Source: Planctomycetaceae bacterium
Lineage (GTDB): Bacteria > Planctomycetota > Planctomycetia > Pirellulales > Pirellulaceae
Length of the DNA stretch: 64,000 nucleotides
Assembly (NCBI GenBank): GCA_020638995.1
Contig: JACKHM010000002.1
Coordinates: forward strand, 902,902 to 966,901
Direction: 5' to 3'
In this document: positions 1 to 64,000 of the stretch, piece after piece
Numbering within the stretch: position 1 is the first letter of the stretch
Layout of the letters: every line of letters starts with the position of its first letter
Made by a program: the position numbers and the translations under genes
The notes under the pieces: generated by a model
Database searches by the model: none
The model's input: the letters and a program-made list of their open reading frames with translations, nothing else
What the model was told of the DNA's origin: nothing

Positions 1-737
1 CCGCGGCAGGACACATCGGTCCAAATATGCAAGTCGATCACGACATCAGCCTTCTCATTCCAGAAATCTGGTGTCGCCTCTCGGCGGAAGAACGCAATCC
101 GAAGTATTTAATCAAAGAGAAACTCCTCGAGCGACTGGAAGACTTCGAACATGACGGCGAAAGGATACTCGCCAGCCGGCTCGGATATCGAATCAACCAC
201 CGGTTCGTGCGTCGATTCTTCGGACGCGTCTTCGACAACCCGACCAAAGTTTTTGACAAGTCATTGCTTCAGCCTGAAACGCAAAATATGGACGCCTTCG
301 CAGACGGAATTAAGTACGTCACCGAAGCTCATCAACAAGTAGCTTTGGGGTATCTTGCAGATGGTTCCATTGATGAGGCATGCCCTCCGCTCCGAGCGTT
401 AATTCATATCATGGCCCACGGCGAGTTCGATGGGATGACGATTTCAGATGAGCGACTTCGGAACATGTTCACACGCAAATATCTCTTGTCGAGCAACTGG
501 TATCGTGACCGCCTGGCCACGAAACAAAACCGTGACGTCGCGCTCTGGCAACGGCACTTGAATTACGTGGAAGCGTATACATCGGACCCAAGTCGAGCCG
601 ATGTTGCCAATCGACTCAGACTCGATGATCGGCGTGAATACGCCCGCGTTCAACTAAACGCGTCGCGATCGCCAGACTATCTCGAAACGCACATAGGCAC
701 CTTAGGTGCAGACTCGTTGGCTCCGAAGCCGAGTTGA
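1..737 (+). CDS. C-terminal fragment of a larger conserved hypothetical protein (5' end lies outside the window)
   Basis: The frame is open from base 3, with no stop before the first ATG at 27, and ends at 735-737. Composition is balanced and non-repetitive. I could assign no family motif. Confidence 0.5.
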   Translation, partial: AAGHIGPNMQVDHDISLLIPEIWCRLSAEERNPKYLIKEKLLERLEDFEHDGERILASRLGYRINHRFVRRFFGRVFDNPTKVFDKSLLQPETQNMDAFADGIKYVTEAHQQVALGYLADGSIDEACPPLRALIHIMAHGEFDGMTISDERLRNMFTRKYLLSSNWYRDRLATKQNRDVALWQRHLNYVEAYTSDPSRADVANRLRLDDRREYARVQLNASRSPDYLETHIGTLGADSLAPKPS

Positions 738-977
738 GGTGCGGGCTCGGCACTCCGACAACCACAGGCCGCTAGCAATGCTAGGCCTTCGTTGTGTGCC
801 TTTGCACTGGCAAGTTATGACGGTTGTACGAGTCTTGATGAACTAAATCGTCCTTAGGTTTGTTGGGATCGCCGTAATTGTACAGATCGTAAGTGGGAGT
901 GGACGAAGAGACATATATCGACAATCGTGCGTTTTTCTGCGTCACGACCCGATCCCCCCATCTATCGAACTCACGCT

Positions 978-2579
978 ATGCAACCAACTTCCGGACAGCA
1001 GCTTCGCCGCTACTTGCTCGCGGTACTGGTACTTTCCAGTCCTGCTGCGGGCAATGGGGCCGAACTCAAGCTCGCTCCGGTAATCGATTTAAATCCGCGG
1101 CACACCGCGGCGGCTATCAATCCGACGGTCGAGCCAAAGACGCTAATTGTGGCTGCTGAGGCAATACCGCTGCCTATCGAGTCAGATCAGACGCCCACCG
1201 CCGCTCGTCCAACCTTGGTTGGAGCCAATCCGACCGTCCAATATGCGGCACCGTTTGACCCTACGAAAGTAAGTGCGTCGCAACAAACTTCTCGGGACAA
1301 TCAAATAAAAAGTGTTGCACCCGTGATTCGAGTCTACGAACCGATTCGCGAATTAAGCGTCGAAAAGCGGAACACGGCGACCGTCACTTTGGCCCAGCCG
1401 AGTCGCCTTCCCTCCAACTTGCCAGCGTCGCCCGTCACTTTGGAGCCGATTTATCGCTCGGTGTTCCTGTCAACACGAACGGATCGACTAACTCGTCGCT
1501 TTACGGCAAAACATCAGCACGATGTCCTCCCCGACCAACTTGCTTCTCGAGTGATAACGATGCTCGATGTCCAAGCGAAACATTCTTCCGAAGTGGTCAC
1601 TCATGAAACTTACGACGCGCCGAACCCCAGATCGCGGCCTACTGATAGGCAAAGCCAGGTCGCTGGTATGGTTCGAATTGCCGAGCGGAATCCTCTATCT
1701 AACGAGTCAGTATCGGACAAGTCAGTTGACGATGTTCCCGCGGCAATAGGCGGTTCGGGCCCACGACCGCCCCAACGACGTCTCTCAGCTCCGATCATCG
1801 AGCTCGCAGCGAATCCGGTTTCGCGAATTGCCTCTCCGATCCCGGACAGTCCGAAACAACCTGCCGAGGTTCCCTCCGAACCAGTATTGCGTCTCGTCGA
1901 CGAGTCTCTCGCCGAAGTCGCATCGCCCACACTCGAGCCCGCCGCAGAATCAGCTTCCGAAATACTGAAGATCCCGCCGACTAAGCCTTTGATACAGTTT
2001 GCTGATGTCGAACCGCTATTGAAGTTCGCCCAACAATCACCAGCTACGGCAGACTTGCCAGTACCGGACGCTGAGCCCGAACTTACGAAAGAACAGCTTG
2101 CCGACTTGGAAGAAATTGAGGCGTTCGACCTGGACCTCAAACCTATTCACTCGCTATCGGCTCGCACGAAGCCGGAAGCCGGCGAGTTGCCAAAGAACTA
2201 TGCGGCGGCACGCTTTGCTCGCGAAGGCGAGATCGCTCATCGCATGGGGTATAGCCGAGCGGAATTGGAAACGACGATATCCTGGGAAGCACCCGCAATC
2301 TGTCATCGACCTTTGTACTTTGAAGAAATCAATCTGGAACGCCATGGGTACAAGGTTCCGCTGGTTCAACCTGCGATCTCGGCGGCACACTTCTTCGGTC
2401 GTGTTCCGTTATTGCCGTACATGATGGTGAGCGAAGGCCCTCGCAAGTGCCAATATACACTGGGCCACTATCGACCTGGGGACTATGCACCATACTCACT
2501 GTACGTGCCCCGACTTCGGCTCGACGCCAGCGCTGCCGAGTTGGCGGTTATCGCTGGCGTGATCTTTGCCTTCCCGTAA
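978..2579 (+). CDS. Secreted Pro/Ser/Ala-rich hypothetical protein with a conserved C-terminal CHRPLYFEEINLERHGY block
   Basis: ATG at 978 gives a signal-peptide-like N-terminus (MQPTSGQQLRRYLLAVLVLSSPAAG). The middle is long and low-complexity. The last ~110 aa are Cys/His/aromatic-rich and end in a hydrophobic tail (AVIAGVIFAFP). Confidence 0.6.
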   Translation: MQPTSGQQLRRYLLAVLVLSSPAAGNGAELKLAPVIDLNPRHTAAAINPTVEPKTLIVAAEAIPLPIESDQTPTAARPTLVGANPTVQYAAPFDPTKVSASQQTSRDNQIKSVAPVIRVYEPIRELSVEKRNTATVTLAQPSRLPSNLPASPVTLEPIYRSVFLSTRTDRLTRRFTAKHQHDVLPDQLASRVITMLDVQAKHSSEVVTHETYDAPNPRSRPTDRQSQVAGMVRIAERNPLSNESVSDKSVDDVPAAIGGSGPRPPQRRLSAPIIELAANPVSRIASPIPDSPKQPAEVPSEPVLRLVDESLAEVASPTLEPAAESASEILKIPPTKPLIQFADVEPLLKFAQQSPATADLPVPDAEPELTKEQLADLEEIEAFDLDLKPIHSLSARTKPEAGELPKNYAAARFAREGEIAHRMGYSRAELETTISWEAPAICHRPLYFEEINLERHGYKVPLVQPAISAAHFFGRVPLLPYMMVSEGPRKCQYTLGHYRPGDYAPYSLYVPRLRLDASAAELAVIAGVIFAFP

Positions 2580-2594
2580 CGATCGTCGATCGGC

Positions 2595-3953
2595 TCACTT
2601 GCCAATACAGAACCGGCTGAAAATACGATCGAGAATATCATCGGTGTAGATCGCGCCAACAACGGTTCCCAATTCTTCCAGTCCAACGCGCAGCTCGCCG
2701 GCGACCAACTCCTCGCCCTGTGATTCGTAAGCGACGATTCGGGCCTGCTCCAAACTAGACCTCGCACGCCGCAAACTGTCGTGACAACGCAAAGCCGTAC
2801 TCATCACGGCATCGCAATTATCGCCTGAAACTCTCGCGTAAATTGCCTCGCGCAACTCCAGCAGCCCGAGCCCGGTAACGCTACTTGTTCGAATGGCTTC
2901 ACCTTCAAAGTGCTCCCAGGCACCAACGTCTACCTTCGTTACCACAAGCAGCCGCGGTAGATGCGCTGTGCGGGAGTACTCACGGCGTTCCCAAACATTC
3001 AGCGGGCGAGTCGCATCGACACAGTACAACACCAGGGCCGCGTCATGCTCTTTGGAACGAGTCGCCGTCTGGGCTTCAGAGGCGATTCCACCCAAACGCG
3101 TTTCCGGCTCGATACCGGCCGTGTCGATCATCGTGATAGCGCGATTCGCCAGTTTGAAGCGGCGTGTGACATAGTCGCGCGTCGTACCCGAAACATCCGA
3201 CACGATCGACGCATCATCTCCTACCATCGCATTCAGTAGGCTACTTTTACCTACATTCGGGCTGCCAACGAGCACCACGCGTGGGCTGTCGTCCGCGTCG
3301 CTCCGCGATCGCATCTGCTGCTGAACAGCGCCCACGATTTCTATCGCTGAATCGAGTCCCTGAATCAACTCATCACGTTTGATAAACTCGATGTCTTCCT
3401 CAACGAAATCCAAGCCAGCCTCAAGATGAGCCAACATGTTAAGCAAGCGTTCGCGCAACTGATGCAACGGAGTCGCCAAGCCGCCAGCCAACTGTGCTAG
3501 CGCGACATCCAAATCTCTCTGACCGGTCGCATCGATCACTCCAAGCACGGCTTCGGCTTGGGTCAAGTCAAGCCGCCCTGCCAAGAACGCGCGCATGGTG
3601 AATTCACCGGGCTGAGCTAATCTTACACCGCGCTCACAAAGCGACCGGAGGATCGCCTCCAAAACCGGAGGTGCGCCTATCGTATGCAACTCGACCGTTG
3701 GCTGACGTGTGTAACTACGTGCGCTTGGCCATGTGTAAGCGGCACACGGCAACTCACCCAGTGCCCCTCCAACGGACAGAACTCCTTCACATCTTTCTGC
3801 GAAAGCTAATTGTTGCAGTTCGACTCCACAGTTCGACCGAAATTGCCGCGCAATCATGGCGACACTGTCGGGTCCGGAGACTCGCACAATCCCACGCAGC
3901 CCTCCGCCGGGGGCCGAAGCGATCGCCGCAATCGTATCGTCTACTTGGTGCAT
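2595..3953 (-). CDS. mnmE: tRNA modification GTPase MnmE (TrmE)
   Basis: N-terminus TIAAIASAPGGGLRGIVRVSG, G1 GSPNVGKSSLLN, G3 DTAG, and the C-terminal FCIGK signature. ATG 3953 is preferred over the longer ORF start at 4022. The gene lies directly downstream of yidC. Confidence 0.93.
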   Translation of the reverse strand: MHQVDDTIAAIASAPGGGLRGIVRVSGPDSVAMIARQFRSNCGVELQQLAFAERCEGVLSVGGALGELPCAAYTWPSARSYTRQPTVELHTIGAPPVLEAILRSLCERGVRLAQPGEFTMRAFLAGRLDLTQAEAVLGVIDATGQRDLDVALAQLAGGLATPLHQLRERLLNMLAHLEAGLDFVEEDIEFIKRDELIQGLDSAIEIVGAVQQQMRSRSDADDSPRVVLVGSPNVGKSSLLNAMVGDDASIVSDVSGTTRDYVTRRFKLANRAITMIDTAGIEPETRLGGIASEAQTATRSKEHDAALVLYCVDATRPLNVWERREYSRTAHLPRLLVVTKVDVGAWEHFEGEAIRTSSVTGLGLLELREAIYARVSGDNCDAVMSTALRCHDSLRRARSSLEQARIVAYESQGEELVAGELRVGLEELGTVVGAIYTDDILDRIFSRFCIGK

Positions 3954-4059
3954 GGACGCGGGGCTTTCGCATGAGCTGCAAGTGTGAGACCGACGGTTCC
4001 TCCACGCGATCGTTGGCAGCACTCGTCCTACCTACAACGCTTGGGCTTTGTCCCAAGTG

Positions 4060-6465
4060 CTATCTAGTCTTGTTTCGCCTCTTGCGCGCCGCCTTCTTTT
4101 CCTCGACGCCGTTCGAGCCTGAAGGAGGAATCTTCTTGGGCGGCGGGTTACCGCCTCCACTGCCAGCGGAGAGACTCACTTTTGGCTTGGGAACCAACTT
4201 CCGTTCCGCGATTCCCCAAAGGCTCGAAGCGATGAAATACAAACACAATCCGCTCGCAACCTTGAAGAACAAGAAGCCCATGAACAATGTCATGTACTTC
4301 ATCATCTTGAGCTGCATCGCCGATTGCTCGTCCGTTGCTGGAGGCGTGAACAGCTTTTGATGGACAAGAAACAAACTAACCGTGATCAGCGGAAGAATGT
4401 TCAAATAAGGACCGAGCATCCCCGTCTCCGCGACGAAGAAATTCGGCATGAACGACTTCCAGTATAAAAACTGATCGGGCCCGGCCAGATTTGAGCACCA
4501 TTCAATCCCCGGAATCAGTGCCGCTTGCCGCAGTTCGATGTCAACTGCGATACAACGATAGAGCCCGAGAAAGATGGGCAATTGAAGAAACATTAGCCAG
4601 CATCCGCCAAACGGATTGTAGTTGTGCTTGCGGAACAACTCCTGCTGCGCCTTGGCTCGTTTCTCCATATCGCCTTTGTACTTTTCCGTGAGCTTTCGCA
4701 TCTCAGGAGCCAACTCTTGCATCATCGCGGCGTTCTTCGCTGCCTTGCGGCTGATCGGAAACATACAGCCACGAACAACAACCGTCAGCAGGATGATCGC
4801 GACTCCAAAGTTACCAACAACGCTGTAAAAGAAATGCAGAATTGTTTTTAGCACCTTGGAAATGGCACCGAACCAGCCGTAGTAGATCACATCGCCCAAT
4901 CCATACGGCTCAAGCACGTCGGGATCTTTGGGACCCAGGAATATGCGGAAGCTCTGCTTGTAGCTGGCATTACCCTCCAGGCTGATCGGAGCGCTATCCA
5001 ATCTAAATGTCACATCAGTAGTGCGACTGTAGCCCTTTGGTTGCTTGCTCACGTCGCCGATCGCATACGCCTCGGCACGATCGAAGACATCATAACCAGT
5101 ACCCTCCTGGCCAGTCGGAATTAGTGCCGCCGTAAAATACTGAGTGTCGACACCAAGATAATCGAGCGTTCTGCTGGGCACTTTCTCGTCGTCAGCAAAA
5201 AGCGTGATCTCTTTGTCCGTCGGCTCCTTCTTTGCAATCTTGTAGAGTTCAGGACATCCTACCAACCGACGCTCGGCCTTCGTACGGATCAAAACATCCC
5301 GCGCACCCGCGCCGTAGAACATCTTGGGATGAATCTTCGCTGAGTACCACCAACCTTCCATCGGCAAACCAGTTGGTCCGCCAAGCGAGTAAGCCAGTCG
5401 GCGCGGTGCATCGGCTGCATTGCTTAACTCCAACTCCATATCGACGTGATAGGCGAGCGGTGGATTCGGTGCAGCCGATTCTTCCACCGATGCAAGGTCT
5501 TCAGCTTTGCCAAGGCGGAATCTCTTAACGAGTTGAATCGGCTCGCCAGATTCAGTCGACTCGTCAACCATTACGCGAAACTCGAGGACACCGTCTTCGA
5601 TCTTCTCGACTTCCCAATTCCTCTTACTGGGTGAATCGATGGATACGGTTCTGACGCCGCTCTTCTCTGTCAACGACAGCAAAAAGGACAGCGGATGCGG
5701 AACCAGTTCGTCTTTTTGAAGCGGATCAGGGCGAATCAGCTCAAGCGGTCGCACGTCCAACTTGGCAGTCAACTCTAATTTGCCACTAGAGTTCGATCCC
5801 GGACGGTGGACTTGAAGCGAGATCGAATCGCCCGGCTTCTTTCCAGCCAGCACCTGTGTCAATGCCGAAGGCTCGTCAATCGGCATGCCATCCACGGCAA
5901 GTAATATGTCATCACGTTGTAATCCGCTCAGTTCGGCGGGGGTACCATGCCCGACAACATTGACTTTACACCCTAACTCGGCCCGTGGAGTCAGGGCCAG
6001 ATATCCAAAATAACCACTCTTGTCTTCCAGATTGCGATACTTGAGCTTTCCTTTAGCGTCTCGCGTCGTGAGTTCGACGCGTTCGATAGCGGCCCCCCGA
6101 TTATTGAAGGTCACTAGTAACGAGTGTTCGCTATCAGCGGCATAAGATCCGAGGGTCTCCCAACGCTGTTCGATCAAAACGGGCGTCTCGACGTCGCGAA
6201 CCTCGGAATCCGCAACAGGTTCTTCAGGCGACGGATCGGCGATTGGTTCTGATGCGTGCTCACCCAGTGAGGCCGGTTCGCCGTCCAACGCTGCGGCTGT
6301 CTCGTCGGAAGCGGGGACCTCGCCCTCTTGCTCCGCAACCGGGGGCGTCGGAAAGAACATTCGCGCCAACATGCTGTACCCGACCAGAATGCCGAGCGAC
6401 AGCCCAAGAAACAGAACGAAACGCTTTTCCACAGTCGGGAACCTTACACGCAGCAGAGCCAGCAC
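4060..6465 (-). CDS. yidC: Membrane protein insertase YidC (long form with a PDZ insertion in the periplasmic P1 domain)
   Basis: Insertase core motifs are present (HNYNPFGGCWLMFLQLPIFLGLY and MKYMTLFMGFLFFKVASGLCLYFIASSLWGI) plus a basic C-tail. An N-terminal TM is followed by a large periplasmic region. The start is GTG 6465 or GTG 6432 (VEKRFVLFL). Confidence 0.92.
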   Translation of the reverse strand: MLALLRVRFPTVEKRFVLFLGLSLGILVGYSMLARMFFPTPPVAEQEGEVPASDETAAALDGEPASLGEHASEPIADPSPEEPVADSEVRDVETPVLIEQRWETLGSYAADSEHSLLVTFNNRGAAIERVELTTRDAKGKLKYRNLEDKSGYFGYLALTPRAELGCKVNVVGHGTPAELSGLQRDDILLAVDGMPIDEPSALTQVLAGKKPGDSISLQVHRPGSNSSGKLELTAKLDVRPLELIRPDPLQKDELVPHPLSFLLSLTEKSGVRTVSIDSPSKRNWEVEKIEDGVLEFRVMVDESTESGEPIQLVKRFRLGKAEDLASVEESAAPNPPLAYHVDMELELSNAADAPRRLAYSLGGPTGLPMEGWWYSAKIHPKMFYGAGARDVLIRTKAERRLVGCPELYKIAKKEPTDKEITLFADDEKVPSRTLDYLGVDTQYFTAALIPTGQEGTGYDVFDRAEAYAIGDVSKQPKGYSRTTDVTFRLDSAPISLEGNASYKQSFRIFLGPKDPDVLEPYGLGDVIYYGWFGAISKVLKTILHFFYSVVGNFGVAIILLTVVVRGCMFPISRKAAKNAAMMQELAPEMRKLTEKYKGDMEKRAKAQQELFRKHNYNPFGGCWLMFLQLPIFLGLYRCIAVDIELRQAALIPGIEWCSNLAGPDQFLYWKSFMPNFFVAETGMLGPYLNILPLITVSLFLVHQKLFTPPATDEQSAMQLKMMKYMTLFMGFLFFKVASGLCLYFIASSLWGIAERKLVPKPKVSLSAGSGGGNPPPKKIPPSGSNGVEEKKAARKRRNKTR

Positions 6466-6578
6466 TTAGTTGCCGTCGCTACGAGGACGGCCATCAGCAG
6501 GGCAACGGTTAGCGATTGGAGCGAGTTTGTGAACTGTAATTCTCCAGCCAGGGCCGATTCTTGCAATGGGAGAACAAT

Positions 6579-7331
6579 TCACCGCCCCTCGCCCAGGCGA
6601 TCTCCCAGGAAGTTGTCAAGATCGGGCGTATCGTAGATTTTACGGGCGGTCGTGGCCCGATCATAAGCTACACGACGGAAATGTACTCGCCGCCGATCTT
6701 CAAGCACCACATAACTTGCGTTCGGGTTACCATCCCGAGGCTGCCCGACACTGCCAACATTAATCATCGTCTTGCGCCCGTTTAACGTATAGCTACCGCT
6801 GACTTCATGAGGCGAGAGAAACCGGCAGTCTTCGGTGAACACCCCAGGGACGTGCGTATGTCCCTGGAAGCAGGCTTCTGGAATTAAGCTAAAGATGCGT
6901 GCCAATTTGCGAGGGTTATAGACATCCTCCGGAAAGACATACTCGTTCAACGGATTTCGCGCCGATCCATGCACGAAGAGCAAACTCTCCTCGCGATGCT
7001 GACGAGGCAGTTCGCACAAGAATGTCCAGCGTCTTTTACGAATCTCCTGCGAATCGTCCGGAGATTCCAGTTGCCTTCTCGTCCAGAAGATTGCCCGCTC
7101 GGCACCGCTGCTAAAACCTTCGGGATCAAAAAGAGCGCCCTGGTCGTGGTTGCCAAGAACGCACAAGTCGAACTCCATCGCGCGATCGACGCAATCGCGT
7201 GGATTGGGACCATAGCCGATAATATCGCCCAAGCAGTAGATTTTCTCGACATCTTGCGAGGCGATATCCGCAAGCACCGCTTCGAGCGCTTCGAGATTAC
7301 CGTGGATATCACTGAGAATTGCGAGTTTCAC
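6579..7331 (-). CDS. Metallophosphoesterase family protein (YfcE/MJ0936-like), paralog 1
   Basis: Ordered motifs [24 protein letters not shown] and QGHTH. Confidence 0.85.
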
Positions 7332-7411
7332 AAACCGGCCTCTGATGCTCGTCTGCCCGTAACTGCGTCGCCCGCAAGTCTAGGAGCGGTCATGTGATGC
7401 GTCAAGTGTTG

Positions 7412-8164
7412 CTACCGGCCCGAGCGAAGCCGATCTCCCAACATGTTATCGAGATCTGGGATGTCATAGATCTTTTGCGCCGTCTTGTCGACGTCGTAGT
7501 CTACGCGTCGGTACGTGAGTATCGAGTCTTCAATTACGACATAACAACACCGAGGATCATTATCGCGAGGTTGTCCGACGGAGCCCACGTTAACCATAAC
7601 AGGCTCGTCACCCAATCGATATCGATAGCTAATGTCTTCAGGAGGTAAAAACTCTCGGTCAACGGTAAAAATTCCCGGGATGTGCGTATGACCTTGAAAG
7701 CAGTACTTGTTCACTCGCGAGAACAACGCATCCATCTTTCGCTGGTTGTAGACGTCTTCAGGGAAGACATACTCGTTCGTGGGCTCTCGAGGCGAACCAT
7801 GCACAAACAGGTAATCTCCCTCCGAGTGCGTTCTCGGCAACTCGCCCAGGAAGTCCCATCGACGGTTGAGCTGTGCTGGCGTACCGCTTCCCGTCTCTAA
7901 TTGCTCACGAGTCCAGTAAACCGCCTGCAAAGCAACCGGGTTGAAGCCATCGGGATCAAAAAGAGTTGCCTGATCGTGATTACCGAGTATCGTCACCTGC
8001 GAATGTCTAATAACCAGATCCAGACATTCACAGGGATTCGGCCCATACCCGACGATATCGCCAAGGCAGTATATTTCGGAGATCTCCTGAGAACGAATGT
8101 CCGCCAAAACGGCGGTCAGCGCCTCGAGATTGGCGTGTATATCGCTGATTAAAGCTCGCTTCAC
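7412..8164 (-). CDS. Metallophosphoesterase family protein, paralog 2 (tandem duplicate)
   Basis: It has the same motif set ([29 protein letters not shown]) and is colinear with the neighbouring gene over its full length. GTG 8164 lies 9 nt after a GGAGG and is preferred over TTG 8173. Confidence 0.85.
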
Positions 8165-8423
8165 GCCACACAACCTCCAACAACGGCGTTCGTTGGGCTA
8201 AGGGTCCCGTTCACGACGGGAATAGTCTCGAAGCCAGATTACCTAACTCGCGTCGTAACTCCAAACGCGACAGTGTACTAGGACGTTCCGAGACGTGCAA
8301 TATCCCGACCAGCCGTCCGATGGTGCCACACAACTGCTTCATTCTATACACTAGCATCTCGATTCGCCCACCGGTGGCCGGAATCGAACTTACCGCTCCC
8401 TGGCAACGAGGCCGCAACGACCC

Positions 8424-9110
8424 GTGCGAATTATCGCTCTCGAAACATCTGGCTCCACCGGCTCGATCGCCGCCATGGGCGATGGCCGCCTGATTGTACA
8501 AACAAGCCTCAGCACGGCGCAAAAAACCGCACAGTCGCTGGCCCCGACGTTGAAGAGCATCCTACGCGACGCGAATTGGGAACCGAACGCGGTCGAACTT
8601 GTTGCCGTCACCAGCGGGCCGGGTTCCTTCACCGGTCTCCGCGCTGGAGTCACCAGCGCCAAGGTCTTTGCCTATGCAACGGGTGCTCAGGTCTTGGCGA
8701 TCAACACGCTGGAAGTTATCGCCGCGCAAGTCGAAAACGCATCCGGCGAACTCTGGGCAGTTATGGACGCTCAACGAAAGCAAGTTTTCGCGTCAAAGTT
8801 CGCACCGAATAAATCTGGTACGCCAGAAATGCTACTACCCACGCAGATTCTCGATGATGCAGCCATGATCGGGAAACTCGCCAGCGGCGAGCTCGTAACC
8901 GGAACCGGTCTGGCTAAATTATTGCGATATGTGCCGAGCGAGGTCCGAGTCGGTCCAGAGAACTCATGGCAGCCTCAAGCCGCAACTCTCGGACGGCTTG
9001 CGTTTGCAAAGTACCGATCCGGTATGAGAAACGACGTTTGGCAACTAGCGCCCGAGTACTATCGCAAGAGCGCGGCGGAAGAGAAGTTTGACCAAGGATT
9101 GTTGAAATAG
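8424..9110 (+). CDS. tsaB: tRNA threonylcarbamoyladenosine biosynthesis protein TsaB (YeaZ)
   Basis: GTG start. N-terminus is MRIIALETSGSTGSIAA, followed by VAVTSGPGSFTGLRAGV, typical of the TsaB/YeaZ ASKHA fold. Size is ~228 aa. Confidence 0.85.
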   Translation: MRIIALETSGSTGSIAAMGDGRLIVQTSLSTAQKTAQSLAPTLKSILRDANWEPNAVELVAVTSGPGSFTGLRAGVTSAKVFAYATGAQVLAINTLEVIAAQVENASGELWAVMDAQRKQVFASKFAPNKSGTPEMLLPTQILDDAAMIGKLASGELVTGTGLAKLLRYVPSEVRVGPENSWQPQAATLGRLAFAKYRSGMRNDVWQLAPEYYRKSAAEEKFDQGLLK

Positions 9111-9153
9111 GCGCGACGCCAGGGAAATACTTCGACGCTACTAACGCTCCATC

Positions 9154-10449
9154 CTAGCTTATGGCCAGCGCTGCTTTAGCAGCATCAATTGTCTCGTCGA
9201 TATCAGCTTCGGTGTGCGCCGCCGAGACAAAGAGTGCTTCATACTGGCTGCACGGCATATAAACCCCACGATCCATCAATCCCCAAAAATATTTTCCAAA
9301 TCGCGCGGTGTCACACTTTGCAGCTACTTGCCAATTGTCCACAGGCGATTCGTTGAAAAACAGAGTCAACATGCTGCCGACACGAGTTACGGTGTGAGGA
9401 ACGCCTGCCGAGTTAGCTGCATCACCCAACCCTTCAGCCAATCGAGCACTCAGTTGCTCTAAACGAGGATATGGATTTTCATCTCGTAATGTTTGAAGTG
9501 TCGCGATACCAGCGGCTGTAGCGATCGGATTGCCGCTGAGCGTGCCAGCTTGAAACACCTGACCCGCCGGCATCACGTGATTCATGATCTCGGCTTTGCC
9601 GCCGTAGGCTCCGATCGGCATCCCTCCGCCCACGATTTTTCCGAGCGTGGTCAGATCGGGCGTGATCCCGTTCAAGGATTGCGCTCCACCGAAAGCAACT
9701 CGAAAGCCTGTCATGACCTCATCGAAGATCAGTAGAGCATTGTGTTGCGAAGTCAGTTTTCTCAAAGACGTCAGGAACTCAGGCGAGGGGATAACGGTGC
9801 CCATGTTGCCTACAATTGGCTCCAGAATGACACCAGCAATCTGCGCTCCGTAGTTCTCGAAAGCAGTCTCGACGCCAGTCACATCGTTGTAGGCTAGCAC
9901 AAGCGTGTCTTTTGTTGTTCCCGCGGTAACGCCCGGCGAATTTGGTACCCCCAACGTCGCGGCAGCACTACCCGCAGCCACCAGCAGGCTATCGACGTGT
10001 CCGTGATAGTTGCCTGCGAACTTTACGATTACATCACGGCCCGTATATCCTCGGGCCAGACGGATCGCACTCATTGTGGCCTCCGTACCGGAGTTCACGA
10101 GCCGCAGTTTTTCGATCGAAGGGACCGCATTGATGATCAACTCGGCGAGTGTGTTCTCGGCTTCCGTCGGCGCACCAAAACTAGTGCCCCGCTTGACGGC
10201 TGATTCAATGGCGTGCGTTACCTTCGGGTGTGTATGTCCCAGAATCATCGGCCCCCAGGAGCCGATGTAGTCGATGTAGCGATTGCCGTCGACGTCAAAT
10301 AGATAAGCACCTTCGCCGCGTTGCATCACGACGGGTTCGCCACCGACAGCACCAAATGCCCGAGCCGGACTGTTGACACCACCCGGCATCAATTGTTGTG
10401 AGCGTGCAAAGATTTCGTGACTCTTCTCGCGACCCATCAAAGACTCCAT
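9154..10449 (-). CDS. hemL: Glutamate-1-semialdehyde 2,1-aminomutase
   Basis: N-terminus is SQQLMPGGVNSPARAF. The PLP-lysine context is TTLGKIVGGGMP. Size is 431 aa, and the gene is adjacent to hemB. Confidence 0.95.
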   Translation of the reverse strand: MESLMGREKSHEIFARSQQLMPGGVNSPARAFGAVGGEPVVMQRGEGAYLFDVDGNRYIDYIGSWGPMILGHTHPKVTHAIESAVKRGTSFGAPTEAENTLAELIINAVPSIEKLRLVNSGTEATMSAIRLARGYTGRDVIVKFAGNYHGHVDSLLVAAGSAAATLGVPNSPGVTAGTTKDTLVLAYNDVTGVETAFENYGAQIAGVILEPIVGNMGTVIPSPEFLTSLRKLTSQHNALLIFDEVMTGFRVAFGGAQSLNGITPDLTTLGKIVGGGMPIGAYGGKAEIMNHVMPAGQVFQAGTLSGNPIATAAGIATLQTLRDENPYPRLEQLSARLAEGLGDAANSAGVPHTVTRVGSMLTLFFNESPVDNWQVAAKCDTARFGKYFWGLMDRGVYMPCSQYEALFVSAAHTEADIDETIDAAKAALAIS

Positions 10450-10464
10450 TTCTATCGATACGTG

Positions 10465-11466
10465 TCAGCCTAACCAGCGAGCGACGTCTTTCGCCCAGTA
10501 AGTCAGCAAGATGCTCGCGCCTGCGCGCGTGATCGCAGCAAGCGATTCCAACGCAACGGCCTGCTCGTCGATCCAGCCCTTTTCAGCAGCGGCCTTAACC
10601 ATGCTGAACTCACCCGAGACGTTGTACGCCGCCAACGGCACGCCGGGAAAACGCTCCGCGACAAGACGGATAATATCGAGATAGGCGAGTGCCGGCTTGA
10701 CCATGATGATGTCGGCGCCTTCGGCGAGGTCCAGTTCCACCTCACGAATCGCCTGTTCGGCGGCGGCGGCGAAATCCATCTGATAAGCCCGACGATCACC
10801 GAATTGCGGCGTACTTTCAGCAGCTTCTCGAAACGGTCCGTAAAACGCGCTCGAATACTTTGCGGCGTAACTCATAATGGGCAAGTGCTGATAGCCCTCC
10901 GCATCGAGCGCACCGCGAATCGCACCAATCATCCCATCCATCATACCGCTCGGCGCGACCATATCCGCGCCTGCCTGGGCGTGGCTGACGACCTGCTTCG
11001 CGAGCAACTCGAGTGTCGCGTCGTTATCAACGTCCGGTCGTCCTGTCTTCTCGTTAACGACACCGCAATGCCCATGATTTGTGTATTCACAAAAACAGAC
11101 ATCGGTCACAACGAGCAGATCCGGCGCTGCGGCTTTCGCGGCACGCACTCCCTGCTGAATAATTCCGTCCGCACAATAACTGTTACTTCCGAATTCGTCC
11201 TTTTCATCCGGGATGCCGAACAGAATCACTCCCCCCAGCCCGAGATCCGCTGCCTCTCGTACCTCTGCTTTTAGCAGATCGATCGACAGCTGAGCATGGC
11301 CGGGCATTGAACTGATGGGCTGTCGAATTCCGCTGCCCGTTCGTACGAATAAGGGCAGGATCAGCTTGCTAGGGTCGAGACGCACTTCGCGCACGAGGCT
11401 ACGAACGGCGGGATGATACCGCAGGCGACGAAGACGCGTAGCAGGAAAATGGGAATCGGAGTTCAT
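10465..11466 (-). CDS. hemB: Porphobilinogen synthase (delta-aminolevulinate dehydratase), Cys-rich Zn-type site
   Basis: Motifs RLRRLRYHPAVRSLVRE, the metal site DVCFCEYTNHGHCG, and the Schiff-base lysine context IIMVKPALAYLDII. ATG 11466 gives the usual ~333 aa. The longer ORF start at 11679 adds a non-homologous extension. Confidence 0.93.
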   Translation of the reverse strand: MNSDSHFPATRLRRLRYHPAVRSLVREVRLDPSKLILPLFVRTGSGIRQPISSMPGHAQLSIDLLKAEVREAADLGLGGVILFGIPDEKDEFGSNSYCADGIIQQGVRAAKAAAPDLLVVTDVCFCEYTNHGHCGVVNEKTGRPDVDNDATLELLAKQVVSHAQAGADMVAPSGMMDGMIGAIRGALDAEGYQHLPIMSYAAKYSSAFYGPFREAAESTPQFGDRRAYQMDFAAAAEQAIREVELDLAEGADIIMVKPALAYLDIIRLVAERFPGVPLAAYNVSGEFSMVKAAAEKGWIDEQAVALESLAAITRAGASILLTYWAKDVARWLG

Positions 11467-11838
11467 TGCTCCGTCATAAACCTCAACCAATTGAAAATTG
11501 AAGACCGTGAGTTCGACCGACGGAAAATCGGCTGGCGAAGTCGAGTTTCCAATCCAAACATTTCCACCTCGTCGAGTATAGTCCACAACAGTGCGTATCG
11601 GAACGCGGCTCACGGTCGAGTTGAACTCCTGCGTCTCACCCTCCGGCGACTTGTCGTAGACTCGTCTGTTGGGTGACAAAGGTGCGGATTACTCAACAAG
11701 CCGCGGAACAAGACGTCGCGAGACGCGTTCAACCTTTATTCGGCGAGGTAGGCAGGACGCCTCGTCGGGCAATCTACGAGTCGACGGCTGCGGCGTCCGG
11801 CCTACTTCATACAACCACTGGACAAGCCAACTCGCCGT

Positions 11839-12744
11839 CTACAGCTTCTTCGCTTTCTCCAATTCCTCAGCGAACTTCTTTTTGTAGTAATCCGCCTTGG
11901 CGTTCTCGATGGCCTTCTCGTAGTGCTTCACCGCTAATTTCCCCTCGCCGGTCGCGAGAAACACTTCGCCCAAGTCCGCGTGCCAGCGATCAATGGACCG
12001 TTCAGCTCGGGCGTCGGCTCCCAATTCCTCGGCCTTCTTTGCGGCTGCCAGCGCCTTGTCCTTTTGGCCTGCCTTCAGCCACGCTCCGGCGGCTTCCTTG
12101 TAGTCCCAGGCGGTTTCGTCTTTGTGCATCGGAGCGATCTTCTCGAACAATTCGGCACTTTCGACATACTGGTGCGACAACCGATAGGCGAAGGCGAGTT
12201 GCCCGGCGAGGGCGAAATCGAAATCTATGCCTTCCGCCTTGTTCAGGTGGATCAGTCCCTGGAAATACTTGCACTGCTGCGCATAATCCCGATCCAGCAA
12301 ACCGTGGTAGTTGGACATGATGTATAACGCCGTGCGATCTTTGTCGTTTTTCCGTACTCGGTCCTCGTAACGCTTGCGAGCCGCTTCGACTTGTCCTTTC
12401 TTTTGGACCGTTCCCAGCAGCGAGCGGCAAGTCAACGACGCCATCGAGGGATAGGGCGCGTGTTCGACGACGAACTCAGCCGATTCATACATCTTCGGAA
12501 AATCGCTGCCTTCGGCGTACACGACCATCAGCGTCTGATGAATGCGGCACTTGTCGCTGTCCGATTCGGCCAGCTTGGCCGCCGCCTCCAGCGGACCGCG
12601 GCTCTCGGCCAGTTTTCCCGAGTTATACAACGTGGCTCCCTTCGCCATCGCTTCACGGTAACTCGAGAAACCAGCCTCCTGAGCCTGGGCCATCGAGGCG
12701 ACAACGGTCAAAAGTAGCAAGCAGATGGTAAACGCGTGTCGCAT
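11839..12744 (-). CDS. Secreted TPR-repeat protein
   Basis: ATG 12744 gives the signal peptide MRHAFTICLLLLTVVASMAQAQEA. The body has Ala/Tyr/Lys-rich helical repeats resembling TPR (for example LGEVFLATGEGKLAVKHYEKAIE). Confidence 0.7.
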   Translation of the reverse strand: MRHAFTICLLLLTVVASMAQAQEAGFSSYREAMAKGATLYNSGKLAESRGPLEAAAKLAESDSDKCRIHQTLMVVYAEGSDFPKMYESAEFVVEHAPYPSMASLTCRSLLGTVQKKGQVEAARKRYEDRVRKNDKDRTALYIMSNYHGLLDRDYAQQCKYFQGLIHLNKAEGIDFDFALAGQLAFAYRLSHQYVESAELFEKIAPMHKDETAWDYKEAAGAWLKAGQKDKALAAAKKAEELGADARAERSIDRWHADLGEVFLATGEGKLAVKHYEKAIENAKADYYKKKFAEELEKAKKL

Positions 12745-12958
12745 GATTTCGTTCCTGTTATTCAGAAGTAGACTGGACGTGTGTTGTTGTAGAGTCGGAC
12801 CACCTTGAGACAAGAAAAGCCACAATCGATCAACAACCGGACGCAAAGCGAGCCAAGGCCGATGCGTGTTCGCCAAGCAAGGTGTCATTGAAGCGACATG
12901 TGTGTCTGTTCTCGTTACCACTTCAGATCGAAAACGATCGAATTATGTATGTCCCTTT

Positions 12959-13387
12959 TCAATCCGGATTTTCAAACTGATCTGTCCCTGTCCGCTTCTT
13001 CCTATCGGCCTCCTCCATGAGGTGGCACATCAGGGGCTGCATCTCCTCAAAAAGCGGCTGATAGTACTTCTCCATTCGCTCAACAGCTTCAGGCCTTCCA
13101 AGTTGGAGGAGTTGGTCGAGGTAATTGGCTCGTTCAATATCCCAAAAACATCGGTGACGCAATCCATTCGGTTCACCAATCAAGGTTGGAATGTTGTGCA
13201 AGAATTGCACCTCCACTCGCGCCCATGGTAATTCGTCACGCCGTTGAGCGTAACGAATTGTCAAGAAACCAACTTGAAGAAGGCGAAGGTAGAGTTGATC
13301 GAGAGCATTCACCAAACGTCCTTTCCATTCGTCAATAAACAAATGCGGGAAGATGAGTAATCCCAGCTCGCAATGCCATTTCCACAC
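12959..13387 (-). CDS. Putative immunity protein for the upstream ParB-like toxin module
   Basis: This is a 142-aa cytoplasmic-looking ORF with a GTG start that overlaps the last 56 nt of the toxin ORF. The position is classic for a polymorphic-toxin immunity gene. I recognised no family motif. GC looks lower than its surroundings by eye. Confidence 0.5.
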   Translation of the reverse strand: MWKWHCELGLLIFPHLFIDEWKGRLVNALDQLYLRLLQVGFLTIRYAQRRDELPWARVEVQFLHNIPTLIGEPNGLRHRCFWDIERANYLDQLLQLGRPEAVERMEKYYQPLFEEMQPLMCHLMEEADRKKRTGTDQFENPD

Positions 13388-14330
13388 GAGTCATTCCGTC
13401 CATGATCACCATCCGGCCACTCATGTTTTCTACTACGATTGGCGTGTATTCTGCCCAGTTAAATGCACCGTAATGTTCCAGTTTCGCCGCATCAGCAACA
13501 GTTCGCTGCGCACTTGGGTGTGGACTGAGATTACGAATGTCAATCGTTCTAGGACTCGCATTGTGCACCAGCATACCAAGTGACGAGACCTGATACACGT
13601 GCTGGCCTTGGACTTCCAGGTTGTAGACGCGGATCGGTTCGGCGATTTTCTCGACGCGGGCGATTTTTCGCACACCATCGTCGCACAGAACCGTGCTGCC
13701 TGCGGTCAGTTCGTGGGCTTCGACGAAGTCCCGATGCTCGACCGACCACGTGATGTGATTCGGCGTACAACGGATCGGATCGTCCTGGCCGTCGAGGTAC
13801 ATACAAATCGTTTCGGGGGCGATGTGTGTGAACGTGCCCAGCACAATCCGGCCTTCGCCGGGACGAACTTCGGGGCAGGGCCAGATGGAAACGACTTCAG
13901 CGGGCTCGTCGATCCCGAGTTCCGGGACGACCAGCATCATTGACGATCCCTCGTGAGCGAGATGTTCGTTGACCCAAGTCACTGGTCTTAGGAGGACCAC
14001 CTCGTGCTGCGAAGTCTTCAGGGTGATCTTTCGCCACGTTCGTGGGTTGACGTCGAAGCTGAGCGATTCGTCGAGTTGTTCCGTGGGGTTGATGGCGAAG
14101 GCCACGCGCTCGCCGACTTGGATTTGCTCGATCGACTTCGTGTAGGCTGGGTCGCGACCCAGCCTACTGCTGGCTTGCGCTTCGCTCACGCGTTCGGGAC
14201 TCAAATGACGGTAGCCGAAACCACCCGCGATCAGCAGCCAGATCGCTAGCCAAGCTACGCCGGCGCGTCGCTTCCAAGGGGGGGAGTCAGAGGCAGATTG
14301 GAGACGGTGGTTGAATCGAAAGCGTGTCAT
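13332..14330 (-). CDS. TM-anchored Hint (C-terminal part) plus ParB/Srx-like toxin module protein
   Basis: ATG 14330 lies 9 nt after a GAAGG. The N-terminal region is basic and followed by a TM helix (WKRRAGVAWLAIWLLIAGGFGY). Hint blocks are SIEQIQVGERV, CTPNH (TxxH) and VYNLEVQGQHVYQVSSLGMLVHN. The last ~73 aa (IDIRNLSPHP...TPIVVEN..MVIMDGMTRVEMALRAGITHLPAFVY) resemble a ParB N-terminal/Srx fold. The ORF stays open upstream to 14564. Confidence 0.75.
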   Translation of the reverse strand: MTRFRFNHRLQSASDSPPWKRRAGVAWLAIWLLIAGGFGYRHLSPERVSEAQASSRLGRDPAYTKSIEQIQVGERVAFAINPTEQLDESLSFDVNPRTWRKITLKTSQHEVVLLRPVTWVNEHLAHEGSSMMLVVPELGIDEPAEVVSIWPCPEVRPGEGRIVLGTFTHIAPETICMYLDGQDDPIRCTPNHITWSVEHRDFVEAHELTAGSTVLCDDGVRKIARVEKIAEPIRVYNLEVQGQHVYQVSSLGMLVHNASPRTIDIRNLSPHPSAQRTVADAAKLEHYGAFNWAEYTPIVVENMSGRMVIMDGMTRVEMALRAGITHLPAFVY

Positions 14331-14452
14331 ATTGTTAAACCTTCGTTGATAGTTGGCTGGTCGTGCTGTAGCTGAAGTCGCCAAGACTTCAGAGGCGAAT
14401 CGATGGGTGTCCGAACTCTTGGCGAGTTCGGCTAAGGGCAAATCTCCATTCG

Positions 14453-16951
14453 TTAACAAAGTTCGCGGTCGTAAGCCGCGAAGATATCGTCGACGTTGTT
14501 TTCGTGCGGACGTTTCTTCTTGCGGCGGCTGAGCGAATAGCCAGCGACCGCCACCGGGATACAAGCGGCGGCAATAGCAAGATCCGCCGCGCTGCCGGTG
14601 CCTTCTAATGATTCAAATGTGTCGTCCATGCGCACCTCGGTGCCAGCGACGAAGCAGTTAGACATGCCAAGTGCCATCGAGCCGGCGATGATCGCCACCG
14701 TTCCGGCACCTTTACTGACTGCGTGAGCGACATCGGTCTCCGGCCTGACGAGGTTGCGACTCCAATCGACAACCGGTACATCGGGTACGACGTCGAATCG
14801 ATCGACTTCATCGACGAGGCTGTTTACGACTCCGATCGCCATATCGGTGGCAGCGTTGAGAACATTTGCCGCCCCTTGATTCGCGCCGGCGTTAAACTCG
14901 TTGAAAATGACCAAGCCCCATCCCAGCAGAGAATCGGGGTTTGAACTACTGCCGCCGGTATCTTCGCCCCAAAAGCTGTCCATTGCGAGGGCACTCGTTG
15001 CAGATCCCAACGCCATTTCGAAGGCCGCGTAGGCATCGTCTCCCGCAGCCGTCGCGTTTGACTGTGCCGTCGCGATTGAACTTTCGAAATTCGACACCGC
15101 GACTGCAATCGCTCCCTCGGCCATGAGGTTCGAGATGGTGATGGTGTTTTCCATCATGGCACGAGCGGCGACTTCGGTAGCTTCCCAGATCCCGATCGCG
15201 ACGGCGACCGCGGCTTCGTGTGCGTCGTAAGCATCCGATTCGGCAGCTAGCCAATCGTCCTCCGCCGCCTGAACCGCCAGATCATACACGGCTTGGGCGT
15301 CGGCTTCGGCAAGATCAAATGCAGCGTCGGCATCGGCCACTGCCAGGTCATGGGCCGCCTTGGCAGCCGTTTCTTCGCCGGAATAGGCATTGTCGGCGGT
15401 TAACACCGCCGCTGCATAGGTTGCGTTAGCCCCGTCGATCGCAGCTTGCCATACGTCGCTGGCGTCCCGCTCGGCCTGGTCATAGACCGCAGAAGCCGTC
15501 GTCTCGGCAGCGGTCCTGATTGCGGACGCGGCTTGTTCGTCGGCGTTCCAAGCTGCATCGGCAGCGTTGGCCGCAATTTGGAACACCGCATCGGTCGTGG
15601 TCGCTGCCGTATTCCAATTTGCCTCTGCCGTATCAGCCAACCCTTGCCAAGTGGCCGCGGCGTCGATTTCGACCTGTGTTGCTATGTCGCTGGCATCGGC
15701 CATATCCGACTCGTATTGGTCCCAGGCATCCTGCTCGCTCGAAGTCCAAGTCTCATAAGCACCCTCTTCTACCCACGAGAATATGGCGGCAGCGGTGGTA
15801 ACTGCCGTGTTGTAGTTATCTGCGGCAAGTTGCATGGCCGATTCGTATTGCGTGTACATGGCTGTCCAACACGCATCATCGTCTATATCGCAGCTGCCCA
15901 TCGCTGCTCCCGCGTCGGTGACAGCTTGATTGTAGTCGTCCTGGGCCGTATTGACGTCATCTACGTAAGTCTGATACGCGGGATTCACGATGCCGTTATA
16001 GACCCCAGTCGCCAAGTCCACAGCACCGTTATAAGTGTTCGCTGCGTCCGTAGCCGAGTTGTTGAAGGTGTTCTGGGCCGCGGTAATATCATTGCTGTAC
16101 CCCAAATCGGCCGCGTCCATCGCCGTGCGGTAATCACCGTCCGCCGAGTTCATCGCAGCGTTGTAGATGCCGCCGGCCGCATCCATGTCAGACACATACC
16201 GGGCGTCAGCGGTATCCATCGTCGAGTTATAAGCGTCGTTCGCGATAGCCATCGCAGCGTTGTAGATGTCCGCGGCGCCGTTCATCGCGGTCTCGTAAGC
16301 ACCGTCCGCAGTTTCGACCGCGGCGTCGTAGATGTCGCCAGCCGCGGTGACCGCTGCATCGTGAATCGAGCCCGCGGTTGTCATGCGCGAATTGTACGTC
16401 CCAGCCGCATTATCCAAGGCCGCGACATAGATGTCGTTGGCTGTCGACATTGTGGTGTCGTAAGCGGTGCCCGCATCCGATACGGCGGTGTTATAAGCCC
16501 CGTTCGCCATGGTCAAGGCATCGTTGTAGGTCGTAGCCGCCGAATCGTACGCGAGTTCCAAGACCGCGTTCGCGCTGTCGATCGCACCTTCGTATACCGA
16601 GATTGCGCCCTCAATCGCGGCATCGCGAATATCGGTGATCGACGTAATCGTCATGGCAAAGCCATCGGTCGCGGCGGTAATATCGCTTTGAAGCTGGTTG
16701 CCGATTGAACTGAGCGAGTTGATCAATGTATTCAAGGCAGCCACGTCAGAAGCTGACGTCGAAGAAGCCGAAATGTCGCTGGTCACACAGCTAAGAAAGG
16801 CCGACACGTCGGATTCGCTGGCGTTCATCTCCGGTGCAACGCAATCCGCGGCCAGCAGTCGCCGATCCTCCAGCGACTCGAAGCTTAGCCGTTTCCGATA
16901 GTGTTTCGGTCGTCGCTTGGACTTTGCGGACCCCGAGCGCAGTTTCATCAT
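14453..16951 (-). CDS. Large exported Ala/Asp/Thr-rich hendecad-repeat protein ending in the first Hint strand (CFVAGTEV) and a C-terminal TM anchor
   Basis: An ATGATG start at 16951/16948 follows a G7 purine tract. The N-terminus (KSKRRPKHYRKRLSFESLEDRRLLAA) is typical of planctomycete exported giants. About 40 eleven-residue repeats follow. The C-terminus reads SNCFVAGTEVRMDD, then the TM helix LAIAAACIPVAVAGYSL, then RRKKKR. Confidence 0.8.
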   Translation of the reverse strand: MMKLRSGSAKSKRRPKHYRKRLSFESLEDRRLLAADCVAPEMNASESDVSAFLSCVTSDISASSTSASDVAALNTLINSLSSIGNQLQSDITAATDGFAMTITSITDIRDAAIEGAISVYEGAIDSANAVLELAYDSAATTYNDALTMANGAYNTAVSDAGTAYDTTMSTANDIYVAALDNAAGTYNSRMTTAGSIHDAAVTAAGDIYDAAVETADGAYETAMNGAADIYNAAMAIANDAYNSTMDTADARYVSDMDAAGGIYNAAMNSADGDYRTAMDAADLGYSNDITAAQNTFNNSATDAANTYNGAVDLATGVYNGIVNPAYQTYVDDVNTAQDDYNQAVTDAGAAMGSCDIDDDACWTAMYTQYESAMQLAADNYNTAVTTAAAIFSWVEEGAYETWTSSEQDAWDQYESDMADASDIATQVEIDAAATWQGLADTAEANWNTAATTTDAVFQIAANAADAAWNADEQAASAIRTAAETTASAVYDQAERDASDVWQAAIDGANATYAAAVLTADNAYSGEETAAKAAHDLAVADADAAFDLAEADAQAVYDLAVQAAEDDWLAAESDAYDAHEAAVAVAIGIWEATEVAARAMMENTITISNLMAEGAIAVAVSNFESSIATAQSNATAAGDDAYAAFEMALGSATSALAMDSFWGEDTGGSSSNPDSLLGWGLVIFNEFNAGANQGAANVLNAATDMAIGVVNSLVDEVDRFDVVPDVPVVDWSRNLVRPETDVAHAVSKGAGTVAIIAGSMALGMSNCFVAGTEVRMDDTFESLEGTGSAADLAIAAACIPVAVAGYSLSRRKKKRPHENNVDDIFAAYDRELC
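15185..16530 (-). repeat. Degenerate 33-nt (11-codon) periodic coding repeat, about 40 units in two phase-shifted blocks
   Basis: An aromatic residue (Y/W/F, occasionally H) recurs every 11 aa at ORF residues 151-349 (19 units). It recurs again at 389-598 (20 units, with I488 and A433 as exceptions). The two blocks are offset by +7 residues. The similarity is periodic at protein level, not a high-identity DNA repeat. Confidence 0.85.
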
Positions 16952-17149
16952 CGTTCCCCCCCGAGATAGATCGAGCAATCAGTGTTAGGATCAGCGAGAA
17001 GCTTTCGAATGCCTCCAAAGATCTAATACACCGGCAGCCTAGTTCGATTGCGGGACAAAAGCGGAGTTTTTTCCGAAATGTTTTTTTGCTGTGGAAGCTT
17101 GATTCCGAACACGGGGCGTGAGCACCAAAACGGACGCTAAAATCTACTG

Positions 17150-18046
17150 ATGTACGGACTACTCAACCTCAATAAACCGCTTGGCAAAACCTCGCGCGAC
17201 GCCGTGAATTGCGTGCAGCGCATCGTGCGCCCTGTCAAAGTCGGCCATGCGGGTACATTGGACCCGCTGGCTACCGGTGTGCTGGTCGTTTGCCTGGGGC
17301 CGGCCACTCGTTTGATCCAATATGTTCAGCAGTTACCAAAGCGTTACACCGGTACCTTCTTGCTCGGGCGTCGAAGTGCTTCAGATGACATCGAGGAAGA
17401 GATTGTAGAGCTCCAAAATGTTGCGGTGCCGACGATCGATGAGGTCTTGGCGGTGCTGCCGCGGTTTACTGGGACAATTCAACAGCGTCCCCCGATCTAC
17501 TCAGCGATTAAAGTGAAGGGACAACGAGCCTACGATTTGGCACGCGCCGGGCAGGACTTACAGTTAGACGCACGCCCCGTCGTAATTCACGACCTGCGTG
17601 TTGTCCGCTACGAGTACCCTGAGTTAGTTCTCGATATTGGCTGCGGGAGCGGCACGTATATTCGATCACTGGGAAGAGACATTGCCGAGTCGCTCGCGAC
17701 AGGCGCCGTCATGTCGTCGCTGGAACGAACTGCGATTGGCGACTTCACAGTCAAGTCCGCACTCGAGCTGAAAGACCTCTCGGAAGACTCGCTGAACTCG
17801 CATCTTTTGCCACCGGAAACTGCGATTCAACAACTCGCTTCGATCGTGCTCACAGAAGATGAAGCCCACCTAATCACTAATGGCCGCACAATCGATCGGC
17901 CAGAGCACGGTTTTTCCGACGAGATCGCGGCGTTAGATAGCACCGGACACTTGGTCGCGATCCTGGCTCCGCGCACTCCCAATCACCTGCGACCGACGAG
18001 CAACCTTGCAGTGGCCGCGAAATACTCGCGTAAGAAGGCGAAGTAA
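17150..18046 (+). CDS. truB: tRNA pseudouridine(55) synthase TruB
   Basis: N-terminus is GLLNLNKPLGKTSRD, with the catalytic-Asp motif GHAGTLDPLATGVLVVCLG. Size is 298 aa. Confidence 0.93.
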   Translation: MYGLLNLNKPLGKTSRDAVNCVQRIVRPVKVGHAGTLDPLATGVLVVCLGPATRLIQYVQQLPKRYTGTFLLGRRSASDDIEEEIVELQNVAVPTIDEVLAVLPRFTGTIQQRPPIYSAIKVKGQRAYDLARAGQDLQLDARPVVIHDLRVVRYEYPELVLDIGCGSGTYIRSLGRDIAESLATGAVMSSLERTAIGDFTVKSALELKDLSEDSLNSHLLPPETAIQQLASIVLTEDEAHLITNGRTIDRPEHGFSDEIAALDSTGHLVAILAPRTPNHLRPTSNLAVAAKYSRKKAK

Positions 18047-18384
18047 ACGCTTCAACCGGCACAGCCTGCACTTGCTCGCTCGCTAGCAATCCAATCGATT
18101 CGAATTCTTTCTACCCTCGCGCCAACATCGAGCTAAACTTCGTTCGGGGAGCGTGTGAAGGATACGGCTTCGCCGATTATGACTACCTCGACGATCATTC
18201 CTTACATTCCCTCTTGGCAAATGGCACGGTTGCCTTCGCGAAGACTGGCCCGCTGATGTCATTACTGCCGAACGCTAAGAGAAGAATCTTTGAGACATCA
18301 GGATAATGGCCTGGGCATGGACGCGCCCACGGATCACCAGCACCCGGTACAGCTGCTGGCACCGCTCGGCTTAAGGCCGCGTCC

Positions 18385-21054
18385 ATGTTTGAAAACCGAA
18401 GTCTCCGCCTCGACCTGTTTGCACTGGCACTCTGCGGGTTCGTAATTTTCCTGGGAGCATCGCTCGGGACCTATAGTCCGGCCGATACCGTTCCTCAGCT
18501 GATGCCACCTTTCGACCGTTTCTACCACGCGGATCAGCTCGTTTATCCGGCGACCACGACGTTGACAAATGCTTGCGGGAAATGGGGAGCGCTGGCCTCG
18601 GACATCATGCTCAACGGCTTGGGCATTGGTGCGTACTACGTCATACTGTCGTTGGTGATTGTCGACGTATTGCTGCTGTCACGGCGTTCCATCGACACAC
18701 CCGCGCTGCGATCCATTGGTTGGGTTCTTTCTTTGGCAGGACTCACTTCGATCATTTCGCTGATCGCTCCCAATGCGTCGCTAGGCCCGATGATTGGAGC
18801 AGGCGGCTATCTCGGCGTGCTCGGACGAACCCTGCTAGAAACGCACTTCGCCTTGGCGGGCTCGTTGATCTTGGCGAGCAGTCTGTTGATTGGGGGTTTG
18901 ATGTTGTGCACCGACTATGCACTTTTTCGCATGGCGTTCACCGCCGGTGCATTCACGGCGACTGGCGTAGCCAAGGGGCGACAACGAATTGCTGAACGCC
19001 GACAAGTACTGGCGGAGCGGAAACCCGCGAAATCCGAGAAGAGCAAACCGGTCAAAATCAACGACGATCTGGAGGACGTCGAAGAGGAGATCGAAGAACT
19101 GGCAGTCAAAGTGCGAGGCAAAACCGTTGAAGAGGATGTCGAAGAATTTCCCGTGGTGGAGGATATCCAGGAGGAGCTCATCGACGAGGAGCCGGATCAG
19201 GACGTTATTCAGCCGGAACCGGAAGTAGTTGTCAAAAAGAAGGAACGGCCGAAAAAGCCGTCCGGCGTAACCTCGCGACCACACTTCAGCATGAAAAATG
19301 GGTTTGATAAAGAAGCACGCGAGCAAGTCATGACGACGCTCGATGCGGCAGCCAACCAGGAAGACTCGGGTGAGTATGAACTGCCCGACATTGACCTGCT
19401 GATCGAAGGCGACGACGTATGCCTTGACGAGCAAGTCAAAGAGGTTCGCCGCAAGGCAAAGATCCTCGAAAAGACGTTCGCCGATTTTGGCTTCAACGTA
19501 AAAGTCGTCGAAATCGAGACTGGTCCAGTCATCGCGCAGTACGAAGTCGAACTCGAAGCTGGGCTGCGACTTGCCAAGATCACGAATCTGGCTGATGATC
19601 TCGCGATCGCTCTGCGCGTTCCCAGCGTCCGTATCGTGGCGCCGATTCCGGGCAAAAACACGGTCGGCATCGAAGTACCAAACGAAATGCGGCAAGTCGT
19701 CCGACTGCGTGAAGTCATCGAAGAGACGAACGGCAAGACGAAGAAGATGAAGATTCCGCTGTTCCTTGGCAAGGACGTTTCTGGAAATCCATTGACAGTT
19801 GACTTGGCAACCTTGCCTCACCTTTTGATTGCGGGCCGAACGGGTACAGGAAAAAGTGTTTGCTTGAACGCCATTATCTCGTCAATCCTGATGACCAAGC
19901 GCCCGGACGAAGTCCGCATGTTGATGATCGATCCGAAGATGGTCGAACTTAGTGGTTATGGTCGCTTGCCCCACCTGATGCATCCGGTGGTAACCGACAT
20001 GAGGAAAGCCGAGGCGATCCTCGCCTGGGCCGTCGACAAAATGGAAGAACGATACGCCATGCTTGCGAGGGCTGGTGTGCGACACGTATCGAGCTACAAC
20101 CAACTAAGCGAAGAGGAATTGCGGCGTCGCATGGACCCGGAGACCGAAGAGGAGTGGGCCGCGATTCCGACTCACTTGCCGTTCATTGTGATTGTCGCCG
20201 ACGAGATGGCCGACCTGATGATGACGGCGGGTAAGGAAGTCGAGCAGCACATCATTCGTCTCGCGCAGAAGAGCCGAGCCGTCGGCATTCACCTGATCCT
20301 GGCCACACAGAAACCGACCGTTGACGTGATCACAGGATTGATCAAGTCCAACTTGCCGGCTCGCATTTCGTTCCAAGTCGCAAGTCGCACGGACAGCCGC
20401 GTCGTGCTCGACGAAATGGGAGCTGACAAGCTGTTGGGGAACGGCGATATGCTTTTCCTATGGCCTGGAACGAGTTCCTTGCTTCGTGGCCAAGGAACCT
20501 ACTTGAGCGACGAGGAAATCGAGAGCGTCGTCGACTGTGTCAGCACCGGCGAACAGCACTTTGTTAACGAGTTGGTCAACTTGAAAGTCGACGAAGGGGA
20601 CGGCGAAACGCCCGGTCCGTTGAAAAAACGAGACGACCTGTACGAAGCGGCGGTCGATGTGGTTGTGCGTGAGGGCCGAGGCAGCGTTTCGTTGCTACAA
20701 AGAACGCTTGGAATCGGGTACGGTCGGGCGGCTCGTTTAATCGACTACATGGCCGAAGATGGAATCGTCGGAGCCTATGCCGGCTCTCAGGCCCGGGAGG
20801 TCATCATTTCCCTGTCTGATTGGGAGGCAATGCAGAGCGGCGGGGAAGCTGCATCCGAACCTCCGACCACTCCAGTGAAAGCTGTGGTTGAGCCCAAACG
20901 CCGATCAAACAAGATCAAACCCGCCCCGGACTGGGACGATGATGATGAAGAAGCCGCTGCGCAAGAAGAATGGAACGATGGATTTGGAGAAGACGAGGAA
21001 GAGGAAGATTGGGACGAAGAGGAACAGGAAGAGTACGAAGCAGAGAGCGCTTGA
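18385..21054 (+). CDS. ftsK: DNA translocase FtsK/SpoIIIE with an acidic C-terminal extension
   Basis: It has N-terminal TM helices and a charged linker. The motor shows Walker A GRTGTGKSV, Walker B IVIVADEMADLM, and LILATQKPTVDVI. A gamma-like winged helix (LLQRTLGIGYGRAARLIDYMAEDGIVG) is followed by ~80 extra residues. Confidence 0.93.
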   Translation: MFENRSLRLDLFALALCGFVIFLGASLGTYSPADTVPQLMPPFDRFYHADQLVYPATTTLTNACGKWGALASDIMLNGLGIGAYYVILSLVIVDVLLLSRRSIDTPALRSIGWVLSLAGLTSIISLIAPNASLGPMIGAGGYLGVLGRTLLETHFALAGSLILASSLLIGGLMLCTDYALFRMAFTAGAFTATGVAKGRQRIAERRQVLAERKPAKSEKSKPVKINDDLEDVEEEIEELAVKVRGKTVEEDVEEFPVVEDIQEELIDEEPDQDVIQPEPEVVVKKKERPKKPSGVTSRPHFSMKNGFDKEAREQVMTTLDAAANQEDSGEYELPDIDLLIEGDDVCLDEQVKEVRRKAKILEKTFADFGFNVKVVEIETGPVIAQYEVELEAGLRLAKITNLADDLAIALRVPSVRIVAPIPGKNTVGIEVPNEMRQVVRLREVIEETNGKTKKMKIPLFLGKDVSGNPLTVDLATLPHLLIAGRTGTGKSVCLNAIISSILMTKRPDEVRMLMIDPKMVELSGYGRLPHLMHPVVTDMRKAEAILAWAVDKMEERYAMLARAGVRHVSSYNQLSEEELRRRMDPETEEEWAAIPTHLPFIVIVADEMADLMMTAGKEVEQHIIRLAQKSRAVGIHLILATQKPTVDVITGLIKSNLPARISFQVASRTDSRVVLDEMGADKLLGNGDMLFLWPGTSSLLRGQGTYLSDEEIESVVDCVSTGEQHFVNELVNLKVDEGDGETPGPLKKRDDLYEAAVDVVVREGRGSVSLLQRTLGIGYGRAARLIDYMAEDGIVGAYAGSQAREVIISLSDWEAMQSGGEAASEPPTTPVKAVVEPKRRSNKIKPAPDWDDDDEEAAAQEEWNDGFGEDEEEEDWDEEEQEEYEAESA

Positions 21055-21074
21055 TAAAAACCTCACGTCATTGG

Positions 21075-21872
21075 CTACGCCCTGATATAGCCTTCCGGCG
21101 GGAACACGCCCATGACACGCTGCGTAAAGTCGATGCACGATCCCGTCAGAATGCCTGATTCATCGCTGAGCAAGTAAGTACACAAACGTGCGACGTCGAG
21201 CGGTTTCAACAGACGCCCGAACGGAGAAGCAGCTTCGCCAATCTCCAGCCAATTCTCGGGTGCCCCTTGCTTGCGTTGAACGTCATGCTCCGCAGGCGTG
21301 TCGGTCCAGCCCAGGTTAATGCCGTTCACTCGGATGCGGTGCGCTCGCAATGAGTTGGCCGTGTTCTTTGTGAAAGTCTGAAGCGCCCCTTTGGTAGCGC
21401 TATACGGCGTCAGGTTATCCATGCCACAGTAGGCCGCCACCGACAGGATGTTCACAATCGAACCGGCGATCTTCTCGCGGCGCATGATGCGCGCCGCCTC
21501 TTGTGTCAGTATGAATGGAGCGCGCACATTAACCGCAAATTGGTAGTCCCAAAACTCGACGGTGGCGTCGTCAAGCGTTGCTCGATTCGTGTCGGCCGCC
21601 GCGTTTACTAGACCATCCACGCGACCGAATCGCTCATCGCATTGCCGCACGATATTGCGACAATCCTCGACGACAGACAGATCTGCTGAAACGAAAAGCC
21701 CCCGTGAGCCGAGTTCGTCAATCGCCTTGACGATACTCGCGCCCCGGTCGCTCTGACGTCCACAAATCACGACGCCAGCCGCACCGTTCTCGGCGGCATG
21801 CAACGCGACCGCTTGGCCAACTCCCTGTGTGCCGCCCGTCGCGATGATGACCCTGCCGTCTAACCTTTTCAC
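21075..21872 (-). CDS. SDR-family oxidoreductase
   Basis: Motifs are TGGTQGVGQA (TGxxxGxG), NAAA, and the catalytic YSATK (YxxxK). The start is GTG. Confidence 0.85.
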   Translation of the reverse strand: MKRLDGRVIIATGGTQGVGQAVALHAAENGAAGVVICGRQSDRGASIVKAIDELGSRGLFVSADLSVVEDCRNIVRQCDERFGRVDGLVNAAADTNRATLDDATVEFWDYQFAVNVRAPFILTQEAARIMRREKIAGSIVNILSVAAYCGMDNLTPYSATKGALQTFTKNTANSLRAHRIRVNGINLGWTDTPAEHDVQRKQGAPENWLEIGEAASPFGRLLKPLDVARLCTYLLSDESGILTGSCIDFTQRVMGVFPPEGYIRA

Positions 21873-22150
21873 GTGAAGCTCCCTGCGTTGTGCTCAATGT
21901 CATTGTTGTGATTTGTGTCTGGCCATCGACACCAGTCGAAGACTAGTGTTAGAGCAGCTATCGGGCGCGTCTGTCCAGTATCAAGGCGAGCCGTTCGATA
22001 TTTGCTCTGAAGCCCACAATCCGTTGATTGTGAGAGCGTACCGCAAGAGAAATGCAAACGAAAGTACCGACAGTCGCGGTGGCCTCGCCAGCATCGTACA
22101 ATCGAGCCACACGTTAAGAACTCAAACGATTCGTCCTTAGAGGTAATGAA

Positions 22151-22987
22151 ATGCAACTACGACGTGCCGCACTTTATTGCTGGATCGCAATATTTACCAC
22201 CACCATCTTCTGGCAAGCGATCACGTCTAGTACGTCACTGGCCGCCGAGGAGTTTGCCGGCAAACACTCGGACTGGCACGGTTTCGATCGGTTCGATTTT
22301 GAAATAGACTCGAGGCCCTGTATTGTCGTGACGCCCAAGGTCGTCGCGGAAGGAAAGCCGTGGATTTGGCGAGCGCGCTTCTTTGGACATGAACCCCAGG
22401 CCGATATCGCATTACTCAATCATGGTTTCCACGTCGTGTACTGCGACGTCGCCAATCTCTTCGGAAGCCCGCGAGCAGTGTCTCATTGGAATGCATTCTA
22501 TGCTTACCTGACGGAGGAACACGGATTCGCGCCGCAGGCAGCTTTGGAAGGGATGAGTCGTGGCGGACTGATCATCTACAATTGGGCTGCGGCCAATCCA
22601 GACAAAGTCTCGTGCATCTATGGCGATGCGCCGGTCTGCGACTTTAAGAGTTGGCCGGGCGGCAAGGGGAAAGGGCAGGGGAGTCAAGCCGCCTGGCGCG
22701 ACTGCCTGAAAGCTTATGACATGACCGAGGAGCAGGCGCTCGCCTTCCGCGGCAATCCGATCGATAACCTCCAACCCCTGGCCACCGCAGGCATTCCGCT
22801 GCTGCACGTGGTCGGAGATGCCGACGTCGTCGTTCCCGTCGAAGAGAACACGGGGATCATCGCCGAGCGATATCGCAAGCTTGGCGGATCGATTCAAGTG
22901 ATCAACAAACCGGGCATCGGACACCATCCTCATTCGCTGAAGGATCCGACGCCCATCGTTGACTTCATATTGCGGCACTCGCGATAG
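22151..22987 (+). CDS. Secreted alpha/beta hydrolase
   Basis: A signal peptide ends in SLAAEE. The nucleophile elbow is GMSRGG (GxSxG). A late Asp and His (VGDAD, GIGHHPH) fit a catalytic triad. Confidence 0.7.
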   Translation: MQLRRAALYCWIAIFTTTIFWQAITSSTSLAAEEFAGKHSDWHGFDRFDFEIDSRPCIVVTPKVVAEGKPWIWRARFFGHEPQADIALLNHGFHVVYCDVANLFGSPRAVSHWNAFYAYLTEEHGFAPQAALEGMSRGGLIIYNWAAANPDKVSCIYGDAPVCDFKSWPGGKGKGQGSQAAWRDCLKAYDMTEEQALAFRGNPIDNLQPLATAGIPLLHVVGDADVVVPVEENTGIIAERYRKLGGSIQVINKPGIGHHPHSLKDPTPIVDFILRHSR

Positions 22988-22990
22988 CAG

Positions 22991-23701
22991 CTATTGCCCC
23001 AGTAAACTCGCCACATCGGCTTCAATTGATTCAGCCCAAATCGTGTAGCCTTGTTCGCTCAAGTGCAGCAAGTCGGGCATAATCTCGCGAGTCAGCGTTC
23101 CATCTTCTTGGAGGAACTTTTTACCGATGTCTCGGAAGAAGACGTGCTCGTCGTCGGCGAGTTTGGCAATGATGGCATTTGTCTTTTCGTTGACCTGACG
23201 GCGTGTATCTGCGTCATTTTCGCCGCGCGGAAATACGGCCAGCAGCAGGATTTTAGTCTTCGGCGTCATTTTCTGGAGTTGCGTGACAATCGCGGTAACT
23301 CCTTCGGCGATCTGCTCCGGCGTATTGCTTCCGGAGTTATTCGTGCCAATCATGATCACGGCCAACTTGGGCGAAATGCCTTCCAGATTTCCGTTATCCA
23401 GTCGCCAGATAACATGCTGAGTCCGATCACCACCGATACCAAGATTCACCGCGTTTCTAGTGCCATAAAATTTCTCCCAAACCGCTTTACCGCGTCCTTC
23501 CCAACCCTGAGTGATTGAATCGCCGATAAACACAAGATCGACATTGCCTTGTTTGACGCGAGCGTTCATTGCCTCGTGGCGAGTCATCCAACCGCCTTCG
23601 CGCGGGACGGGCTTGATGGCATCGTGTTCTTCGGCTCGCAGCGAAAGATTCAGCGCGGTAGCCGCGATTGCCAGAAACAACGCTCGGGATACAACTTTCA
23701 T
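22991..23701 (-). CDS. Secreted SGNH/GDSL hydrolase
   Basis: ATG 23701 gives the signal peptide MKVVSRALFLAIAATALNLSLRA. Block I is FIGDSITQGW, block III is IGTNN, and block V is PDLLHLS (DxxH). Confidence 0.85.
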   Translation of the reverse strand: MKVVSRALFLAIAATALNLSLRAEEHDAIKPVPREGGWMTRHEAMNARVKQGNVDLVFIGDSITQGWEGRGKAVWEKFYGTRNAVNLGIGGDRTQHVIWRLDNGNLEGISPKLAVIMIGTNNSGSNTPEQIAEGVTAIVTQLQKMTPKTKILLLAVFPRGENDADTRRQVNEKTNAIIAKLADDEHVFFRDIGKKFLQEDGTLTREIMPDLLHLSEQGYTIWAESIEADVASLLGQ

Positions 23702-23814
23702 AATGAGTTCTCCAAAGGTGGAATTGCAGGGGTGAGGCACGGAAGGCTGTTCAGAGGCGGGTGCTGTGAGGCGAGATACATCTTACTTGGTGCGATTGCG
23801 AAAGACGAGCGTCG

Positions 23815-25074
23815 TTAAACTACGATCTCGCCAATATCGATCAAATGTAACTGACGACCATAGTTCTCGTGTGGTGCGTCGATACAGACGTACTTGCTGT
23901 TGGGACTAAATCGTGGATGCGTGTCGACTCGCCATTCGCCTGTGTACATTGGCGGCAAGTGGAAGTGACCAAGATCGATTCGGCGGCCCGAGGCAACATG
24001 ATAAAGATGCGGCGTCTGGAGTCGTTCGGCTCCTTTTGGATAGGTATCATTCAGAATCCACTGGTTATTGGGCAGATAGCTAAGATGCCCGCTACCATCA
24101 AGGACACCGTGTCCGATCTCTTCGACTGTGCCGCCCTCGCGATCCTCGAATAAAAAGTCACCCCAGTTTGCATTACCCAGCAATTCTTTCGATTGCGCCA
24201 ATATGTGCTGCGAATCACGCCAAATGAAATGCGACGTATAACCGTTGCCACACACAATGCGAATGTCGCTGCCATCTGGTTTTGCCGTGATCATTCGTGT
24301 CAAACGGCTACCGTCCGGATACTGCCACCGATGCAATGCGATGAAACGTGTACCGTCTGGGTTAAACAGCAGATGATTAAAGTAGTGTTTGATTCCGAAC
24401 TTTGGATTTGGAATAACGCCCAACCTCGCGATGTCGGCGATCGAAACGATTAGCTGCGACTCACCCGTTTCCAAATTGATGTGGAAGATCCCTGTCTCTG
24501 TCGGCGCCAAGTCATCGGCAAATGGATCAGGCGGCCCCGCGTATCCATAACCGGGTCGGACGTCGTTAATACGCCGAAAGTCCGGTGCAACCGCCGACTT
24601 TCCGTCAGGGCTCACAGAATAGATGGGATGAGCTAATGTTCGCTTATCGCCATTCGACGTATCGAGGATATGGCAGACGAAATGGTCTCCGTCGCGATCG
24701 TTCCAGATCACCTCCGACTGAGAGCCTGGCAACCACTGCAACATACACCCCTGTTGCCAGCACCAAGCTCTGCTTTCACCGAATTCAATCCAACGATCGT
24801 TGTCTTCGAGATCTACCATACCGACCTTAATTACGTCACTCGGTAGCGGAGACCGATGTTCGAACCCAACTTCCATCCCCAAAACAAACCGGCTGTTGGG
24901 GTCGAACTGAAGCTTGTCGTAGTACCCGAACCAATGGTGCTTTGGACCTCGTGTGATAACACGCGTGGGCGGAAACTCCTTCGCGCGAGTTGCGCAAAGA
25001 ACACCACTGTTCGCAATCGCCGCAGAACTGGCGACTCCCGCCATAATCGCCTCTCGTCGCGTCAGCCTCATCAT
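23815..25074 (-). CDS. Tat-signal periplasmic beta-propeller-like protein (TolB/oligogalacturonide-lyase-like), function unassigned
   Basis: The twin-arginine leader is MMRLTRREAIMAGVASSAAIA. The body is rich in repeated Trp/Gly/Asp beta-strand motifs. The ORF is a clean 419 aa. Confidence 0.6.
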   Translation of the reverse strand: MMRLTRREAIMAGVASSAAIANSGVLCATRAKEFPPTRVITRGPKHHWFGYYDKLQFDPNSRFVLGMEVGFEHRSPLPSDVIKVGMVDLEDNDRWIEFGESRAWCWQQGCMLQWLPGSQSEVIWNDRDGDHFVCHILDTSNGDKRTLAHPIYSVSPDGKSAVAPDFRRINDVRPGYGYAGPPDPFADDLAPTETGIFHINLETGESQLIVSIADIARLGVIPNPKFGIKHYFNHLLFNPDGTRFIALHRWQYPDGSRLTRMITAKPDGSDIRIVCGNGYTSHFIWRDSQHILAQSKELLGNANWGDFLFEDREGGTVEEIGHGVLDGSGHLSYLPNNQWILNDTYPKGAERLQTPHLYHVASGRRIDLGHFHLPPMYTGEWRVDTHPRFSPNSKYVCIDAPHENYGRQLHLIDIGEIVV

Positions 25075-25441
25075 GGAATTGATCCTCTGACTTGATATTC
25101 GCCCGGTAGTGTGACAGCAGCGCCATTAAGGTGCGGCTAAACCTTAAGAACATAACCACAGAAGTTTGCGTTTTCGAGTCACGAGGCAACATCAGCACAA
25201 AAACTGCCCTGCAGAATCACCGGACGCCTGCTCACGGAAGCAAAAGTTAAATCGGGAAAGCTTGGCAAAGCTTTCGTACTGGACCACCTCTGCCGCCTGT
25301 AACGCATTTTATGAATTTACGCGTTGCAACGGATCGAACTATCAAAAAGGCCTCGATTACAGGGGCATCGTGCGCCCCAGCGCCGCCTAAACAGACGCGG
25401 ACTGGCAACAGGATTATTGGGCGAGCAAGGAGGCTCCTCGA

Positions 25442-26740
25442 ATGCAGCTGAAGCTCTTGGCGTTCATGATCGCGGCGGTGCCAACCGTCTGCGGACTGAT
25501 TGCGAGGGTTCAGGCCGAGCCGCCAGACGTCGTTCACGTCTCCGACGCATCGATTGATGCGGCCCTCGGGAGAATTGGAACCCTGACCGCAGTGTGTGGT
25601 TGCGATAGTTGGTCCTGCGACGGAGGCTGTGGCGTCGTGGACTACGCCTGCGTACCTTGGACGCTGCTTCCAGAACTTGCCGGTGGCATCACAATCACCG
25701 GCTGGATCGAAGCCGGCGGCGCCGCCGACACGAGCCGCAACACCGACGGAAGCCTGCTCCCCCTCGCCTTTGCTGATCGCCAAGACATGACGGTCAATCA
25801 GGCGTATGCCGTGATCGAGCGTTCACTCAACAGTGCCAGCAGCTGGGATATTGGAGGACGGATCGACATTCTTTTCGGAACGGACGCCAGATTTACCGAG
25901 GTGCCTGGACTTGAACTCGAACGAGATGGACTGGGCAGCAAGTGGAACGGCAATTCATCTTACCGATTGTCGGCACCTCAGGCCTACGTCGAAGCAAGTG
26001 TCGGAGATTGGTCAACGAAGATCGGGCATTGGTATGCCATGGCGGGTTACGAGACCGTGACCGCACCTCAAAACTTTTTTTACACACACGCTTACACAAT
26101 GGCTTATGGTGAACCGTTCACCTACACGGGCGTATTGGTCAAGTACGATGTTGGTGATCGAGCATCACTACGCGCGGCGGTCCACAGCGGCTGGAACAGC
26201 TTTGACGGCAGCCGTGAACGGGCAGGCTTCGTCGGCGGCGCAAGCTGGACAAGCGCAGATGAATTGACAAGCGTGAGTTTGACGCTCACGACGGGTGACG
26301 AGATCAACAATGTGAACGCCTACTCCGCGAGAACGCTGTACTCGATCGTTGTCAGTCAGCGGATCACGGAGGACCTAACTTATGTCTTTCAACATGACAA
26401 CGGCTGGCAGCAGGATGACGGCGGGGCGGGGGTTGATTCTGAATGGTACGGCATCAATCAGTACTTGCTCTATCACCTAAATGCCTGCTGGTCGATGGCT
26501 GCTCGGCTCGAATGGTTCCGTGACGACGATGGGGTTCGCGTACCAAACTGGGCAGGCAACACCGGCACACCAGGAAGCTACTGGGAAACGACACTTGGGC
26601 TCAATTGGCGGCCCGGCACAAATCTGACGCTGCGCCCGGAACTTCGCTGGGATTGGTTTGATGGAGTCGGCAATCCGTACAGCAACGGCCAGAGTAAAGA
26701 CCAGTTTACAGCCTCATTTGATGCAATCTTGACTTTTTGA
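25442..26740 (+). CDS. Outer-membrane beta-barrel porin-like protein
   Basis: A signal peptide ends in RVQA. The sequence alternates in an aromatic/Gly-rich strand pattern, includes LRPELRWDWFDG, and ends in a C-terminal Phe (DAILTF). Confidence 0.7.
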   Translation: MQLKLLAFMIAAVPTVCGLIARVQAEPPDVVHVSDASIDAALGRIGTLTAVCGCDSWSCDGGCGVVDYACVPWTLLPELAGGITITGWIEAGGAADTSRNTDGSLLPLAFADRQDMTVNQAYAVIERSLNSASSWDIGGRIDILFGTDARFTEVPGLELERDGLGSKWNGNSSYRLSAPQAYVEASVGDWSTKIGHWYAMAGYETVTAPQNFFYTHAYTMAYGEPFTYTGVLVKYDVGDRASLRAAVHSGWNSFDGSRERAGFVGGASWTSADELTSVSLTLTTGDEINNVNAYSARTLYSIVVSQRITEDLTYVFQHDNGWQQDDGGAGVDSEWYGINQYLLYHLNACWSMAARLEWFRDDDGVRVPNWAGNTGTPGSYWETTLGLNWRPGTNLTLRPELRWDWFDGVGNPYSNGQSKDQFTASFDAILTF

Positions 26741-26796
26741 ACTATGGAAGACTTAACCGGTTCACCGATTTCAAACATAAAGCAGAGGCGACCCAG

Positions 26797-26831
26797 AGCG
26801 CCGCGCTGAGCCGTACAGCTCGCGCGGCGCT
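26797..26831 (+). terminator. GC-rich hairpin downstream of the porin gene (possible intrinsic terminator)
   Basis: agcgccgcgc-t-gagc / cgtaca / gctc-gcgcggcgct forms a 14-bp stem with one bulge and a 6-nt loop, 57 nt after the stop. The trailing sequence is only moderately T-rich. Confidence 0.4.
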
Positions 26832-26848
26832 GTCTCTGCATTCCTTCG

Positions 26849-27514
26849 TTGTTCCAGAGCTGTGAGATTCTCGAAATATTGGATTTTTCCCGTTTGAGGC
26901 AGAACATCGGTTTCCTGATCGTTGGCGTAGTTGTTGCATTAATCGCAATGTGCGGACACTGCTGCGCTGAGACGGTGTCAAAGGTTGACATACGACGCGA
27001 TCCCCTAGGCCCGATCGACTACTACGTAGTCATTTGCGCTCGCGAATCCGAACCTTGGGGTACCGGTCACACTTTTGTCGTCTGGGTCCAACAGGACAAG
27101 CAAACCGGGCAAATTCAATCGCAGGGATTTGGCTTCTATCCGGAAATCGAAAAAGTCATCATCCGCTTATTTACCGGCGACGGAGCTGTTCGCGATGAAT
27201 CGACAAAAGCCGCATCCATCAAGCCATCATTGTTGACGCACCGGTTGATCGTCCGCGTTGACCGAGATCAGTTCGAAAATGGGTTGAAAGTTAAAGATGG
27301 TTGGGTTGGTTCAGGTGTCGACTATCACTTACTCAACCGCAACTGCACACACTTCGGCCATGCGATCATGACCGCGATCCAACTCAACGCGCCGCCACCT
27401 GAGTTTGGCGAGCGTCCGGCAACCTATCTCTCCCGGCTGATGAACCTGAATCTCGGTCGAACGGACGCTAGCAACGAACAACTGCCCGCAACCTTTGTCA
27501 ACGGTCGGCGATAA
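26849..27514 (+). CDS. Membrane-anchored PPPDE/DeSI-like putative cysteine peptidase
   Basis: The ORF has a TTG start, and the true start is uncertain. The TM helix is IGFLIVGVVVALIAM. The His context (WGTGHTFVVWV) and Cys context (DYHLLNRNCTHFGHAI) resemble the PPPDE His...NCnhF pattern. Confidence 0.5.
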   Translation: MFQSCEILEILDFSRLRQNIGFLIVGVVVALIAMCGHCCAETVSKVDIRRDPLGPIDYYVVICARESEPWGTGHTFVVWVQQDKQTGQIQSQGFGFYPEIEKVIIRLFTGDGAVRDESTKAASIKPSLLTHRLIVRVDRDQFENGLKVKDGWVGSGVDYHLLNRNCTHFGHAIMTAIQLNAPPPEFGERPATYLSRLMNLNLGRTDASNEQLPATFVNGRR

Positions 27515-27625
27515 TCCGAGAATTAGGCTCGCGTCATACGTGTTCGCCTTGCATTTTGACTCGCAAGTCGTTATTCACCACCCGCGCTCATCTCCAACCG
27601 ACGCTCGCCAAACAGGCTCGGAACA

Positions 27626-28534
27626 ATGCCGCGACCCGCAAGATCATCGAGTGAGGTAGCACTCGCTCTCCCTGACTTAGCCCTTCTCGTCGTTGCTCTC
27701 GTATGCTTCGTTGGTTGTGCAACTGTATCACAAGAAGCTCGGCATTCTCCCGCTCAGCCCGACTTCCGCAATCCGCTGGCGATGCGAGCAGGTGATACCA
27801 CGACTGAGCCGAACCAACTCGTTGCGTTTTCCGACGAGGCGGTGCGTTTGATTGACGACTCGCTTGTCAACTTGATGCGAGGAGATCGAATAATTGCCTG
27901 GGACACTTGGGCGCGTGACAATTTGCAAGACGGCGACATCGTCTTTTTGCAGTCCAGGAGCAATTGGGTTTGGGGAGTCATCGAGCTATCGCAGCTCACG
28001 CGAGATGTAACCGATAGCGACTTTACACACGTAGCCTTGGCAGCGGTCGAGGAGGGCGAGGTATTTTTGTACGACATCGACACTCCCGGACCAGGCCGCA
28101 CGCGGTTTGGGGCGATGATGGCTGACTCGCAAACCGCAGCCGTCGCGGTGAAACGCTTGCGCCCGGAGTTTCAACCCTACGTGCCCGATGCCATCCAGTA
28201 CTGTCGTGACGTGTATAACAGTCGTTTGCCTTTCGACAAACAGTTAAAACTTGACAATGACCGACTCTATTGCGCCGAGTTAATTGAAGTTGCCTTTCGT
28301 TCCGCTGGCCTCGAACTCTCGCAACCCACTCGATGGGAGTCATTGCCCGGACTCGACAAGCACCCTCTTGCCGTAAGAACAATCGCGTGGGCCAACTCCA
28401 CGCAGCCGGAAGAGTTCGTCGTCGTTCCGGGCAACGAAAAGATCGGCATCTGGGCGAGTCCTGGACTGTACCTCGTATTGCCATTGACGGACGCCAAAGT
28501 GCCGCCCGCGGCCTCCGCGTCAAGCGAGCCGTAA
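27626..28534 (+). CDS. Lipoprotein, YiiX/YaeF-type permuted papain-like amidase (NlpC/P60 superfamily)
   Basis: The lipobox-like leader is LLVVALVCFVGC. Family features are DGDIVFLQSRS, a His context (FTHVALAA), then a C-terminal Cys (RLYCAELIEVAFRSAGL), which is the permuted order typical of this family. Confidence 0.7.
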   Translation: MPRPARSSSEVALALPDLALLVVALVCFVGCATVSQEARHSPAQPDFRNPLAMRAGDTTTEPNQLVAFSDEAVRLIDDSLVNLMRGDRIIAWDTWARDNLQDGDIVFLQSRSNWVWGVIELSQLTRDVTDSDFTHVALAAVEEGEVFLYDIDTPGPGRTRFGAMMADSQTAAVAVKRLRPEFQPYVPDAIQYCRDVYNSRLPFDKQLKLDNDRLYCAELIEVAFRSAGLELSQPTRWESLPGLDKHPLAVRTIAWANSTQPEEFVVVPGNEKIGIWASPGLYLVLPLTDAKVPPAASASSEP

Positions 28535-30232
28535 TCGGCCCAGCGCGAACTCTAGAGCACCGTACAACGCATCTATATCGGCCCTCGTCGTGTAGAGGCC
28601 AAAGCTGGCACGAACCGTCGCACTGACACCCAACAAATCATGCAACGGCATCGTACAATGGTGCCCGTGCCGCACGAAAACTCCACGCCGATCGAGCAAC
28701 TGAGCAAGGTCTTCAGGATGTGCATCTTCGATCGTAAAGCTGACGATCGCTCCTTTATGTTCCGGCGCGGGGCCGTAAATCCGCAACCCCGAGAGTTCGG
28801 TCAGCTTTTGATGCGCATAAGTGAGCAACTCTTGTTCATGCGAGTGCAAAGCGTCGAAGCCGATGCCGGCGACATAATCGATTGCCGTGCCCAAAGCGAT
28901 CGCCTGCGCAATTTGTCCAGTGCCCGCCTCAAACTTTGCGGGCGTTGCAGCCCAGGTCGAGTGGTCGCGATAAACACGATCGATCATATGCCCGCCAAAC
29001 AGGATCGGATCGGTCTCCGCTAACAGATCTTGCTTGCCGTACAAGATACCAACGCCACTGGGGCCATAAAGTTTGTGAGCAGAGAACGCGAGGAAATCGA
29101 TGTCGGCGTCGATGACGTCGGTTTGCAAATGCGGAACGCTTTGGGCACCATCCACGACAATAATTGCACCGACGTCATGTGCCTTTCGCGCAAGTTCCTT
29201 CACCGGATTGATCGTGCCCAACACATTAGACATGCCGGTAACTGCGAGGATTTTCGTATTCTCCGTTAAGACTTCAGGCAGTCGATCAAGATCAAGGCGA
29301 CCATCTTCCGTCAACGGAATGAAACGACAGGCCGCACCGGTTTGCAGAGCGACTTGTTGCCAAGGCACAAAATTGGCGTGATGCTCCATCTCGTTCAAGA
29401 GAATCTCGTCACCCGGTTTCAGATGCCGCTTACCCCAGCCAAAGGCAACCAGATTCAGTGACATCGTCGAACCGGAAGTAAAAATCACTTCGTCGACACT
29501 CTCGGCATTGATCAATTCGGCGACTTTGTTTCTGGCAAGTTCGAGTTGTTCATCGACCAACGCGCCAAACTCGTAGACACCTCGATACGCGTTGGCGTAA
29601 AAGTTCTCATAGACTTCCCGCTCTTTGTCGATTACGCATTGGGGCTTCTGAGCCGATGATCCGCTATCCAAGTACGTCAAGACTTGGCCGCTGGACAATG
29701 TTTTATTGAAGATCGGAAAGTCACGGCGAGCCTCCATACCTGGCTTCTTCTTGGAGCTCGATAACGTCCTTTTGGGGCTTCGGTCAATTTGCGGAGTGTG
29801 CTCCAGCTTGAGCGCCTGCGCCGCGATCGAACGAATTCGCTGGTACATCGCGTTAAGGCCATTCTTTCGCTGGACCCCGATTTGCCGTTCGAGACCGATC
29901 TTCTCGAACACGCCGCGTACATCGATTTCCAGGATCTCGGATGCGGGCTTGCCCGACAGCAAAGCTCTTAGCAGGTAGATCATGGCGTTAACGATGCCAG
30001 CGTCGCTATTTGCCAGGAAGGTCACGATGGGATTCGCGTCATCGCTGGTCTCTGCGACCAGCCAGACCTGGGACTGGCAGCCGTGAACCTTGTTCGCTTC
30101 GATTCGTTGCTCCTCCGGCAACTCTGGCAGAGTCCTTCCCCACTCCTCAAGTTGTTGAATTCGCTCACGATCGTCGAGGTCTTCTAAGTCCTCAATGATT
30201 TCTTCGATGGTCAGTTCTGAAGACAGGGACAC
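28520..30232 (-). CDS. sufS: Fused SufE-like sulfur acceptor and SufS-type cysteine desulfurase
   Basis: The N-terminal ~140 aa are SufE-like, with the acceptor Cys in KVHGCQSQVWLV. A linker follows. The class-V aminotransferase part has the PLP Lys in FSAHKLYGPSG and the catalytic Cys in RHGHHCTMPL. The start is GTG. Confidence 0.9.
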   Translation of the reverse strand: MSLSSELTIEEIIEDLEDLDDRERIQQLEEWGRTLPELPEEQRIEANKVHGCQSQVWLVAETSDDANPIVTFLANSDAGIVNAMIYLLRALLSGKPASEILEIDVRGVFEKIGLERQIGVQRKNGLNAMYQRIRSIAAQALKLEHTPQIDRSPKRTLSSSKKKPGMEARRDFPIFNKTLSSGQVLTYLDSGSSAQKPQCVIDKEREVYENFYANAYRGVYEFGALVDEQLELARNKVAELINAESVDEVIFTSGSTMSLNLVAFGWGKRHLKPGDEILLNEMEHHANFVPWQQVALQTGAACRFIPLTEDGRLDLDRLPEVLTENTKILAVTGMSNVLGTINPVKELARKAHDVGAIIVVDGAQSVPHLQTDVIDADIDFLAFSAHKLYGPSGVGILYGKQDLLAETDPILFGGHMIDRVYRDHSTWAATPAKFEAGTGQIAQAIALGTAIDYVAGIGFDALHSHEQELLTYAHQKLTELSGLRIYGPAPEHKGAIVSFTIEDAHPEDLAQLLDRRGVFVRHGHHCTMPLHDLLGVSATVRASFGLYTTRADIDALYGALEFALGRLRLA

Positions 30233-30545
30233 CTGTGGCCTCTAGCGGTATGCGATCGCACGGTAGTTCTCGCTTATTCTAAGACTCGACGTGGATCTGT
30301 CCAAGTCGTGACCGTGGAGCTAGTTCTGACGTGTGGTCGCCGAGCAGGTGCGTTATCTCTTCGCACTGTGATGATAACCACCTGCCAAACTCACGTGGTC
30401 GCGAAAAGATCGTGGAACTTTTTCATTAGACAACGGTGTAGAAAATGGTTACTAACATACGTTTCTAGTCCCCGTAACAAATCAACAGCGATCGCACATC
30501 CAGCGATCTCCCCCTCTCCACCGCTTTGATAATAGGAGTACTCGC

Positions 30546-31685
30546 ATGCGTAAGGACATCACAGGTTGGCTCGCCTTCATGGCGGCAACTGCGATCACTT
30601 TCTCAATGATTGACACTAGCACGGCTACAGCACAACCACCGGGCCGCGGCCCTGGAGTAGCTGGCCCCGGCGGGCCATGGCGCGGCGGACCACCTAACCT
30701 CGGCGAGTTGTTCTCGCGGATGGATAAGAACAACGATGGCAAGCTGTCGAAAGACGAAGTTCCGGACCAGCTGTGGAACTTTCTGTCGCGAGCAGATGCC
30801 AATCACGATGGCGAAGTCACAAGGGATGAAGCCTCCCGAAAGATGTCAGACCGGCGTCCCGATGGTGTTCGAACTGAGCAGCGCCTGCCCGATTCATCCC
30901 CCAATGACCGCCCGCGCGGCGATCAGCCTCGAACGCAAGAGTCACGTCCTCCCATGCCACCGTCGCGCGGTGATTCTGCACGTGCAGCGGATCGCGGTCC
31001 ACGTGACGCTAGTCCCGAACGTGGCCGTCCCACCCCTCCGCGTCCGTCTCACGAACCAAGTCATCGACCAACTGACCGACCGGAGGTCACACGTCGCGGA
31101 CCTGGACCATTCGATCCAAACGCGTTCTTCGACCGCTTGGACAAAAACAACGATGGCAGCTTGAGCCGCGACGAATTCAAAGCCGTCGCTGAGTTGCATC
31201 GAAACTTCACCGTGCCACACGCACCTAAGGCATTCGGCGACAACCGCCCTCCCTTCGGTCCCCCGTGGGCTGGACATCGACCCGGCGATTCTCGCGGACC
31301 AAACGGATTCTCGGGCAGCCCTCCATCATCGCGATTGGGACAAGGCTCACACTTCGGCAACCCGCCCTTCGGCCCACCTTGGGCGCGACATCGACCACAT
31401 CGTGATAACGTACGGGCGCACGGTCACGGTTCGCATCGTTCACATGATGGTCATCACGGTCGATTCCATGGCAAGAAGAAGCATCGTGGTGACGCTGGTT
31501 CACGTGACAAGAAACCACACAACTCAAAACACGAAAAGAAGAAGTGTTCTGACTCTGACCGTCCCGATAAACGTGACCGAACGGACGCATCGACTCCACA
31601 ACCGAATGTTGAACTCACCTCAGCATCGCCCAGTGATGTCTCGGTAACTTCGGCGGCTCCAGCAACCGCGGCTTTACCGCTGTAG
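30546..31685 (+). CDS. Secreted EF-hand calcium-binding protein with a Pro/Arg/His-rich low-complexity body
   Basis: AGGAG lies 7 nt upstream of the ATG, and a signal peptide is present. There are three canonical 12-residue loops: DKNNDGKLSKDE, DANHDGEVTRDE and DKNNDGSLSRDE. PPFGPPWAxHRP is duplicated, and a His-rich stretch reads HGHGSHRSHDGHHGRFHG. Confidence 0.85.
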   Translation: MRKDITGWLAFMAATAITFSMIDTSTATAQPPGRGPGVAGPGGPWRGGPPNLGELFSRMDKNNDGKLSKDEVPDQLWNFLSRADANHDGEVTRDEASRKMSDRRPDGVRTEQRLPDSSPNDRPRGDQPRTQESRPPMPPSRGDSARAADRGPRDASPERGRPTPPRPSHEPSHRPTDRPEVTRRGPGPFDPNAFFDRLDKNNDGSLSRDEFKAVAELHRNFTVPHAPKAFGDNRPPFGPPWAGHRPGDSRGPNGFSGSPPSSRLGQGSHFGNPPFGPPWARHRPHRDNVRAHGHGSHRSHDGHHGRFHGKKKHRGDAGSRDKKPHNSKHEKKKCSDSDRPDKRDRTDASTPQPNVELTSASPSDVSVTSAAPATAALPL

Positions 31686-31710
31686 TCATTAGCTCGACTT
31701 TGCGATTGTC

Positions 31711-31760
31711 CGGTCGTCGAACGAGGTTTGCGCATCGTTCGACGACCGTTTGCTTTCTTG
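31711..31760 (+). terminator. Rho-independent terminator after the EF-hand gene
   Basis: A perfect 14-bp stem (cggtcgtcgaacga / tcgttcgacgaccg) has a 10-nt loop and is followed by tttgctttctt. It sits between convergent genes. Confidence 0.7.
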
Positions 31761-31779
31761 ATGTAACCGCAGAGAACTC

Positions 31780-33663
31780 CTACTCCGGAACCCGTGCAAG
31801 GATTTCAAGTATTCGAGGCTCGCGCTGCTGTAGCCACCTTCCCTGCCACTCCAGTACAACGAGATAGAACCAGACTACTAGCACTGCCTCAACCAGAGAT
31901 ATCAGCAAATAGATAGGGACTCCGTTCACATCTGTGACAAAGGCAAACAATAGTTCGATGCCTAGCGCACTTGTCGCTGGTAGCAATGCGATTGGAAATG
32001 CCATCATCACGAACATCTGCACTAGGAAGAGCTTGAAATTTGGACTTGCTGGTTTCAAAGTTCCATTCGCCACGGGCATGGGAGCGAGAATCGAAGATGT
32101 ATTACCGAGCAGACAAACGAGTAAGTAGGCTGGAACCAGTTGCACCAACGTCGCAAGCAGATGGGTAACTCGCATCTCCAGGAACAACTGCAGGACGCCA
32201 AACAGTAGGACCGTGATGCATCCGGCGACGGGTACGATTGCGAGGTTCTTGCCGAGCAACACGTCGCGACGAGTAACCGGCAAAAGCACAAATGCACGGA
32301 AAGCGCCGCGATCCATCCCAAATATATTGGACATCAACTGAGCTAGTCCGAACAACATCACTCCAATGATGCCAATCGCGATGAATGGCGGCACCATTGT
32401 CAACTCTGGCCGGCGCAACTCCCGCCCCGGTCCCAGAATTGTTACGCCGCCGAAGAGCCCCACCATGATCAAGGGTGTCAGCAACGCCATCTTCGACTCT
32501 GGTGCCCGCAAGATCGACCGAAAACTCGCCAACGCTACGGCACTAACCGGCTCGGTGACGAGTGGAATCTTTGTTTCCAGGCTGTTACTCAGCTGCGCTG
32601 GCTCGTCGTTGTCGGCCCTCGCCTTTGTCGCAGCACGCTTTGGTCCCGCACGCGTGCCCGTGTAAAAACGCATGGTCGAAGCGTAGCATCGCCACAAGCT
32701 CAATCCGCCGACACCAAACATCACGATCGAAGCGAGCATGCCGGGCCAGATGCTTCCCATCGCGGCAGCGCGTACGCCGTACGGCAGCCAACCGAACGGT
32801 ACGAATTTGTTCGTCAGTAAAGCAGTATCGACAAACCCTCGGTACAGAGCCGAATTCGTCTGAGCTCTACCCGACTTGTGACGTCCATCGATCTCTTTCA
32901 ATCGACGCTCGTTCTCGGCGACATCAATTTCTCCAGCTTGCAACTGACGCATTAGCTCACGCACTTCTTCCTGATACTTCTGAGCATGCTGCTTCTGGCC
33001 TTCGCTACGACTCCGCATAAAAGCGATGTTGACGAACTGTGGCGTCTGGACTGCCAAGATAAAGAGCATCGTTATCGCGACGAGAATCGACTTGCGGCGC
33101 CGTTTATTTTCCATCAATGTTGCCAGCCATCCGCGAAGCTGATAGGTGAGCGCCGTCACCATCAAAAGAAACGAGATTAGTAATGGCAAGATCACAATCA
33201 TCTGGGGGCCCAACGCTAAGATGAACGCCAGCGCAAGTCCCAGCATGCCCGGTACGAAGACGATGATCGGCAAACTCAGTAACGAACTCGCGTAGTTCAA
33301 AAAGAACACACCCGACAGCGATAGCGGCAAATGCAACAGCCGGTCCAGAGAAAGCAACTCGGAACGCTGCAGCTCCGTCATCAGTCCGATCCCCCACACA
33401 AGGAGAAACACGGCCAAGACGGCATCCCACGTCAGCATCAGCACGTCCGGACTGAACTCTTTTGCCCTTAATACAACGGTCCCGCTAATCAGCGCGGCGA
33501 AGAACAAAACGACAGATGCGACAATTGCACAAACGACAAAGAGCGTCGTAAGGACTGCATTTAATGTTCCCGACCCTCGCCATTGGTTGCTGCTAATTCG
33601 CCAACGCAGCCAAAGGATCGTTCGCAGGTGCTCAAGACTCACGAGGCAACTCCTCGGAGTCAT
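31780..33663 (-). CDS. Polytopic ABC-exporter permease-like membrane protein
   Basis: There are many hydrophobic helices in two blocks, separated by a charged coiled-coil-like loop (QKQHAQKYQEEVRELMRQLQAGEIDVAENERRLKEID). The gene overlaps the 3' end of the upstream ABC ATPase. Candidate starts are TTG 33684, ATG 33663 and GTG 33642. Confidence 0.7.
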   Translation of the reverse strand: MTPRSCLVSLEHLRTILWLRWRISSNQWRGSGTLNAVLTTLFVVCAIVASVVLFFAALISGTVVLRAKEFSPDVLMLTWDAVLAVFLLVWGIGLMTELQRSELLSLDRLLHLPLSLSGVFFLNYASSLLSLPIIVFVPGMLGLALAFILALGPQMIVILPLLISFLLMVTALTYQLRGWLATLMENKRRRKSILVAITMLFILAVQTPQFVNIAFMRSRSEGQKQHAQKYQEEVRELMRQLQAGEIDVAENERRLKEIDGRHKSGRAQTNSALYRGFVDTALLTNKFVPFGWLPYGVRAAAMGSIWPGMLASIVMFGVGGLSLWRCYASTMRFYTGTRAGPKRAATKARADNDEPAQLSNSLETKIPLVTEPVSAVALASFRSILRAPESKMALLTPLIMVGLFGGVTILGPGRELRRPELTMVPPFIAIGIIGVMLFGLAQLMSNIFGMDRGAFRAFVLLPVTRRDVLLGKNLAIVPVAGCITVLLFGVLQLFLEMRVTHLLATLVQLVPAYLLVCLLGNTSSILAPMPVANGTLKPASPNFKLFLVQMFVMMAFPIALLPATSALGIELLFAFVTDVNGVPIYLLISLVEAVLVVWFYLVVLEWQGRWLQQREPRILEILARVPE

Positions 33664-34465
33664 GAGCTTCCTCGTCAGGCTCAATTAGCGCATTTGACGT
33701 TGAACCTCCGGCGAGCCAACTCAAGTTCGGCTTCTTATCCTCCGGCGTACCGACTTTTTCCAGGAACACCTGTTCGAGTGAACTACCTCGGCGAAGGTCG
33801 TCTAAAGAACATTGTTCCACCAGCTTGCCGCTCGCAATGATGCCGACATGCGTGCAGATCCGTTCGACGATCTCCAACACATGCGAAGTGACGAACACAG
33901 TCGATCCGCGAGACACAAAACTAGCCAACAAGTCACGGATCACGCGCGAGGTAACCGCATCAACACCCTCGAACGGTTCGTCAAGGAACAGCAAATCCGG
34001 ATTGGGTAATAGAGCGCCTGCGAGCGCTAACTTCTTCTTCATGCCATGCGAATACTCCAGCGTCAGCTTCTTGTCGACGCCTTCCAAACGCAGTAATGAC
34101 AGCAACTCCTCCGATCGGCTGCGAATAGTGTCTCGGGGCAGCAGGTGCATGCGACCCACAAACGTCAAGTACTCCCGAGCGGTCAAGTTGTCGAACAGGG
34201 CCAAATCCTCGGGGACTACTCCAATCTGCTTCTTAACTGCGATTGCTTCATCCGGATTCCATGGATTGAGCCCCAGCAACGAGACCTGCCCCGATGAAGG
34301 AGCAAGAATCCCGGTAAGCATTTTAATGGTAGTCGACTTGCCTGCGCCGTTAGGTCCCAAAAATCCATACAACGTACCTCGCGAGACTTGCAGATTCACT
34401 TCTTTAACCGCACCGAAGTCGTCAAAGAACCGCGTCAGCATCTTGGTCTCGATTGCAAAGCTCAT
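33632..34465 (-). CDS. ABC transporter ATP-binding protein
   Basis: ATG 34465 gives MSFAIETKMLTRFF. Walker A is GPNGAGKST, the signature variant is YSHGMKKKLALA, Walker B is LLFLDEPFEGVD, and the H-loop is TSHVLE. Confidence 0.9.
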   Translation of the reverse strand: MSFAIETKMLTRFFDDFGAVKEVNLQVSRGTLYGFLGPNGAGKSTTIKMLTGILAPSSGQVSLLGLNPWNPDEAIAVKKQIGVVPEDLALFDNLTAREYLTFVGRMHLLPRDTIRSRSEELLSLLRLEGVDKKLTLEYSHGMKKKLALAGALLPNPDLLFLDEPFEGVDAVTSRVIRDLLASFVSRGSTVFVTSHVLEIVERICTHVGIIASGKLVEQCSLDDLRRGSSLEQVFLEKVGTPEDKKPNLSWLAGGSTSNALIEPDEEAHDSEELPRES

Positions 34466-34810
34466 TGGCAACCCGTCTTTGAGAATGCGTCGCGTATGGG
34501 GCGAAAACCCAAAATCATAACTCCGCCTTGGTGTTCGTCCTACCATGGTTGAGCTTGGAAATTGACGCATCCTCGCGATGTAACGAGACCAATAATTTAC
34601 TGTGCGCACGACCGCGTCTCGACTCGACAACCGACTTTGCTTTACCGCCAACAAGCGAAGGACTATAGTAAGAGGCACAAGAGCAACCCCTTCCTCAGAC
34701 TTATAAGTTCCCGCCACCAAATCGCTGAGGCATCCCACGCTGTTGCGACCGTGATGTTCGCGTTTCGTGAATTAGTGACTTGGGTTATCTCACCGCACGA
34801 TCGTGGAGAC

Positions 34811-37800
34811 ATGTGCATGCGATTTCTACCGTTTTCTTTGCTGCTGCTGATGACCGCACCTCTTGAGGCAGTAGCTCAAGAGTCCACGGCGGTCGCTGAT
34901 TTCGATGAGGCTGCCATCGAGTTTTTCGAGAAAGCCGTTCGTCCACTGTTGGCGAAACGCTGTTACGAGTGCCATAGCTCAGAATCGGATGAGCCGGCGG
35001 GCGGATTACGGCTCGACTCGCGTCAGGCGCTGATCGCGGGTGGTGACACGGGACCAGCCATCGTGCCAAACAAGCCCGCCGACAGTTTGTTGGTGGATGC
35101 GATCAACTACGGCGAGGTCTATGAGATGCCGCCAAAGTCAAAGATGCCCCCGTCCGAAATTGCGGTTCTGGAAAAGTGGATTGAGATGGGAGCGCCATGG
35201 CCGAAGGAAGAAGTTGCGGCGACGCAATCTTCGAAGGTCTTCGATATTTCGGCGCGAAAGGCCGAACATTGGTGTTGGCAACCGGTTCGCGATCCGACAC
35301 CGCCACCGGTGCGAACTCGTGACTGGCCGAAGCAGCCCCTCGACAACTTCATACTAGCAAAGCTCGAAGATGCAGGTATTACGCCTGCCGGTACGACCGA
35401 CAGACGCACGCTCATCCGGCGAGCGTACTTCGATCTGATCGGCCTTCCGCCATCTCCCGCGGAAGTAGATGCTTTTCTGAGCGATGAATCGGAAGATGCA
35501 TTCGAGAGAGTCATTGACGGATTGCTCGATTCGCCTCACTTTGGCGAACGCTGGGCTAGGCACTGGATGGACTTGATGCGCTACGCCGAGACCTACGGGC
35601 ACGAGTTCGATTACCCCATTCCCCACGCTTTTAAATATCGCGACTATTTGATTCGTGCGTTCAATGACGATGTCCCTTACGATCGCTTTGTGATGGAGCA
35701 TATCGCAGGCGATCTGCTTCCCTCGCCTCGGCTGCATGATACTGAAGGCTACGACGAGTCAGTCACGGCTACTACTTCGTGGTGGCTCGGCGAGGCGACG
35801 CACGCTCCAGTCGATGTCTTGGGGGACGAGTCGGGCCGGATCGACAATCAAATCGACGTATTCAGCAAAACGTTCTTAGGATTAACGGTTGCGTGCGCAC
35901 GCTGCCACGACCACAAGTTTGATGCCATTTCGACGACCGATTATTACGCTCTAGCCGGATTCTTGCAGAGCTCGCGTCGCGACGAGGCTTTACTCGATCC
36001 CCACGGCCAAGTTGCCGCTGCGGCATCGCGATTAAACTCGCTTAAACAAGAGGGCGACGCCGTTGTCATGCAGGCGTACGCCAACGGCGACGCGTCTGCC
36101 GAGCGTTTCGCCCAATACTTGCTTGCTGCGCGCGAGGTTGCGTTTGGTAAGCCGAAAGAGACGACGTCGCCATCAGAAGAAGATCGAGATCTGGTCTTTG
36201 AAGACTTCGAATCGGAAACGTACGAGGGTTGGACTACAGAAGGAACGGCGTTCGGAGCCGGCCCCCAAAGTCGGGCGACGACTCCGGGTTATCAAGGTGA
36301 CATCGGAGCCGTGGGAAATCACTGGGTCAATTCGCACAACACAAGAGGCGAGGCCAACGTGGCGCGAGGCGACCAGCATGTTGGGACTTTGACGAGTCGA
36401 GACTTTGTAATTGATCGGCATTTCATCAAATTTCTCATCGGCGGCGGCAATCACAAGGATAAGACCTGCGTCAATCTATTGGTTGGCGGACAGATCGTTC
36501 GCTCGCAGACCGGCTTTAACCAAAACAAAATGCGTCCCGTCCAATTTGATGTGGGCGAATTTCTAGGCAAGCAAGCCAAAATCCAAGTCGTCGATCAGGA
36601 GACCGGGGGATGGGGCAATATCGGTATTGACGAAATTGTTTTTAGCAATGGCAACGCGGTCCATCGTCGTCCAGTCGACGAAGTCGCAACCGAATTCAGC
36701 GTCGACCCAGTGCGGCTCGCTCGTTGGGTCACGGCGCTTTCAAGTGCTGAAGCCCAGGAACCTTCGCACCCGCTCTACGTCTGGTGCCAACTCGCTGAAT
36801 CGATGACTGCTCAGAAGACAGCTGCCTTGCGAGCGCTCGCCGAACGGAGGGCCGAGTCGTCCAGAGCGTTGGACGAGCGTTATCCGTTGTTCACCGGATT
36901 CGACAACTTAGACGGTTGGTTCGTGACCGGACACGCCTTCGGAGCGGGGCCAACACAACAAGGCGAATGGGACGCCAGCCGCCCCAACCCGACGCGGTTG
37001 CGTCCTGGTGAAGCCAGCAGCAACCGGATCGAAAATCGGCTGCAAGGAACCTTGCGGTCGCCTACGTTTACGCTCGAACATCCAAATATCTACTATCGTC
37101 TCAAGGGAGAAGGCGTGAAGATTCGTCTCGTCCTCGACGGATACTTCATGGACACGTTCAGCGGACTCCTGTTTCGAGGATTCACGTTCGAGGTCAAATC
37201 TCCTGACAGACTTACTTGGTATCGTCAATCCGACGATGTCGGGCGGTATATCGGACATCGCGGCTACATCGAGATCCTTGACTACGGGGACGGGGCGGTC
37301 GAGATCGACGAAATCCGCTTCTCGGACGATGGCCCGCCGTCAGAACCGATCGATTCGGTCGCCGCAAAAATACTGGCCGACGATGTCATCACGATCGAGG
37401 AATTGGCAAACGCGTATGGCGCCGCCTGGTGCCTTGCAACGTCTGCCGACACAACATCCGACGAGAACGACTCGCCCCGCGCTAGTGACCTCGTAACGCT
37501 TTGGAACTGGGTGGCAAGCAACGATTTGCTGCCCACCAACGCAGAGGTCGCGGAACGACTCGTCACGGCACATACGACGATGCAAAAGGTCGACGTGCCA
37601 TCCGCCGGTCGTGTGCTCGGGTTAACCGACGGAACCGGAGAGAACGGGCACATTTATGTCCGAGGCAATCACCGGACGCCTGGAAAAGAGGTAACGCGAA
37701 CGATGTTGGAAGCACTGCGTTCCAGGCCAGTTGAAATCACTAGCGGCAGCGGTCGCTTGCAGTTAGCTGAGCAGATCGTTGCCCCCGAGAATCCGCTGAC

Positions 37801-38629
37801 GGCTCGGGTGATGGTCAATCGAATCTGGCATCACCTTACCGGTCGTGGCATCGTTGCTTCAACGGATAACTTCGGAGTTCTCGGACAGCCGCCAACTCAT
37901 CCTGACTTGTTGGATCATTTGGCTTCCGGATTTATTCGGGATGGCTGGTCGATCAAGCGATTGATCAAGCAGATTATGTTAAGTACTACTTATCAAATGG
38001 CAAGTACGCCGGACGAAGCAGGAGACACTCGCGATCCAGAAAACCTGCTGTTGCATCGAGCCCGAATTCGCCGGCTACAGGCCGAGGCGATCCGAGATTC
38101 AGTCCTCGCAATTTCCGGCCGCCTCGATCGTACGATGTTTGGGCCGAGTGTTCCTGTTCACATCACACCGTTTATGCAAGGGCGAGGGCGGCCCGGAAAC
38201 GCCGGACCTCTCGACGGCAATGGCCGTAGGAGTCTGTACATCGAAGTTCGCAGGAATTTTCTGTCGCCGATGATGCTCGCATTCGACACTCCGATCCCAT
38301 TTAGCGCGGTGGGAAACCGCAATGCCTCAAATGTACCGGCACAAGCTCTGACCATGATGAACGATCCATTCGTCGTCGAACAAGCAAAGCTGTGGGCGGA
38401 CCGTGTCATAGCCGCAGAAACGACAACCGAATCCCGAATCAACGCAATGTACGTGGACGCATTCGCTCGCCCGCCAAGCCAGAGGGAAACCGACGAAGCG
38501 ACCGAGTTCCTTCGGCAGCAGAGTGGGTCACTTGGCTTAACGGAAGTTGCTGCGAACTACGACGAACGAGCCTGGGCGGATCTGTGCCATGTGCTGATCA
38601 ATGTTAAAGAGTTTGTATTCCTGAAGTAG
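34811..38629 (+). CDS. PSCyt1/DUF1549 (PSCyt2)/DUF1553 (PSD1) planctomycete cytochrome-c-domain protein with two inserted jelly-roll-like modules
   Basis: The start is ATG 34811 or 34817, with GGAG upstream, and a signal peptide is present. The CxxCH motif is in KRCYECHS. The DUF1549-like region is DNFILAKLEDAGITPA...YFDLIGLPPSPAEVDAF. The DUF1553-like region is NPLTARVMVNRIWHHLTGRGIV. Confidence 0.9.
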   Translation: MCMRFLPFSLLLLMTAPLEAVAQESTAVADFDEAAIEFFEKAVRPLLAKRCYECHSSESDEPAGGLRLDSRQALIAGGDTGPAIVPNKPADSLLVDAINYGEVYEMPPKSKMPPSEIAVLEKWIEMGAPWPKEEVAATQSSKVFDISARKAEHWCWQPVRDPTPPPVRTRDWPKQPLDNFILAKLEDAGITPAGTTDRRTLIRRAYFDLIGLPPSPAEVDAFLSDESEDAFERVIDGLLDSPHFGERWARHWMDLMRYAETYGHEFDYPIPHAFKYRDYLIRAFNDDVPYDRFVMEHIAGDLLPSPRLHDTEGYDESVTATTSWWLGEATHAPVDVLGDESGRIDNQIDVFSKTFLGLTVACARCHDHKFDAISTTDYYALAGFLQSSRRDEALLDPHGQVAAAASRLNSLKQEGDAVVMQAYANGDASAERFAQYLLAAREVAFGKPKETTSPSEEDRDLVFEDFESETYEGWTTEGTAFGAGPQSRATTPGYQGDIGAVGNHWVNSHNTRGEANVARGDQHVGTLTSRDFVIDRHFIKFLIGGGNHKDKTCVNLLVGGQIVRSQTGFNQNKMRPVQFDVGEFLGKQAKIQVVDQETGGWGNIGIDEIVFSNGNAVHRRPVDEVATEFSVDPVRLARWVTALSSAEAQEPSHPLYVWCQLAESMTAQKTAALRALAERRAESSRALDERYPLFTGFDNLDGWFVTGHAFGAGPTQQGEWDASRPNPTRLRPGEASSNRIENRLQGTLRSPTFTLEHPNIYYRLKGEGVKIRLVLDGYFMDTFSGLLFRGFTFEVKSPDRLTWYRQSDDVGRYIGHRGYIEILDYGDGAVEIDEIRFSDDGPPSEPIDSVAAKILADDVITIEELANAYGAAWCLATSADTTSDENDSPRASDLVTLWNWVASNDLLPTNAEVAERLVTAHTTMQKVDVPSAGRVLGLTDGTGENGHIYVRGNHRTPGKEVTRTMLEALRSRPVEITSGSGRLQLAEQIVAPENPLTARVMVNRIWHHLTGRGIVASTDNFGVLGQPPTHPDLLDHLASGFIRDGWSIKRLIKQIMLSTTYQMASTPDEAGDTRDPENLLLHRARIRRLQAEAIRDSVLAISGRLDRTMFGPSVPVHITPFMQGRGRPGNAGPLDGNGRRSLYIEVRRNFLSPMMLAFDTPIPFSAVGNRNASNVPAQALTMMNDPFVVEQAKLWADRVIAAETTTESRINAMYVDAFARPPSQRETDEATEFLRQQSGSLGLTEVAANYDERAWADLCHVLINVKEFVFLK

Positions 38630-38727
38630 GTCGGAAGCCTCATCCATCTCGCCGCTCGCCGACTGAGGCAAGAGGAATTGGCCTTTGAAAGAGCGCGGCG
38701 TCGCCGCTCGACAAGGATCGCTGATAC

Positions 38728-40173
<1,446 letters not shown>

Positions 40174-40513
40174 CGAAGCAGCCGCAACCACAGTATTCGA
40201 AGCCCCCCAAGGACATAGAGAGCCTTAGTTCAGGCACATCACGTGGCGGGAACGCCCCCGACCTGTTCTTGCACAACCGACATCGAGAATTCATTTAGAT
40301 TTGCAGTAATAGACTGGAAAATCCCTGCCAAAGCTTGCATAATTGCGCAGATCGTTAAAACTCCGCCCTGCGGTCGAAACGTCGTCTGCTCTGAAAGAAC
40401 TTGCTCTTGATCGGGCAGATTGATCGTGTTCAAGTGTGACGATATGAGAGATGCAGAACGGATTCTTGGCCTAGTAATCGAACTCTTCCACTGGCCAAGT
40501 GAGGAGACCCTTG

Positions 40514-40966
40514 ATGGCTTCGTCGGTCTTTGACCTAGGTGGCGGCAACCAGCAGATCCGGTTCACTCCCGAGATGCTTCAGATGCTGTTTGCACAGCGG
40601 GAATCGCGAGATGACCGCGAAGCCTACCTGCTCATTCGGGACGGTCGACGCTGGGGAGACATGCATCGCCTGCGGCCCGGAACGTCGATCCCGGTTGGTC
40701 GCGTTGCCGCCGATGGAATCATCATTCGCGATGAACGCTGTAGCCGGATTCATTGCGAGTTCTATATGCAGGACCAGGATTGGTATGTGCGAGACCGTGG
40801 TAGCCGAAATGGCACTCGGCTTAACGGCGAGATAATCAACGTCGCACGACCGGTGAAGAACGGCGACATCATTCGGATCGGTCACACCAAGATGATGTTC
40901 ACACGCAACCTCTCCGACGTCGTTAACACGGCAGGCAGCGACGACGATTCGACGGGCGACGAATGA
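40514..40966 (+). CDS. Small FHA-domain protein
   Basis: GAGGAG lies 7 nt before ATG 40514. The canonical FHA residues are VGR, CSRIHC, SRNGTRLNG and GDIIRIG. Confidence 0.85.
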   Translation: MASSVFDLGGGNQQIRFTPEMLQMLFAQRESRDDREAYLLIRDGRRWGDMHRLRPGTSIPVGRVAADGIIIRDERCSRIHCEFYMQDQDWYVRDRGSRNGTRLNGEIINVARPVKNGDIIRIGHTKMMFTRNLSDVVNTAGSDDDSTGDE

Positions 40967-41069
40967 GAACCGCGGTAGCGCTGCGAAGCGAGATGAATCG
41001 CTCACCTCTCGACGGTAATCCCCACCCTCGCCATCACTTTCCCAGCGACGAGTGGCCGGCACGTGGAAC

Positions 41070-42260
41070 TCAGTGACTGCGACTAAGCGTGAAGATCGGT
41101 AGCATCACGGACATGCCGATCCCGCCAACGACCACGCCCATGACGGTGATCATCATCGGTTCCAACATGCTCGTGGCGGTCTTCAGTGCCGTTTCGACTT
41201 CGCCGTCGTAGTAACCGCTGACCTTCTTAAGTACATAATCGAGACGCCCGGTATCTTCGCCGGACCCGATCATCTGTATCAGTGTTTTTGGGAAGAGATC
41301 GTTCCCGGAAAGCGCCTCGCTGATGCGGCTGCCATTGGTGACATCGTCGAGCGCGTCCTTCCAGGCTTTCTCGTAGAAGTAGTTTCCGGATACCTCCGCG
41401 GACAGTTTCAATGCCTCAAGCACCGAGACACCACTCTGCACCATCGCTCCCAGTGAACGAATGCTGCGGCTGATGCAGACCTTGCGGAACATAGGGCCGA
41501 GAACCGGCATATTGAGCCGCACATAGTCGAGGACCATCCGTCCGATTTCGGTACGCCGACCGTATAAAAATCCGGCGGTCAGCACCAACAGGCCTGCAAC
41601 CCAGGCGTACCAATACTCTCGCATCGCATCGGACAAATGCATCAGGAACACCGTTGTGGACGGCAGCTTGATCCCCTTGCGAGCAAACAGCGGAGTAAAC
41701 TTCGGCATGACAAAGGTCAGCAAGAAAGTCGTTACGCTTATCGCCAGCACGAGCATCACACACGGGTAAGCTAGGGCCGAGCGAACTTTACTCCGACTCT
41801 CCAAGTCCTTCCGCATATAGTCGGCGATATGGTCAAGCATCTCACCGAGCGTCCCGGTCTGCTCACTGGCCTTGATCAAGGCAACGAAGGTCTTGTCGAA
41901 GTACCGCGGGTGGCGAGCAACCGCGGTCGAGAAACATTCGCCTGCCTCCACATCCTTCTTGAGAGCGCTAAGCAACTTGTGGAGTGTGGGATTTTCTTCT
42001 TGTTCTAACAGCCCCTGAAGCGCTGTGGCTAGATTGATTCCCGTATCCACCATGATGGCTAGCTGAGTCGTCGTATAGATGATATCGCTCTTCGACAATC
42101 GACGCGGAAACAGATTCAGGCCATCGTCTCCTTCGGAGATCTTGATCACCTGGAGGCCATCGCGATGCAACGACTGGATCGCCTCGTCGCGTGTTGCGGT
42201 GTCAATCGAACCATCGTGAGTATGCCCGAGCGGGTCGCGTGCTGTATAGTCAAAGTTCAT
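41070..42260 (-). CDS. GspF/PilC-family inner-membrane platform protein
   Basis: The T2SSF-type architecture is duplicated, with three TM segments. ATG 42260 lies 7 nt after an AGGAGG that overlaps the upstream ATPase stop codon. Confidence 0.88.
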   Translation of the reverse strand: MNFDYTARDPLGHTHDGSIDTATRDEAIQSLHRDGLQVIKISEGDDGLNLFPRRLSKSDIIYTTTQLAIMVDTGINLATALQGLLEQEENPTLHKLLSALKKDVEAGECFSTAVARHPRYFDKTFVALIKASEQTGTLGEMLDHIADYMRKDLESRSKVRSALAYPCVMLVLAISVTTFLLTFVMPKFTPLFARKGIKLPSTTVFLMHLSDAMREYWYAWVAGLLVLTAGFLYGRRTEIGRMVLDYVRLNMPVLGPMFRKVCISRSIRSLGAMVQSGVSVLEALKLSAEVSGNYFYEKAWKDALDDVTNGSRISEALSGNDLFPKTLIQMIGSGEDTGRLDYVLKKVSGYYDGEVETALKTATSMLEPMMITVMGVVVGGIGMSVMLPIFTLSRSH

Positions 42261-42271
42261 CAATCGGCCTC

Positions 42272-44011
42272 CTACCTGGCGGTTGTTGCGTCATCACTTG
42301 GTTCGGTCGACTCACCTGCGATATGCAAGATCTCCTCGACCGTAGTGATTCCCTCGCGAACTTTGCGGAAACCATCGACCTTGAGAGTAATCATCCCATT
42401 GTCGACGCCGAGCTTTCTCAGTTCGGAGATGGACGCCTCTCGAACGATGGCGTCGCGTAGAGAATCATCGATAGAGAGAATCTCATGCACACCGATCCGC
42501 CCGGAGAATCCAGTGTTACGGCAACGTCGACACCCCAGGCCCTTGTAAAAACGATCGATATCGATGCCCATCCGCTCAAGGACTTTTCGAAGTGCGCGGG
42601 GCGGATCAAACTCTTCACGGCACTTGGGACAAATTCGCCTTACTAGCCTTTGCGCCAGCACCATGTTTAGGGCCGCACTGATCAGGTAAGGCTCGACGCC
42701 CATGTTTACCAATCGCGTAATCGCACTGGCAGCGTCGTTGGTATGTAGCGTGCTAAATACAAGGTGCCCTGTTAGTGCGGCTTGAATCGCGGTACGAGCG
42801 GTCTCGTCATCTCGAATTTCGCCGACCATGATCACATCGGGATCTTGCCGCAACAACGTACGTAGCGCCTTCGAGAAAGTCAGACCAACGCGTTCCGACA
42901 CTTGAAATTGATTGATCAGCGGCAAGTGATATTCGATGGGATCTTCGACCGTGCAAACATTGTTCGACATCGACGCTATTTGATTCAGAGCACCATACAA
43001 CGTGGTCGATTTTCCGCTGCCCGTCGGCCCTGTCACCAGGACAATTCCATTAGGTGCTCGGATATGGCTTTGAAAACCAGATAGCACTTCTTCCGTAAAG
43101 CCGAGGTCCGCAAGATTCAGCGATACATTTCGCGTATCGAGGACGCGAATAACTGTTTTTTCACCTCGACTGCCGGGAAACGTGCTCACGCGCAGATCGA
43201 TCTTACGGCCGTCGAGCATGACGTGTACGCGTCCATCCTGGGGCAGGCGACGCTCGCTAATGTCCAGCGCCGCCATAATCTTGATACGGCTTGTAACGGC
43301 TGGCAACAGATGCTGGGGCACTTCCAATGCTTTGTACAGTTTGCCGTCGATGCGATTGCGAACCCGGAGGCAACGTTCAGCCGGCTCGATGTGAATATCG
43401 CTCGCACCTTCCTTCACCGCCGTGTAAATCACGTAGTTCACAAGTCGAATCACCGGCGACTGGCCGGCGACTTCTTCGATGTCCCCGATGTCGTCAATCG
43501 CATTCTCGATGAGCGTGACTTCTGTCTGATCTGAATCCTCGATAATGTCGTCGATTACGAACACTTTCGAATCCGGAAGACTCGTAATCATCCGGCGAAT
43601 GTCTTTCGTCGACGCTGCGACGATCTGAACCTCTTTGTTTGTCTGACTTCGCAACTCGTCAATCAAAAACAAATTCGACGGCTCACTCACAGCCACGGTC
43701 AGCACGTCGCGGATGCAGAATAGCGGAAAGACAAGATGCCTTTCGATGTAATCGCGGGGAAGGATGTCCGTGACCTTCGGGTCACACAGCCGAGCTTCGA
43801 GCTTGGCGTATGGAACTCCGTAACCATGGGCAAGGCACTCAACAACTTGATCTTCTGTGCAGTAATCGAGATCAACGACGATTTCACCCAGCAGCTTGCT
43901 TTTGCCAGACTGGTGTTGATGTGCGAGCGCGGCCTGAATTTGGTCGACGGTTAGGAAACCGCGTTCGACGAGGATGTTTCCGAGACGGATTGGTGCATCG
44001 AGGACAGGCAT
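42272..44011 (-). CDS. GspE/PilB/MshE-family secretion ATPase with an N-terminal MshEN/T2SSE_N domain
   Basis: Walker A is GPTGSGKST, Walker B is VIMVGEIRD, and the His box is GHLVFSTLHTND. The tetracysteine motif is CPKC...CRRC. The N-terminus is RLGNILVERGFLTVDQIQAALAHQ. Confidence 0.92.
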   Translation of the reverse strand: MPVLDAPIRLGNILVERGFLTVDQIQAALAHQHQSGKSKLLGEIVVDLDYCTEDQVVECLAHGYGVPYAKLEARLCDPKVTDILPRDYIERHLVFPLFCIRDVLTVAVSEPSNLFLIDELRSQTNKEVQIVAASTKDIRRMITSLPDSKVFVIDDIIEDSDQTEVTLIENAIDDIGDIEEVAGQSPVIRLVNYVIYTAVKEGASDIHIEPAERCLRVRNRIDGKLYKALEVPQHLLPAVTSRIKIMAALDISERRLPQDGRVHVMLDGRKIDLRVSTFPGSRGEKTVIRVLDTRNVSLNLADLGFTEEVLSGFQSHIRAPNGIVLVTGPTGSGKSTTLYGALNQIASMSNNVCTVEDPIEYHLPLINQFQVSERVGLTFSKALRTLLRQDPDVIMVGEIRDDETARTAIQAALTGHLVFSTLHTNDAASAITRLVNMGVEPYLISAALNMVLAQRLVRRICPKCREEFDPPRALRKVLERMGIDIDRFYKGLGCRRCRNTGFSGRIGVHEILSIDDSLRDAIVREASISELRKLGVDNGMITLKVDGFRKVREGITTVEEILHIAGESTEPSDDATTAR

Positions 44012-44038
44012 ACTACGATTCGCTGGCCCTTTAGCCGG

Positions 44039-44374
44039 TTACACAAAACTCTTGACCGCATCAATCACACTGTCAAATACTTCTAAGCGTTGGTTCAAAC
44101 GCGTGATTTCAAGTATTTTCCGGTTCACGTTGTTACTGCTGATAATCTTCAAGTCGCCGTCGCTCTCGCGCAAATCGTCTTGTGCATCGAGCAAGCACCC
44201 AAGTCCGCAGCTGTCGAACGATTCGGTTCCATCCAAGTCGACCACCACTTTGCGCTGATCGAGCGAGATGACGAAGTCCCTAAACTGAGTCGATACGTCA
44301 TCGCCAAGCTCTTCTGGCGCATGAACTATAACAACGTCGCCAAAGACTTCGGTCGGCATCTTCATGAACTTCAC
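44039..44374 (-). CDS. STAS-domain protein (SpoIIAA-like anti-sigma-factor antagonist)
   Basis: The protein is ~110 aa. VVDLDGTESFDSCGLGCLL contains the DSxG phospho-serine context. The GTG 44374 start overlaps the receiver gene's stop codon (GTGA). ATG 44365 is an alternative. Confidence 0.8.
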   Translation of the reverse strand: MKFMKMPTEVFGDVVIVHAPEELGDDVSTQFRDFVISLDQRKVVVDLDGTESFDSCGLGCLLDAQDDLRESDGDLKIISSNNVNRKILEITRLNQRLEVFDSVIDAVKSFV

Positions 44375-44778
44375 CCTTGCGAGGACGCATAGACTTCTTG
44401 ACGACTTTGGTAATCTTCGAGCGACATTTGAACGAGCTTGCAGAGTTCACGCGGACTGAAAGGCTTTGAGACCAGCCGAAACACGTTTAGCGTCTCGAAT
44501 ACTTCATCATGTGCCAGTTCAAATCCTTTGGCAGTGAGAAGTATTACGGGCAAATCGGCTGTGGCCTCGTTGGCGCGGATGTGCTCGATCAACTCGATGC
44601 CGGTCATTCGAGGCATCTGCAAATCCGTGACGAGAACATCGGGACGATCCTCAAGGATCATTTCCCAGGCCTCTTGACCGTCTTCGGCACAAAGCACTTC
44701 GTACTCGCGTTTCAACTTAAACTCAGCCGCCCGCCGAATATGCAATTCATCATCCGCCAAGAGAATTCGGAAACTCAT
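44371..44778 (-). CDS. Stand-alone response-regulator receiver protein (CheY-like)
   Basis: ATG 44778 gives MSFRILLADDE. The phospho-acceptor context is DVLVTDLQMP, and the conserved Lys is in LLTAKG. There is no output domain. Confidence 0.88.
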   Translation of the reverse strand: MSFRILLADDELHIRRAAEFKLKREYEVLCAEDGQEAWEMILEDRPDVLVTDLQMPRMTGIELIEHIRANEATADLPVILLTAKGFELAHDEVFETLNVFRLVSKPFSPRELCKLVQMSLEDYQSRQEVYASSQG

Positions 44779-44846
44779 CGTTCGCGCCCCGTTAGCAAGA
44801 AGTTTGTGTTGTGTCGTCCCGATCGTTGCGTCTTTACACCGTCGCG

Positions 44847-46331
44847 TCAGCACTGCATGCGAGAATGACTGGGCAGCGAAACACGGAAAACGCTTCCCGT
44901 GCCGAGTCGACTAGAAACTGTCAGCGACCCGCCGTGAACGTCTTCGACGATGTGTTTTGCCAAAGGCAAGCCGAGCCCAGTGCCCGGTGCCATTTTCTGA
45001 TCTTTCTTAACTCGATAGAACTTGTCGAATACTTTTTCACAGTCCTCGTCTGACAACCCGACTCCGGTGTCTTCAACCTCAAAGACTGCGGCGTTCTCTT
45101 CCATCCGGCTACGCAGCGTGACTTTCCCTCCCGGCTCCGTATACTTGATCGCGTTCGAAAGCAAGTTGATGGCGGACTGCATCAACATATCGCGGTCAGC
45201 CAGCACGCCGAGGTACATCGGACTTAGGTCGACGACGAGCTTGATGTCCTTCTGGTCGCTGGACGGTTGAACAACGCTATGTGCATTCTCCAGCAATTCA
45301 TTCAAGGACTGATTTTGTTTGTCAACCTTTTCAACACCGGCCTCGATCCTTGCCAGGTTAAGCAAGTTTTCGATCAATCGTTGCAGGCGGTCGGCTTGCG
45401 TATCGATAACGCTCAGAAACTCTTCGCGTGTCTCGTCGTCTTCAGCTTCTCCATCGAGCAGCAGTTCGACATAGGCGCGAATGCCCGCCAATGGCGTCTT
45501 CATCTCGTGGCTGGCCGCGGAGACAAACTCCGCGTGACGCTTTTGAATACCTCGTTCGCTGCTGATGTCGGTCAGTACGGCAACGACACCGGTTACCTCG
45601 GCGGCACCTTCGACGTCTTCTCCCCTTAGAGCACGGCAACTAGCTCGAAACCAGCGAGACGGCCCATCCGCGGATGCGATCTCCAGTTCGCACGTTCGAT
45701 GGGTTACGGACTGACGCTTTAACGTGTCGTTCAAGGCGTCGACCAACGTCGGACATTCGAATCGCTGTGACGCAAGGACAGGATCGGCTTCATCGATCGT
45801 GAACGCGAATAGTTCGCATGCTGCATGATTCGCCCAGACAATCTCGCCGTACTGATTAGTTGCCAACGCCGCATCAGGTAGACCGTCCGCAATGTCGTTT
45901 AGCCTCGAGTACTCGTTGCTCACACGACGCAATCGCACTTCTGCGCTGGTCCAATGATGCTCTGCCTCGTCGGCGCGCGTACCATATTCGACAAGACACT
46001 CTCGTATTCGTGAAAATATTGGTCGCCAGAGATTGCTCTCCGGCAACTGTGGGAGCGTACCGTTCTGATCGGCATCGGCCAGGTCATGATGATCTAGCCG
46101 ACATAACATGTCGATGTAACGCTGCGCAATCTTTTCACTGCCCAACTGACGCATTGCATCAAGCCGAAATATTGCTCCTGCGGACGCCAAGCACCCCACC
46201 GCCAACAACATCCGCAAACCCAAATTCGAAGCCGGCAATGATGGCTCGATTACCCACGCCAGCGCGAGACCAATGGTAATGGCAAGCAACAACTTGACCT
46301 CGTAATGTTGTACTTGTTTTCCAAAGAGCAT
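44847..46331 (-). CDS. Membrane sensor histidine kinase (2 TM, PAS, HisKA, HATPase_c)
   Basis: Two N-terminal hydrophobic helices are present. The region DAALATNQYGEIVWANHAACELF is PAS-like. The H-box is SHEMKTPLAGI, and the N/G boxes are NAIKYT, DTGVGL and GTGLGLPL. Confidence 0.9.
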   Translation of the reverse strand: MLFGKQVQHYEVKLLLAITIGLALAWVIEPSLPASNLGLRMLLAVGCLASAGAIFRLDAMRQLGSEKIAQRYIDMLCRLDHHDLADADQNGTLPQLPESNLWRPIFSRIRECLVEYGTRADEAEHHWTSAEVRLRRVSNEYSRLNDIADGLPDAALATNQYGEIVWANHAACELFAFTIDEADPVLASQRFECPTLVDALNDTLKRQSVTHRTCELEIASADGPSRWFRASCRALRGEDVEGAAEVTGVVAVLTDISSERGIQKRHAEFVSAASHEMKTPLAGIRAYVELLLDGEAEDDETREEFLSVIDTQADRLQRLIENLLNLARIEAGVEKVDKQNQSLNELLENAHSVVQPSSDQKDIKLVVDLSPMYLGVLADRDMLMQSAINLLSNAIKYTEPGGKVTLRSRMEENAAVFEVEDTGVGLSDEDCEKVFDKFYRVKKDQKMAPGTGLGLPLAKHIVEDVHGGSLTVSSRLGTGSVFRVSLPSHSRMQC

Positions 46332-46709
46332 GATGGTTGGTGGTTATTAAAGGTGCGAAGTGATTTTCCCAAGCACACACTAGCGTTCTATCACCGCTTC
46401 GTCTGGCACCAGCTCTGCCAGTGCCCTCACACTATGCGATGCAACTCGGAGAGCACTAGCGGAGCCAGCGACATCCATACTTCCGTTTGTAACGAAACTC
46501 TAAAGCGATACTGTTTGAAACCATAGGTCGAAGCTAAACGCGTGTCCAAAGAGAAGGTTGCAAAAACGAAACGTGGCAACCTTGTTGAAGCGATTACATG
46601 TCGTCATCCGCCAGCAAGAATGGGATGCGGCCAAGCGGCTGAGACCATTATGAGGATGAGGGCGATTGCACCGAATTTGACGCGCGAGATATTTGCCACC
46701 GCCCACATG

Positions 46710-49700
46710 TTAGTCGTGCTTTGCAGCCGTCTTGGGCGACTTTCTCTGCGCCAGAAACTCTATCAGGTCGCGGAGGTCACGTTTTTTAAGCCGCTTGCTG
46801 ATGTCTTCCGGCATTGGAGACTGGCCCGGACGCCTGGCTTCGATTTCATTGTGCTTTAGCGTCAGGAGCTTACCATCCGGTGTCATAATCGTCACGGCAT
46901 CGTCAGTCTCCTCCTTGAGAATCCCGACGTGGATCTGACCGTCAATGTCCGCAAGCATCACAGACTCGAAACCTTTGGCAATTGCTCGATTGGGAGCCAC
47001 AATCGCTTCCAACAAATACTCCCTTGACTTCTCCAAAGCGATGCCTGATAAGTCTGGCCCAACGCGCCCGCCACTTTCATCGATGCGATGGCAACGGGCG
47101 CACGACAAATCGGTTCGAAGGTAGAAGATCTGCGCCCCTCGCCCCGCATCACCGCCGTGCAATGCTTGGCGATATTCGCCCAGCGGGTCGTCGGTAGGTC
47201 GGAGGGCTTGGTACCGCGCGAGCAGTTCCGCGATTCGACCGCTCGAACGTGCTGTCGCCGCTTCCAGGATATCAAGCTGCGTATCGGCAGGGATTTCATC
47301 CGCGATCAATTGTTCCAATGCTGAGGCCAGAGCATCTGATGCTTCTTGAAGATCGATTGTCGCAAGCGCTGCAGCCGCCTCTTGCCTTTCAATCGTGGTC
47401 TCTGCGGAGAGTGCGATTCGCAGCGGATTAACAGCAGCAGATGGATCGAGTGTCGCCAAACTGCTTCGTGCCGCCGCACGGACATTGGGGTCGCCATCAC
47501 GCAAGCCGAGCTGAAGAGCCTCGGCTGTTTCCGCAACGCGGAGTCGTGCCAGTCCGCGGATCGCATCGGCCCGCACTTGGGCGGGTTGCTCGGTGTCGGT
47601 CGCCAGTGACAAGAGCGCGGGGCCTGCCGCCCGCAAGCCAAGTTGCGAAGCGACTTGGGCGGCTTTTACCTTCACGTCATTGCTGCCACTAAGCGTGACA
47701 TCAAAATTCCGAAGCAACGCGGTTGTAGCGTCTTCACGCGAACGACTTTCCAAAGGACGCCACATCCCGAGCAGCCGGTCGCGGTCAGACGGTTCCTCCC
47801 AATTCCCAAGCATATCAAGTGCTTCGACACGCATATCGCTCGGCATGTCGGTTCGAGTGGCAAACTCCGCTAAAGATTCTGCGTGGGTCTCGCGCCCAAG
47901 ACGGAAGTTAGCATTCAGCACCCGGCGCAGAAATGCGTCATCATGAGATGAAGTCTTTGTCATCGCCGCGAGAGAGGGAAGTGCCTCCGGAACGGGAAGG
48001 TCGTAAATCGCGCGAGCCGCTTCGACCACAACTAAAGGATCGCTGTCCTGAAGAAACGCCTCAAGATACGGACTGGCGAGTCTGCGCAGTGCGACGACGG
48101 CGGCAAGCCGCACGCTTGGAGAGTGATGTTGGCTTAAAGCCGCCAACGCGTCGGCGTTGCCTATCCCGGCGAACGCCATAATTCCCCCATGCCGCAGCAC
48201 GGGGTCGCGATCGGCGTTTTCTTCGAGCATCGACACAATCACCGGGAGTGCTGCTTCAGACCGAAGCTTGCCGAGACTGTTTGCCGCGAAGTAGCGAACT
48301 CGTAAGTCTGGGTCTGACAAGCTGGCGATCAGTTCGTTCGCGGTCGAGTCTAATTTGAGTTCGCCCAGCAGTTTCGCTGCCTGGCTGCGTACCTCGACAT
48401 CATCATCCGTCAATAGTCCGGTGCCGATGGAGGCGAGTTCGGAAGTCTTGCTGGCTTCAGCGCGTCCAATCTGGCCCAGCCCCCAAATGGCATGCAACCT
48501 CGCAAGCGTACGTTTGTCGTTGCGAGCGATGTCGGCCAATAAATCGATCGCCCGCTGCGACGCCAGTGCAAATTGCGATGCCTGTCGCACACGCTGATCA
48601 AGATGGCCGATTAACTCTCGAAGCCGGAGCATGTCGAATGTTGAAAAATCAGTCGCCAGTAATTGTTTCACTTCGCGAACCGCCGGGGATTCCTGGACGG
48701 CTGCCGACGTGAAGTGGTAGATGCGTCCTTTGCCAACCCCGTTCCAACCATCAACCCAATCGCTCACGTACACACCACCGTCCGGGCCAAATTGGATGTC
48801 CGTAGCCAGTATGTTCCAGAAGGGCTGTTCTTCGTCGACCATTTCAAAGAACGCACCCCGACGCTTCACCCGAAAGCTTCGTATGCCGCTGTTCACCGCG
48901 CCGCCTCGGAAGTCGCACAAATAGAATCTGCCCTGATGTTCGTCGGACAAACCTGTTCCCGGATAATAGGCCAACCCAGAGGGGCCATCCGCGACATTGG
49001 CAACCGGTGGAACGATGTAGGCCGGCTGTCCTTCATGAAAGGGATGCCAAATCCGTTCACGATTGAAAGGGCCCCGATCAGGAAGATATTGATACGCCAT
49101 CCGCCACCCCGTGTCGCTTCCCTCAGCGATATACACCCATCGAGCCTGATCGCCGCTGTCCGAATTGTTGTCGCCCGTGAACAAATTGCCTTGGTCGTCG
49201 AACGCAAGCTCCTGTGGATTGCGCAGCCCTGTTGCAACCACTTCCAGGTTTGACCCGTCCATTTCACAACAAAATACCGCCCCTGATTCAGGGTCCATTA
49301 ACCGACCTTTGTTCGTAACGACGTTGTATCCGCGATCGCCGATGCTGAAATACAACCGACCATCGGGACCGACGACCAAACCGTGCATATCGTGCCCGCG
49401 AAACGCGACTCGAACGCCAAAGCCGGTATGGAGCACCGTTCGGTCATTCGCGACACCGTCTTTGTCCTGGTCTTGTAACTTCCAGAGGTTTGGAATGCAG
49501 GTGTAGTAGACATTGCCATGGTGCTCGAGGACACCGGCCCCCGTTCCCTCCTCGATCTTGTTAAATCGATCGGCGAAGACCGTAGCCAGATCAGCCTCGC
49601 CGTCCCCGTCGGTATCTTGCAACAACCGAATACGGTCGTCGTATTTTGTATACTCGATGCCGCCATTCGGCAGTTGTTTAAGGTGGAAAGCCAACCGATC

Positions 49701-50039
49701 TTCAACCGTCTGTGCGGCAAGATCAGCATCTAACCAGGCCTCGTCATGCTTTCGGTTGTCGGTCACTCCGACATCTTGCCGGAACGATTCGCAGACGAAC
49801 ACGCGACCGATTCGATCGACATAAAAAGCTACGGGATTCGCAACCAACGGCTCGGCGGCAAATACGCTTCCCGTCATATCCGCCGGAATCTTAAACCCTA
49901 CCAAGGCCTGCTCTGCCTCTGCGGATGCCGGCGCAACACTAGGTTCAGTCGGCGACGGAGTTACGTCGGAGGAGAGAGCCGTGGACGAAATCGATGCCAA
50001 GCACAACGCGGGCCAAAGGCAGAGTGCGATCCGGGACAT
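46710..50039 (-). CDS. PVC-type membrane-bound-dehydrogenase-domain / HEAT-repeat / CxxCH heme-binding protein
   Basis: A signal peptide is present. The N-terminal part is propeller-like with DTDGDGEAD and DKDGVAND motifs. Central HEAT-like repeats include DPDLRVRYFAANSLGKL. The C-terminal part reads DLSCARCHRIDESGGRVGPDLSGI, which is the Pirellula/Verrucomicrobium-type heme domain. Confidence 0.88.
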   Translation of the reverse strand: MSRIALCLWPALCLASISSTALSSDVTPSPTEPSVAPASAEAEQALVGFKIPADMTGSVFAAEPLVANPVAFYVDRIGRVFVCESFRQDVGVTDNRKHDEAWLDADLAAQTVEDRLAFHLKQLPNGGIEYTKYDDRIRLLQDTDGDGEADLATVFADRFNKIEEGTGAGVLEHHGNVYYTCIPNLWKLQDQDKDGVANDRTVLHTGFGVRVAFRGHDMHGLVVGPDGRLYFSIGDRGYNVVTNKGRLMDPESGAVFCCEMDGSNLEVVATGLRNPQELAFDDQGNLFTGDNNSDSGDQARWVYIAEGSDTGWRMAYQYLPDRGPFNRERIWHPFHEGQPAYIVPPVANVADGPSGLAYYPGTGLSDEHQGRFYLCDFRGGAVNSGIRSFRVKRRGAFFEMVDEEQPFWNILATDIQFGPDGGVYVSDWVDGWNGVGKGRIYHFTSAAVQESPAVREVKQLLATDFSTFDMLRLRELIGHLDQRVRQASQFALASQRAIDLLADIARNDKRTLARLHAIWGLGQIGRAEASKTSELASIGTGLLTDDDVEVRSQAAKLLGELKLDSTANELIASLSDPDLRVRYFAANSLGKLRSEAALPVIVSMLEENADRDPVLRHGGIMAFAGIGNADALAALSQHHSPSVRLAAVVALRRLASPYLEAFLQDSDPLVVVEAARAIYDLPVPEALPSLAAMTKTSSHDDAFLRRVLNANFRLGRETHAESLAEFATRTDMPSDMRVEALDMLGNWEEPSDRDRLLGMWRPLESRSREDATTALLRNFDVTLSGSNDVKVKAAQVASQLGLRAAGPALLSLATDTEQPAQVRADAIRGLARLRVAETAEALQLGLRDGDPNVRAAARSSLATLDPSAAVNPLRIALSAETTIERQEAAAALATIDLQEASDALASALEQLIADEIPADTQLDILEAATARSSGRIAELLARYQALRPTDDPLGEYRQALHGGDAGRGAQIFYLRTDLSCARCHRIDESGGRVGPDLSGIALEKSREYLLEAIVAPNRAIAKGFESVMLADIDGQIHVGILKEETDDAVTIMTPDGKLLTLKHNEIEARRPGQSPMPEDISKRLKKRDLRDLIEFLAQRKSPKTAAKHD

Positions 50040-50178
50040 TACTTCACCTCACAGGAGACACGCCAGAGAACGGCGTAAAGAGGAGTAAACTTATGCAGCC
50101 CAGTTTGTTAGCGTAGCCAGGGGGTGTTAGATTGACAAGCACGACCGACCTCACGCTGATCAATCCTTTCGCGAGCCC

Positions 50179-50805
50179 ATGATGGCAGTTCATTGTGCAA
50201 ATTGTGGTGAGGAACTCATGGGATCCGTCAACCGATGTTGGCGGTGTGGCAAAACTTTTGTCGCGCAACGCTCGGAGTCGGGGCTACCGCCGATTCGCAG
50301 ATTGCCGCCCAAAGAACTGGGGGCAGGAGTATTGATCGCCGAACTCGCAGACGATCCGACGACAACATCGGACACAGAGTTGTCTCCAGCCACATCCGCT
50401 GTCATCACTCGTACCAGTTCGGTCCGACGCGGATCACCGTTTGGTGATCGTGGTACGGCAGTTATCGAAAACATCGGATCGGAATGCGCGCACGAACCAG
50501 CCTGTGATCGAGATTCAAAGCATCGTCAAACTAGTGGTGGTGCCGCCTGCGCGCTGCTGAGTCTTCCCATCGGAGTCATCAGCTTTGTAACGGCGTTCTT
50601 ACTCCCAATCGCAGGAATTCTATTGGCGGTATTCGGGATCGGTGTCAGCATCTGCGGCCTCAATAGCCGCCGACGCCGCTCGGCCATTGCTGGTCTACTG
50701 TTCTGTTGTCTCAGTCTTGCAACCTCAATGGTCACCGAATCGATCGACCTCTACATCGATCAAAATGGCATTGCCCCCTGGAAATCCAATCAGAATCTTC
50801 CGTAG
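50179..50805 (+). CDS. Zinc-ribbon plus TM-helix hypothetical membrane protein
   Basis: The N-terminal CANCGEE...RCWRCGK forms a CxxC...CxxC ribbon. Three hydrophobic helices sit in the C-terminal half. Confidence 0.6.
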   Translation: MMAVHCANCGEELMGSVNRCWRCGKTFVAQRSESGLPPIRRLPPKELGAGVLIAELADDPTTTSDTELSPATSAVITRTSSVRRGSPFGDRGTAVIENIGSECAHEPACDRDSKHRQTSGGAACALLSLPIGVISFVTAFLLPIAGILLAVFGIGVSICGLNSRRRRSAIAGLLFCCLSLATSMVTESIDLYIDQNGIAPWKSNQNLP

Positions 50806-51029
50806 CCGGATTCGCTCGCTAAAGCGCAGCATTCTCGCCAACAAAGGCCATCAACCAGGATCTATTTTACGCCTTTTACCCAAATAGCATCTTTCCATCT
50901 GCTCGCATTCTGTTTATATTCTCCATAATCCGCAGACATAATATATTCCGTCCCTCGTCGTGCGACGAGAGCAGCCACGTTGGACTGCCGGCCACCGAGG
51001 GCGGGGCAAAATGAACAAGGAGTGAACAC

Positions 51030-52052
51030 ATGAAGATTTCGTTCGTTCCGGCGCAAGCTGGCCTCGCTTCGATTTTGACAGCGATGCTGGTTTTCGCTGT
51101 GGCAGATAGTGCCGAAGCTGGCTGTGGATGTGCCGCCTGCGTCAGCAGCTGTCAGACTTACCAAACCATTGAGAAGACGATCTATGTACCTCAAATGGTT
51201 CCCGAAACCCGCATCGTCAACGAGACGATTTGCGAACCCGAAGTTCGCGAGCGGGTTGTGACCGTATGTCGCCAAGTTCCGGAGACGCGTCAAGTAACTC
51301 AGAATTACACGGTCATGGTGCCACAACAGCGTAAAGGAACGCAGAGCTACGTTGTCTGCAAGCCAGTCTACAGTGACGTCGAACAGTCTTACACAGTTTC
51401 CATTCCGCAAACCGAGACGCGTACGGGAGTCCGAAATGTGTGCCGCCCGGTACAAGTGCAAGAGACACGCACTGTGACGCGCAACGTATGTGCTTGGGAA
51501 GATGTTCCCTGCGATGGCAGTTGTGGAGGCCATAGCACCATCGTACAGAAGGGAGACTTCGGCGTTATCCAAAAGGGCGTCGTACAAAAAGGTGGTGAGA
51601 CCATCGTCCAAAAGAGTTCAGGTTGCGGTGGCACCCATCGGGTAATGCGAAATCAGTGCATCACGGAAGAAGTTCCCGTGACCGTCTGGAAGAACGAAAT
51701 GCACCAAGAAGAGTACAGCTACAATGTCACGACCTATCGTCCTGAGACACGCACTCGGACTGTTCGCGTTTGCAACTATGTAAACGAGACGCAAACACGC
51801 GAGGTAACTTACACCGTCTGCGTTCCTGAACAGCGAACGCAAACAGTCAATGTTACGAGCTACAAAACCATCTCTGAGCAGCAGACTCAACAGTATACGG
51901 TCATGGTTCCTCGGACTGTACAGCGTGAAGTTACCGTCAATGTGTGCCACATGGTTCCGCAGCAGGTGACTTGCACCGTTCCCGTACTCGCTCCGGCATA
52001 TGGCTGCGGCGGGCACTACTACGGCTGCCATGGCCGTCGTTGCTGCTACTAG
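51030..52052 (+). CDS. Secreted Cys-rich ETR/YTV repeat protein (planctomycete-type low-complexity family)
   Basis: AAGGAG lies 8 nt upstream of the ATG, and a signal peptide ends in SAEA. The terminal clusters are GCGCAACVSSC and GCGGHYYGCHGRRCCY. Recurring motifs are PETRxV, Y(T/N)VxVPxQ and VCxPV. The central repeats read IVQKG/VIQKG/VVQKG/IVQKS. Confidence 0.8.
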   Translation: MKISFVPAQAGLASILTAMLVFAVADSAEAGCGCAACVSSCQTYQTIEKTIYVPQMVPETRIVNETICEPEVRERVVTVCRQVPETRQVTQNYTVMVPQQRKGTQSYVVCKPVYSDVEQSYTVSIPQTETRTGVRNVCRPVQVQETRTVTRNVCAWEDVPCDGSCGGHSTIVQKGDFGVIQKGVVQKGGETIVQKSSGCGGTHRVMRNQCITEEVPVTVWKNEMHQEEYSYNVTTYRPETRTRTVRVCNYVNETQTREVTYTVCVPEQRTQTVNVTSYKTISEQQTQQYTVMVPRTVQREVTVNVCHMVPQQVTCTVPVLAPAYGCGGHYYGCHGRRCCY

Positions 52053-52070
52053 ACTTCCGGAACAATTCGA

Positions 52071-52106
52071 AAGCCAAGCTACGAGCACGTAGCTTGGCTT
52101 TTTTTA
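52071..52106 (+). terminator. Rho-independent terminator (potentially bidirectional)
   Basis: A 13-bp perfect stem (aagccaagctacg / cgtagcttggctt) has a 4-nt loop (agca) and is followed by ttttt. It abuts the stop codon of the convergent DUF167 gene. Confidence 0.85.
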
Positions 52107-52430
52107 TTTGCTGGCGTCTTCGGCTCGATTCAATGCCAGCAGCGCTGTGTCGATTTTCCTGCGCAATTGTTCGATGTTCGAGTCGTGAACCAGGAATCTC
52201 TTATGGTGAGAGGTTTCACCTGAGAGCAGTTCGACCCGTGACTTCTTCAGCCCCAGTTGCTTGCTTAAGAAAGCGATCACGGCCTTGTTTGCCTTGCCTT
52301 TTTCGGCGACCTGCGTCACTGCAACTTTCAAAGCACCGTCCTGCTCGCCTCGCAGTTCCGACTTGCGGCTACCTGGCTGAGCCCTAACGGGCAAAACGAC
52401 GCCAGACTCATGCACTTCTAATGCGATCAC
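52104..52430 (-). CDS. DUF167 (YggU-family) protein
   Basis: LPVRAQPGSRKSELRGEQDGALKVAVTQVAEKGKANKAVIAFLSKQLGLKKSRVELLSGETSHHKRF matches the YggU pattern. The GTG start overlaps the yggS stop codon (GTGA). Confidence 0.85.
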   Translation of the reverse strand: MIALEVHESGVVLPVRAQPGSRKSELRGEQDGALKVAVTQVAEKGKANKAVIAFLSKQLGLKKSRVELLSGETSHHKRFLVHDSNIEQLRRKIDTALLALNRAEDASK

Positions 52431-53134
52431 ACATCGAGCCCTTCGAAGAGTGCTGAGCCAACTCGTACCATCGTCGCCCCTTCTTCGATCGCGACTTCAA
52501 AATCGTTGCTCATGCCCATCGAAAGTTCATTTAACTCGATCTTTTCTGGCGCCATGTCGAGTAGTTGATCGCGCAACAGTCGAAGACGCTCGAAATCGCG
52601 ACGGGCATCGTCGAGCGTGCCAGTCAGACTCGCCATTCCCATGAGGCCGTAGACATGCACCCGGCGGTATCCTGGTAACGATCGCACAACCTCCGGCATC
52701 TCGCTGGGCTGGAACCCGTGCTTCGAGGTGTCGCCGGAAATGTTCACTTCGATAAGAGCACGAACTTCCGTGTCAGTTTCGCCCGCCACGCTTTCTAGTT
52801 CGTCAAGCAATCTTCGGCTATCACAAGCATGCAACAGCGAGATGTGAGGAACAGTACGTCGAACTTTGTTTCGTTGCAAATGGCCGATAAAGTGCCATCG
52901 AGGAGCGGCATCTGCCAGAGCATCGGCCTTTCGCCAAAGCTCCTGGGGACGGCTTTCGCCCAGATCCCGGCATCCGGCGTCGAGCAGGGCTCGAGCAACC
53001 TCGGCGTCAACATACTTTGTTACGGCCACCAAAGTCACTTCCGCAAGTTCGCGACCGGAACGCTGAGCAGCATCGGCTATCTGCTGCCGGACTTTCGCTA
53101 GGTTATCGGCAATACGCAAGTGCAACGCAGCCAT
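52427..53134 (-). CDS. yggS: YggS-family pyridoxal-phosphate homeostasis protein
   Basis: Features are [10 protein letters not shown] (PLP Lys), [11 protein letters not shown], and [28 protein letters not shown]-like at the C-terminus. Confidence 0.9.
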   Translation of the reverse strand: [235 protein letters not shown]

Positions 53135-53160
53135 CGCTGGGACGCTCGGTTTAGAACAGG

Positions 53161-54891
53161 CTACTCGATTTCAATTAACTGCTTAAGTTCGCCACCGTCT
53201 GGGAACTGGGCCATAACGTATTCCGAACTGAAGTGTTGTCCGAGGACACTGCGGCTGGCCGTTGGCCCGAGCGAACGATAGATGAGCCATTGCCGTTTGC
53301 CGCATTGAATTCGATACCCGACCGCGACGTCCGCAGGCAGGATCTGAAGTTGCTGTGCAACTGTCAATCGTCTCCAGGTCAGTTGCTTCGAAAACCGCTT
53401 TGGTTTTAGATCGAGGAACAGCGGAGCCATCAGGCACTTCGCGTTCGCAGACTGTCGAAGCTGAAGCCCGCTCGCAGTTTGCTCGAGCGCTCCATCGACG
53501 CGATCGGCTCGCCACTCAGGGAGTTGCAGGGGCAAGACGGCAGCCACCGGTTTCCGGACATGCAGAATCCCTTCGCGAGTCTCGCCCGCTGCCAAGAAGG
53601 AGACGCCTTCTCTAAGTGGCAGCGTAAATCGATGGTCAATCTGTGCTACCGACTCGCCCATAATCGCATCGGCAATTACAAGAAAGCGTTCCTCCCGAGC
53701 GAGCGTGAACTGACGCTGAACCTTCCAGCCGTTTTCAAATCGGGATTCAATTTCGAGGTAGTCCAAGTCTTTGTCCGAGTACCAACAAACTTCCTCCCAA
53801 TCCTGTTGCAGTTCCAGGAGCTTGCCATCAATTCGAAGCTCGGGGTTGCATAGACCTGAAAAGACCGTTTCTTTACCGCAGTTCAGCTCCACTTGGACTT
53901 CGCGGTTCGCGTATGAAACCATTAACTGATCGCTGGACCGGTCCCATTCACGGCGCAGCACCGCCAACTCGGCCCACTCGGAATTCGTAGCGGGGGAGGG
54001 CAGGGAGTCTCGACGATCGCTTGTGGCTCTGCGGCCAGGAAGCATCGAGTCCGCGATTTCGTCGTCGTCTTTGTCCTCCACCAGCGTCAACGCAGCATCT
54101 ATCAGCGAGGGCGACGAGGGAAAATCGGCGGAAAACACTTGCGTGCCATCGTTCCGCAAAAGCCGTAAAGATTGCCGGATCAGCCACTCATACTGAGTTT
54201 TTGCGTCCTTCGTGAAACAGTTTCTCTTCATAGTTCGCCCCATGTACAGACAACGAGTCCAGCAGGCGAGTAGCGGTCGCGCGATGGACAGGTGCTTTGC
54301 GTGAGGCATCCCCTCGCCATCCAAGAACTCGGTCAGGCCGTGAGAAAGGGCATCTCGTGCGGGCTCAGCGAGCGTTTTGCAAGCCGCGAGCTCTGGCAAG
54401 AGGTAGGCCAGGGTCAGCGGTAATTCACCCGCCAAGAGTTGGTGTGGAAGTGGCGACGTTGACTCCGCCTTTGCGGCATCCGACGCTACTCCGACTAGTT
54501 GGTCGAGTAGTTGCGACCAGGGGGCAGCCGGGAGCAAATTCGCCAGTGATGGCAGTGCATTACACCAAGCAAGGGCTTCGAGAGCAAAGGAGGCTGATAT
54601 CTCGCGGACGCGGGCGGATTCCAACCATTGCTCAAGATCCGCGGCAATTTCGCTGGCATCACTGGGTTTCCGGAACGCTAGGCTCTGAAGTCGATTCAGC
54701 AGATCTTCCGTCACGGAACCTTGACACTCGCCCGGTAACGACCACAAAAGTGGCTTCGCTTGTTTAATGGCGATCAGCTTGGCAAGCGGGATAGGTTTCG
54801 ACCGCTTGGCGAGATATCTCGTCCAATCCTCCCAACGATCGGGGCTGACCTTTCCTTTGGTGGCTTTTTTGGGTTGCTCCACAGTCGCCAT
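53161..54891 (-). CDS. Conserved hypothetical protein (about 576 aa)
   Basis: This is a long clean ORF on the same strand, 26 nt upstream of yggS. ATG 54891 (MATVEQPKKATKGK) is preferred over 54999. I could assign no motif. Confidence 0.6.
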   Translation of the reverse strand: MATVEQPKKATKGKVSPDRWEDWTRYLAKRSKPIPLAKLIAIKQAKPLLWSLPGECQGSVTEDLLNRLQSLAFRKPSDASEIAADLEQWLESARVREISASFALEALAWCNALPSLANLLPAAPWSQLLDQLVGVASDAAKAESTSPLPHQLLAGELPLTLAYLLPELAACKTLAEPARDALSHGLTEFLDGEGMPHAKHLSIARPLLACWTRCLYMGRTMKRNCFTKDAKTQYEWLIRQSLRLLRNDGTQVFSADFPSSPSLIDAALTLVEDKDDDEIADSMLPGRRATSDRRDSLPSPATNSEWAELAVLRREWDRSSDQLMVSYANREVQVELNCGKETVFSGLCNPELRIDGKLLELQQDWEEVCWYSDKDLDYLEIESRFENGWKVQRQFTLAREERFLVIADAIMGESVAQIDHRFTLPLREGVSFLAAGETREGILHVRKPVAAVLPLQLPEWRADRVDGALEQTASGLQLRQSANAKCLMAPLFLDLKPKRFSKQLTWRRLTVAQQLQILPADVAVGYRIQCGKRQWLIYRSLGPTASRSVLGQHFSSEYVMAQFPDGGELKQLIEIE

Positions 54892-55098
54892 CGTCCAGAT
54901 GCCTCCATGTCGTATAATCAGAAGTCGTTCGCCTGCGACGAGCCAATTCGCTTCGTTTGTCGCCAGTTGTGAATCACGGCAAGTTACGTATCTTAGCAAT
55001 CAGGACACACCCTGCCTGCCCCTGAACTGGTAGTTTTGAGCGTCTCGAACGAACCAGAAATCGACCACAGAACACGAAAGTACCGAAGGAGCTGTACC

Positions 55099-55872
55099 TT
55101 GATTCAAACACGAACCGCGTTGTTGGCGATCGTTTTCATTGTGAGCTTCGGAGCGACGTGCAATTCCGATGATGTCAATCAGCCTGACGCCGCAAGCGAT
55201 GCCCCGCCAGAACGGTTAGTCAAGCTATCGAAGGATCATGACATTTGGGTCGACCCAAAACGAAAGCTCGTCGTCGTCGATGGGACCGTGGCGCTTCGCG
55301 ACGGTGCACTAGAGATGTTCGCTTGCCCGAAAGGCTCAAAAGAACACGAATCAATCGTCGCCGTTAACAGCACCGCGCAACTCGTTCACGCCGGGTTGCT
55401 GGCGGTTGGGGCAATCGCCGGCCATCCAGTTCAGTTCGATCCTAAGTACGTTCCCGCGACTGGAACTACCATCGAGATTCTCGTGTTGTGGCAAGATGAT
55501 ACGGGCAAGCATAAGGTCCGTGCACAAGAGTGGGTGAAAGATGCGAAGACCGGCGAGGTGATGAAGCAGGCCTGGGTGTTCGGTGGAAGTGGATTCTGGA
55601 CGGACGAGACGACTGGAGAAAAGTACTACCACGCCGACGGTGGCGATCTCATTTGTCTATCGAATTTCTCGAGCGCAACGCTCGATTTGCCGGTGGAAAG
55701 CAGTCAAGCCAACGACGCATTGCTGTTTTCGGCTTTTACAGAACGGATTCCTCCGCGGGGAACCAAGGTTCGATTGGTTTTGATTCCTCAATTGAAAGCA
55801 GCCACCAAAAGTGATGCGCCAGCAGACGCATCGTCGAAGAGTCCATCAAGCGTAAAACTCCTCGAAAACTAG
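55099..55872 (+). CDS. Secreted or lipid-anchored hypothetical protein
   Basis: AGGAG lies 7 nt before TTG 55099, giving MIQTRTALLAIVFIVSFGATC (signal/lipobox-like). The conserved-looking core is LVVVDGTVALRDGALEMFACPKGSKEHESIVAV. Confidence 0.6.
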   Translation: MIQTRTALLAIVFIVSFGATCNSDDVNQPDAASDAPPERLVKLSKDHDIWVDPKRKLVVVDGTVALRDGALEMFACPKGSKEHESIVAVNSTAQLVHAGLLAVGAIAGHPVQFDPKYVPATGTTIEILVLWQDDTGKHKVRAQEWVKDAKTGEVMKQAWVFGGSGFWTDETTGEKYYHADGGDLICLSNFSSATLDLPVESSQANDALLFSAFTERIPPRGTKVRLVLIPQLKAATKSDAPADASSKSPSSVKLLEN

Positions 55873-56388
55873 AAGGCCGATGTACAGCAGTAGTTGGCCT
55901 GCACCGAGCGCCGTGCCCACAATGCCCATCCACAGGCCCCACCAGGTAGCGCGACGACCTCCTTCTTGCATGGCTCCCGCTTTAATTGCCGCGTGGTCGT
56001 TCTGGCCCATGATCCAGGCGGGTACGGTCACTGCAAGTCCAATTAACTGTCCCGCCAGCCCATAAATCATTCCGTCCAGAAAATTGCCGACCGCCAGAAT
56101 GGCGATAACGGTGACGACAATTGCGATCAGCTGGATCGAGCAGCCCAAAAGCCCAAACCACCAAACTAGCGCGCCGCGATTCGGCAGAAAGGCCTCGTAG
56201 TCACCTGGTTGGAAGGGCTGGATCTTTGAAGCTTCGCTCGCGACATACGGATTTGATTGGGAGGCAACATCACTCGGTAACTCGAGCGGCGCCTCGCCCT
56301 GTTCGCCAAAACGATTTTCGCCGCCCTCGCCCTCGAACGGGTTTTCCCGATCAGCGTTTGGGTTTCGAGGAAACTTGAACTTCGCCAT
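55846..56388 (-). CDS. Small membrane protein (acidic N-terminal region plus three TM helices)
   Basis: ATG 56388 gives MAKFKFPRNPNAD. Three hydrophobic helices occupy the C-terminal half. Its 3' end overlaps the convergent gene by 27 nt. Confidence 0.6.
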   Translation of the reverse strand: MAKFKFPRNPNADRENPFEGEGGENRFGEQGEAPLELPSDVASQSNPYVASEASKIQPFQPGDYEAFLPNRGALVWWFGLLGCSIQLIAIVVTVIAILAVGNFLDGMIYGLAGQLIGLAVTVPAWIMGQNDHAAIKAGAMQEGGRRATWWGLWMGIVGTALGAGQLLLYIGLLVFEEFYA

Positions 56389-56480
56389 GGCAGTGCTTGC
56401 TCTAACCGCGTTCTTTGATTGGCGGAAACTGCATTTGACGCAACTTCCAGTTCCATGCATTGTGAAAGACTTGCCGATCA

Positions 56481-58424
56481 GTGACAACCGCGTCACAGGT
56501 GCGTCTCCAAGACGCCTCCTGCAGCGCACAATCGTCGAGCGAATCACGGAATTGCTTGCTCGGTAGGGGTAGATCGGCTACCGTGATAATCGAAGTCAAC
56601 TCGTTCCAGGAGCCACTCGTGCCAGCCGAACAATCATCGAACCGGAAGCCCGTTTCTAAACGCAAGCCTACAGCAAAGCAGGGCGACTCTAACAGCAAGC
56701 GACCGACCAAGACTCGAACCGTGGATAACTTAGAAGCCTTGCTTCACTTACTGGACGATGACAAAGCTCCAGCCCCAACCTCGAAACCAGACAAGTCCGT
56801 GACCAGCCGGACGAATAAGTCCCGCAGTGCAAGCCGGGTCGAAACAGCCAAGCCCGAGACTGGCTCGACTTTCATGCAGGAATTAGCTCGTGCTAGAGAC
56901 GAAGTTCATAAAGAACGCCGTTCACGGCTGGAGATTGAACAGAAGTTCGCCTCTCTCAACGACGAACTCCGTCACGTGAAAGAGCATGAAGCCTCTCGCG
57001 CAACAGAATTTGACGCCGAGCGCAAGCACGTGCGGCGTCAAATTGAGGCACTTGAAAGACGCTGCGAGAAGCTTCAAGCAACGCGTTTTAATCTGGAGTC
57101 ACAACTGGACTCTGAGCAGCAAGAACGTGAAACACTCCTCAGCGAAGTCGATAATTTGAATGCTCAACTTCGGGAGGCGATGTCGCAACGAGACGAGAAC
57201 TTGTCTGAGTTAAAATCCTTGCGTCTTGAAAACGAGAATCTGCAATCCGAGTTTGTTTCTTCGCGTTCTTCTTGGGAGGAAGCGGTCGCAGCTTTACGAA
57301 CTCAAGTCGAAATGCTCACCAACGAGCGTGAGCAACTCATGCACGATCGCGAAGTGCAATCCGAGCGTTATCGGGAAGTCATAGCGGAGCTAAAAACGCA
57401 AATGACCACTTATCAAACGCAGCTCCTATGTGAATCGGAGACACGAGAAGCGATCGAGCGTGACTTCGCGGAGTTTGCCACACAAGCTGAGGAAGTTAAA
57501 GCAAATCACCACGAGACAATCGGCGAACTGCAGCAAGATGCGATTGATTTACGTGCCGAACTGACAGCCGCCCGCTCGAGGCTCGAGATTGAATCTTCAG
57601 CACGTTCGCGGATCGAAGAAGTACTCAGTACGGCGGAGGACAACTACAGAGACCTCTCGGAGCGGAGCGAGCGGAGAGCGGAAGCCGCCGAGGAAGTCCG
57701 AAAGGAGCTAACGCAGAATATCCAAGCACTTGAAACTCGCCTTGTCGCCGCGGGCGACAGAATCGCGGAACTTTCCGAAGATCAGCAACAACTACAACAA
57801 CAATTAACCGACGAACGACATGCACGAACTAAAGCAATCGTACTTCGAGATGAAGCTTTGGCGACGAGTGAGCGGCTTGAACGGAGAGTGGCAGAGGTTA
57901 CGCAGAAACTAGCCAGCAAGCGCAGCGAACTTGATACGCGAAGAGACTCATCGGAGCCGATTCAGGATAAAATGGATCGCTTGGAAGCCGACGTCGCCCG
58001 ACTGCGAGTGCAACTCGCAGAGTCTTATGAGCAACTCGGAATCGCTCGATTACGGCTAGCAAACTCAGAACGTGATCGTGATCATGCGCAGCAACGCGAA
58101 AGTGACGCGTCCCGGCGCACCGCGGAGCTCGCCGAAGTCGTGCGAGAGTTGCAATCATCCGTACAACGCGAAGCCGCAGCGCGTCGAAAGGCGGAAGCGA
58201 TCCACAGGCGCGAGGCGGACAACGACGATGCACAAGCTGCCTTGTTTGCCGCAGAACAAAAGATCGATCGCCTCTCGCGTGAACTAGCCGCCAGCAGAAG
58301 TACCGAGGAGGCTTATCAGCAAAAGGCAATTCGAAAAGTGCAACAGGCCCAGCAAGAGACAAACGAGCTCCGCGAGCGATTATCGAAACTCGAGCGACGA
58401 GCGAATGAAGATTTAGGTTCCTGA
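56481..58424 (+). CDS. Long coiled-coil protein with a basic N-terminal region
   Basis: About 480 aa are Glu/Arg/Leu/Gln-rich heptad-like sequence with no nucleotide-binding motifs. The start is uncertain (GTG 56481 or GTG 56583). Confidence 0.6.
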   Translation: MTTASQVRLQDASCSAQSSSESRNCLLGRGRSATVIIEVNSFQEPLVPAEQSSNRKPVSKRKPTAKQGDSNSKRPTKTRTVDNLEALLHLLDDDKAPAPTSKPDKSVTSRTNKSRSASRVETAKPETGSTFMQELARARDEVHKERRSRLEIEQKFASLNDELRHVKEHEASRATEFDAERKHVRRQIEALERRCEKLQATRFNLESQLDSEQQERETLLSEVDNLNAQLREAMSQRDENLSELKSLRLENENLQSEFVSSRSSWEEAVAALRTQVEMLTNEREQLMHDREVQSERYREVIAELKTQMTTYQTQLLCESETREAIERDFAEFATQAEEVKANHHETIGELQQDAIDLRAELTAARSRLEIESSARSRIEEVLSTAEDNYRDLSERSERRAEAAEEVRKELTQNIQALETRLVAAGDRIAELSEDQQQLQQQLTDERHARTKAIVLRDEALATSERLERRVAEVTQKLASKRSELDTRRDSSEPIQDKMDRLEADVARLRVQLAESYEQLGIARLRLANSERDRDHAQQRESDASRRTAELAEVVRELQSSVQREAAARRKAEAIHRREADNDDAQAALFAAEQKIDRLSRELAASRSTEEAYQQKAIRKVQQAQQETNELRERLSKLERRANEDLGS

Positions 58425-58587
58425 ACGGCGTTTGTGGCCTTGATCGCCGTTACAAACCGCAAGTCACGCATACAAGTTGCTCTCCCGTCGGAACGGTAGA
58501 CGACGTCCGTACCTTCGCCTCAAGCTGTGCAACTGCTGGTTCCGAAGAGTCTCTAGATACTCTTTCTCACGGCCTCCGCGTGTCCGA

Positions 58588-59397
58588 ATGGCGAAGCAAA
58601 CGAAGAACAAGCCCGAGCGACGCCGCAGTGGCGACGCGAATTTGAATTCGAGTTTTTCTCGATATTGGAACGAGTCGGCTCGTCCGTTGGTAAGCCTCGC
58701 ATTCGTCGCTCCAATGATCCTTGCTTACGAAGGGGGATTGGTGGCCATGGGGCCACAAATGATGAGAAACGGCGCTGACGTGTGGCTGCGTCAATTGCTG
58801 GAGTGGCTGGGGTTCAGCCAGTACTTTTTGCTGCCCGTGCTGACATGCGCGTTGCTGCTCGGTTGGCACCATCTCAATCAAGAGCGTTGGTCGATACGCT
58901 GGGTTACGATGTATGGCATGTTGTTCGAATCCCTGCTCTTTGGTGGATTCTTGCTTTTTGCTGCTCAAGCACAACATGTGATGTTGGCAGCAATCGAAAC
59001 GAATAGTCCCCAACTCCTTTACGTTCATGCCGAAAAAGCAATAAGTCATTTCATCGCCTATTTGGGCGCGGGGATATACGAGGAGGTGTTGTTTCGGGTT
59101 ATGTTATTTCCCGCGACAGCCGCCTTGCTTCGCATCATCGGAACGCCTCATCGCACAAGCTGGATTGTTGCGATGTGTCTGTGCAGTGCTGCTTTCGCGG
59201 CGGCGCATTACCAACTTGACTTGAAGATCGGGAGCTATCACCTCATGACTTTGCATGGCGAACCTTTCGACTGGACAAGTTTTATGTTTCGCTTCGGTGC
59301 AGGTATCTTCTTCTCAACACTCTTGCTTGCCCGCGGCTTCGGGATTACCGCAGGGACCCATGCGTTTTACGACATTCTTGCGTCACTGCCCACGTAA
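58588..59397 (+). CDS. CPBP-family (CAAX-type) intramembrane metalloprotease
   Basis: ATG 58588. The protein is multi-TM with motif 1 EEVLFR, motif 2 FAAAHY (FxxxH), and motif 3 HAFYD. Confidence 0.8.
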   Translation: MAKQTKNKPERRRSGDANLNSSFSRYWNESARPLVSLAFVAPMILAYEGGLVAMGPQMMRNGADVWLRQLLEWLGFSQYFLLPVLTCALLLGWHHLNQERWSIRWVTMYGMLFESLLFGGFLLFAAQAQHVMLAAIETNSPQLLYVHAEKAISHFIAYLGAGIYEEVLFRVMLFPATAALLRIIGTPHRTSWIVAMCLCSAAFAAAHYQLDLKIGSYHLMTLHGEPFDWTSFMFRFGAGIFFSTLLLARGFGITAGTHAFYDILASLPT

Positions 59398-59476
59398 TCA
59401 AAGGGCGCACAAAACGCATTCGGACGAGTGTGTCAAGTCCCAAAACCGAGTTGTAGATCACCGAAAGAAAGTGCGT

Positions 59477-59505
59477 TTGTTGACGCTTCGAACTGAGTCT
59501 ATAAT
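59477..59505 (+). promoter_or_regulatory. Sigma-70-like promoter candidate upstream of the 59584 gene
   Basis: A perfect TATAAT sits at 59500-59505. TTGTTG at 59477-59482 gives a 17-nt spacer. An overlapping TTGACG at 59480-59485 gives only 14 nt. Planctomycete promoter rules are poorly known. Confidence 0.25.
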
Positions 59506-59583
59506 GGGCGTCATCACTGTTACTATTCCGTCGAATTAATAAGTCGATCGACTAACCATTCATCCGCGGCGAGGGTTACTTTC

Positions 59584-60123
59584 GTGTTATCTGTCAGACC
59601 AAAAGTCGCCGAGCTTGCGTTTCAATTGTATGGCCGCGCCCTGCACCCAGAGCTGTTCGAGGTATTTAAAGCAAGAGACATTCAGCGTGGTGATTACACA
59701 GCTCGGATCGAGATTACAAGCGCAGGACACATCGTGACATGGCGATTCGGTGGACTGACGCTGACAGAAGTTGCCTGCTCGGCGCAGCATCCGTTGCCCA
59801 AGAAGCGGCGGCTGATGTCCTACAAACTAAAAGGCGAACGAAGCGATCGAGTCGAGTGCCGCGGCGGGGTTAGCTACGAGGCAAGCTTTCAACTGGAACC
59901 CGTTAGCCCCGAAGTCTTCTGGACGTTCCAGCATGAGTTGGCGCAAGACGGCGAACGGAATGGGCTGTTTCACACCTTCGAGTCTAGCGGTCGCATGGCG
60001 CTAGGTGCGTTAAGTTACATTAATGTCGAGACTCGCAGTCGTAGCTTCCTAGTACAAGCATTCCATACATTTCCTGATGATTTTGCGATTGTGAAGAGCC
60101 AATCACGGTTTCACCTGCCGTAG
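59584..60123 (+). CDS. Conserved hypothetical cytoplasmic protein
   Basis: A clean 179-aa ORF with a GTG start and balanced composition. I could assign no motif. Confidence 0.55.
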   Translation: MLSVRPKVAELAFQLYGRALHPELFEVFKARDIQRGDYTARIEITSAGHIVTWRFGGLTLTEVACSAQHPLPKKRRLMSYKLKGERSDRVECRGGVSYEASFQLEPVSPEVFWTFQHELAQDGERNGLFHTFESSGRMALGALSYINVETRSRSFLVQAFHTFPDDFAIVKSQSRFHLP

Positions 60124-60177
60124 CCATCGCCTGTTCTGAGAGGAAGAAATACGTTAATCACATTGAGAGTTCAAATC

Positions 60178-60648
60178 TCATCCGAGTAGCTTCACAACGA
60201 AGCTCAGAGCGGCATCAGCAACTCCGGGCGATGAGCTTTCCCGCGGGCCAGCGACGTTTAAGACCTCGATTGCGTGATCGACGAGCCACTGCTGAGCTAC
60301 CGCAAGATCGATTGCTTCCGAAATGTCAACGGCTAGCCAAGGTTTGTTGCGTTCCCTTGCGAACCGCAGGGTCAGACTTGTGCCACCCTGTAATTCACCT
60401 GCATACAGAATCAGCGTTCCATCCGAATCGATAACATTTTGTTGCGTCCGAATCGGATACTTGGACGAATTGGTTTCGGTCAATTCGTAGCGTGGCGGAA
60501 TTGTGCCATCTTCGGCCAATCGACCTTGGGGACACCACCCTCCGTGAGCAATTCCAAGAAATATCGCTGCATCTAACGCGCCCCGATCAACTCCGGTTTG
60601 CCCGCCAGACACGATGCGTTTTACGAAATGATCCTGTCGAAAAGCCAT
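60178..60648 (-). CDS. SLOG-fold, putative molybdenum-carrier-like protein
   Basis: IVSGGQTGVDRGALDAAIFLGIAHGGWCPQGRLAEDG is the Gly-rich Rossmann-like signature of the MoCo-carrier/SLOG group. Confidence 0.7.
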   Translation of the reverse strand: MAFRQDHFVKRIVSGGQTGVDRGALDAAIFLGIAHGGWCPQGRLAEDGTIPPRYELTETNSSKYPIRTQQNVIDSDGTLILYAGELQGGTSLTLRFARERNKPWLAVDISEAIDLAVAQQWLVDHAIEVLNVAGPRESSSPGVADAALSFVVKLLG

Positions 60649-60691
60649 CGCAGAATCGTATCAGAGTCGCCTGCCGCAGCAACCACCAAAC

Positions 60692-61381
60692 CTAATCTCC
60701 AGTGGGAGATTCCACCGGCACATCAGCTGGATAGTTCTTTCGCAAGACCTCCAAGGGAGGAGTGTTGACTCGCATTCCCGGCCTCAGTTGATCGGGGCGA
60801 AGCACCTTGGATTCGTTATGCCGAAACAGCGCTCGATAATATGCTCCCGACCCATACACTTCTTCGGAGATCGACCAAAAACTGTCGTTTGCTTCTGTCA
60901 GCACAAATTCGGGCAGAGGGCGAATTTCCTCGGGAGCGGCGGATGTTTCTACACCGCCCTCTGTTTGAATCTCTTCGCCGCCGGCATCCGTCGTCGCTGC
61001 GCTAGCACTCAAATCGGAGACCGGCACCAACTCGGGTACAACTGGAGTTGGAACCGGGCTCACCACATTCGGATTTGACGCAGGAACGGGATAAACTCGA
61101 CTGCCCGCAACGGGCGAGGTTTCGATCTCTGACTCGGTATAACGGGGACTCGTCGGCGAAACAATGGTGTCATCATGCAACGTGACGGACTTTGCTTGAA
61201 GCACACGTGGCTGGGGCGCGGACTTCGAATTTGAAGGAGCGACATGATCAGGGGCCACCGTGCTCTGAGAGAGCAGCGATGGTTGGTTCTCAGAGGCAAA
61301 TTTGCGTTTGATCCCCAAAACGATCAACAGTGTGGCAATCACACATAACGCGTAGACTAAGTTCTTTCCCAATTCTTTCAT
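60692..61381 (-). CDS. TM-anchored Pro-rich protein with a C-terminal LysM-like domain
   Basis: ATG 61381 gives MKELGKNLVYALCVIATLLIVLG (TM). The C-terminal FVLTEANDSFWSISEEVYGSGAYYRALFRHNESKVLRPDQLRPGMRVNTP fits the LysM pattern. Confidence 0.65.
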   Translation of the reverse strand: MKELGKNLVYALCVIATLLIVLGIKRKFASENQPSLLSQSTVAPDHVAPSNSKSAPQPRVLQAKSVTLHDDTIVSPTSPRYTESEIETSPVAGSRVYPVPASNPNVVSPVPTPVVPELVPVSDLSASAATTDAGGEEIQTEGGVETSAAPEEIRPLPEFVLTEANDSFWSISEEVYGSGAYYRALFRHNESKVLRPDQLRPGMRVNTPPLEVLRKNYPADVPVESPTGD

Positions 61382-61418
61382 CCAGCCCCTCCCTGAGGCA
61401 CCAGTTGCGGCGACCAAG

Positions 61419-62306
61419 CTAGCACACCGCTCGTTCCGCAACCCGCAGCTTGGCGCTACGGCTGCGCGGATTGCTTCGTATCTCTGTTTCATTAGGTCGA
61501 ATCGGCTTTTTCGTCAAGATCACGTAACGCGGATCCTGACGAAACGCAACTTTTACGCGACGATCCTCCAACGAATGAAAGCTGATGATTGCGATTCTTC
61601 CCCCCGGTCGCACGCAGTTGGGCAACTTCTCCAGCACGCTATTAAGGATCGAAAGTTCGTCATTAACAGCAATGCGTAAAGCTTGGAAAGTTCGTGTAGC
61701 CGGGTCAAGGTTTACGTTTCGAGATCGCGGGACGCACCTACGAACTAGGCTCGCCAACTGCCCCGCGTTACGAATGGGAGTACCTCTGCGATGCTCGACA
61801 ATGGCTCGAGCAATCCGGCGACTGTACCGTTCTTCGCCAAATTCAAAAATAACATTTGCCAGATGCTCAGCGCTGAGCCGTTCCAACAAACGCCACGCTG
61901 GCTCTCCCCGCGTGGGATCAAAACGAAGATCCAAGGGGCCATCGCCAGCAAAACTAAAGCCCCTCTCTTGGTCGGCGAGTTGATCGCTTGATAATCCAAG
62001 GTCGAGCAGAACGCCGTCCACCAGCGCAATGCCTAGCTCATCGAGAATCTCGCGCAGATCGGCATAGCTGCCCTGGACGCATGTCACAGGCAGGCCAGTC
62101 AGCAGCTGCGAAGTAATCTGCACAGCTCGTGGATCGCGATCGATTCCAATAACTTGGCCCTGTCCCTCGAGACGCGCGGCCAGCAATCGGCTATGGCCCC
62201 CGCCACCCAGCGTCCCGTCCACGATTACACTACCCGGTTTTGGACCGAGCCATTCAAGGATCTCATCGGGAAGCACAGGAACGTGAACCGTATCGAATTT
62301 TGCCAT
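61419..62306 (-). CDS. rsmH: 16S rRNA (cytosine1402-N4)-methyltransferase RsmH (MraW)
   Basis: The N-terminus is HVPVLPDEILE. The SAM motif is DGTLGGGGHS. Other family features are LDLGLSSDQL and ISFHSLEDRRVK. Confidence 0.93.
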   Translation of the reverse strand: MAKFDTVHVPVLPDEILEWLGPKPGSVIVDGTLGGGGHSRLLAARLEGQGQVIGIDRDPRAVQITSQLLTGLPVTCVQGSYADLREILDELGIALVDGVLLDLGLSSDQLADQERGFSFAGDGPLDLRFDPTRGEPAWRLLERLSAEHLANVIFEFGEERYSRRIARAIVEHRRGTPIRNAGQLASLVRRCVPRSRNVNLDPATRTFQALRIAVNDELSILNSVLEKLPNCVRPGGRIAIISFHSLEDRRVKVAFRQDPRYVILTKKPIRPNETEIRSNPRSRSAKLRVAERAVC

Positions 62307-62865
62307 ATTTGGTTCGTGGATTTACGATTTAAAGCATCTGAGTCAATGAGATACTCGCAGGCTCGCAGAAAATGAGATTCCTGCGCGGGGACAAAGTCGA
62401 TTGAGATGCCCCTGATTAAAGCAAGCGACCCAGGGCACGTCCATGCACCCTATTGGGCCGACTGCTCGCAGAGAGCGTTGCTAAGGACAACTCTTCCGCG
62501 ACTCGCGCGAGAACACATCCCGCGTCCTCGCCGGGAAAACACCACTTCCGGAACTGAAAGTGGCTGGAGCAGTCGGTGGCCGCAGACTGATCCATTGTTT
62601 TCCCACCCTGGCGAGCTTACGAACAGACGTTTTCACGAGAACTTCGGGATGATCGACATCGCTTGAAGCAAAACCTATCTCAGCGGATGCGATCAATCAC
62701 CGCGTCCTATGACTGAATCAAGAACCGATCCTCTTGCCACACAAACATATCCGCCGAGTTTTCTCGGTCAACATGATTTTCAGCCCGATATTTTCCTGCT
62801 GCGCTGAGGCGTACCACGCAGAAACTGAATGTTTTATGGGCTCACAGACGTGACAAGAAAATTCC

Positions 62866-62886
62866 AAAAAAGTCGGAATTTCCGAC
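62866..62886 (-). terminator. Short intrinsic terminator after the 62915 gene (minus strand)
   Basis: The minus strand reads gtcggaaattccgac (6-bp stem, 3-nt loop) followed by tttttt, about 30 nt after the stop codon. Confidence 0.5.
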
Positions 62887-62914
62887 CAGCGACGCTAGCA
62901 TCAGGCAAGCACCT

Positions 62915-64000
62915 TTAGGGAGCCGTGAGCTCCAGGACGCCCGCCTCAATGCGGTGGCTGATACCTAACGATGAAAGCGTCTCGCTGAGTAACTCGTCGA
63001 GCGTCAGCTGCTTCACATCGATCGAAATGCGTTGCTGTAATTTCGCCTGGGCAGCGATGTCAAATTTGAGTTGTAGTGCTTCACGATCGGCGATTGCCTT
63101 GATGATGGCACCAACCGGCTGATTCTCAACTCGCAGATCAAATCTTTTCGAGCTCGCCGTCGTTTCCGTGCGTCGAGCCGGTTCGCCGCGAATCATTCGC
63201 TCGATGAGCTCATGAGTTTCGAGCCTGCCTGTAATGTCAAGTTGCGCTCCCGACTTCTTCACGATCACATCGGGGAACGCAGTCGCAATTGTCGTTGCTG
63301 CTGAATTCAACGTCCCGGTCGGAGAATAACGACGTTCAATCACGACTTCTGCCGGGATCGAAGCCAAGCGAATTGCTGAACCATCTTTCGCGATCTCGAA
63401 TGTCAAATCAAATCCGGCCAACAACAAGCTGATACGATCCGTTAGCGGAAGTGCCGGCAGATTTCCAGCGGCCCAAAGATCATGTGGTACTTGATCGATA
63501 TTCACGACTTTTGCGTTGGCCGAATCGGCCAATTGTGTGAGCAGCTCGCGCGGTGTTGATAGATCTTCCCACTTCCAGGCGGAAGTTACACTAAAACGAA
63601 CTCTCGCAGCGGTCGGTAACCGCTTCACATCATCTCGCCTCAAGGCCGCGAGAGTCGCGAGCCTTTCCGCGACAGGTCGCGATCCGACATAAACCACAGA
63701 GTCCACATAGCCAACTCCGCCACCAATCGCGCTGCCAACGCGCTGCAAAGCTTCGTCAAGCGTCGCCTCGCGAATGGATAGGTCAACTTGAAAATCTGGA
63801 TCGACTCGCCTATCCAACCAAATCGCAATCCGCTGGTTCTCTGACAGCCCATTTAAACTTTGACGAATTGGGCTCGATTCCCACTGAAACCCGACGTGGA
63901 ATTCTAACTGCCTTCGAAAGTCCTTTCCGCTTCTCCAAGTGACCGCTTCATCGGCGACCACCGGAACCTGCAAACAAATCGCTAGCAAGAGAAAGCATGC
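62915..64000 (-). CDS. Secreted hypothetical protein (N-terminus truncated by the window end)
   Basis: The frame stays open to base 64000. The residues upstream of the listed start continue a hydrophobic signal-peptide-like run (ACFLLLAICLQVPVVA). Repeated alpha/beta modules resemble each other (LDEALQRVGSAIGGGVGYVD and LDELLSETLSSLGISHRIE). Confidence 0.6.
   Translation of the reverse strand, partial: ACFLLLAICLQVPVVADEAVTWRSGKDFRRQLEFHVGFQWESSPIRQSLNGLSENQRIAIWLDRRVDPDFQVDLSIREATLDEALQRVGSAIGGGVGYVDSVVYVGSRPVAERLATLAALRRDDVKRLPTAARVRFSVTSAWKWEDLSTPRELLTQLADSANAKVVNIDQVPHDLWAAGNLPALPLTDRISLLLAGFDLTFEIAKDGSAIRLASIPAEVVIERRYSPTGTLNSAATTIATAFPDVIVKKSGAQLDITGRLETHELIERMIRGEPARRTETTASSKRFDLRVENQPVGAIIKAIADREALQLKFDIAAQAKLQQRISIDVKQLTLDELLSETLSSLGISHRIEAGVLELTAP

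Follow-up and report, generated by a model that had tools for sequence, protein, structure and literature searches.

A putative planctomycete polymorphic-toxin locus with a Hint domain divided between two genes at a pair of transmembrane helices

The DNA analysed here (the window) is a stretch of 64,000 nt from a Planctomycetaceae bacterium (assembly GCA_020638995.1, contig JACKHM010000002.1, positions 902,902-966,901), in which two adjacent genes on the reverse strand together encode the parts of one Hint domain. Gene 1 (14453..16951) is an open reading frame for a scaffold of about 832 aa, counted from MMKLRS, that matches PF07595 (E 3e-6) and is predicted to be exported. It begins with a planctomycete cell-surface motif, continues through long helical repeats rich in Ala, Asp and Tyr, and ends with the first strand of a Hint domain, a transmembrane helix (TM1) and a cytoplasmic tail. 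The N-terminal motif, LSFESLEDRRLLAADC (16844..16897), scores 27.1 bits against the Planc_extracel (PF07595) cut-off of 25.5, and has been described as a planctomycete-specific signal peptide of cell-surface proteins (PMC8567305). A classical signal peptide is absent from gene 1, and hence its predicted export is deduced from the PF07595 motif only.

The first Hint strand with its nucleophile Cys, CFVAGTEVRMDD (14621..14656), was read directly from the sequence and constitutes the 12-aa N-fragment of the split Hint, with CFVAGTEV at 14656-14633, SN before it and RMDD after. When the 64-kb window is translated in all six frames, the corresponding motif, C[FLIVM]x.[GD]T.[VIL], is seen at a single place, where the reading frame immediately upstream of the Hint gene ends; the Cys1 of the domain is present, though on the neighbouring gene product (SN-CFVAGTEV). 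When compared with the starts of Hint profiles, the joined junction produced a weak match to PF05203 (positions 1-27, E 0.014). Hydropathy and charge identify TM1, ADLAIAAACIPVAVAGYSL (14531..14587), as a stop-transfer helix (KD19 1.71), with six K/R in the 15 residues that follow and one before. After the helix comes SRRKKKRPHENN..., and then the TAA stop at 14455-14453. In an alignment of the window with related loci L001, L003 and L072, this cytoplasmic tail, SRRKKKRPHENNVDDIFAAYDRELC (14456..14530), has a basic cluster and, after it, an acidic/aromatic motif (DDxFAxYxxE) that is conserved.

An intergenic spacer of 122 nt (14331..14452), containing two 8-bp hairpins (fold z-score -2.67), leads to gene 2. 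An SD-like GAAGG at 14344-14340 is separated by 9 nt from the ATG at 14330, and all gene-2-type cassettes have an SD-like AGG(A) 8-11 nt before the ATG. The frame of gene 2 is open upstream as far as 14564, overlapping gene 1. Gene 2 (13332..14330) encodes 332 aa comprising a basic N-terminus, a second transmembrane helix (TM2), the remainder of a PT-HINT domain and a C-terminal toxin tail, and has 33 close homologues that share its start and vary in their tails. WKRR and TM2 (AGVAWLAIWLLIAGGFGY) occupy 14211..14276 and resemble a signal anchor in N-in/C-out orientation (KD19 1.34; four K/R before, two after); the AlphaFold model has TM2 as a helix (pLDDT 74-95), and a conserved (E)VQA-S motif follows it. 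Hydropathy and charge of both helices are thus consistent with the topology proposed in the first-pass annotation from the positive-inside rule, in which both Hint pieces would face the extracytoplasmic side.

The rest of the Hint domain, TKSIEQIQVGERV ... TPNH (13755-13766) ... LVHN (ending at 13560), extends over 13560..14141 according to PF07591 and the fold model. Gene 2 passes the PT-HINT (PF07591) cut-off of 27.7 with 34.9 bits (E 2.2e-8), the match spanning profile positions 38-137 only, which leaves the N-terminal stretch of the profile, nucleophile Cys included, unmatched in gene 2. The TxxH motif (TPNH in the window) is invariant among relatives and the terminal HN is found in all 165 of 165. 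The +1 residue after HN is Ala in the window; among the 165 relatives it is A in 49, G in 37, S in 35 and T in 12, and only 48 have S, T or C there. The second Hint strand is followed by an insert of about 90 aa that is specific to the subfamily. The first-pass annotation had placed the strand, the TM helix, the tail, the stop, GAAGG-N9-ATG, WKRR, TPNH and LVHN exactly where they lie in the sequence; SIEQIQVGERV, which it put at 14103-14132, needs a small correction, in that IEQIQVGERV occupies 14132-14103 and the Ser lies 3 nt upstream of that start.

Tails diverge directly after HN, and the 75-aa tail of gene 2 (13335..13559) is a polymorphic C-terminal toxin candidate, possibly ParB-like, the match to ParB_N being weak (E 0.044) and obtained only by way of P0018, whose tail is similar. 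The same tail is present in L071, where it is followed by a homologue (4656-4988, 53% identity, aligned from residue 26) of the candidate immunity gene that lies directly downstream of the toxin in the window (12959..13387, reverse strand). The true start of this candidate is probably a GTG near 13312, and a Pfam profile search matched it to no family; immunity-type genes near relatives include SMI1_KNR4, ComJ and DUF6984. The locus thus shows the hallmarks of polymorphic toxins, namely a conserved N-terminal part, a hypervariable C-terminal toxin and an immunity-type gene immediately downstream, and we consider it rather probable that the locus is a planctomycete polymorphic-toxin locus whose Hint domain is split in two genes at a pair of TM helices. 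The stop at 14453 and the new ATG at 14330 part strand 1 from the remainder, so that the domain is not continuous in one polypeptide, and the window has two intein-type fragments in separate genes.

Relatives carry the same elements in other arrangements. In L007, L005, L006, L013, L015, L023, L027 and L067, the first strand, TM1, RRRR, a loop, TM2 and the second strand lie in a single ORF, which we label the ancestral form; it is part of a 2523-aa RHS protein in L007 and of proteins of up to 6218 aa, and strands 1 and 2 are about 140-260 aa apart. In our judgement the pre-toxin Hint of the window (PT-HINT, or bacterial intein-like) is likely to belong to a subfamily in which a membrane hairpin of two helices is inserted between Hint strands 1 and 2. 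Since many relatives have strand, TM1, loop, TM2 and remaining Hint in one ORF, the balance of evidence favours a gene fission within the cytoplasmic loop of such a hairpin-bearing Hint. The first-pass annotation had considered that a two-TM hairpin is inserted in one Hint gene broken by a frameshift, and was right as regards the hairpin, which is continuous in many relatives. The frameshift itself, whether introduced by sequencing or by assembly, is highly improbable in the window. Both frames are indeed open over 14456-14564 and continuous versions exist, but the stop and restart are seen again in assemblies made independently by different projects, where spacer lengths and frames differ, the frame of gene 2 in L003 is closed upstream of its ATG, the gene 1 tail is conserved as protein up to the stop, and the SD-like site and ATG are conserved.

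The arrangement of stop, gap and ATG that the first-pass annotation had proposed to seek in orthologous loci is kept in independent assemblies of four other lineages, one of them a distant Phycisphaerae metagenome-assembled genome (L037). L003/L004, L001/L008, L072 and L016 all share first strand, TM1, basic cluster and stop, then a separate ATG, basic stretch and TM2. The gene 1 orthologue of L004 is intact, with 867 aa and both termini as in the window, and L037 has the split layout at a 32%-identical locus behind an intact, unrelated ORF of 3239 aa. Intergenic lengths are 122, 83, 100 and 95 nt and frame offsets differ; it is this variation in spacing and reading frame between lineages that excludes a frameshift artefact. 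Since this division is retained among related bacteria, the locus probably holds a genuine toxin-processing device in two parts, as opposed to an error of sequencing. Several close relatives are rearranged or decayed (L071, which is syntenic, has lost first strand, TM1 and TM2 to another C-terminal module; L073 is without the first strand; L016 and gene 1 of L001 are frameshifted, and in L001 a full copy comes after a truncated one), and the system is therefore evolutionarily unstable. Decay of the window locus, another of the initial suggestions, does not fit, as gene 1 and gene 2 are each intact and under constraint.

Selection was assessed by pN/pS across the four split lineages, aligning the window, L001, L003 and L072. 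The first strand is saturated with synonymous change and has almost no amino-acid change (pS 0.91, pN 0.03), indicating very strong purifying selection on the conserved CFVAGTEVxMD(D/E) at the membrane-proximal end of gene 1; pN/pS is 0.29 for TM1, 0.27 for the cytoplasmic tail and 0.27 for TM2, and the intergenic DNA is only 38-58% identical. These values bear on the possibility that the pair is a by-product of cassette shuffling, gene 2 being a displaced orphan that serves as a recombination reservoir and gene 1 a truncated toxin gene, whose products never cooperate. Stand-alone TM2-Hint-toxin genes account for 122 of 170 relatives (second strand at median residue 65.5; Met start in 116), and most are orphans downstream of fused toxin genes with no partner ending in first strand and TM1, such orphans being common (two in L007; also L014, L018, L012, L021 and L075). 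Together with the successive copies in L001 and the displacement in L071, this recalls the orphan toxin-immunity cassettes of Rhs/CdiA systems, likewise arrays of C-terminal modules and immunity genes downstream of a main gene in which new modules displace older ones (L001, L007, L071). Unlike Rhs/CdiA orphans, however, the present cassettes start at a well-defined point, with an SD-like site, Met, a basic stretch and a TM helix, and the distance from there to the Hint core is fixed; the main gene of the window ends right after supplying the missing strand. The substitution pattern of the first strand is not expected of a relic or a stretch of DNA homology, TM1 and tail are also constrained, intact pairs are known from two or more species and, independently, from Phycisphaerae, and the stand-alone starts are sharply defined. 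Shuffling without cooperation is hence unlikely. A genuine split with a very short N-fragment, the first of the three original suggestions, is favoured by recurrence, varied spacers and frames, purifying selection and SD-like sites, and would entail reassembly and catalysis.

In structural models the Hint core is predicted by AlphaFold with pLDDT >90, and the gene-1 part falls below 50 when the hairpin is kept. With the hairpin removed and the gene-1 strand joined to gene 2, the strand takes its place in the Hint fold at pLDDT 84-89, in a covalently joined construct with a thin alignment; in these models, the strand is compatible with the Hint fold. Foldseek matches are mini-inteins and bacterial intein-like (BIL) domains, the best being the BIL domain 2lwy (22% identity), whose TM-score rises from 0.65 without a docked first strand to 0.85 in the joined construct. 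The lesser coverage of the BIL fold by the model that lacks a docked first strand speaks against a second alternative, that TM2 is a signal anchor or cleavable signal peptide and the strandless Hint frees the toxin by Asn cyclisation, the gene 1 strand being unneeded. Some engineered S1 C-inteins cleave their C-terminus without an N-fragment or trans-splicing (PMC3620165), and gene 2 might therefore work without gene 1; stand-alone cassettes are about tenfold commoner than fused ones, and (E)VQA-S after TM2 could be a signal-peptidase site. Independent action of gene 2 would, however, leave the extreme conservation of CFVAGTEVxMD(D/E) in gene 1 unexplained and free a toxin into the periplasm with no delivery module, and we think it quite unlikely.

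A limited literature search returned no Hint described with a membrane hairpin or a comparable two-gene split, in agreement with the first-pass annotation. In polymorphic toxins, PT-HINT (PF07591) is the Hint autopeptidase of the pre-toxin type (Zhang et al. 2011, PMC3113570; 2012, PMC3482391). Gene 2 exceeds the Pfam cut-off for it, and the domain directly precedes a variable toxin, which is itself followed by a candidate immunity gene; the split Hint has the catalytic residues Cys1, TxxH and terminal HN, and the fused relatives are located at the end of RHS and other giant scaffolds. Whereas PT-HINT is described as one continuous soluble domain, the window subfamily has a two-TM hairpin and cytoplasmic loop between the first two strands and an insert after the second, and in the window it is shared out over two genes. 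The best structural match is the A-type BIL of Clostridium thermocellum (PDB 2lwy), with which the window shares the Hint fold, Cys1, terminal HN, the absence of an endonuclease insert and no obligatory +1 nucleophile. Cleavage by BIL domains is possible at both of their ends, and their flanks can be ligated without a +1 nucleophile. They are soluble and single-chain, and none is known to be membrane-embedded or naturally split, whereas the window Hint bears a membrane hairpin and is split.

Adjacent genes also encode the fragments of split inteins such as S1 and VidaL (PDB 6vgv), the latter a natural split intein with a short N-fragment. The structural position of the break is that of engineered S1 split inteins, which trans-splice with N-fragments of 10-12 aa (PMC3620165), compared with 12 aa (CFVAGTEVRMDD) here. 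Split inteins differ in that they need Cys, Ser or Thr at +1, where the window has Ala, and in rejoining the halves of one host protein, whereas the flanks here are a surface scaffold and an exchangeable toxin; they associate by fragment affinity alone and have free termini, whereas association here would be driven by TM helices and the fragment ends are cytoplasmic extensions.

The architecture and its conservation in several lineages are established, as are the fused relatives and the purifying selection that acts on either half; beyond this, we infer two-chain reassembly and autoprocessing, by cleavage or ligation. Both chains would insert in the cytoplasmic membrane, the Hint piece of each lying outside; TM1 and TM2 would pair as in the fused hairpin, allowing the first strand to dock onto the rest of the Hint. 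The completed domain may then process itself: the scaffold would be freed from TM1 by an N-S acyl shift at Cys1, and the toxin would be freed by Asn cyclisation at HN. This would yield either two cleavage fragments or scaffold ligated to toxin, while Hint and hairpin would remain in the membrane. The helices might instead act in the target cell, both entering the inner membrane of the victim and translocating the toxin, a mode of action that has been put forward for TM domains in prePAAR T6SS effectors. A two-TM domain N-terminal to PAAR is a known TM segment of toxins (PMC3113570), giving a precedent for a helix pair within a polymorphic toxin, and fused hairpin-Hint cassettes adjoin T6SS sheath genes in L005; that domain, however, is N-terminal and not homologous, whereas the window helices lie inside the releasing peptidase. 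Moreover, the charges obey the positive-inside rule for insertion from the cytoplasm of the producer, the split-form helices are on separate proteins, each stop-transfer- or signal-anchor-like, and a conserved tail of cytoplasmic type follows TM1. A role in the target cell thus appears improbable.

A further possibility, which we advance tentatively and hold to be rather unlikely, is that one toxin is exchanged for another at the level of the protein. The scaffold from gene 1 would be a membrane-tethered acceptor bearing the 12-residue Hint N-fragment, onto which any co-expressed TM2-Hint-toxin could dock by helix pairing; BIL-type trans-splicing without a +1 nucleophile would then ligate scaffold to toxin, leaving Hint and both anchors in the membrane. 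The junction peptide here would read ...GMSN-ASPRT..., and orphan cassettes would be active alternative warheads, not silent spares.

A real, selected and naturally split Hint domain with a membrane hairpin lies in a polymorphic toxin locus of the window, as is evident from its architecture, conservation, selection, fused relatives and catalytic residues. All the elements listed in the first-pass annotation were found where it had placed them, on the minus strand. Gene 1 (14453-16951/16978, minus strand) carries at its N-terminus the PF07595 planctomycete cell-surface motif (Pfam), named as a planctomycete-specific cell-surface signal peptide in PMC8567305, and ends in ...GMSN-CFVAGTEVRMDD-TFESLEGTGSA-ADLAIAAACIPVAVAGYSL-SRRKKKRPHENNVDDIFAAYDRELC-stop, that is, in the first Hint strand with its nucleophile Cys1, a transmembrane helix (TM1) and a short tail. 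Six-frame translation of the window yields a single copy of the first-strand motif. A spacer of 122 nt (14331-14452, minus strand), which contains GAAGG-N9, separates gene 1 from gene 2 (start 14330, minus strand), which reads MTRFRFNHRLQSASDSPPWKRR-AGVAWLAIWLLIAGGFGY-...-TKSIEQIQVGERV...TPNH...LVHN-ASPRT... and supplies a second helix (TM2), the remaining PT-HINT domain and a C-terminal toxin tail. Pfam recognizes PT-HINT in gene 2 above the curated cut-off (E 2.2e-8), over profile positions 38-137 only. Hydropathy and flanking charges agree with the topology proposed earlier, TM1 fitting a stop-transfer helix and TM2 a signal anchor; the gene 1 tail and the gene 2 N-terminus would then both lie in the cytoplasm.

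Two further features of gene 2 lie beyond TM2. A conserved (E)VQA-S motif follows the helix by about 13 residues, reading SEAQASS in the window (about 14169-14207; gene 2 residues 42-54) and GEVQASI in homologues; it may be a target of signal peptidase I, and export would then be followed by loss of TM2. The Hint subfamily of gene 2 also has an extra insert of ~90 residues, placed after the second strand and ahead of block B (window about 13836-14099; gene 2 residues 78-165), which is beta-rich in the confident model, has the conserved motifs NPxE..D, W.KI.L, LLRP..W and PE.GI, and is missing from the Pfam PT-HINT profile.

The contigs of gene 2 homologues were fetched and scanned at one genome per species, and gene pairs were reached through these loci rather than through searches with gene 1; the 171-aa C-terminus of gene 1 returned no homologues as a query, and the full protein returned one (P0034) in a search flooded by low-complexity candidates. 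Gene 2 has 33 close homologues, mostly of 300-340 aa, which share the N-terminus, the helix and TKPIEQIQVGERV, and whose tails diverge abruptly past LVHN. The two-gene junction recurs in loci L003/L004/L009 of a Planctomycetota MAG, where gene 1 is intact (867 aa) and starts MKLR...FEQLEDRRLLAVDC as in the window; in L001/L002/L008; in L072; and in L016, a frameshifted locus. It is also present in L037, from a Phycisphaeraceae MAG with a Hint identity of only ~32%, where the first strand, TM1, PRRRNKRR and stop form the end of an ORF of 3239 aa that is intact and encodes an unrelated scaffold. Spacers measure 122, 83, 100 and 95 nt and frame offsets vary among split lineages; the frame of gene 2 is closed upstream of its ATG in L003, and an SD-like AGG(A) stands 8-11 nt 5' of the ATG in every gene-2-type cassette examined. 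Given the differing spacers and frames and the closed frame in L003, a conserved frameshift, readthrough or sequencing error cannot explain the pattern, and we reject the reading of the junction as a frameshift or assembly artefact. The earlier suggestion of one gene with a two-TM hairpin broken by a frameshift is thus half right: fused relatives bear out the hairpin within the Hint domain, while recurrence disposes of the frameshift. Stop, spacer and ATG recur across lineages, and continuous ORFs also exist elsewhere.

Selection was compared on both sides of the break among the window, L001, L003 and L072, where synonymous sites are saturated and amino-acid change is low. The first strand, CFVAGTEVxMD(D/E), has pS 0.91 and pN 0.03 (pN/pS 0.04); values are 0.70 and 0.21 (0.29) for TM1, 0.78 and 0.21 (0.27) for the cytoplasmic tail of gene 1, which retains a basic cluster and a DDxFAxYxxE motif, and 0.68 and 0.18 (0.27) for TM2. 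The 22 residues before TM2 are almost unconstrained (0.53 and 0.42; 0.80), and the spacer DNA is 38-58% identical among these lineages. The first strand is the most constrained segment of the region and is therefore not a strand made useless by the split. This constraint is left unexplained by two alternatives that we keep alive, namely that gene 2 is a by-product, an orphan cassette, or that it acts alone; both draw on the volatility of the locus among relatives, where it is rearranged (L071), without the first strand (L073) or frameshifted (L016, and gene 1 of L001).

In L071, the closest and syntenic relative, another C-terminal module and a small ORF replace the first strand, TM1, spacer and TM2, leaving a start-less gene 2 remnant with the same toxin/immunity pair as the window, plus a second, frameshifted cassette. 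The region concerned (L071 1818-6020) is flanked by FtsK and TruB on one side and TPR and ALAD genes on the other. Its scaffold is that of the window and ends ...GVGWYPRFH...FLRGWNIFL, a module that P0034 shares; an ORF of 119 aa comes next in L071, and the old Hint-toxin-immunity unit persists without a start. This is a clear case of toxin displacement at the conserved DWSRGxLVHESDAVHG junction. An L071 'SRELC-RDPAY' junction was considered as a deletion fusing the gene 1 tail to gene 2 and rejected; the resemblance is coincidental, since DNA homology begins only at about codon 56 of gene 2. The TPR protein was likewise rejected as a conserved accessory, being common to close syntenic relatives only and not a general partner.

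The spacer (14331-14452) holds two perfect 8-bp hairpins, CCGAACTC...GAGTTCGG and CTGAAGTC...GACTTCAG, and folds better than its shuffles (z -2.67); L001, L003 and L072 have a different conserved element just past the gene 1 stop, GTACGAYG...CTTCCSAGSCCGTCG. Scans of the spacer for a terminator or promoter gave counts at or below chance, and the spacer element may serve mRNA processing, stability or the expression ratio of the two halves. Upstream, the central region of gene 1 (14700-16800) is made up of Ala/Asp/Tyr-rich repeats, each of roughly 11 residues (e.g. TADGAYETAMN GAADIYNAAMA IANDAYNSTMD) and together several hundred residues long, probably an alpha-helical stalk; it matches no Pfam family, and searches with it were swamped by low-complexity candidates. 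No DNA tandem array spans the protein repeats, the lone DNA tandem repeat in gene 1 being a 16-nt, 2.1-copy row at the tail-coding end (14492-14525).

The toxin tail of gene 2 (13335-13559; 75 aa, ...DGMTRVEMALRAGITHLPAFVY) recurs behind differing Hint backbones, in P0018 and in L071 (4407-4634). Its sole profile match, through the P0018 tail, is a weak, sub-threshold one to ParB_N (E 0.044), and the tail may belong to a new toxin family or be a ParB-like toxin of very small size. The candidate immunity gene (12959-13387, minus strand), as a mechanical ORF, shares 56 nt with the end of gene 2. Alignment with its homologue in L071 starts only at residue 26 (VNALDQLY...), so that the true start is probably a GTG near 13312, about 20 nt past the gene 2 stop.

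An exhaustive profile-free search for the family returned 4564 representatives at E<=1e-3, or 348 when the limit is E<=1e-30, and 170 family sequences were examined for form. Most (122/170) are stand-alone, having the helix and second strand without the first strand (median 388 aa, 116 beginning with Met, second strand at median residue 65.5); 12-14 are fused and 2 canonical. Stand-alone TM-Hint-toxin genes form >100 clusters in Planctomycetota; many stand as orphans behind fused toxin genes (L007, L075), and only a minority lie behind a gene ending in the first strand and TM1. The terminal HN is present in 165 of 165 sequences, followed by A (49), G (37), S (35), T (12), N (8), V (6) or C (1); a +1 nucleophile occurs in only 29% of members.

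In many relatives a single ORF contains the Cys-strand, TM1, RRRR, loop, TM2, second strand and remaining Hint. This fused form is found in a 2523-aa Cadherin/RHS protein (L007), in two cassettes adjoining T6SS sheath genes (L005), and in L006/P0022, L013, L015, L023, L027 and L067; fused proteins reach 6218 aa in the representative library, with 142-257 residues between first and second strands. Hairpin-free, ordinary PT-HINTs occur among more distant matches (P0029, P0032, L028). The gene 1 tail, spacer and gene 2 N-terminus of the window together approximate the length of the shorter fused loops, and the simplest history is gene fission within the cytoplasmic loop of a hairpin-bearing Hint. 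The L005 cassettes (1425-6478 and 6413-11986), of which one has a NucA/NucB DNase together with an immunity gene of ComJ type, directly adjoin VipA, VipB, ImpA_N and VasE, a relation to T6SS known from adjacency only; Zhang et al. 2012 reported HINT as never associated with T6SS toxins (PMC3482391).

An AlphaFold model of the last 87 residues of gene 1 joined to gene 2, hairpin kept, has a confident Hint core and TM2 helix, with the gene 1 part at pLDDT <50, and matches mini-inteins, BIL domains and the VidaL intein (Foldseek). A hairpin-deleted construct, with the gene 1 strand joined directly to PAYTKSIEQ... on a thin alignment, reached pTM 0.71 with the first strand at pLDDT 84-89; its best match is the C. 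thermocellum BIL domain 2lwy (TM-score 0.85 vs 0.65 before), and the joined junction weakly matches the start of Hint profiles. Because the construct is covalently linked and its alignment thin, the models show that the gene 1 strand is compatible with the Hint fold, and not trans-assembly.

A plausible mechanism of reassembly and processing is proposed. Both proteins would sit in the cytoplasmic membrane, their Hint pieces facing outward, and TM1 and TM2 would pair as in the fused hairpin, bringing the 12-residue strand to the remaining domain. Through an N-S acyl shift at Cys1 and cyclisation of the Asn in HN, scaffold and toxin would then come free of their anchors, either as separate cleavage products or ligated to each other. 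For ligation, A-type BIL domains do not need a +1 nucleophile. In position, the break matches the S1 site of engineered split inteins, where trans-splicing can proceed with N-fragments of 10-12 aa (PMC3620165).

In full-text searches of incomplete coverage, HINT appeared only as a releasing peptidase, continuous and placed between pre-toxin domains and toxin, and a 2-TM domain only N-terminal to PAAR (PMC3113570, PMC3482391). The first-pass annotation knew of no such Hint, and these searches likewise found neither a membrane hairpin inside a Hint nor a two-gene PT-HINT. To our knowledge, the split Hint domains seen in nature until now have been essentially split inteins restoring housekeeping proteins; the present domain differs in being broken at the engineered S1 position, in having TM helices that would join its fragments and in its warfare-toxin setting. 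It is of high interest to intein and toxin specialists, and would give intein engineering a model from nature for the membrane-templated ligation or release of proteins. Such two-gene pairs should not be "repaired" in annotation as frameshifted pseudogenes. The finding would widen the known roles of Hint domains, and "orphan" cassettes may be expressed components, not recombination stock alone.

Follow-up and report, generated by a model that had tools for sequence, protein, structure and literature searches.

A histidine kinase, a receiver and a STAS protein encoded with a putative type IVa pilus motor across Planctomycetota

Why should a two-component pair and a STAS protein be encoded directly upstream of a filament motor, and what could that motor drive where no genes for the filament itself are nearby? 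These questions are raised by a locus in a 64 kb stretch of planctomycete DNA (all 64,000 nucleotides that were analyzed, called the window here). A preliminary description of the locus had recognized five minus-strand genes and a convergent FHA gene, and ORFs, Pfam domains and the sequence agree with this layout, which is as follows.

44847 to 46331, minus strand: sensor histidine kinase (HK); Pfam PAS, HisKA and HATPase_c, two N-terminal transmembrane helices
44371 to 44778, minus strand: stand-alone receiver (CheY-like) response regulator (RR); Pfam Response_reg, E 4e-22
44039 to 44365, minus strand: STAS-only protein, 108 aa; PF01740, E 2.3e-9; the ORF could begin at GTG 44374
42272 to 44011, minus strand: PilB-type extension ATPase (GspE/PilB superfamily); Pfam T2SSE, E 5e-133, and MshEN
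43916 to 43987, minus strand: MshEN c-di-GMP motif I, R9...Q32 (RLGxxLVxxGFLxxxxIxxxLxxQ); NCBIfam NF053729
43823 to 43894, minus strand: variant second MshEN half-site (KLLGEIVV..YCTEDQV.ECLA); clade alignment
41070 to 42263, minus strand: PilC/GspF platform protein; Pfam T2SSF twice, NCBIfam
40499 or 40514 to 40966, plus strand: small FHA protein, convergent neighbor; PF00498, E 2.9e-16

Read from the sequence, the junctions are also as first described: 68 nt separate the HK stop from the ATG of the receiver gene, the TGA stop of the latter overlaps a GTG as GTGA, 27 nt lie between the STAS stop and the ATPase ATG, and the Shine-Dalgarno sequence of the platform gene overlaps the ATPase stop TAG, which is contained in AGGTAGGAGG, 8–11 nt 5′ of the platform start. 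Comparison with orthologues places the likely true STAS start at ATG 44365, 9 nt past the GTG. PSCyt/PSD1 and DUF1501 genes flank the block at one end, and a gene for a HEAT/cytochrome c protein flanks it at the opposite end. Two further activated-sludge studies yielded contigs that cover 39.5–42.8 kb and 42.8–48.5 kb without any difference, and because these independent contigs span the region identically, the gene arrangement is no assembly artefact. Evidence at the RNA level consists of one metatranscriptome contig of 169 nt.

To which machine do the ATPase and the platform protein belong? The ATPase, which has a Walker A motif (GPTGSGKST) and a CxxC...CxxC motif, aligns over its full length with the PilB structures of Myxococcus xanthus and Geobacter in the PDB (E 1e-143 to 1e-147), and the platform gene always lies 3′ of PilB or, in the Gimesia type, of PilB-PilT. 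On these similarities, we assign the two proteins as PilB and PilC, the motor half of an ordinary type IVa pilus machine. An improbable alternative is that the pair drives type II secretion-like export or another non-pilus type IV filament (pseudopilus). In its favor, the NCBIfam scores for GspE (597 bits) and GspF (348 bits) are slightly over those for PilB (586 bits) and PilC, all of them being under the equivalog cut-offs; the secretins encoded upstream in relatives have GspD-like N0/STN domains; and in two loci (L003 and L100), the protein of ~217 aa that occupies the place of PilP is weakly matched by T2SSB. However, GspE structures cover the ATPase only from about residue 152 onward, whereas the PilB match includes the N-terminal domain, and the clusters of relatives hold PilM/PilN/PilO, not GspC/L/M; in Gimesia-type loci, moreover, the gene for the retraction ATPase PilT separates PilB from PilC.

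Where, then, is the rest of the pilus? The lack of pilin, secretin, PilM and PilN neighbors noticed in the preliminary description extends over the entire window: a prepilin motif was found nowhere in the 64 kb, tblastn searches of the 64 kb with the proteins of relatives as queries gave no match to PilT, PilM, PilN, GGDEF, HD-GYP or secretin, and a Pfam scan that took in 39 of the window's 49 non-overlapping ORFs with 100 aa or more detected no domain of a pilus structural protein, a PP2C, an RsbW-like protein or a Ser/Thr kinase. In relatives, these pilus genes adjoin the orthologous block. The order is PilM-x-PilO-x-secretin-HK-RR-STAS-PilB-PilC, on a single strand, in a relative whose PilB is 93% identical; pilin-PilM-PilN-PilO-x-secretin-TPR-HK-RR-STAS-PilB-PilC in a Thermoguttaceae locus (L002); and PilN-PilO-x-secretin-TPR-HK-RR-GGDEF-STAS-PilB-PilT-PilC in Gimesia (L003). 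A pilin-pilM-N-O-P-secretin(-TPR) series runs straight into the block in the latter two loci and in L126–L128, and PilC is followed by PilM-PilN-x-x-pilin-pilin in the Phycisphaerae loci. In the genomes of relatives, the block is thus part of a canonical pilus cluster, and the earlier portrayal of the motor as an 'orphan', or perhaps 'something new', is not supported. Judging from these gene orders, its orphan look is a result of cluster fragmentation by genome rearrangement.

How constant is the association of the motor with the three signaling genes? The block was found in more than 70 independent loci, far above chance. Among 80 PilB-anchored genome loci, 16 have STAS immediately 5′ of PilB; every one of these is from Planctomycetota, and the non-planctomycete loci of this set have no STAS-like ORF at that place. 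Of the STAS-anchored metagenome loci, 39 were informative, and 37 of them show the same arrangement, preceded by RR (or GGDEF) and HK; it is also seen in all of L126–L137 and the FHA-anchored L138. On two short metagenome contigs (L105 and L114), no PilB follows STAS. Because the outer flanks vary between loci, the unit is the block itself. The early impression that a two-component pair and STAS are wired to the motor pair is borne out by gene neighborhoods, the HK-RR-STAS-PilB-PilC block being strictly syntenic in related planctomycete genomes: kinase, receiver and STAS travel with PilB/PilC across Planctomycetota as a lineage-specific sensory insert. In a rough neighbor-joining tree, the STAS-linked PilBs form two clades with a STAS-less clade between them, which implies loss or double gain. 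Literature searches found no description of a STAS-PilB pairing.

The H-box of the kinase (SHEMKTPL) is intact in the translation, and PAS-HisKA-HATPase orthologues lie 5′ of STAS in every related locus having upstream DNA. The receiver, which adjoins HK throughout the window's clade, likewise retains D9/D10, D52, T82 and K105 in its translation, and its closest solved structures are the single-domain RR468 and CheY. Response_reg is its only Pfam domain, confirming that it has no output domain.

What is the function of the STAS protein? Its AlphaFold model (pLDDT 79) has TM1442, SpoIIAA and RsbV as the top Foldseek matches. Conserved in the family are a C-terminal AV[KR]SF motif and D51-S52, a site kept in 12 of 13 sequences in one alignment and in more than 90% of 32 in another. 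In the model, helix 2 begins at this site, as it does in SpoIIAA and RsbV. MlaB, the STAS subunit of MlaFEDB that binds the ATPase of this membrane machine, is also among the matches, at a TM of about 0.55, weaker than SpoIIAA or RsbV. No STAS-PilB fusion occurs among the best 120 STAS homologues. Classical partner switching, with the kinase encoded at an unlinked site, would account for the conserved phospho-serine just as well.

The STAS protein could be imagined as a classical anti-sigma-factor antagonist, its Ser52 set by an unlinked RsbW-type kinase and a PP2C phosphatase, which frees a sigma factor for pilus genes and never touches the motor; its place before pilB would merely secure co-expression. 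This reading, which we regard as rather unlikely, is consistent with the fold and its closest structures, the D-S site, the label 'anti-sigma B factor antagonist' given to the protein in the sources, a REC-STAS fusion gene 10 kb from the block in one locus (L136) and the many partner-switching genes carried by planctomycete genomes. Yet characterized STAS regulators normally adjoin their kinase (rsbV-rsbW, spoIIAA-AB, btrV-btrW, hsbA-hsbR), whereas none of the more than 70 loci has a kinase of this kind, a phosphatase or a sigma gene in the cluster, HK and PilB are the invariant neighbors of STAS, and the protein is under the TIGR00377 cut-off (49.5 versus 53.45). The absence of a partner-switching kinase or PP2C gene, remarked on in the preliminary description, holds for the cluster of every related locus as well as for the scanned ORFs of the 64 kb, and points to STAS partners within the cluster.

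Is c-di-GMP involved? Motif I scores 53.4 bits with NF053729, against a cut-off of 38, and all 42 of the 42 clade members share its R9, L10, G11, L14, L29 and Q32. In the second half-site, L stands for R, D/E for G and G/E for Q, and two cysteines are conserved; this variant is kept in the 42 clade-B PilBs, and Phycisphaerae orthologues are nearer to the canonical form. In some lineages, genes for HD-GYP and GGDEF proteins separate the receiver gene from STAS; the HD-GYP proteins carry the HD and GYP motifs, and the GGDEF proteins are mostly degenerate GAF-GGDEF, with GGEEF intact only in L003. A c-di-GMP link of the block, as suggested earlier, is plausible in view of the invariant motif I and these genes in relatives, but full competence is not upheld, as motif II is systematically non-canonical, which makes c-di-GMP binding uncertain.

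Does the FHA protein belong to the module? The preliminary description had phospho-relay, STAS switch and phospho-threonine reading by FHA gating the motor together. The FHA gene is indeed convergent, 11 to about 150 nt past PilC, in the window and in seven relatives with differing outer flanks, and the protein has an intact GR...SxxH...NG signature and, from alignment and PDB matches, a GarA/OdhI-like layout with an N-terminal [ST][ST]SVFD motif and an FHA domain. However, FHA adjoins PilC only where PilB is 86% or more identical, a group of close relatives; no relative whose PilB is 83% identical or less has the gene, and for at least 12 of these the DNA continues past PilC; it is on the opposite strand with no Ser/Thr kinase nearby; and three close orthologues (63–82% identical) have no pilus block nearby, two of them being co-directional after a PSD1-DUF1501-LamG/PQQ string and the other beside unrelated genes. 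A single module including FHA is therefore very improbable; the gene appears to be a neighbor by descent in a narrow clade, brought beside PilC by genome rearrangement, and is probably outside the module.

We favor, with moderate confidence, a type IVa pilus motor with a lineage-specific HK/receiver/STAS insert, in which the structural genes have been split off by rearrangement and STAS gates the motor. The sensory insert would have been placed where, ancestrally, the secretin end of the cluster met pilB, and pilin, pilM-N-O-P and secretin genes would have been parted from PilB/PilC in the window's genome. The kinase may sense a cytoplasmic or membrane cue and phosphorylate the receiver, whose lack of an output domain suggests that it acts through protein contact. 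STAS may be a small adaptor or regulatory subunit on the motor, most likely at the N-terminal MshEN region of PilB, with its state set via Ser52 or via the receiver; we infer that it could gate PilB directly and thereby pilus assembly post-translationally. The HD-GYP phosphodiesterase and mostly degenerate GAF-GGDEF in the relatives' slot suggest an ancestral circuit that tied the kinase to local c-di-GMP signaling at PilB, of which the window would keep only kinase, receiver, STAS and one intact half-site, HD-GYP/GGDEF having been lost.

Several known systems resemble parts of this scheme. Type IVa PilB/PilC (M. xanthus; Geobacter pilB-pilT-pilC) share with the window proteins full-length PilB similarity, an MshEN-type N-terminus, a Zn-type CxxC pair and a two-domain PilC, and the relatives likewise hold pilM-N-O-(P)-secretin and pilT in the cluster; the window proteins differ in being under the equivalog cut-offs, and the cluster in having a receiver-only regulator in place of NtrC-type PilR and a STAS gene inserted immediately 5′ of pilB. 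MlaB is also a stand-alone STAS protein encoded in a membrane-machine operon and binds an ABC ATPase, MlaF, although MlaF is from a different ATPase superfamily, and MlaB is a poorer structural match than SpoIIAA/RsbV. Like actinobacterial GarA/OdhI, the FHA neighbor has ~150 aa, a C-terminal FHA domain and a motif, [ST][ST]SVF[DR], resembling their phosphorylated ETTSVF, but it is far under the NCBIfam OdhI and FhaB cut-offs and from a different phylum.

In Vibrio cholerae MshE, the first 24-residue motif is Arg9...Gln32 (PMC5013675), in the same register as R9...Q32 of the window PilB, whose c-di-GMP motif domain scores over the NCBIfam cut-off; the spacer is 7 residues in the window PilB and 5 in MshE, and the second motif of the window PilB has the first Arg, central Gly and final Gln replaced, as it has clade-wide. 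The Pseudomonas aeruginosa STAS protein HsbA binds the cyclase HsbD depending on Ser phosphorylation, and the HptB-HsbR-HsbA-HsbD phosphorelay that controls it influences motility and pilus assembly (PMC5085249). However, HsbR has PP2C and kinase domains acting on HsbA, which the window receiver does not have, and the HsbA gene is apart from pilB and HsbA has no effect on twitching. In Xanthomonas, a chain leads from HK via HD-GYP and GGDEF proteins and a small adaptor to the pilus ATPase (RpfC/RpfG-GGDEF-PilZ-PilT/PilU and PilB-PilZ-FimX; PMC3749722, PMC8389850), with GGDEF proteins that work independently of catalysis and an adaptor that touches the ATPase. Similarly, in Phycisphaerae relatives, the genes beside PilB come in the order HK, RR, HD-GYP, degenerate GGDEF, small protein, but the small protein is STAS rather than PilZ, REC and HD-GYP are separate genes, and the window itself has neither HD-GYP nor GGDEF genes. 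In Synechocystis, CheY-like regulators bind PilB1 (bioRxiv 10.1101/2021.06.11.447907; PMC11181946). These cyanobacterial CheY-like/PATAN regulators contact the extension ATPase without a DNA-binding output, and the window receiver likewise has no output domain; they are components of chemotaxis-like systems, which have CheA-type kinases and PATAN domains, whereas the planctomycete motor is accompanied by a classical HisKA kinase and a bare receiver.

The six genes named in the preliminary description are all present, with the domains assigned to them, as shown by open reading frames (ORFs) and Pfam matches:

44847-46331, minus strand: PAS/HisKA/HATPase histidine kinase (HK)
44371-44778, minus strand: response regulator (RR) of 135 aa, receiver only
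44039-44365/44374, minus strand: STAS-only protein (Pfam STAS)
42272-44011, minus strand: GspE/PilB-family ATPase with MshEN domain
41070-42263, minus strand: GspF/PilC platform
40514-40966, plus strand: FHA protein, convergent

The tight packing described for the five minus-strand genes was likewise confirmed by inspection of the sequence: a gap of 68 nt separates HK from RR, RR and STAS overlap by GTGA, a gap of 27 nt precedes the ATPase gene, and the ATPase stop codon lies partly within the SD sequence of the platform gene, GGAGG. The STAS start found in orthologues is an ATG 9 nt further on, with which RR and STAS are separated by 5 nt without overlap. Typical planctomycete genes flank the block, PSCyt/PSD1 and DUF1501 genes on one side and a HEAT/cytochrome c protein gene on the other, and both outer junctions are seen in independent contigs of two other activated-sludge studies, the window itself stemming from a planctomycete of activated sludge. 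Contigs of one activated-sludge run (X4) differ from the window by 1-2-nt indels at 41315, 42652, 42863, 43927 and 45971, within pilC, pilB and the kinase gene; three other runs compared alongside have no differences at these positions, and errors of assembly or sequencing are the likeliest source of the indels, not pseudogene formation. RNA matching the block came from one metatranscriptome run, as a single 169-nt contig inside pilB. Over 40-47 kb, terminator-like matches are as frequent as in shuffled sequence, and the eight promoter-like matches (shuffled mean 3.9, sd 2.0) include none at an informative position. Window positions 1-30000 and 55000-64000 hold housekeeping genes (MnmE, YidC with a PDZ insert, HemB, a HemL-like aminotransferase, TruB, FtsK, a SufS-SufE fusion and RsmH), and the large ORFs at 927-2579, 31780-33684, 53161-54999 and 56481-58424 have no Pfam match.

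To which machine does the ATPase-platform pair belong? The translated ATPase carries the Walker motif GPTGSGKST and a tetracysteine motif (CPKC...CRRC), and the PDB structures of PilB of Myxococcus and Geobacter match it from end to end, N-terminal domain included (residues 8-564, E about 1e-146), while GspE structures align with its C-terminal two thirds only. Its scores lie under the cut-offs of both the PilB equivalog TIGR02538 (586 bits, cut-off 675.65) and the GspE family TIGR02533 (596.9 bits, cut-off 630.25), and it is the gene context in relatives that settles the question. Related clusters do not show the GspC/L/M and pseudopilin genes of the GspE context and carry PilM/N/O and PilT instead; association of PilB with pilC, pilM/N/O, secretin, pilT and pilin genes is seen across the orthologous loci, namely L002 (a Thermoguttaceae chromosome), L003 (Gimesia), L126-L128 and those of Phycisphaerae. 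L126-L128, whose PilB is 93% identical to that of the window, read PilM-250aa-PilO-241aa-secretin-HK-RR-STAS-PilB-PilC on one strand. The corresponding order is pilin-PilM-PilN-PilO-217aa-secretin-TPR-HK-RR-STAS-PilB-PilC in L002 (PilB 75% identical) and PilN-PilO-218aa-secretin-TPR-HK-RR-GGDEF-STAS-PilB-PilT-PilC in L003. A secretin gene lies ahead of the kinase also in L090, L098, L100 and L119, and in Phycisphaerae the block continues into PilM-PilN-x-x-pilin-pilin. Judged by this context, the window pair belongs to a type IVa pilus-like machine, as its extension motor and its platform. The Gimesia-type pilus cluster (L003 15664-19023, L005 5465-11753) adjoins a DnaA-like gene, dnaN and gyrB, and is probably close to the replication origin.

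The absence of pilus structural genes near the motor, which had been noted for at least 5 kb on either side, holds across the 64 kb: pilC is the only pilus partner of PilB in the window. No prepilin motif was found in the whole window, tblastn detected no PilT, PilM, PilN, secretin, GGDEF or HD-GYP gene there, and Pfam found no pilus structural, PP2C, RsbW-type or Ser/Thr kinase domain in 39 of the 49 larger window ORFs. A 357-aa ORF at the window edge (62915-63988, minus strand) was considered as a secretin on account of a sub-threshold STN (secretin/TonB N-terminal) match near its C-terminus and was rejected; it gives no tblastn match to the secretins of related pilus clusters and is thus probably unrelated. 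The interpretation of the pair as an orphan motor, perhaps of a new machine, is not borne out, however, since related blocks continue from pilM-N-O-secretin strings. The preliminary description had allowed that the block might be one part of a canonical pilus or secretion cluster with the remaining genes adjacent, and this is so in relatives but not in the window. Other genes take the secretin position of L126 both in the window and in a number of close relatives (L129, L132-L134, L138), so that the "orphan" state is, on this comparison, the result of recent cluster fragmentation. The window shares its upstream flank with L133 (an alanine racemase-like gene, a YTV protein gene and that of a 208-aa zinc-ribbon membrane protein), and a HEAT/cytochrome c gene is inserted next to the kinase gene, in the window between it and the 208-aa gene; L138, judged by its flank, also has this gene inserted beside the kinase. 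The 208-aa protein (50179-50805, plus strand) has no Pfam match and carries a zinc-ribbon-like CxxC...CxxC motif in its N-terminal part and transmembrane helices in its C-terminal part; its gene is kept in L129, L132 and L133, divergent from the kinase gene. The block thus illustrates planctomycete cluster fragmentation, by which ordinary machinery can look orphan.

What sets the block apart is its sensory insert. Of the best 80 genome loci by similarity to the window's PilB, 16 have a STAS ORF immediately before PilB, all of them from Planctomycetota and covering both Planctomycetia and Phycisphaerae; none of the non-planctomycete loci of this set has STAS there, the ORFs in its place encoding secretins, TPR proteins, receivers or small membrane proteins. 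A metagenome scan anchored on an alignment of five closer STAS sequences gave 45 loci, and PilB comes next after STAS in 37 of the 39 that extend 300 nt or more downstream. Wherever upstream DNA exists in these loci, a receiver (or GGDEF gene) and a kinase precede STAS. Database look-ups added nine further loci with the HK-RR-STAS-PilB run (L126-L128, L130-L135), which is also complete in L129, L136 and L138, the last found through its FHA gene. The genes outside the block vary from locus to locus, which defines HK-(RR)-STAS-PilB-PilC as the conserved unit; because several Phycisphaerae loci have no receiver, the minimal invariant set is HK, STAS, PilB and PilC. The kinases of the receiver-less loci are not hybrid. 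The synteny check that had been proposed thus came out in favor of a conserved block across Planctomycetota, in both the PilB- and the STAS-anchored surveys. A rough neighbor-joining tree of PilB fits either one origin of the STAS-PilB linkage followed by loss or two gains. Receiver-only regulators occur directly upstream of PilB also in Deltaproteobacteria and Omnitrophota metagenome-assembled genomes (L022 634-1011, L023 9354-9779, L048 9597-9965), so that a bare receiver beside pilB is not confined to Planctomycetota; among the loci sampled, STAS beside pilB is. In Phycisphaerae/Tepidisphaerales, the PilB-PilT-PilC clade without STAS (L008-L018, L032) has, ending just before PilB, ORFs of about 190-260 aa for a conserved single-pass membrane protein in the STAS position, with a conserved C-terminus (..GFTIE.I....V.V...G..F.L.M).

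The two-component pair is complete by Pfam and translation: HK has the H-box SHEMKTPL and a catalytic domain, and RR keeps D9, D10, D52, T82 and K105 and, as described, has no further domain in its 135 aa. The STAS protein is uniformly 108 aa and matches more than 1000 database clusters, the best 120 of which are all stand-alone STAS proteins with generic names only; no fusion of STAS with a T2SSE domain (Rosetta-stone search) was found among these 120. It scores 49.5 bits against the superfamily TIGR00377, under the cut-off of 53.45. In alignments the phospho-site motif Asp-Ser (D51-S52) is conserved, and the C-terminus carries AV[KR]SF, which is specific to the family. An AF2 monomer model built from database homologues (pLDDT 79) predicts a fold like that of SpoIIAA and RsbV in which helix 2 begins at Ser52, and Foldseek matches the model to TM1442, SpoIIAA and RsbV. 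MlaB, a STAS protein that is a subunit of the MlaFEDB ATPase complex, is also among the fold matches. The gene at L136 1-534 (minus strand), 10 kb from the pilus block of this close relative, encodes a response-regulator-STAS fusion, which shows that these genomes unite receiver and STAS domains in a single protein; the fusion has no detectable sequence similarity to the window RR. Is STAS then an adaptor of the motor, or part of a classical partner switch? The main rival explanation is that it acts on transcription through such a switch encoded elsewhere, and the conserved serine fits this equally well. An RsbW-type kinase, a PP2C phosphatase or a sigma factor was found in the cluster at none of the related loci examined, and the reported lack of a partner-switch kinase and PP2C holds for the 39 scanned window ORFs and within the block of relatives.

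The FHA gene, which had been counted as part of the module, starts at ATG 40514 by orthologue alignment and lies convergent after PilC in the window and seven relatives with differing outer flanks (L126, L132-L136, L138), and in the six measured (L126, L132-L136) PilB is 86-94% identical to that of the window. That FHA is never conserved beside the block was thus rejected, FHA adjoining PilC in those six loci. Its membership of the block, suggested by the eight loci, was rejected as well, because the linkage fails in both directions: tblastn finds no FHA gene near the block in relatives whose PilB is at most 83% identical, and three FHA orthologues have no block. In two of these (L139 and L140; FHA 82% and 77% identical) FHA is the last gene of a co-directional PSD1-DUF1501-LamG/PQQ string and has no pilus gene in its vicinity, and in the third (L141) it adjoins a histidine-biosynthesis gene. 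The FHA gene lies where two neighborhoods meet, and rearrangements cut on either side of it, a pattern that looks like neutral synteny decay; a functional tie to the motor is unlikely. The FHA family is narrow (about 33 database clusters), which likewise argues against linkage. The window FHA protein stays far under the NCBIfam cut-offs, with 40.7 bits against OdhI (cut-off 200) and 67.6 against FhaB (cut-off 125). Its N-terminus (40514-40603) has M[AT][ST]SVFD and RF[ST]PEML..LF invariant across orthologues that are 51% identical overall. This layout, an N-terminal [ST][ST]SVFD followed by an FHA domain, is similar to that of the phospho-switch proteins GarA/OdhI (ETTSVF and an FHA domain), and the resemblance to their phosphorylated motif suggests a self-binding phospho-switch driven by a Ser/Thr kinase. 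Several close relatives have, between DUF1501 and the FHA gene, a gene for a protein of about 1180 aa with Laminin_G_3 and a PQQ beta-propeller:

L126, 14142-17696: Laminin_G_3 and PQQ gene
L135, 13982-17521: Laminin_G_3 and PQQ gene
L136, 14100-17645: Laminin_G_3 and PQQ gene
L139, 4118-7897: Laminin_G_3 and PQQ gene
L140, 4205-7759: Laminin_G_3 and PQQ gene

The window lacks this gene, of which L138 retains 184 aa as a remnant. As a large beta-propeller protein encoded beside a pilus motor, it is reminiscent of PilY1-type adhesins.

The proposed c-di-GMP input is plausible. MshEN consists of two tandem 24-residue motifs, RLGxx(L/V/I)(L/V/I)xxG(L/V/I)(L/V/I)xxxxLxxxLxxQ, with a 5-residue spacer (PMC5013675). 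Motif I of the window PilB (R9...Q32) fully matches this pattern and is invariant in 42/42 window-clade PilBs, and the NCBIfam c-di-GMP motif domain is above its cut-off. Motif II, however, departs at L40, D49 and G63 even from the relaxed form of this pattern, and seven residues separate the two motifs. The variant in the window clade is KLLGE..V...[YF]CTE[DE]QV.ECLA, in which Leu replaces Arg, Gly has mostly become Glu/Asp, and Glu/Gly stands in place of Gln; motif II of Phycisphaerae orthologues is nearer canonical. Two cysteines eight residues apart are nearly invariant in the variant (43823-43894, PilB residues 40-63), C51 being kept in 40 and C59 in 38 of the 42 sequences. Instead of being a degenerate c-di-GMP site, this stretch might respond to redox state or metal, or form a helix that binds protein. 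In relatives, c-di-GMP genes stand between receiver and STAS: Gimesia-type loci have a GAF-GGDEF gene there (GGEEF intact in L003, degenerate in L006), and Phycisphaerae have an HD-GYP protein with intact HD and GYP motifs and a degenerate membrane GAF-GGDEF protein. This gene arrangement ties the block family to c-di-GMP signaling.

How might these parts work together? The kinase would phosphorylate the receiver, which, having no output domain, would act through protein contact; STAS, encoded directly before pilB, may be a small adaptor or regulatory subunit of the motor, and the ancestral circuit may additionally have recruited HD-GYP and GGDEF proteins. We tentatively propose, as a possible reading that we would not yet call probable, that PilB has in the 108-aa STAS protein a cofactor of a new class, a phospho-regulated adaptor under the adjacent HK/RR rather than RsbW/PP2C, which would bind the variant MshEN N-domain and switch pilus extension on or off. 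Each step has precedent, MlaB being one. PilB1 of Synechocystis is bound by CheY-like regulators (bioRxiv 10.1101/2021.06.11.447907; PMC11181946). A chain in Xanthomonas leads from RpfC and RpfG (HD-GYP) through GGDEF proteins and an adaptor PilZ to PilT/PilU, cyclase activity not being needed (PMC3749722, PMC8389850). Binding of the cyclase HsbD by HsbA, a STAS protein, depends on phospho-serine (PMC5085249).

The statement that such a system is not known to have been described holds, in the literature covered, for the STAS-PilB pairing but not for the motor, which is ordinary. The full-text literature, covered incompletely, yielded no link between type IV pili, PilB or PilC and either STAS or "anti-sigma factor antagonist"; STAS and FHA are both missing from a 2024 review of PilB cofactors, and pili from a 2021 review of STAS-only proteins. 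As read from gene content and order, the block is a type IVa pilus motor of the ordinary kind that has gained an HK/REC/STAS input specific to the phylum, and not a new machine. The phylum-wide, strictly adjacent HK-STAS-PilB arrangement gives a clear lead on attachment and surface behavior of Planctomycetota and bears on roles of STAS domains beyond sigma-factor control. How accessory proteins control type IV pilus motors is well documented for proteobacteria and cyanobacteria, known cofactors including PilZ, FimX, c-di-GMP, CheY-like regulators and SgmX; if the cofactor proposal is true, STAS would take the place in Planctomycetota of the PilZ/FimX-type adaptors of proteobacteria. The block also differs from two known circuits. 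In PilS-PilR the regulator is of NtrC type with sigma-54 AAA+ and DNA-binding domains, whereas the regulator here is receiver-only, as in all orthologues; in HptB-HsbR-HsbA the response regulator is fused to PP2C and Ser-kinase domains that act on STAS, whereas the window RR has no such domains.
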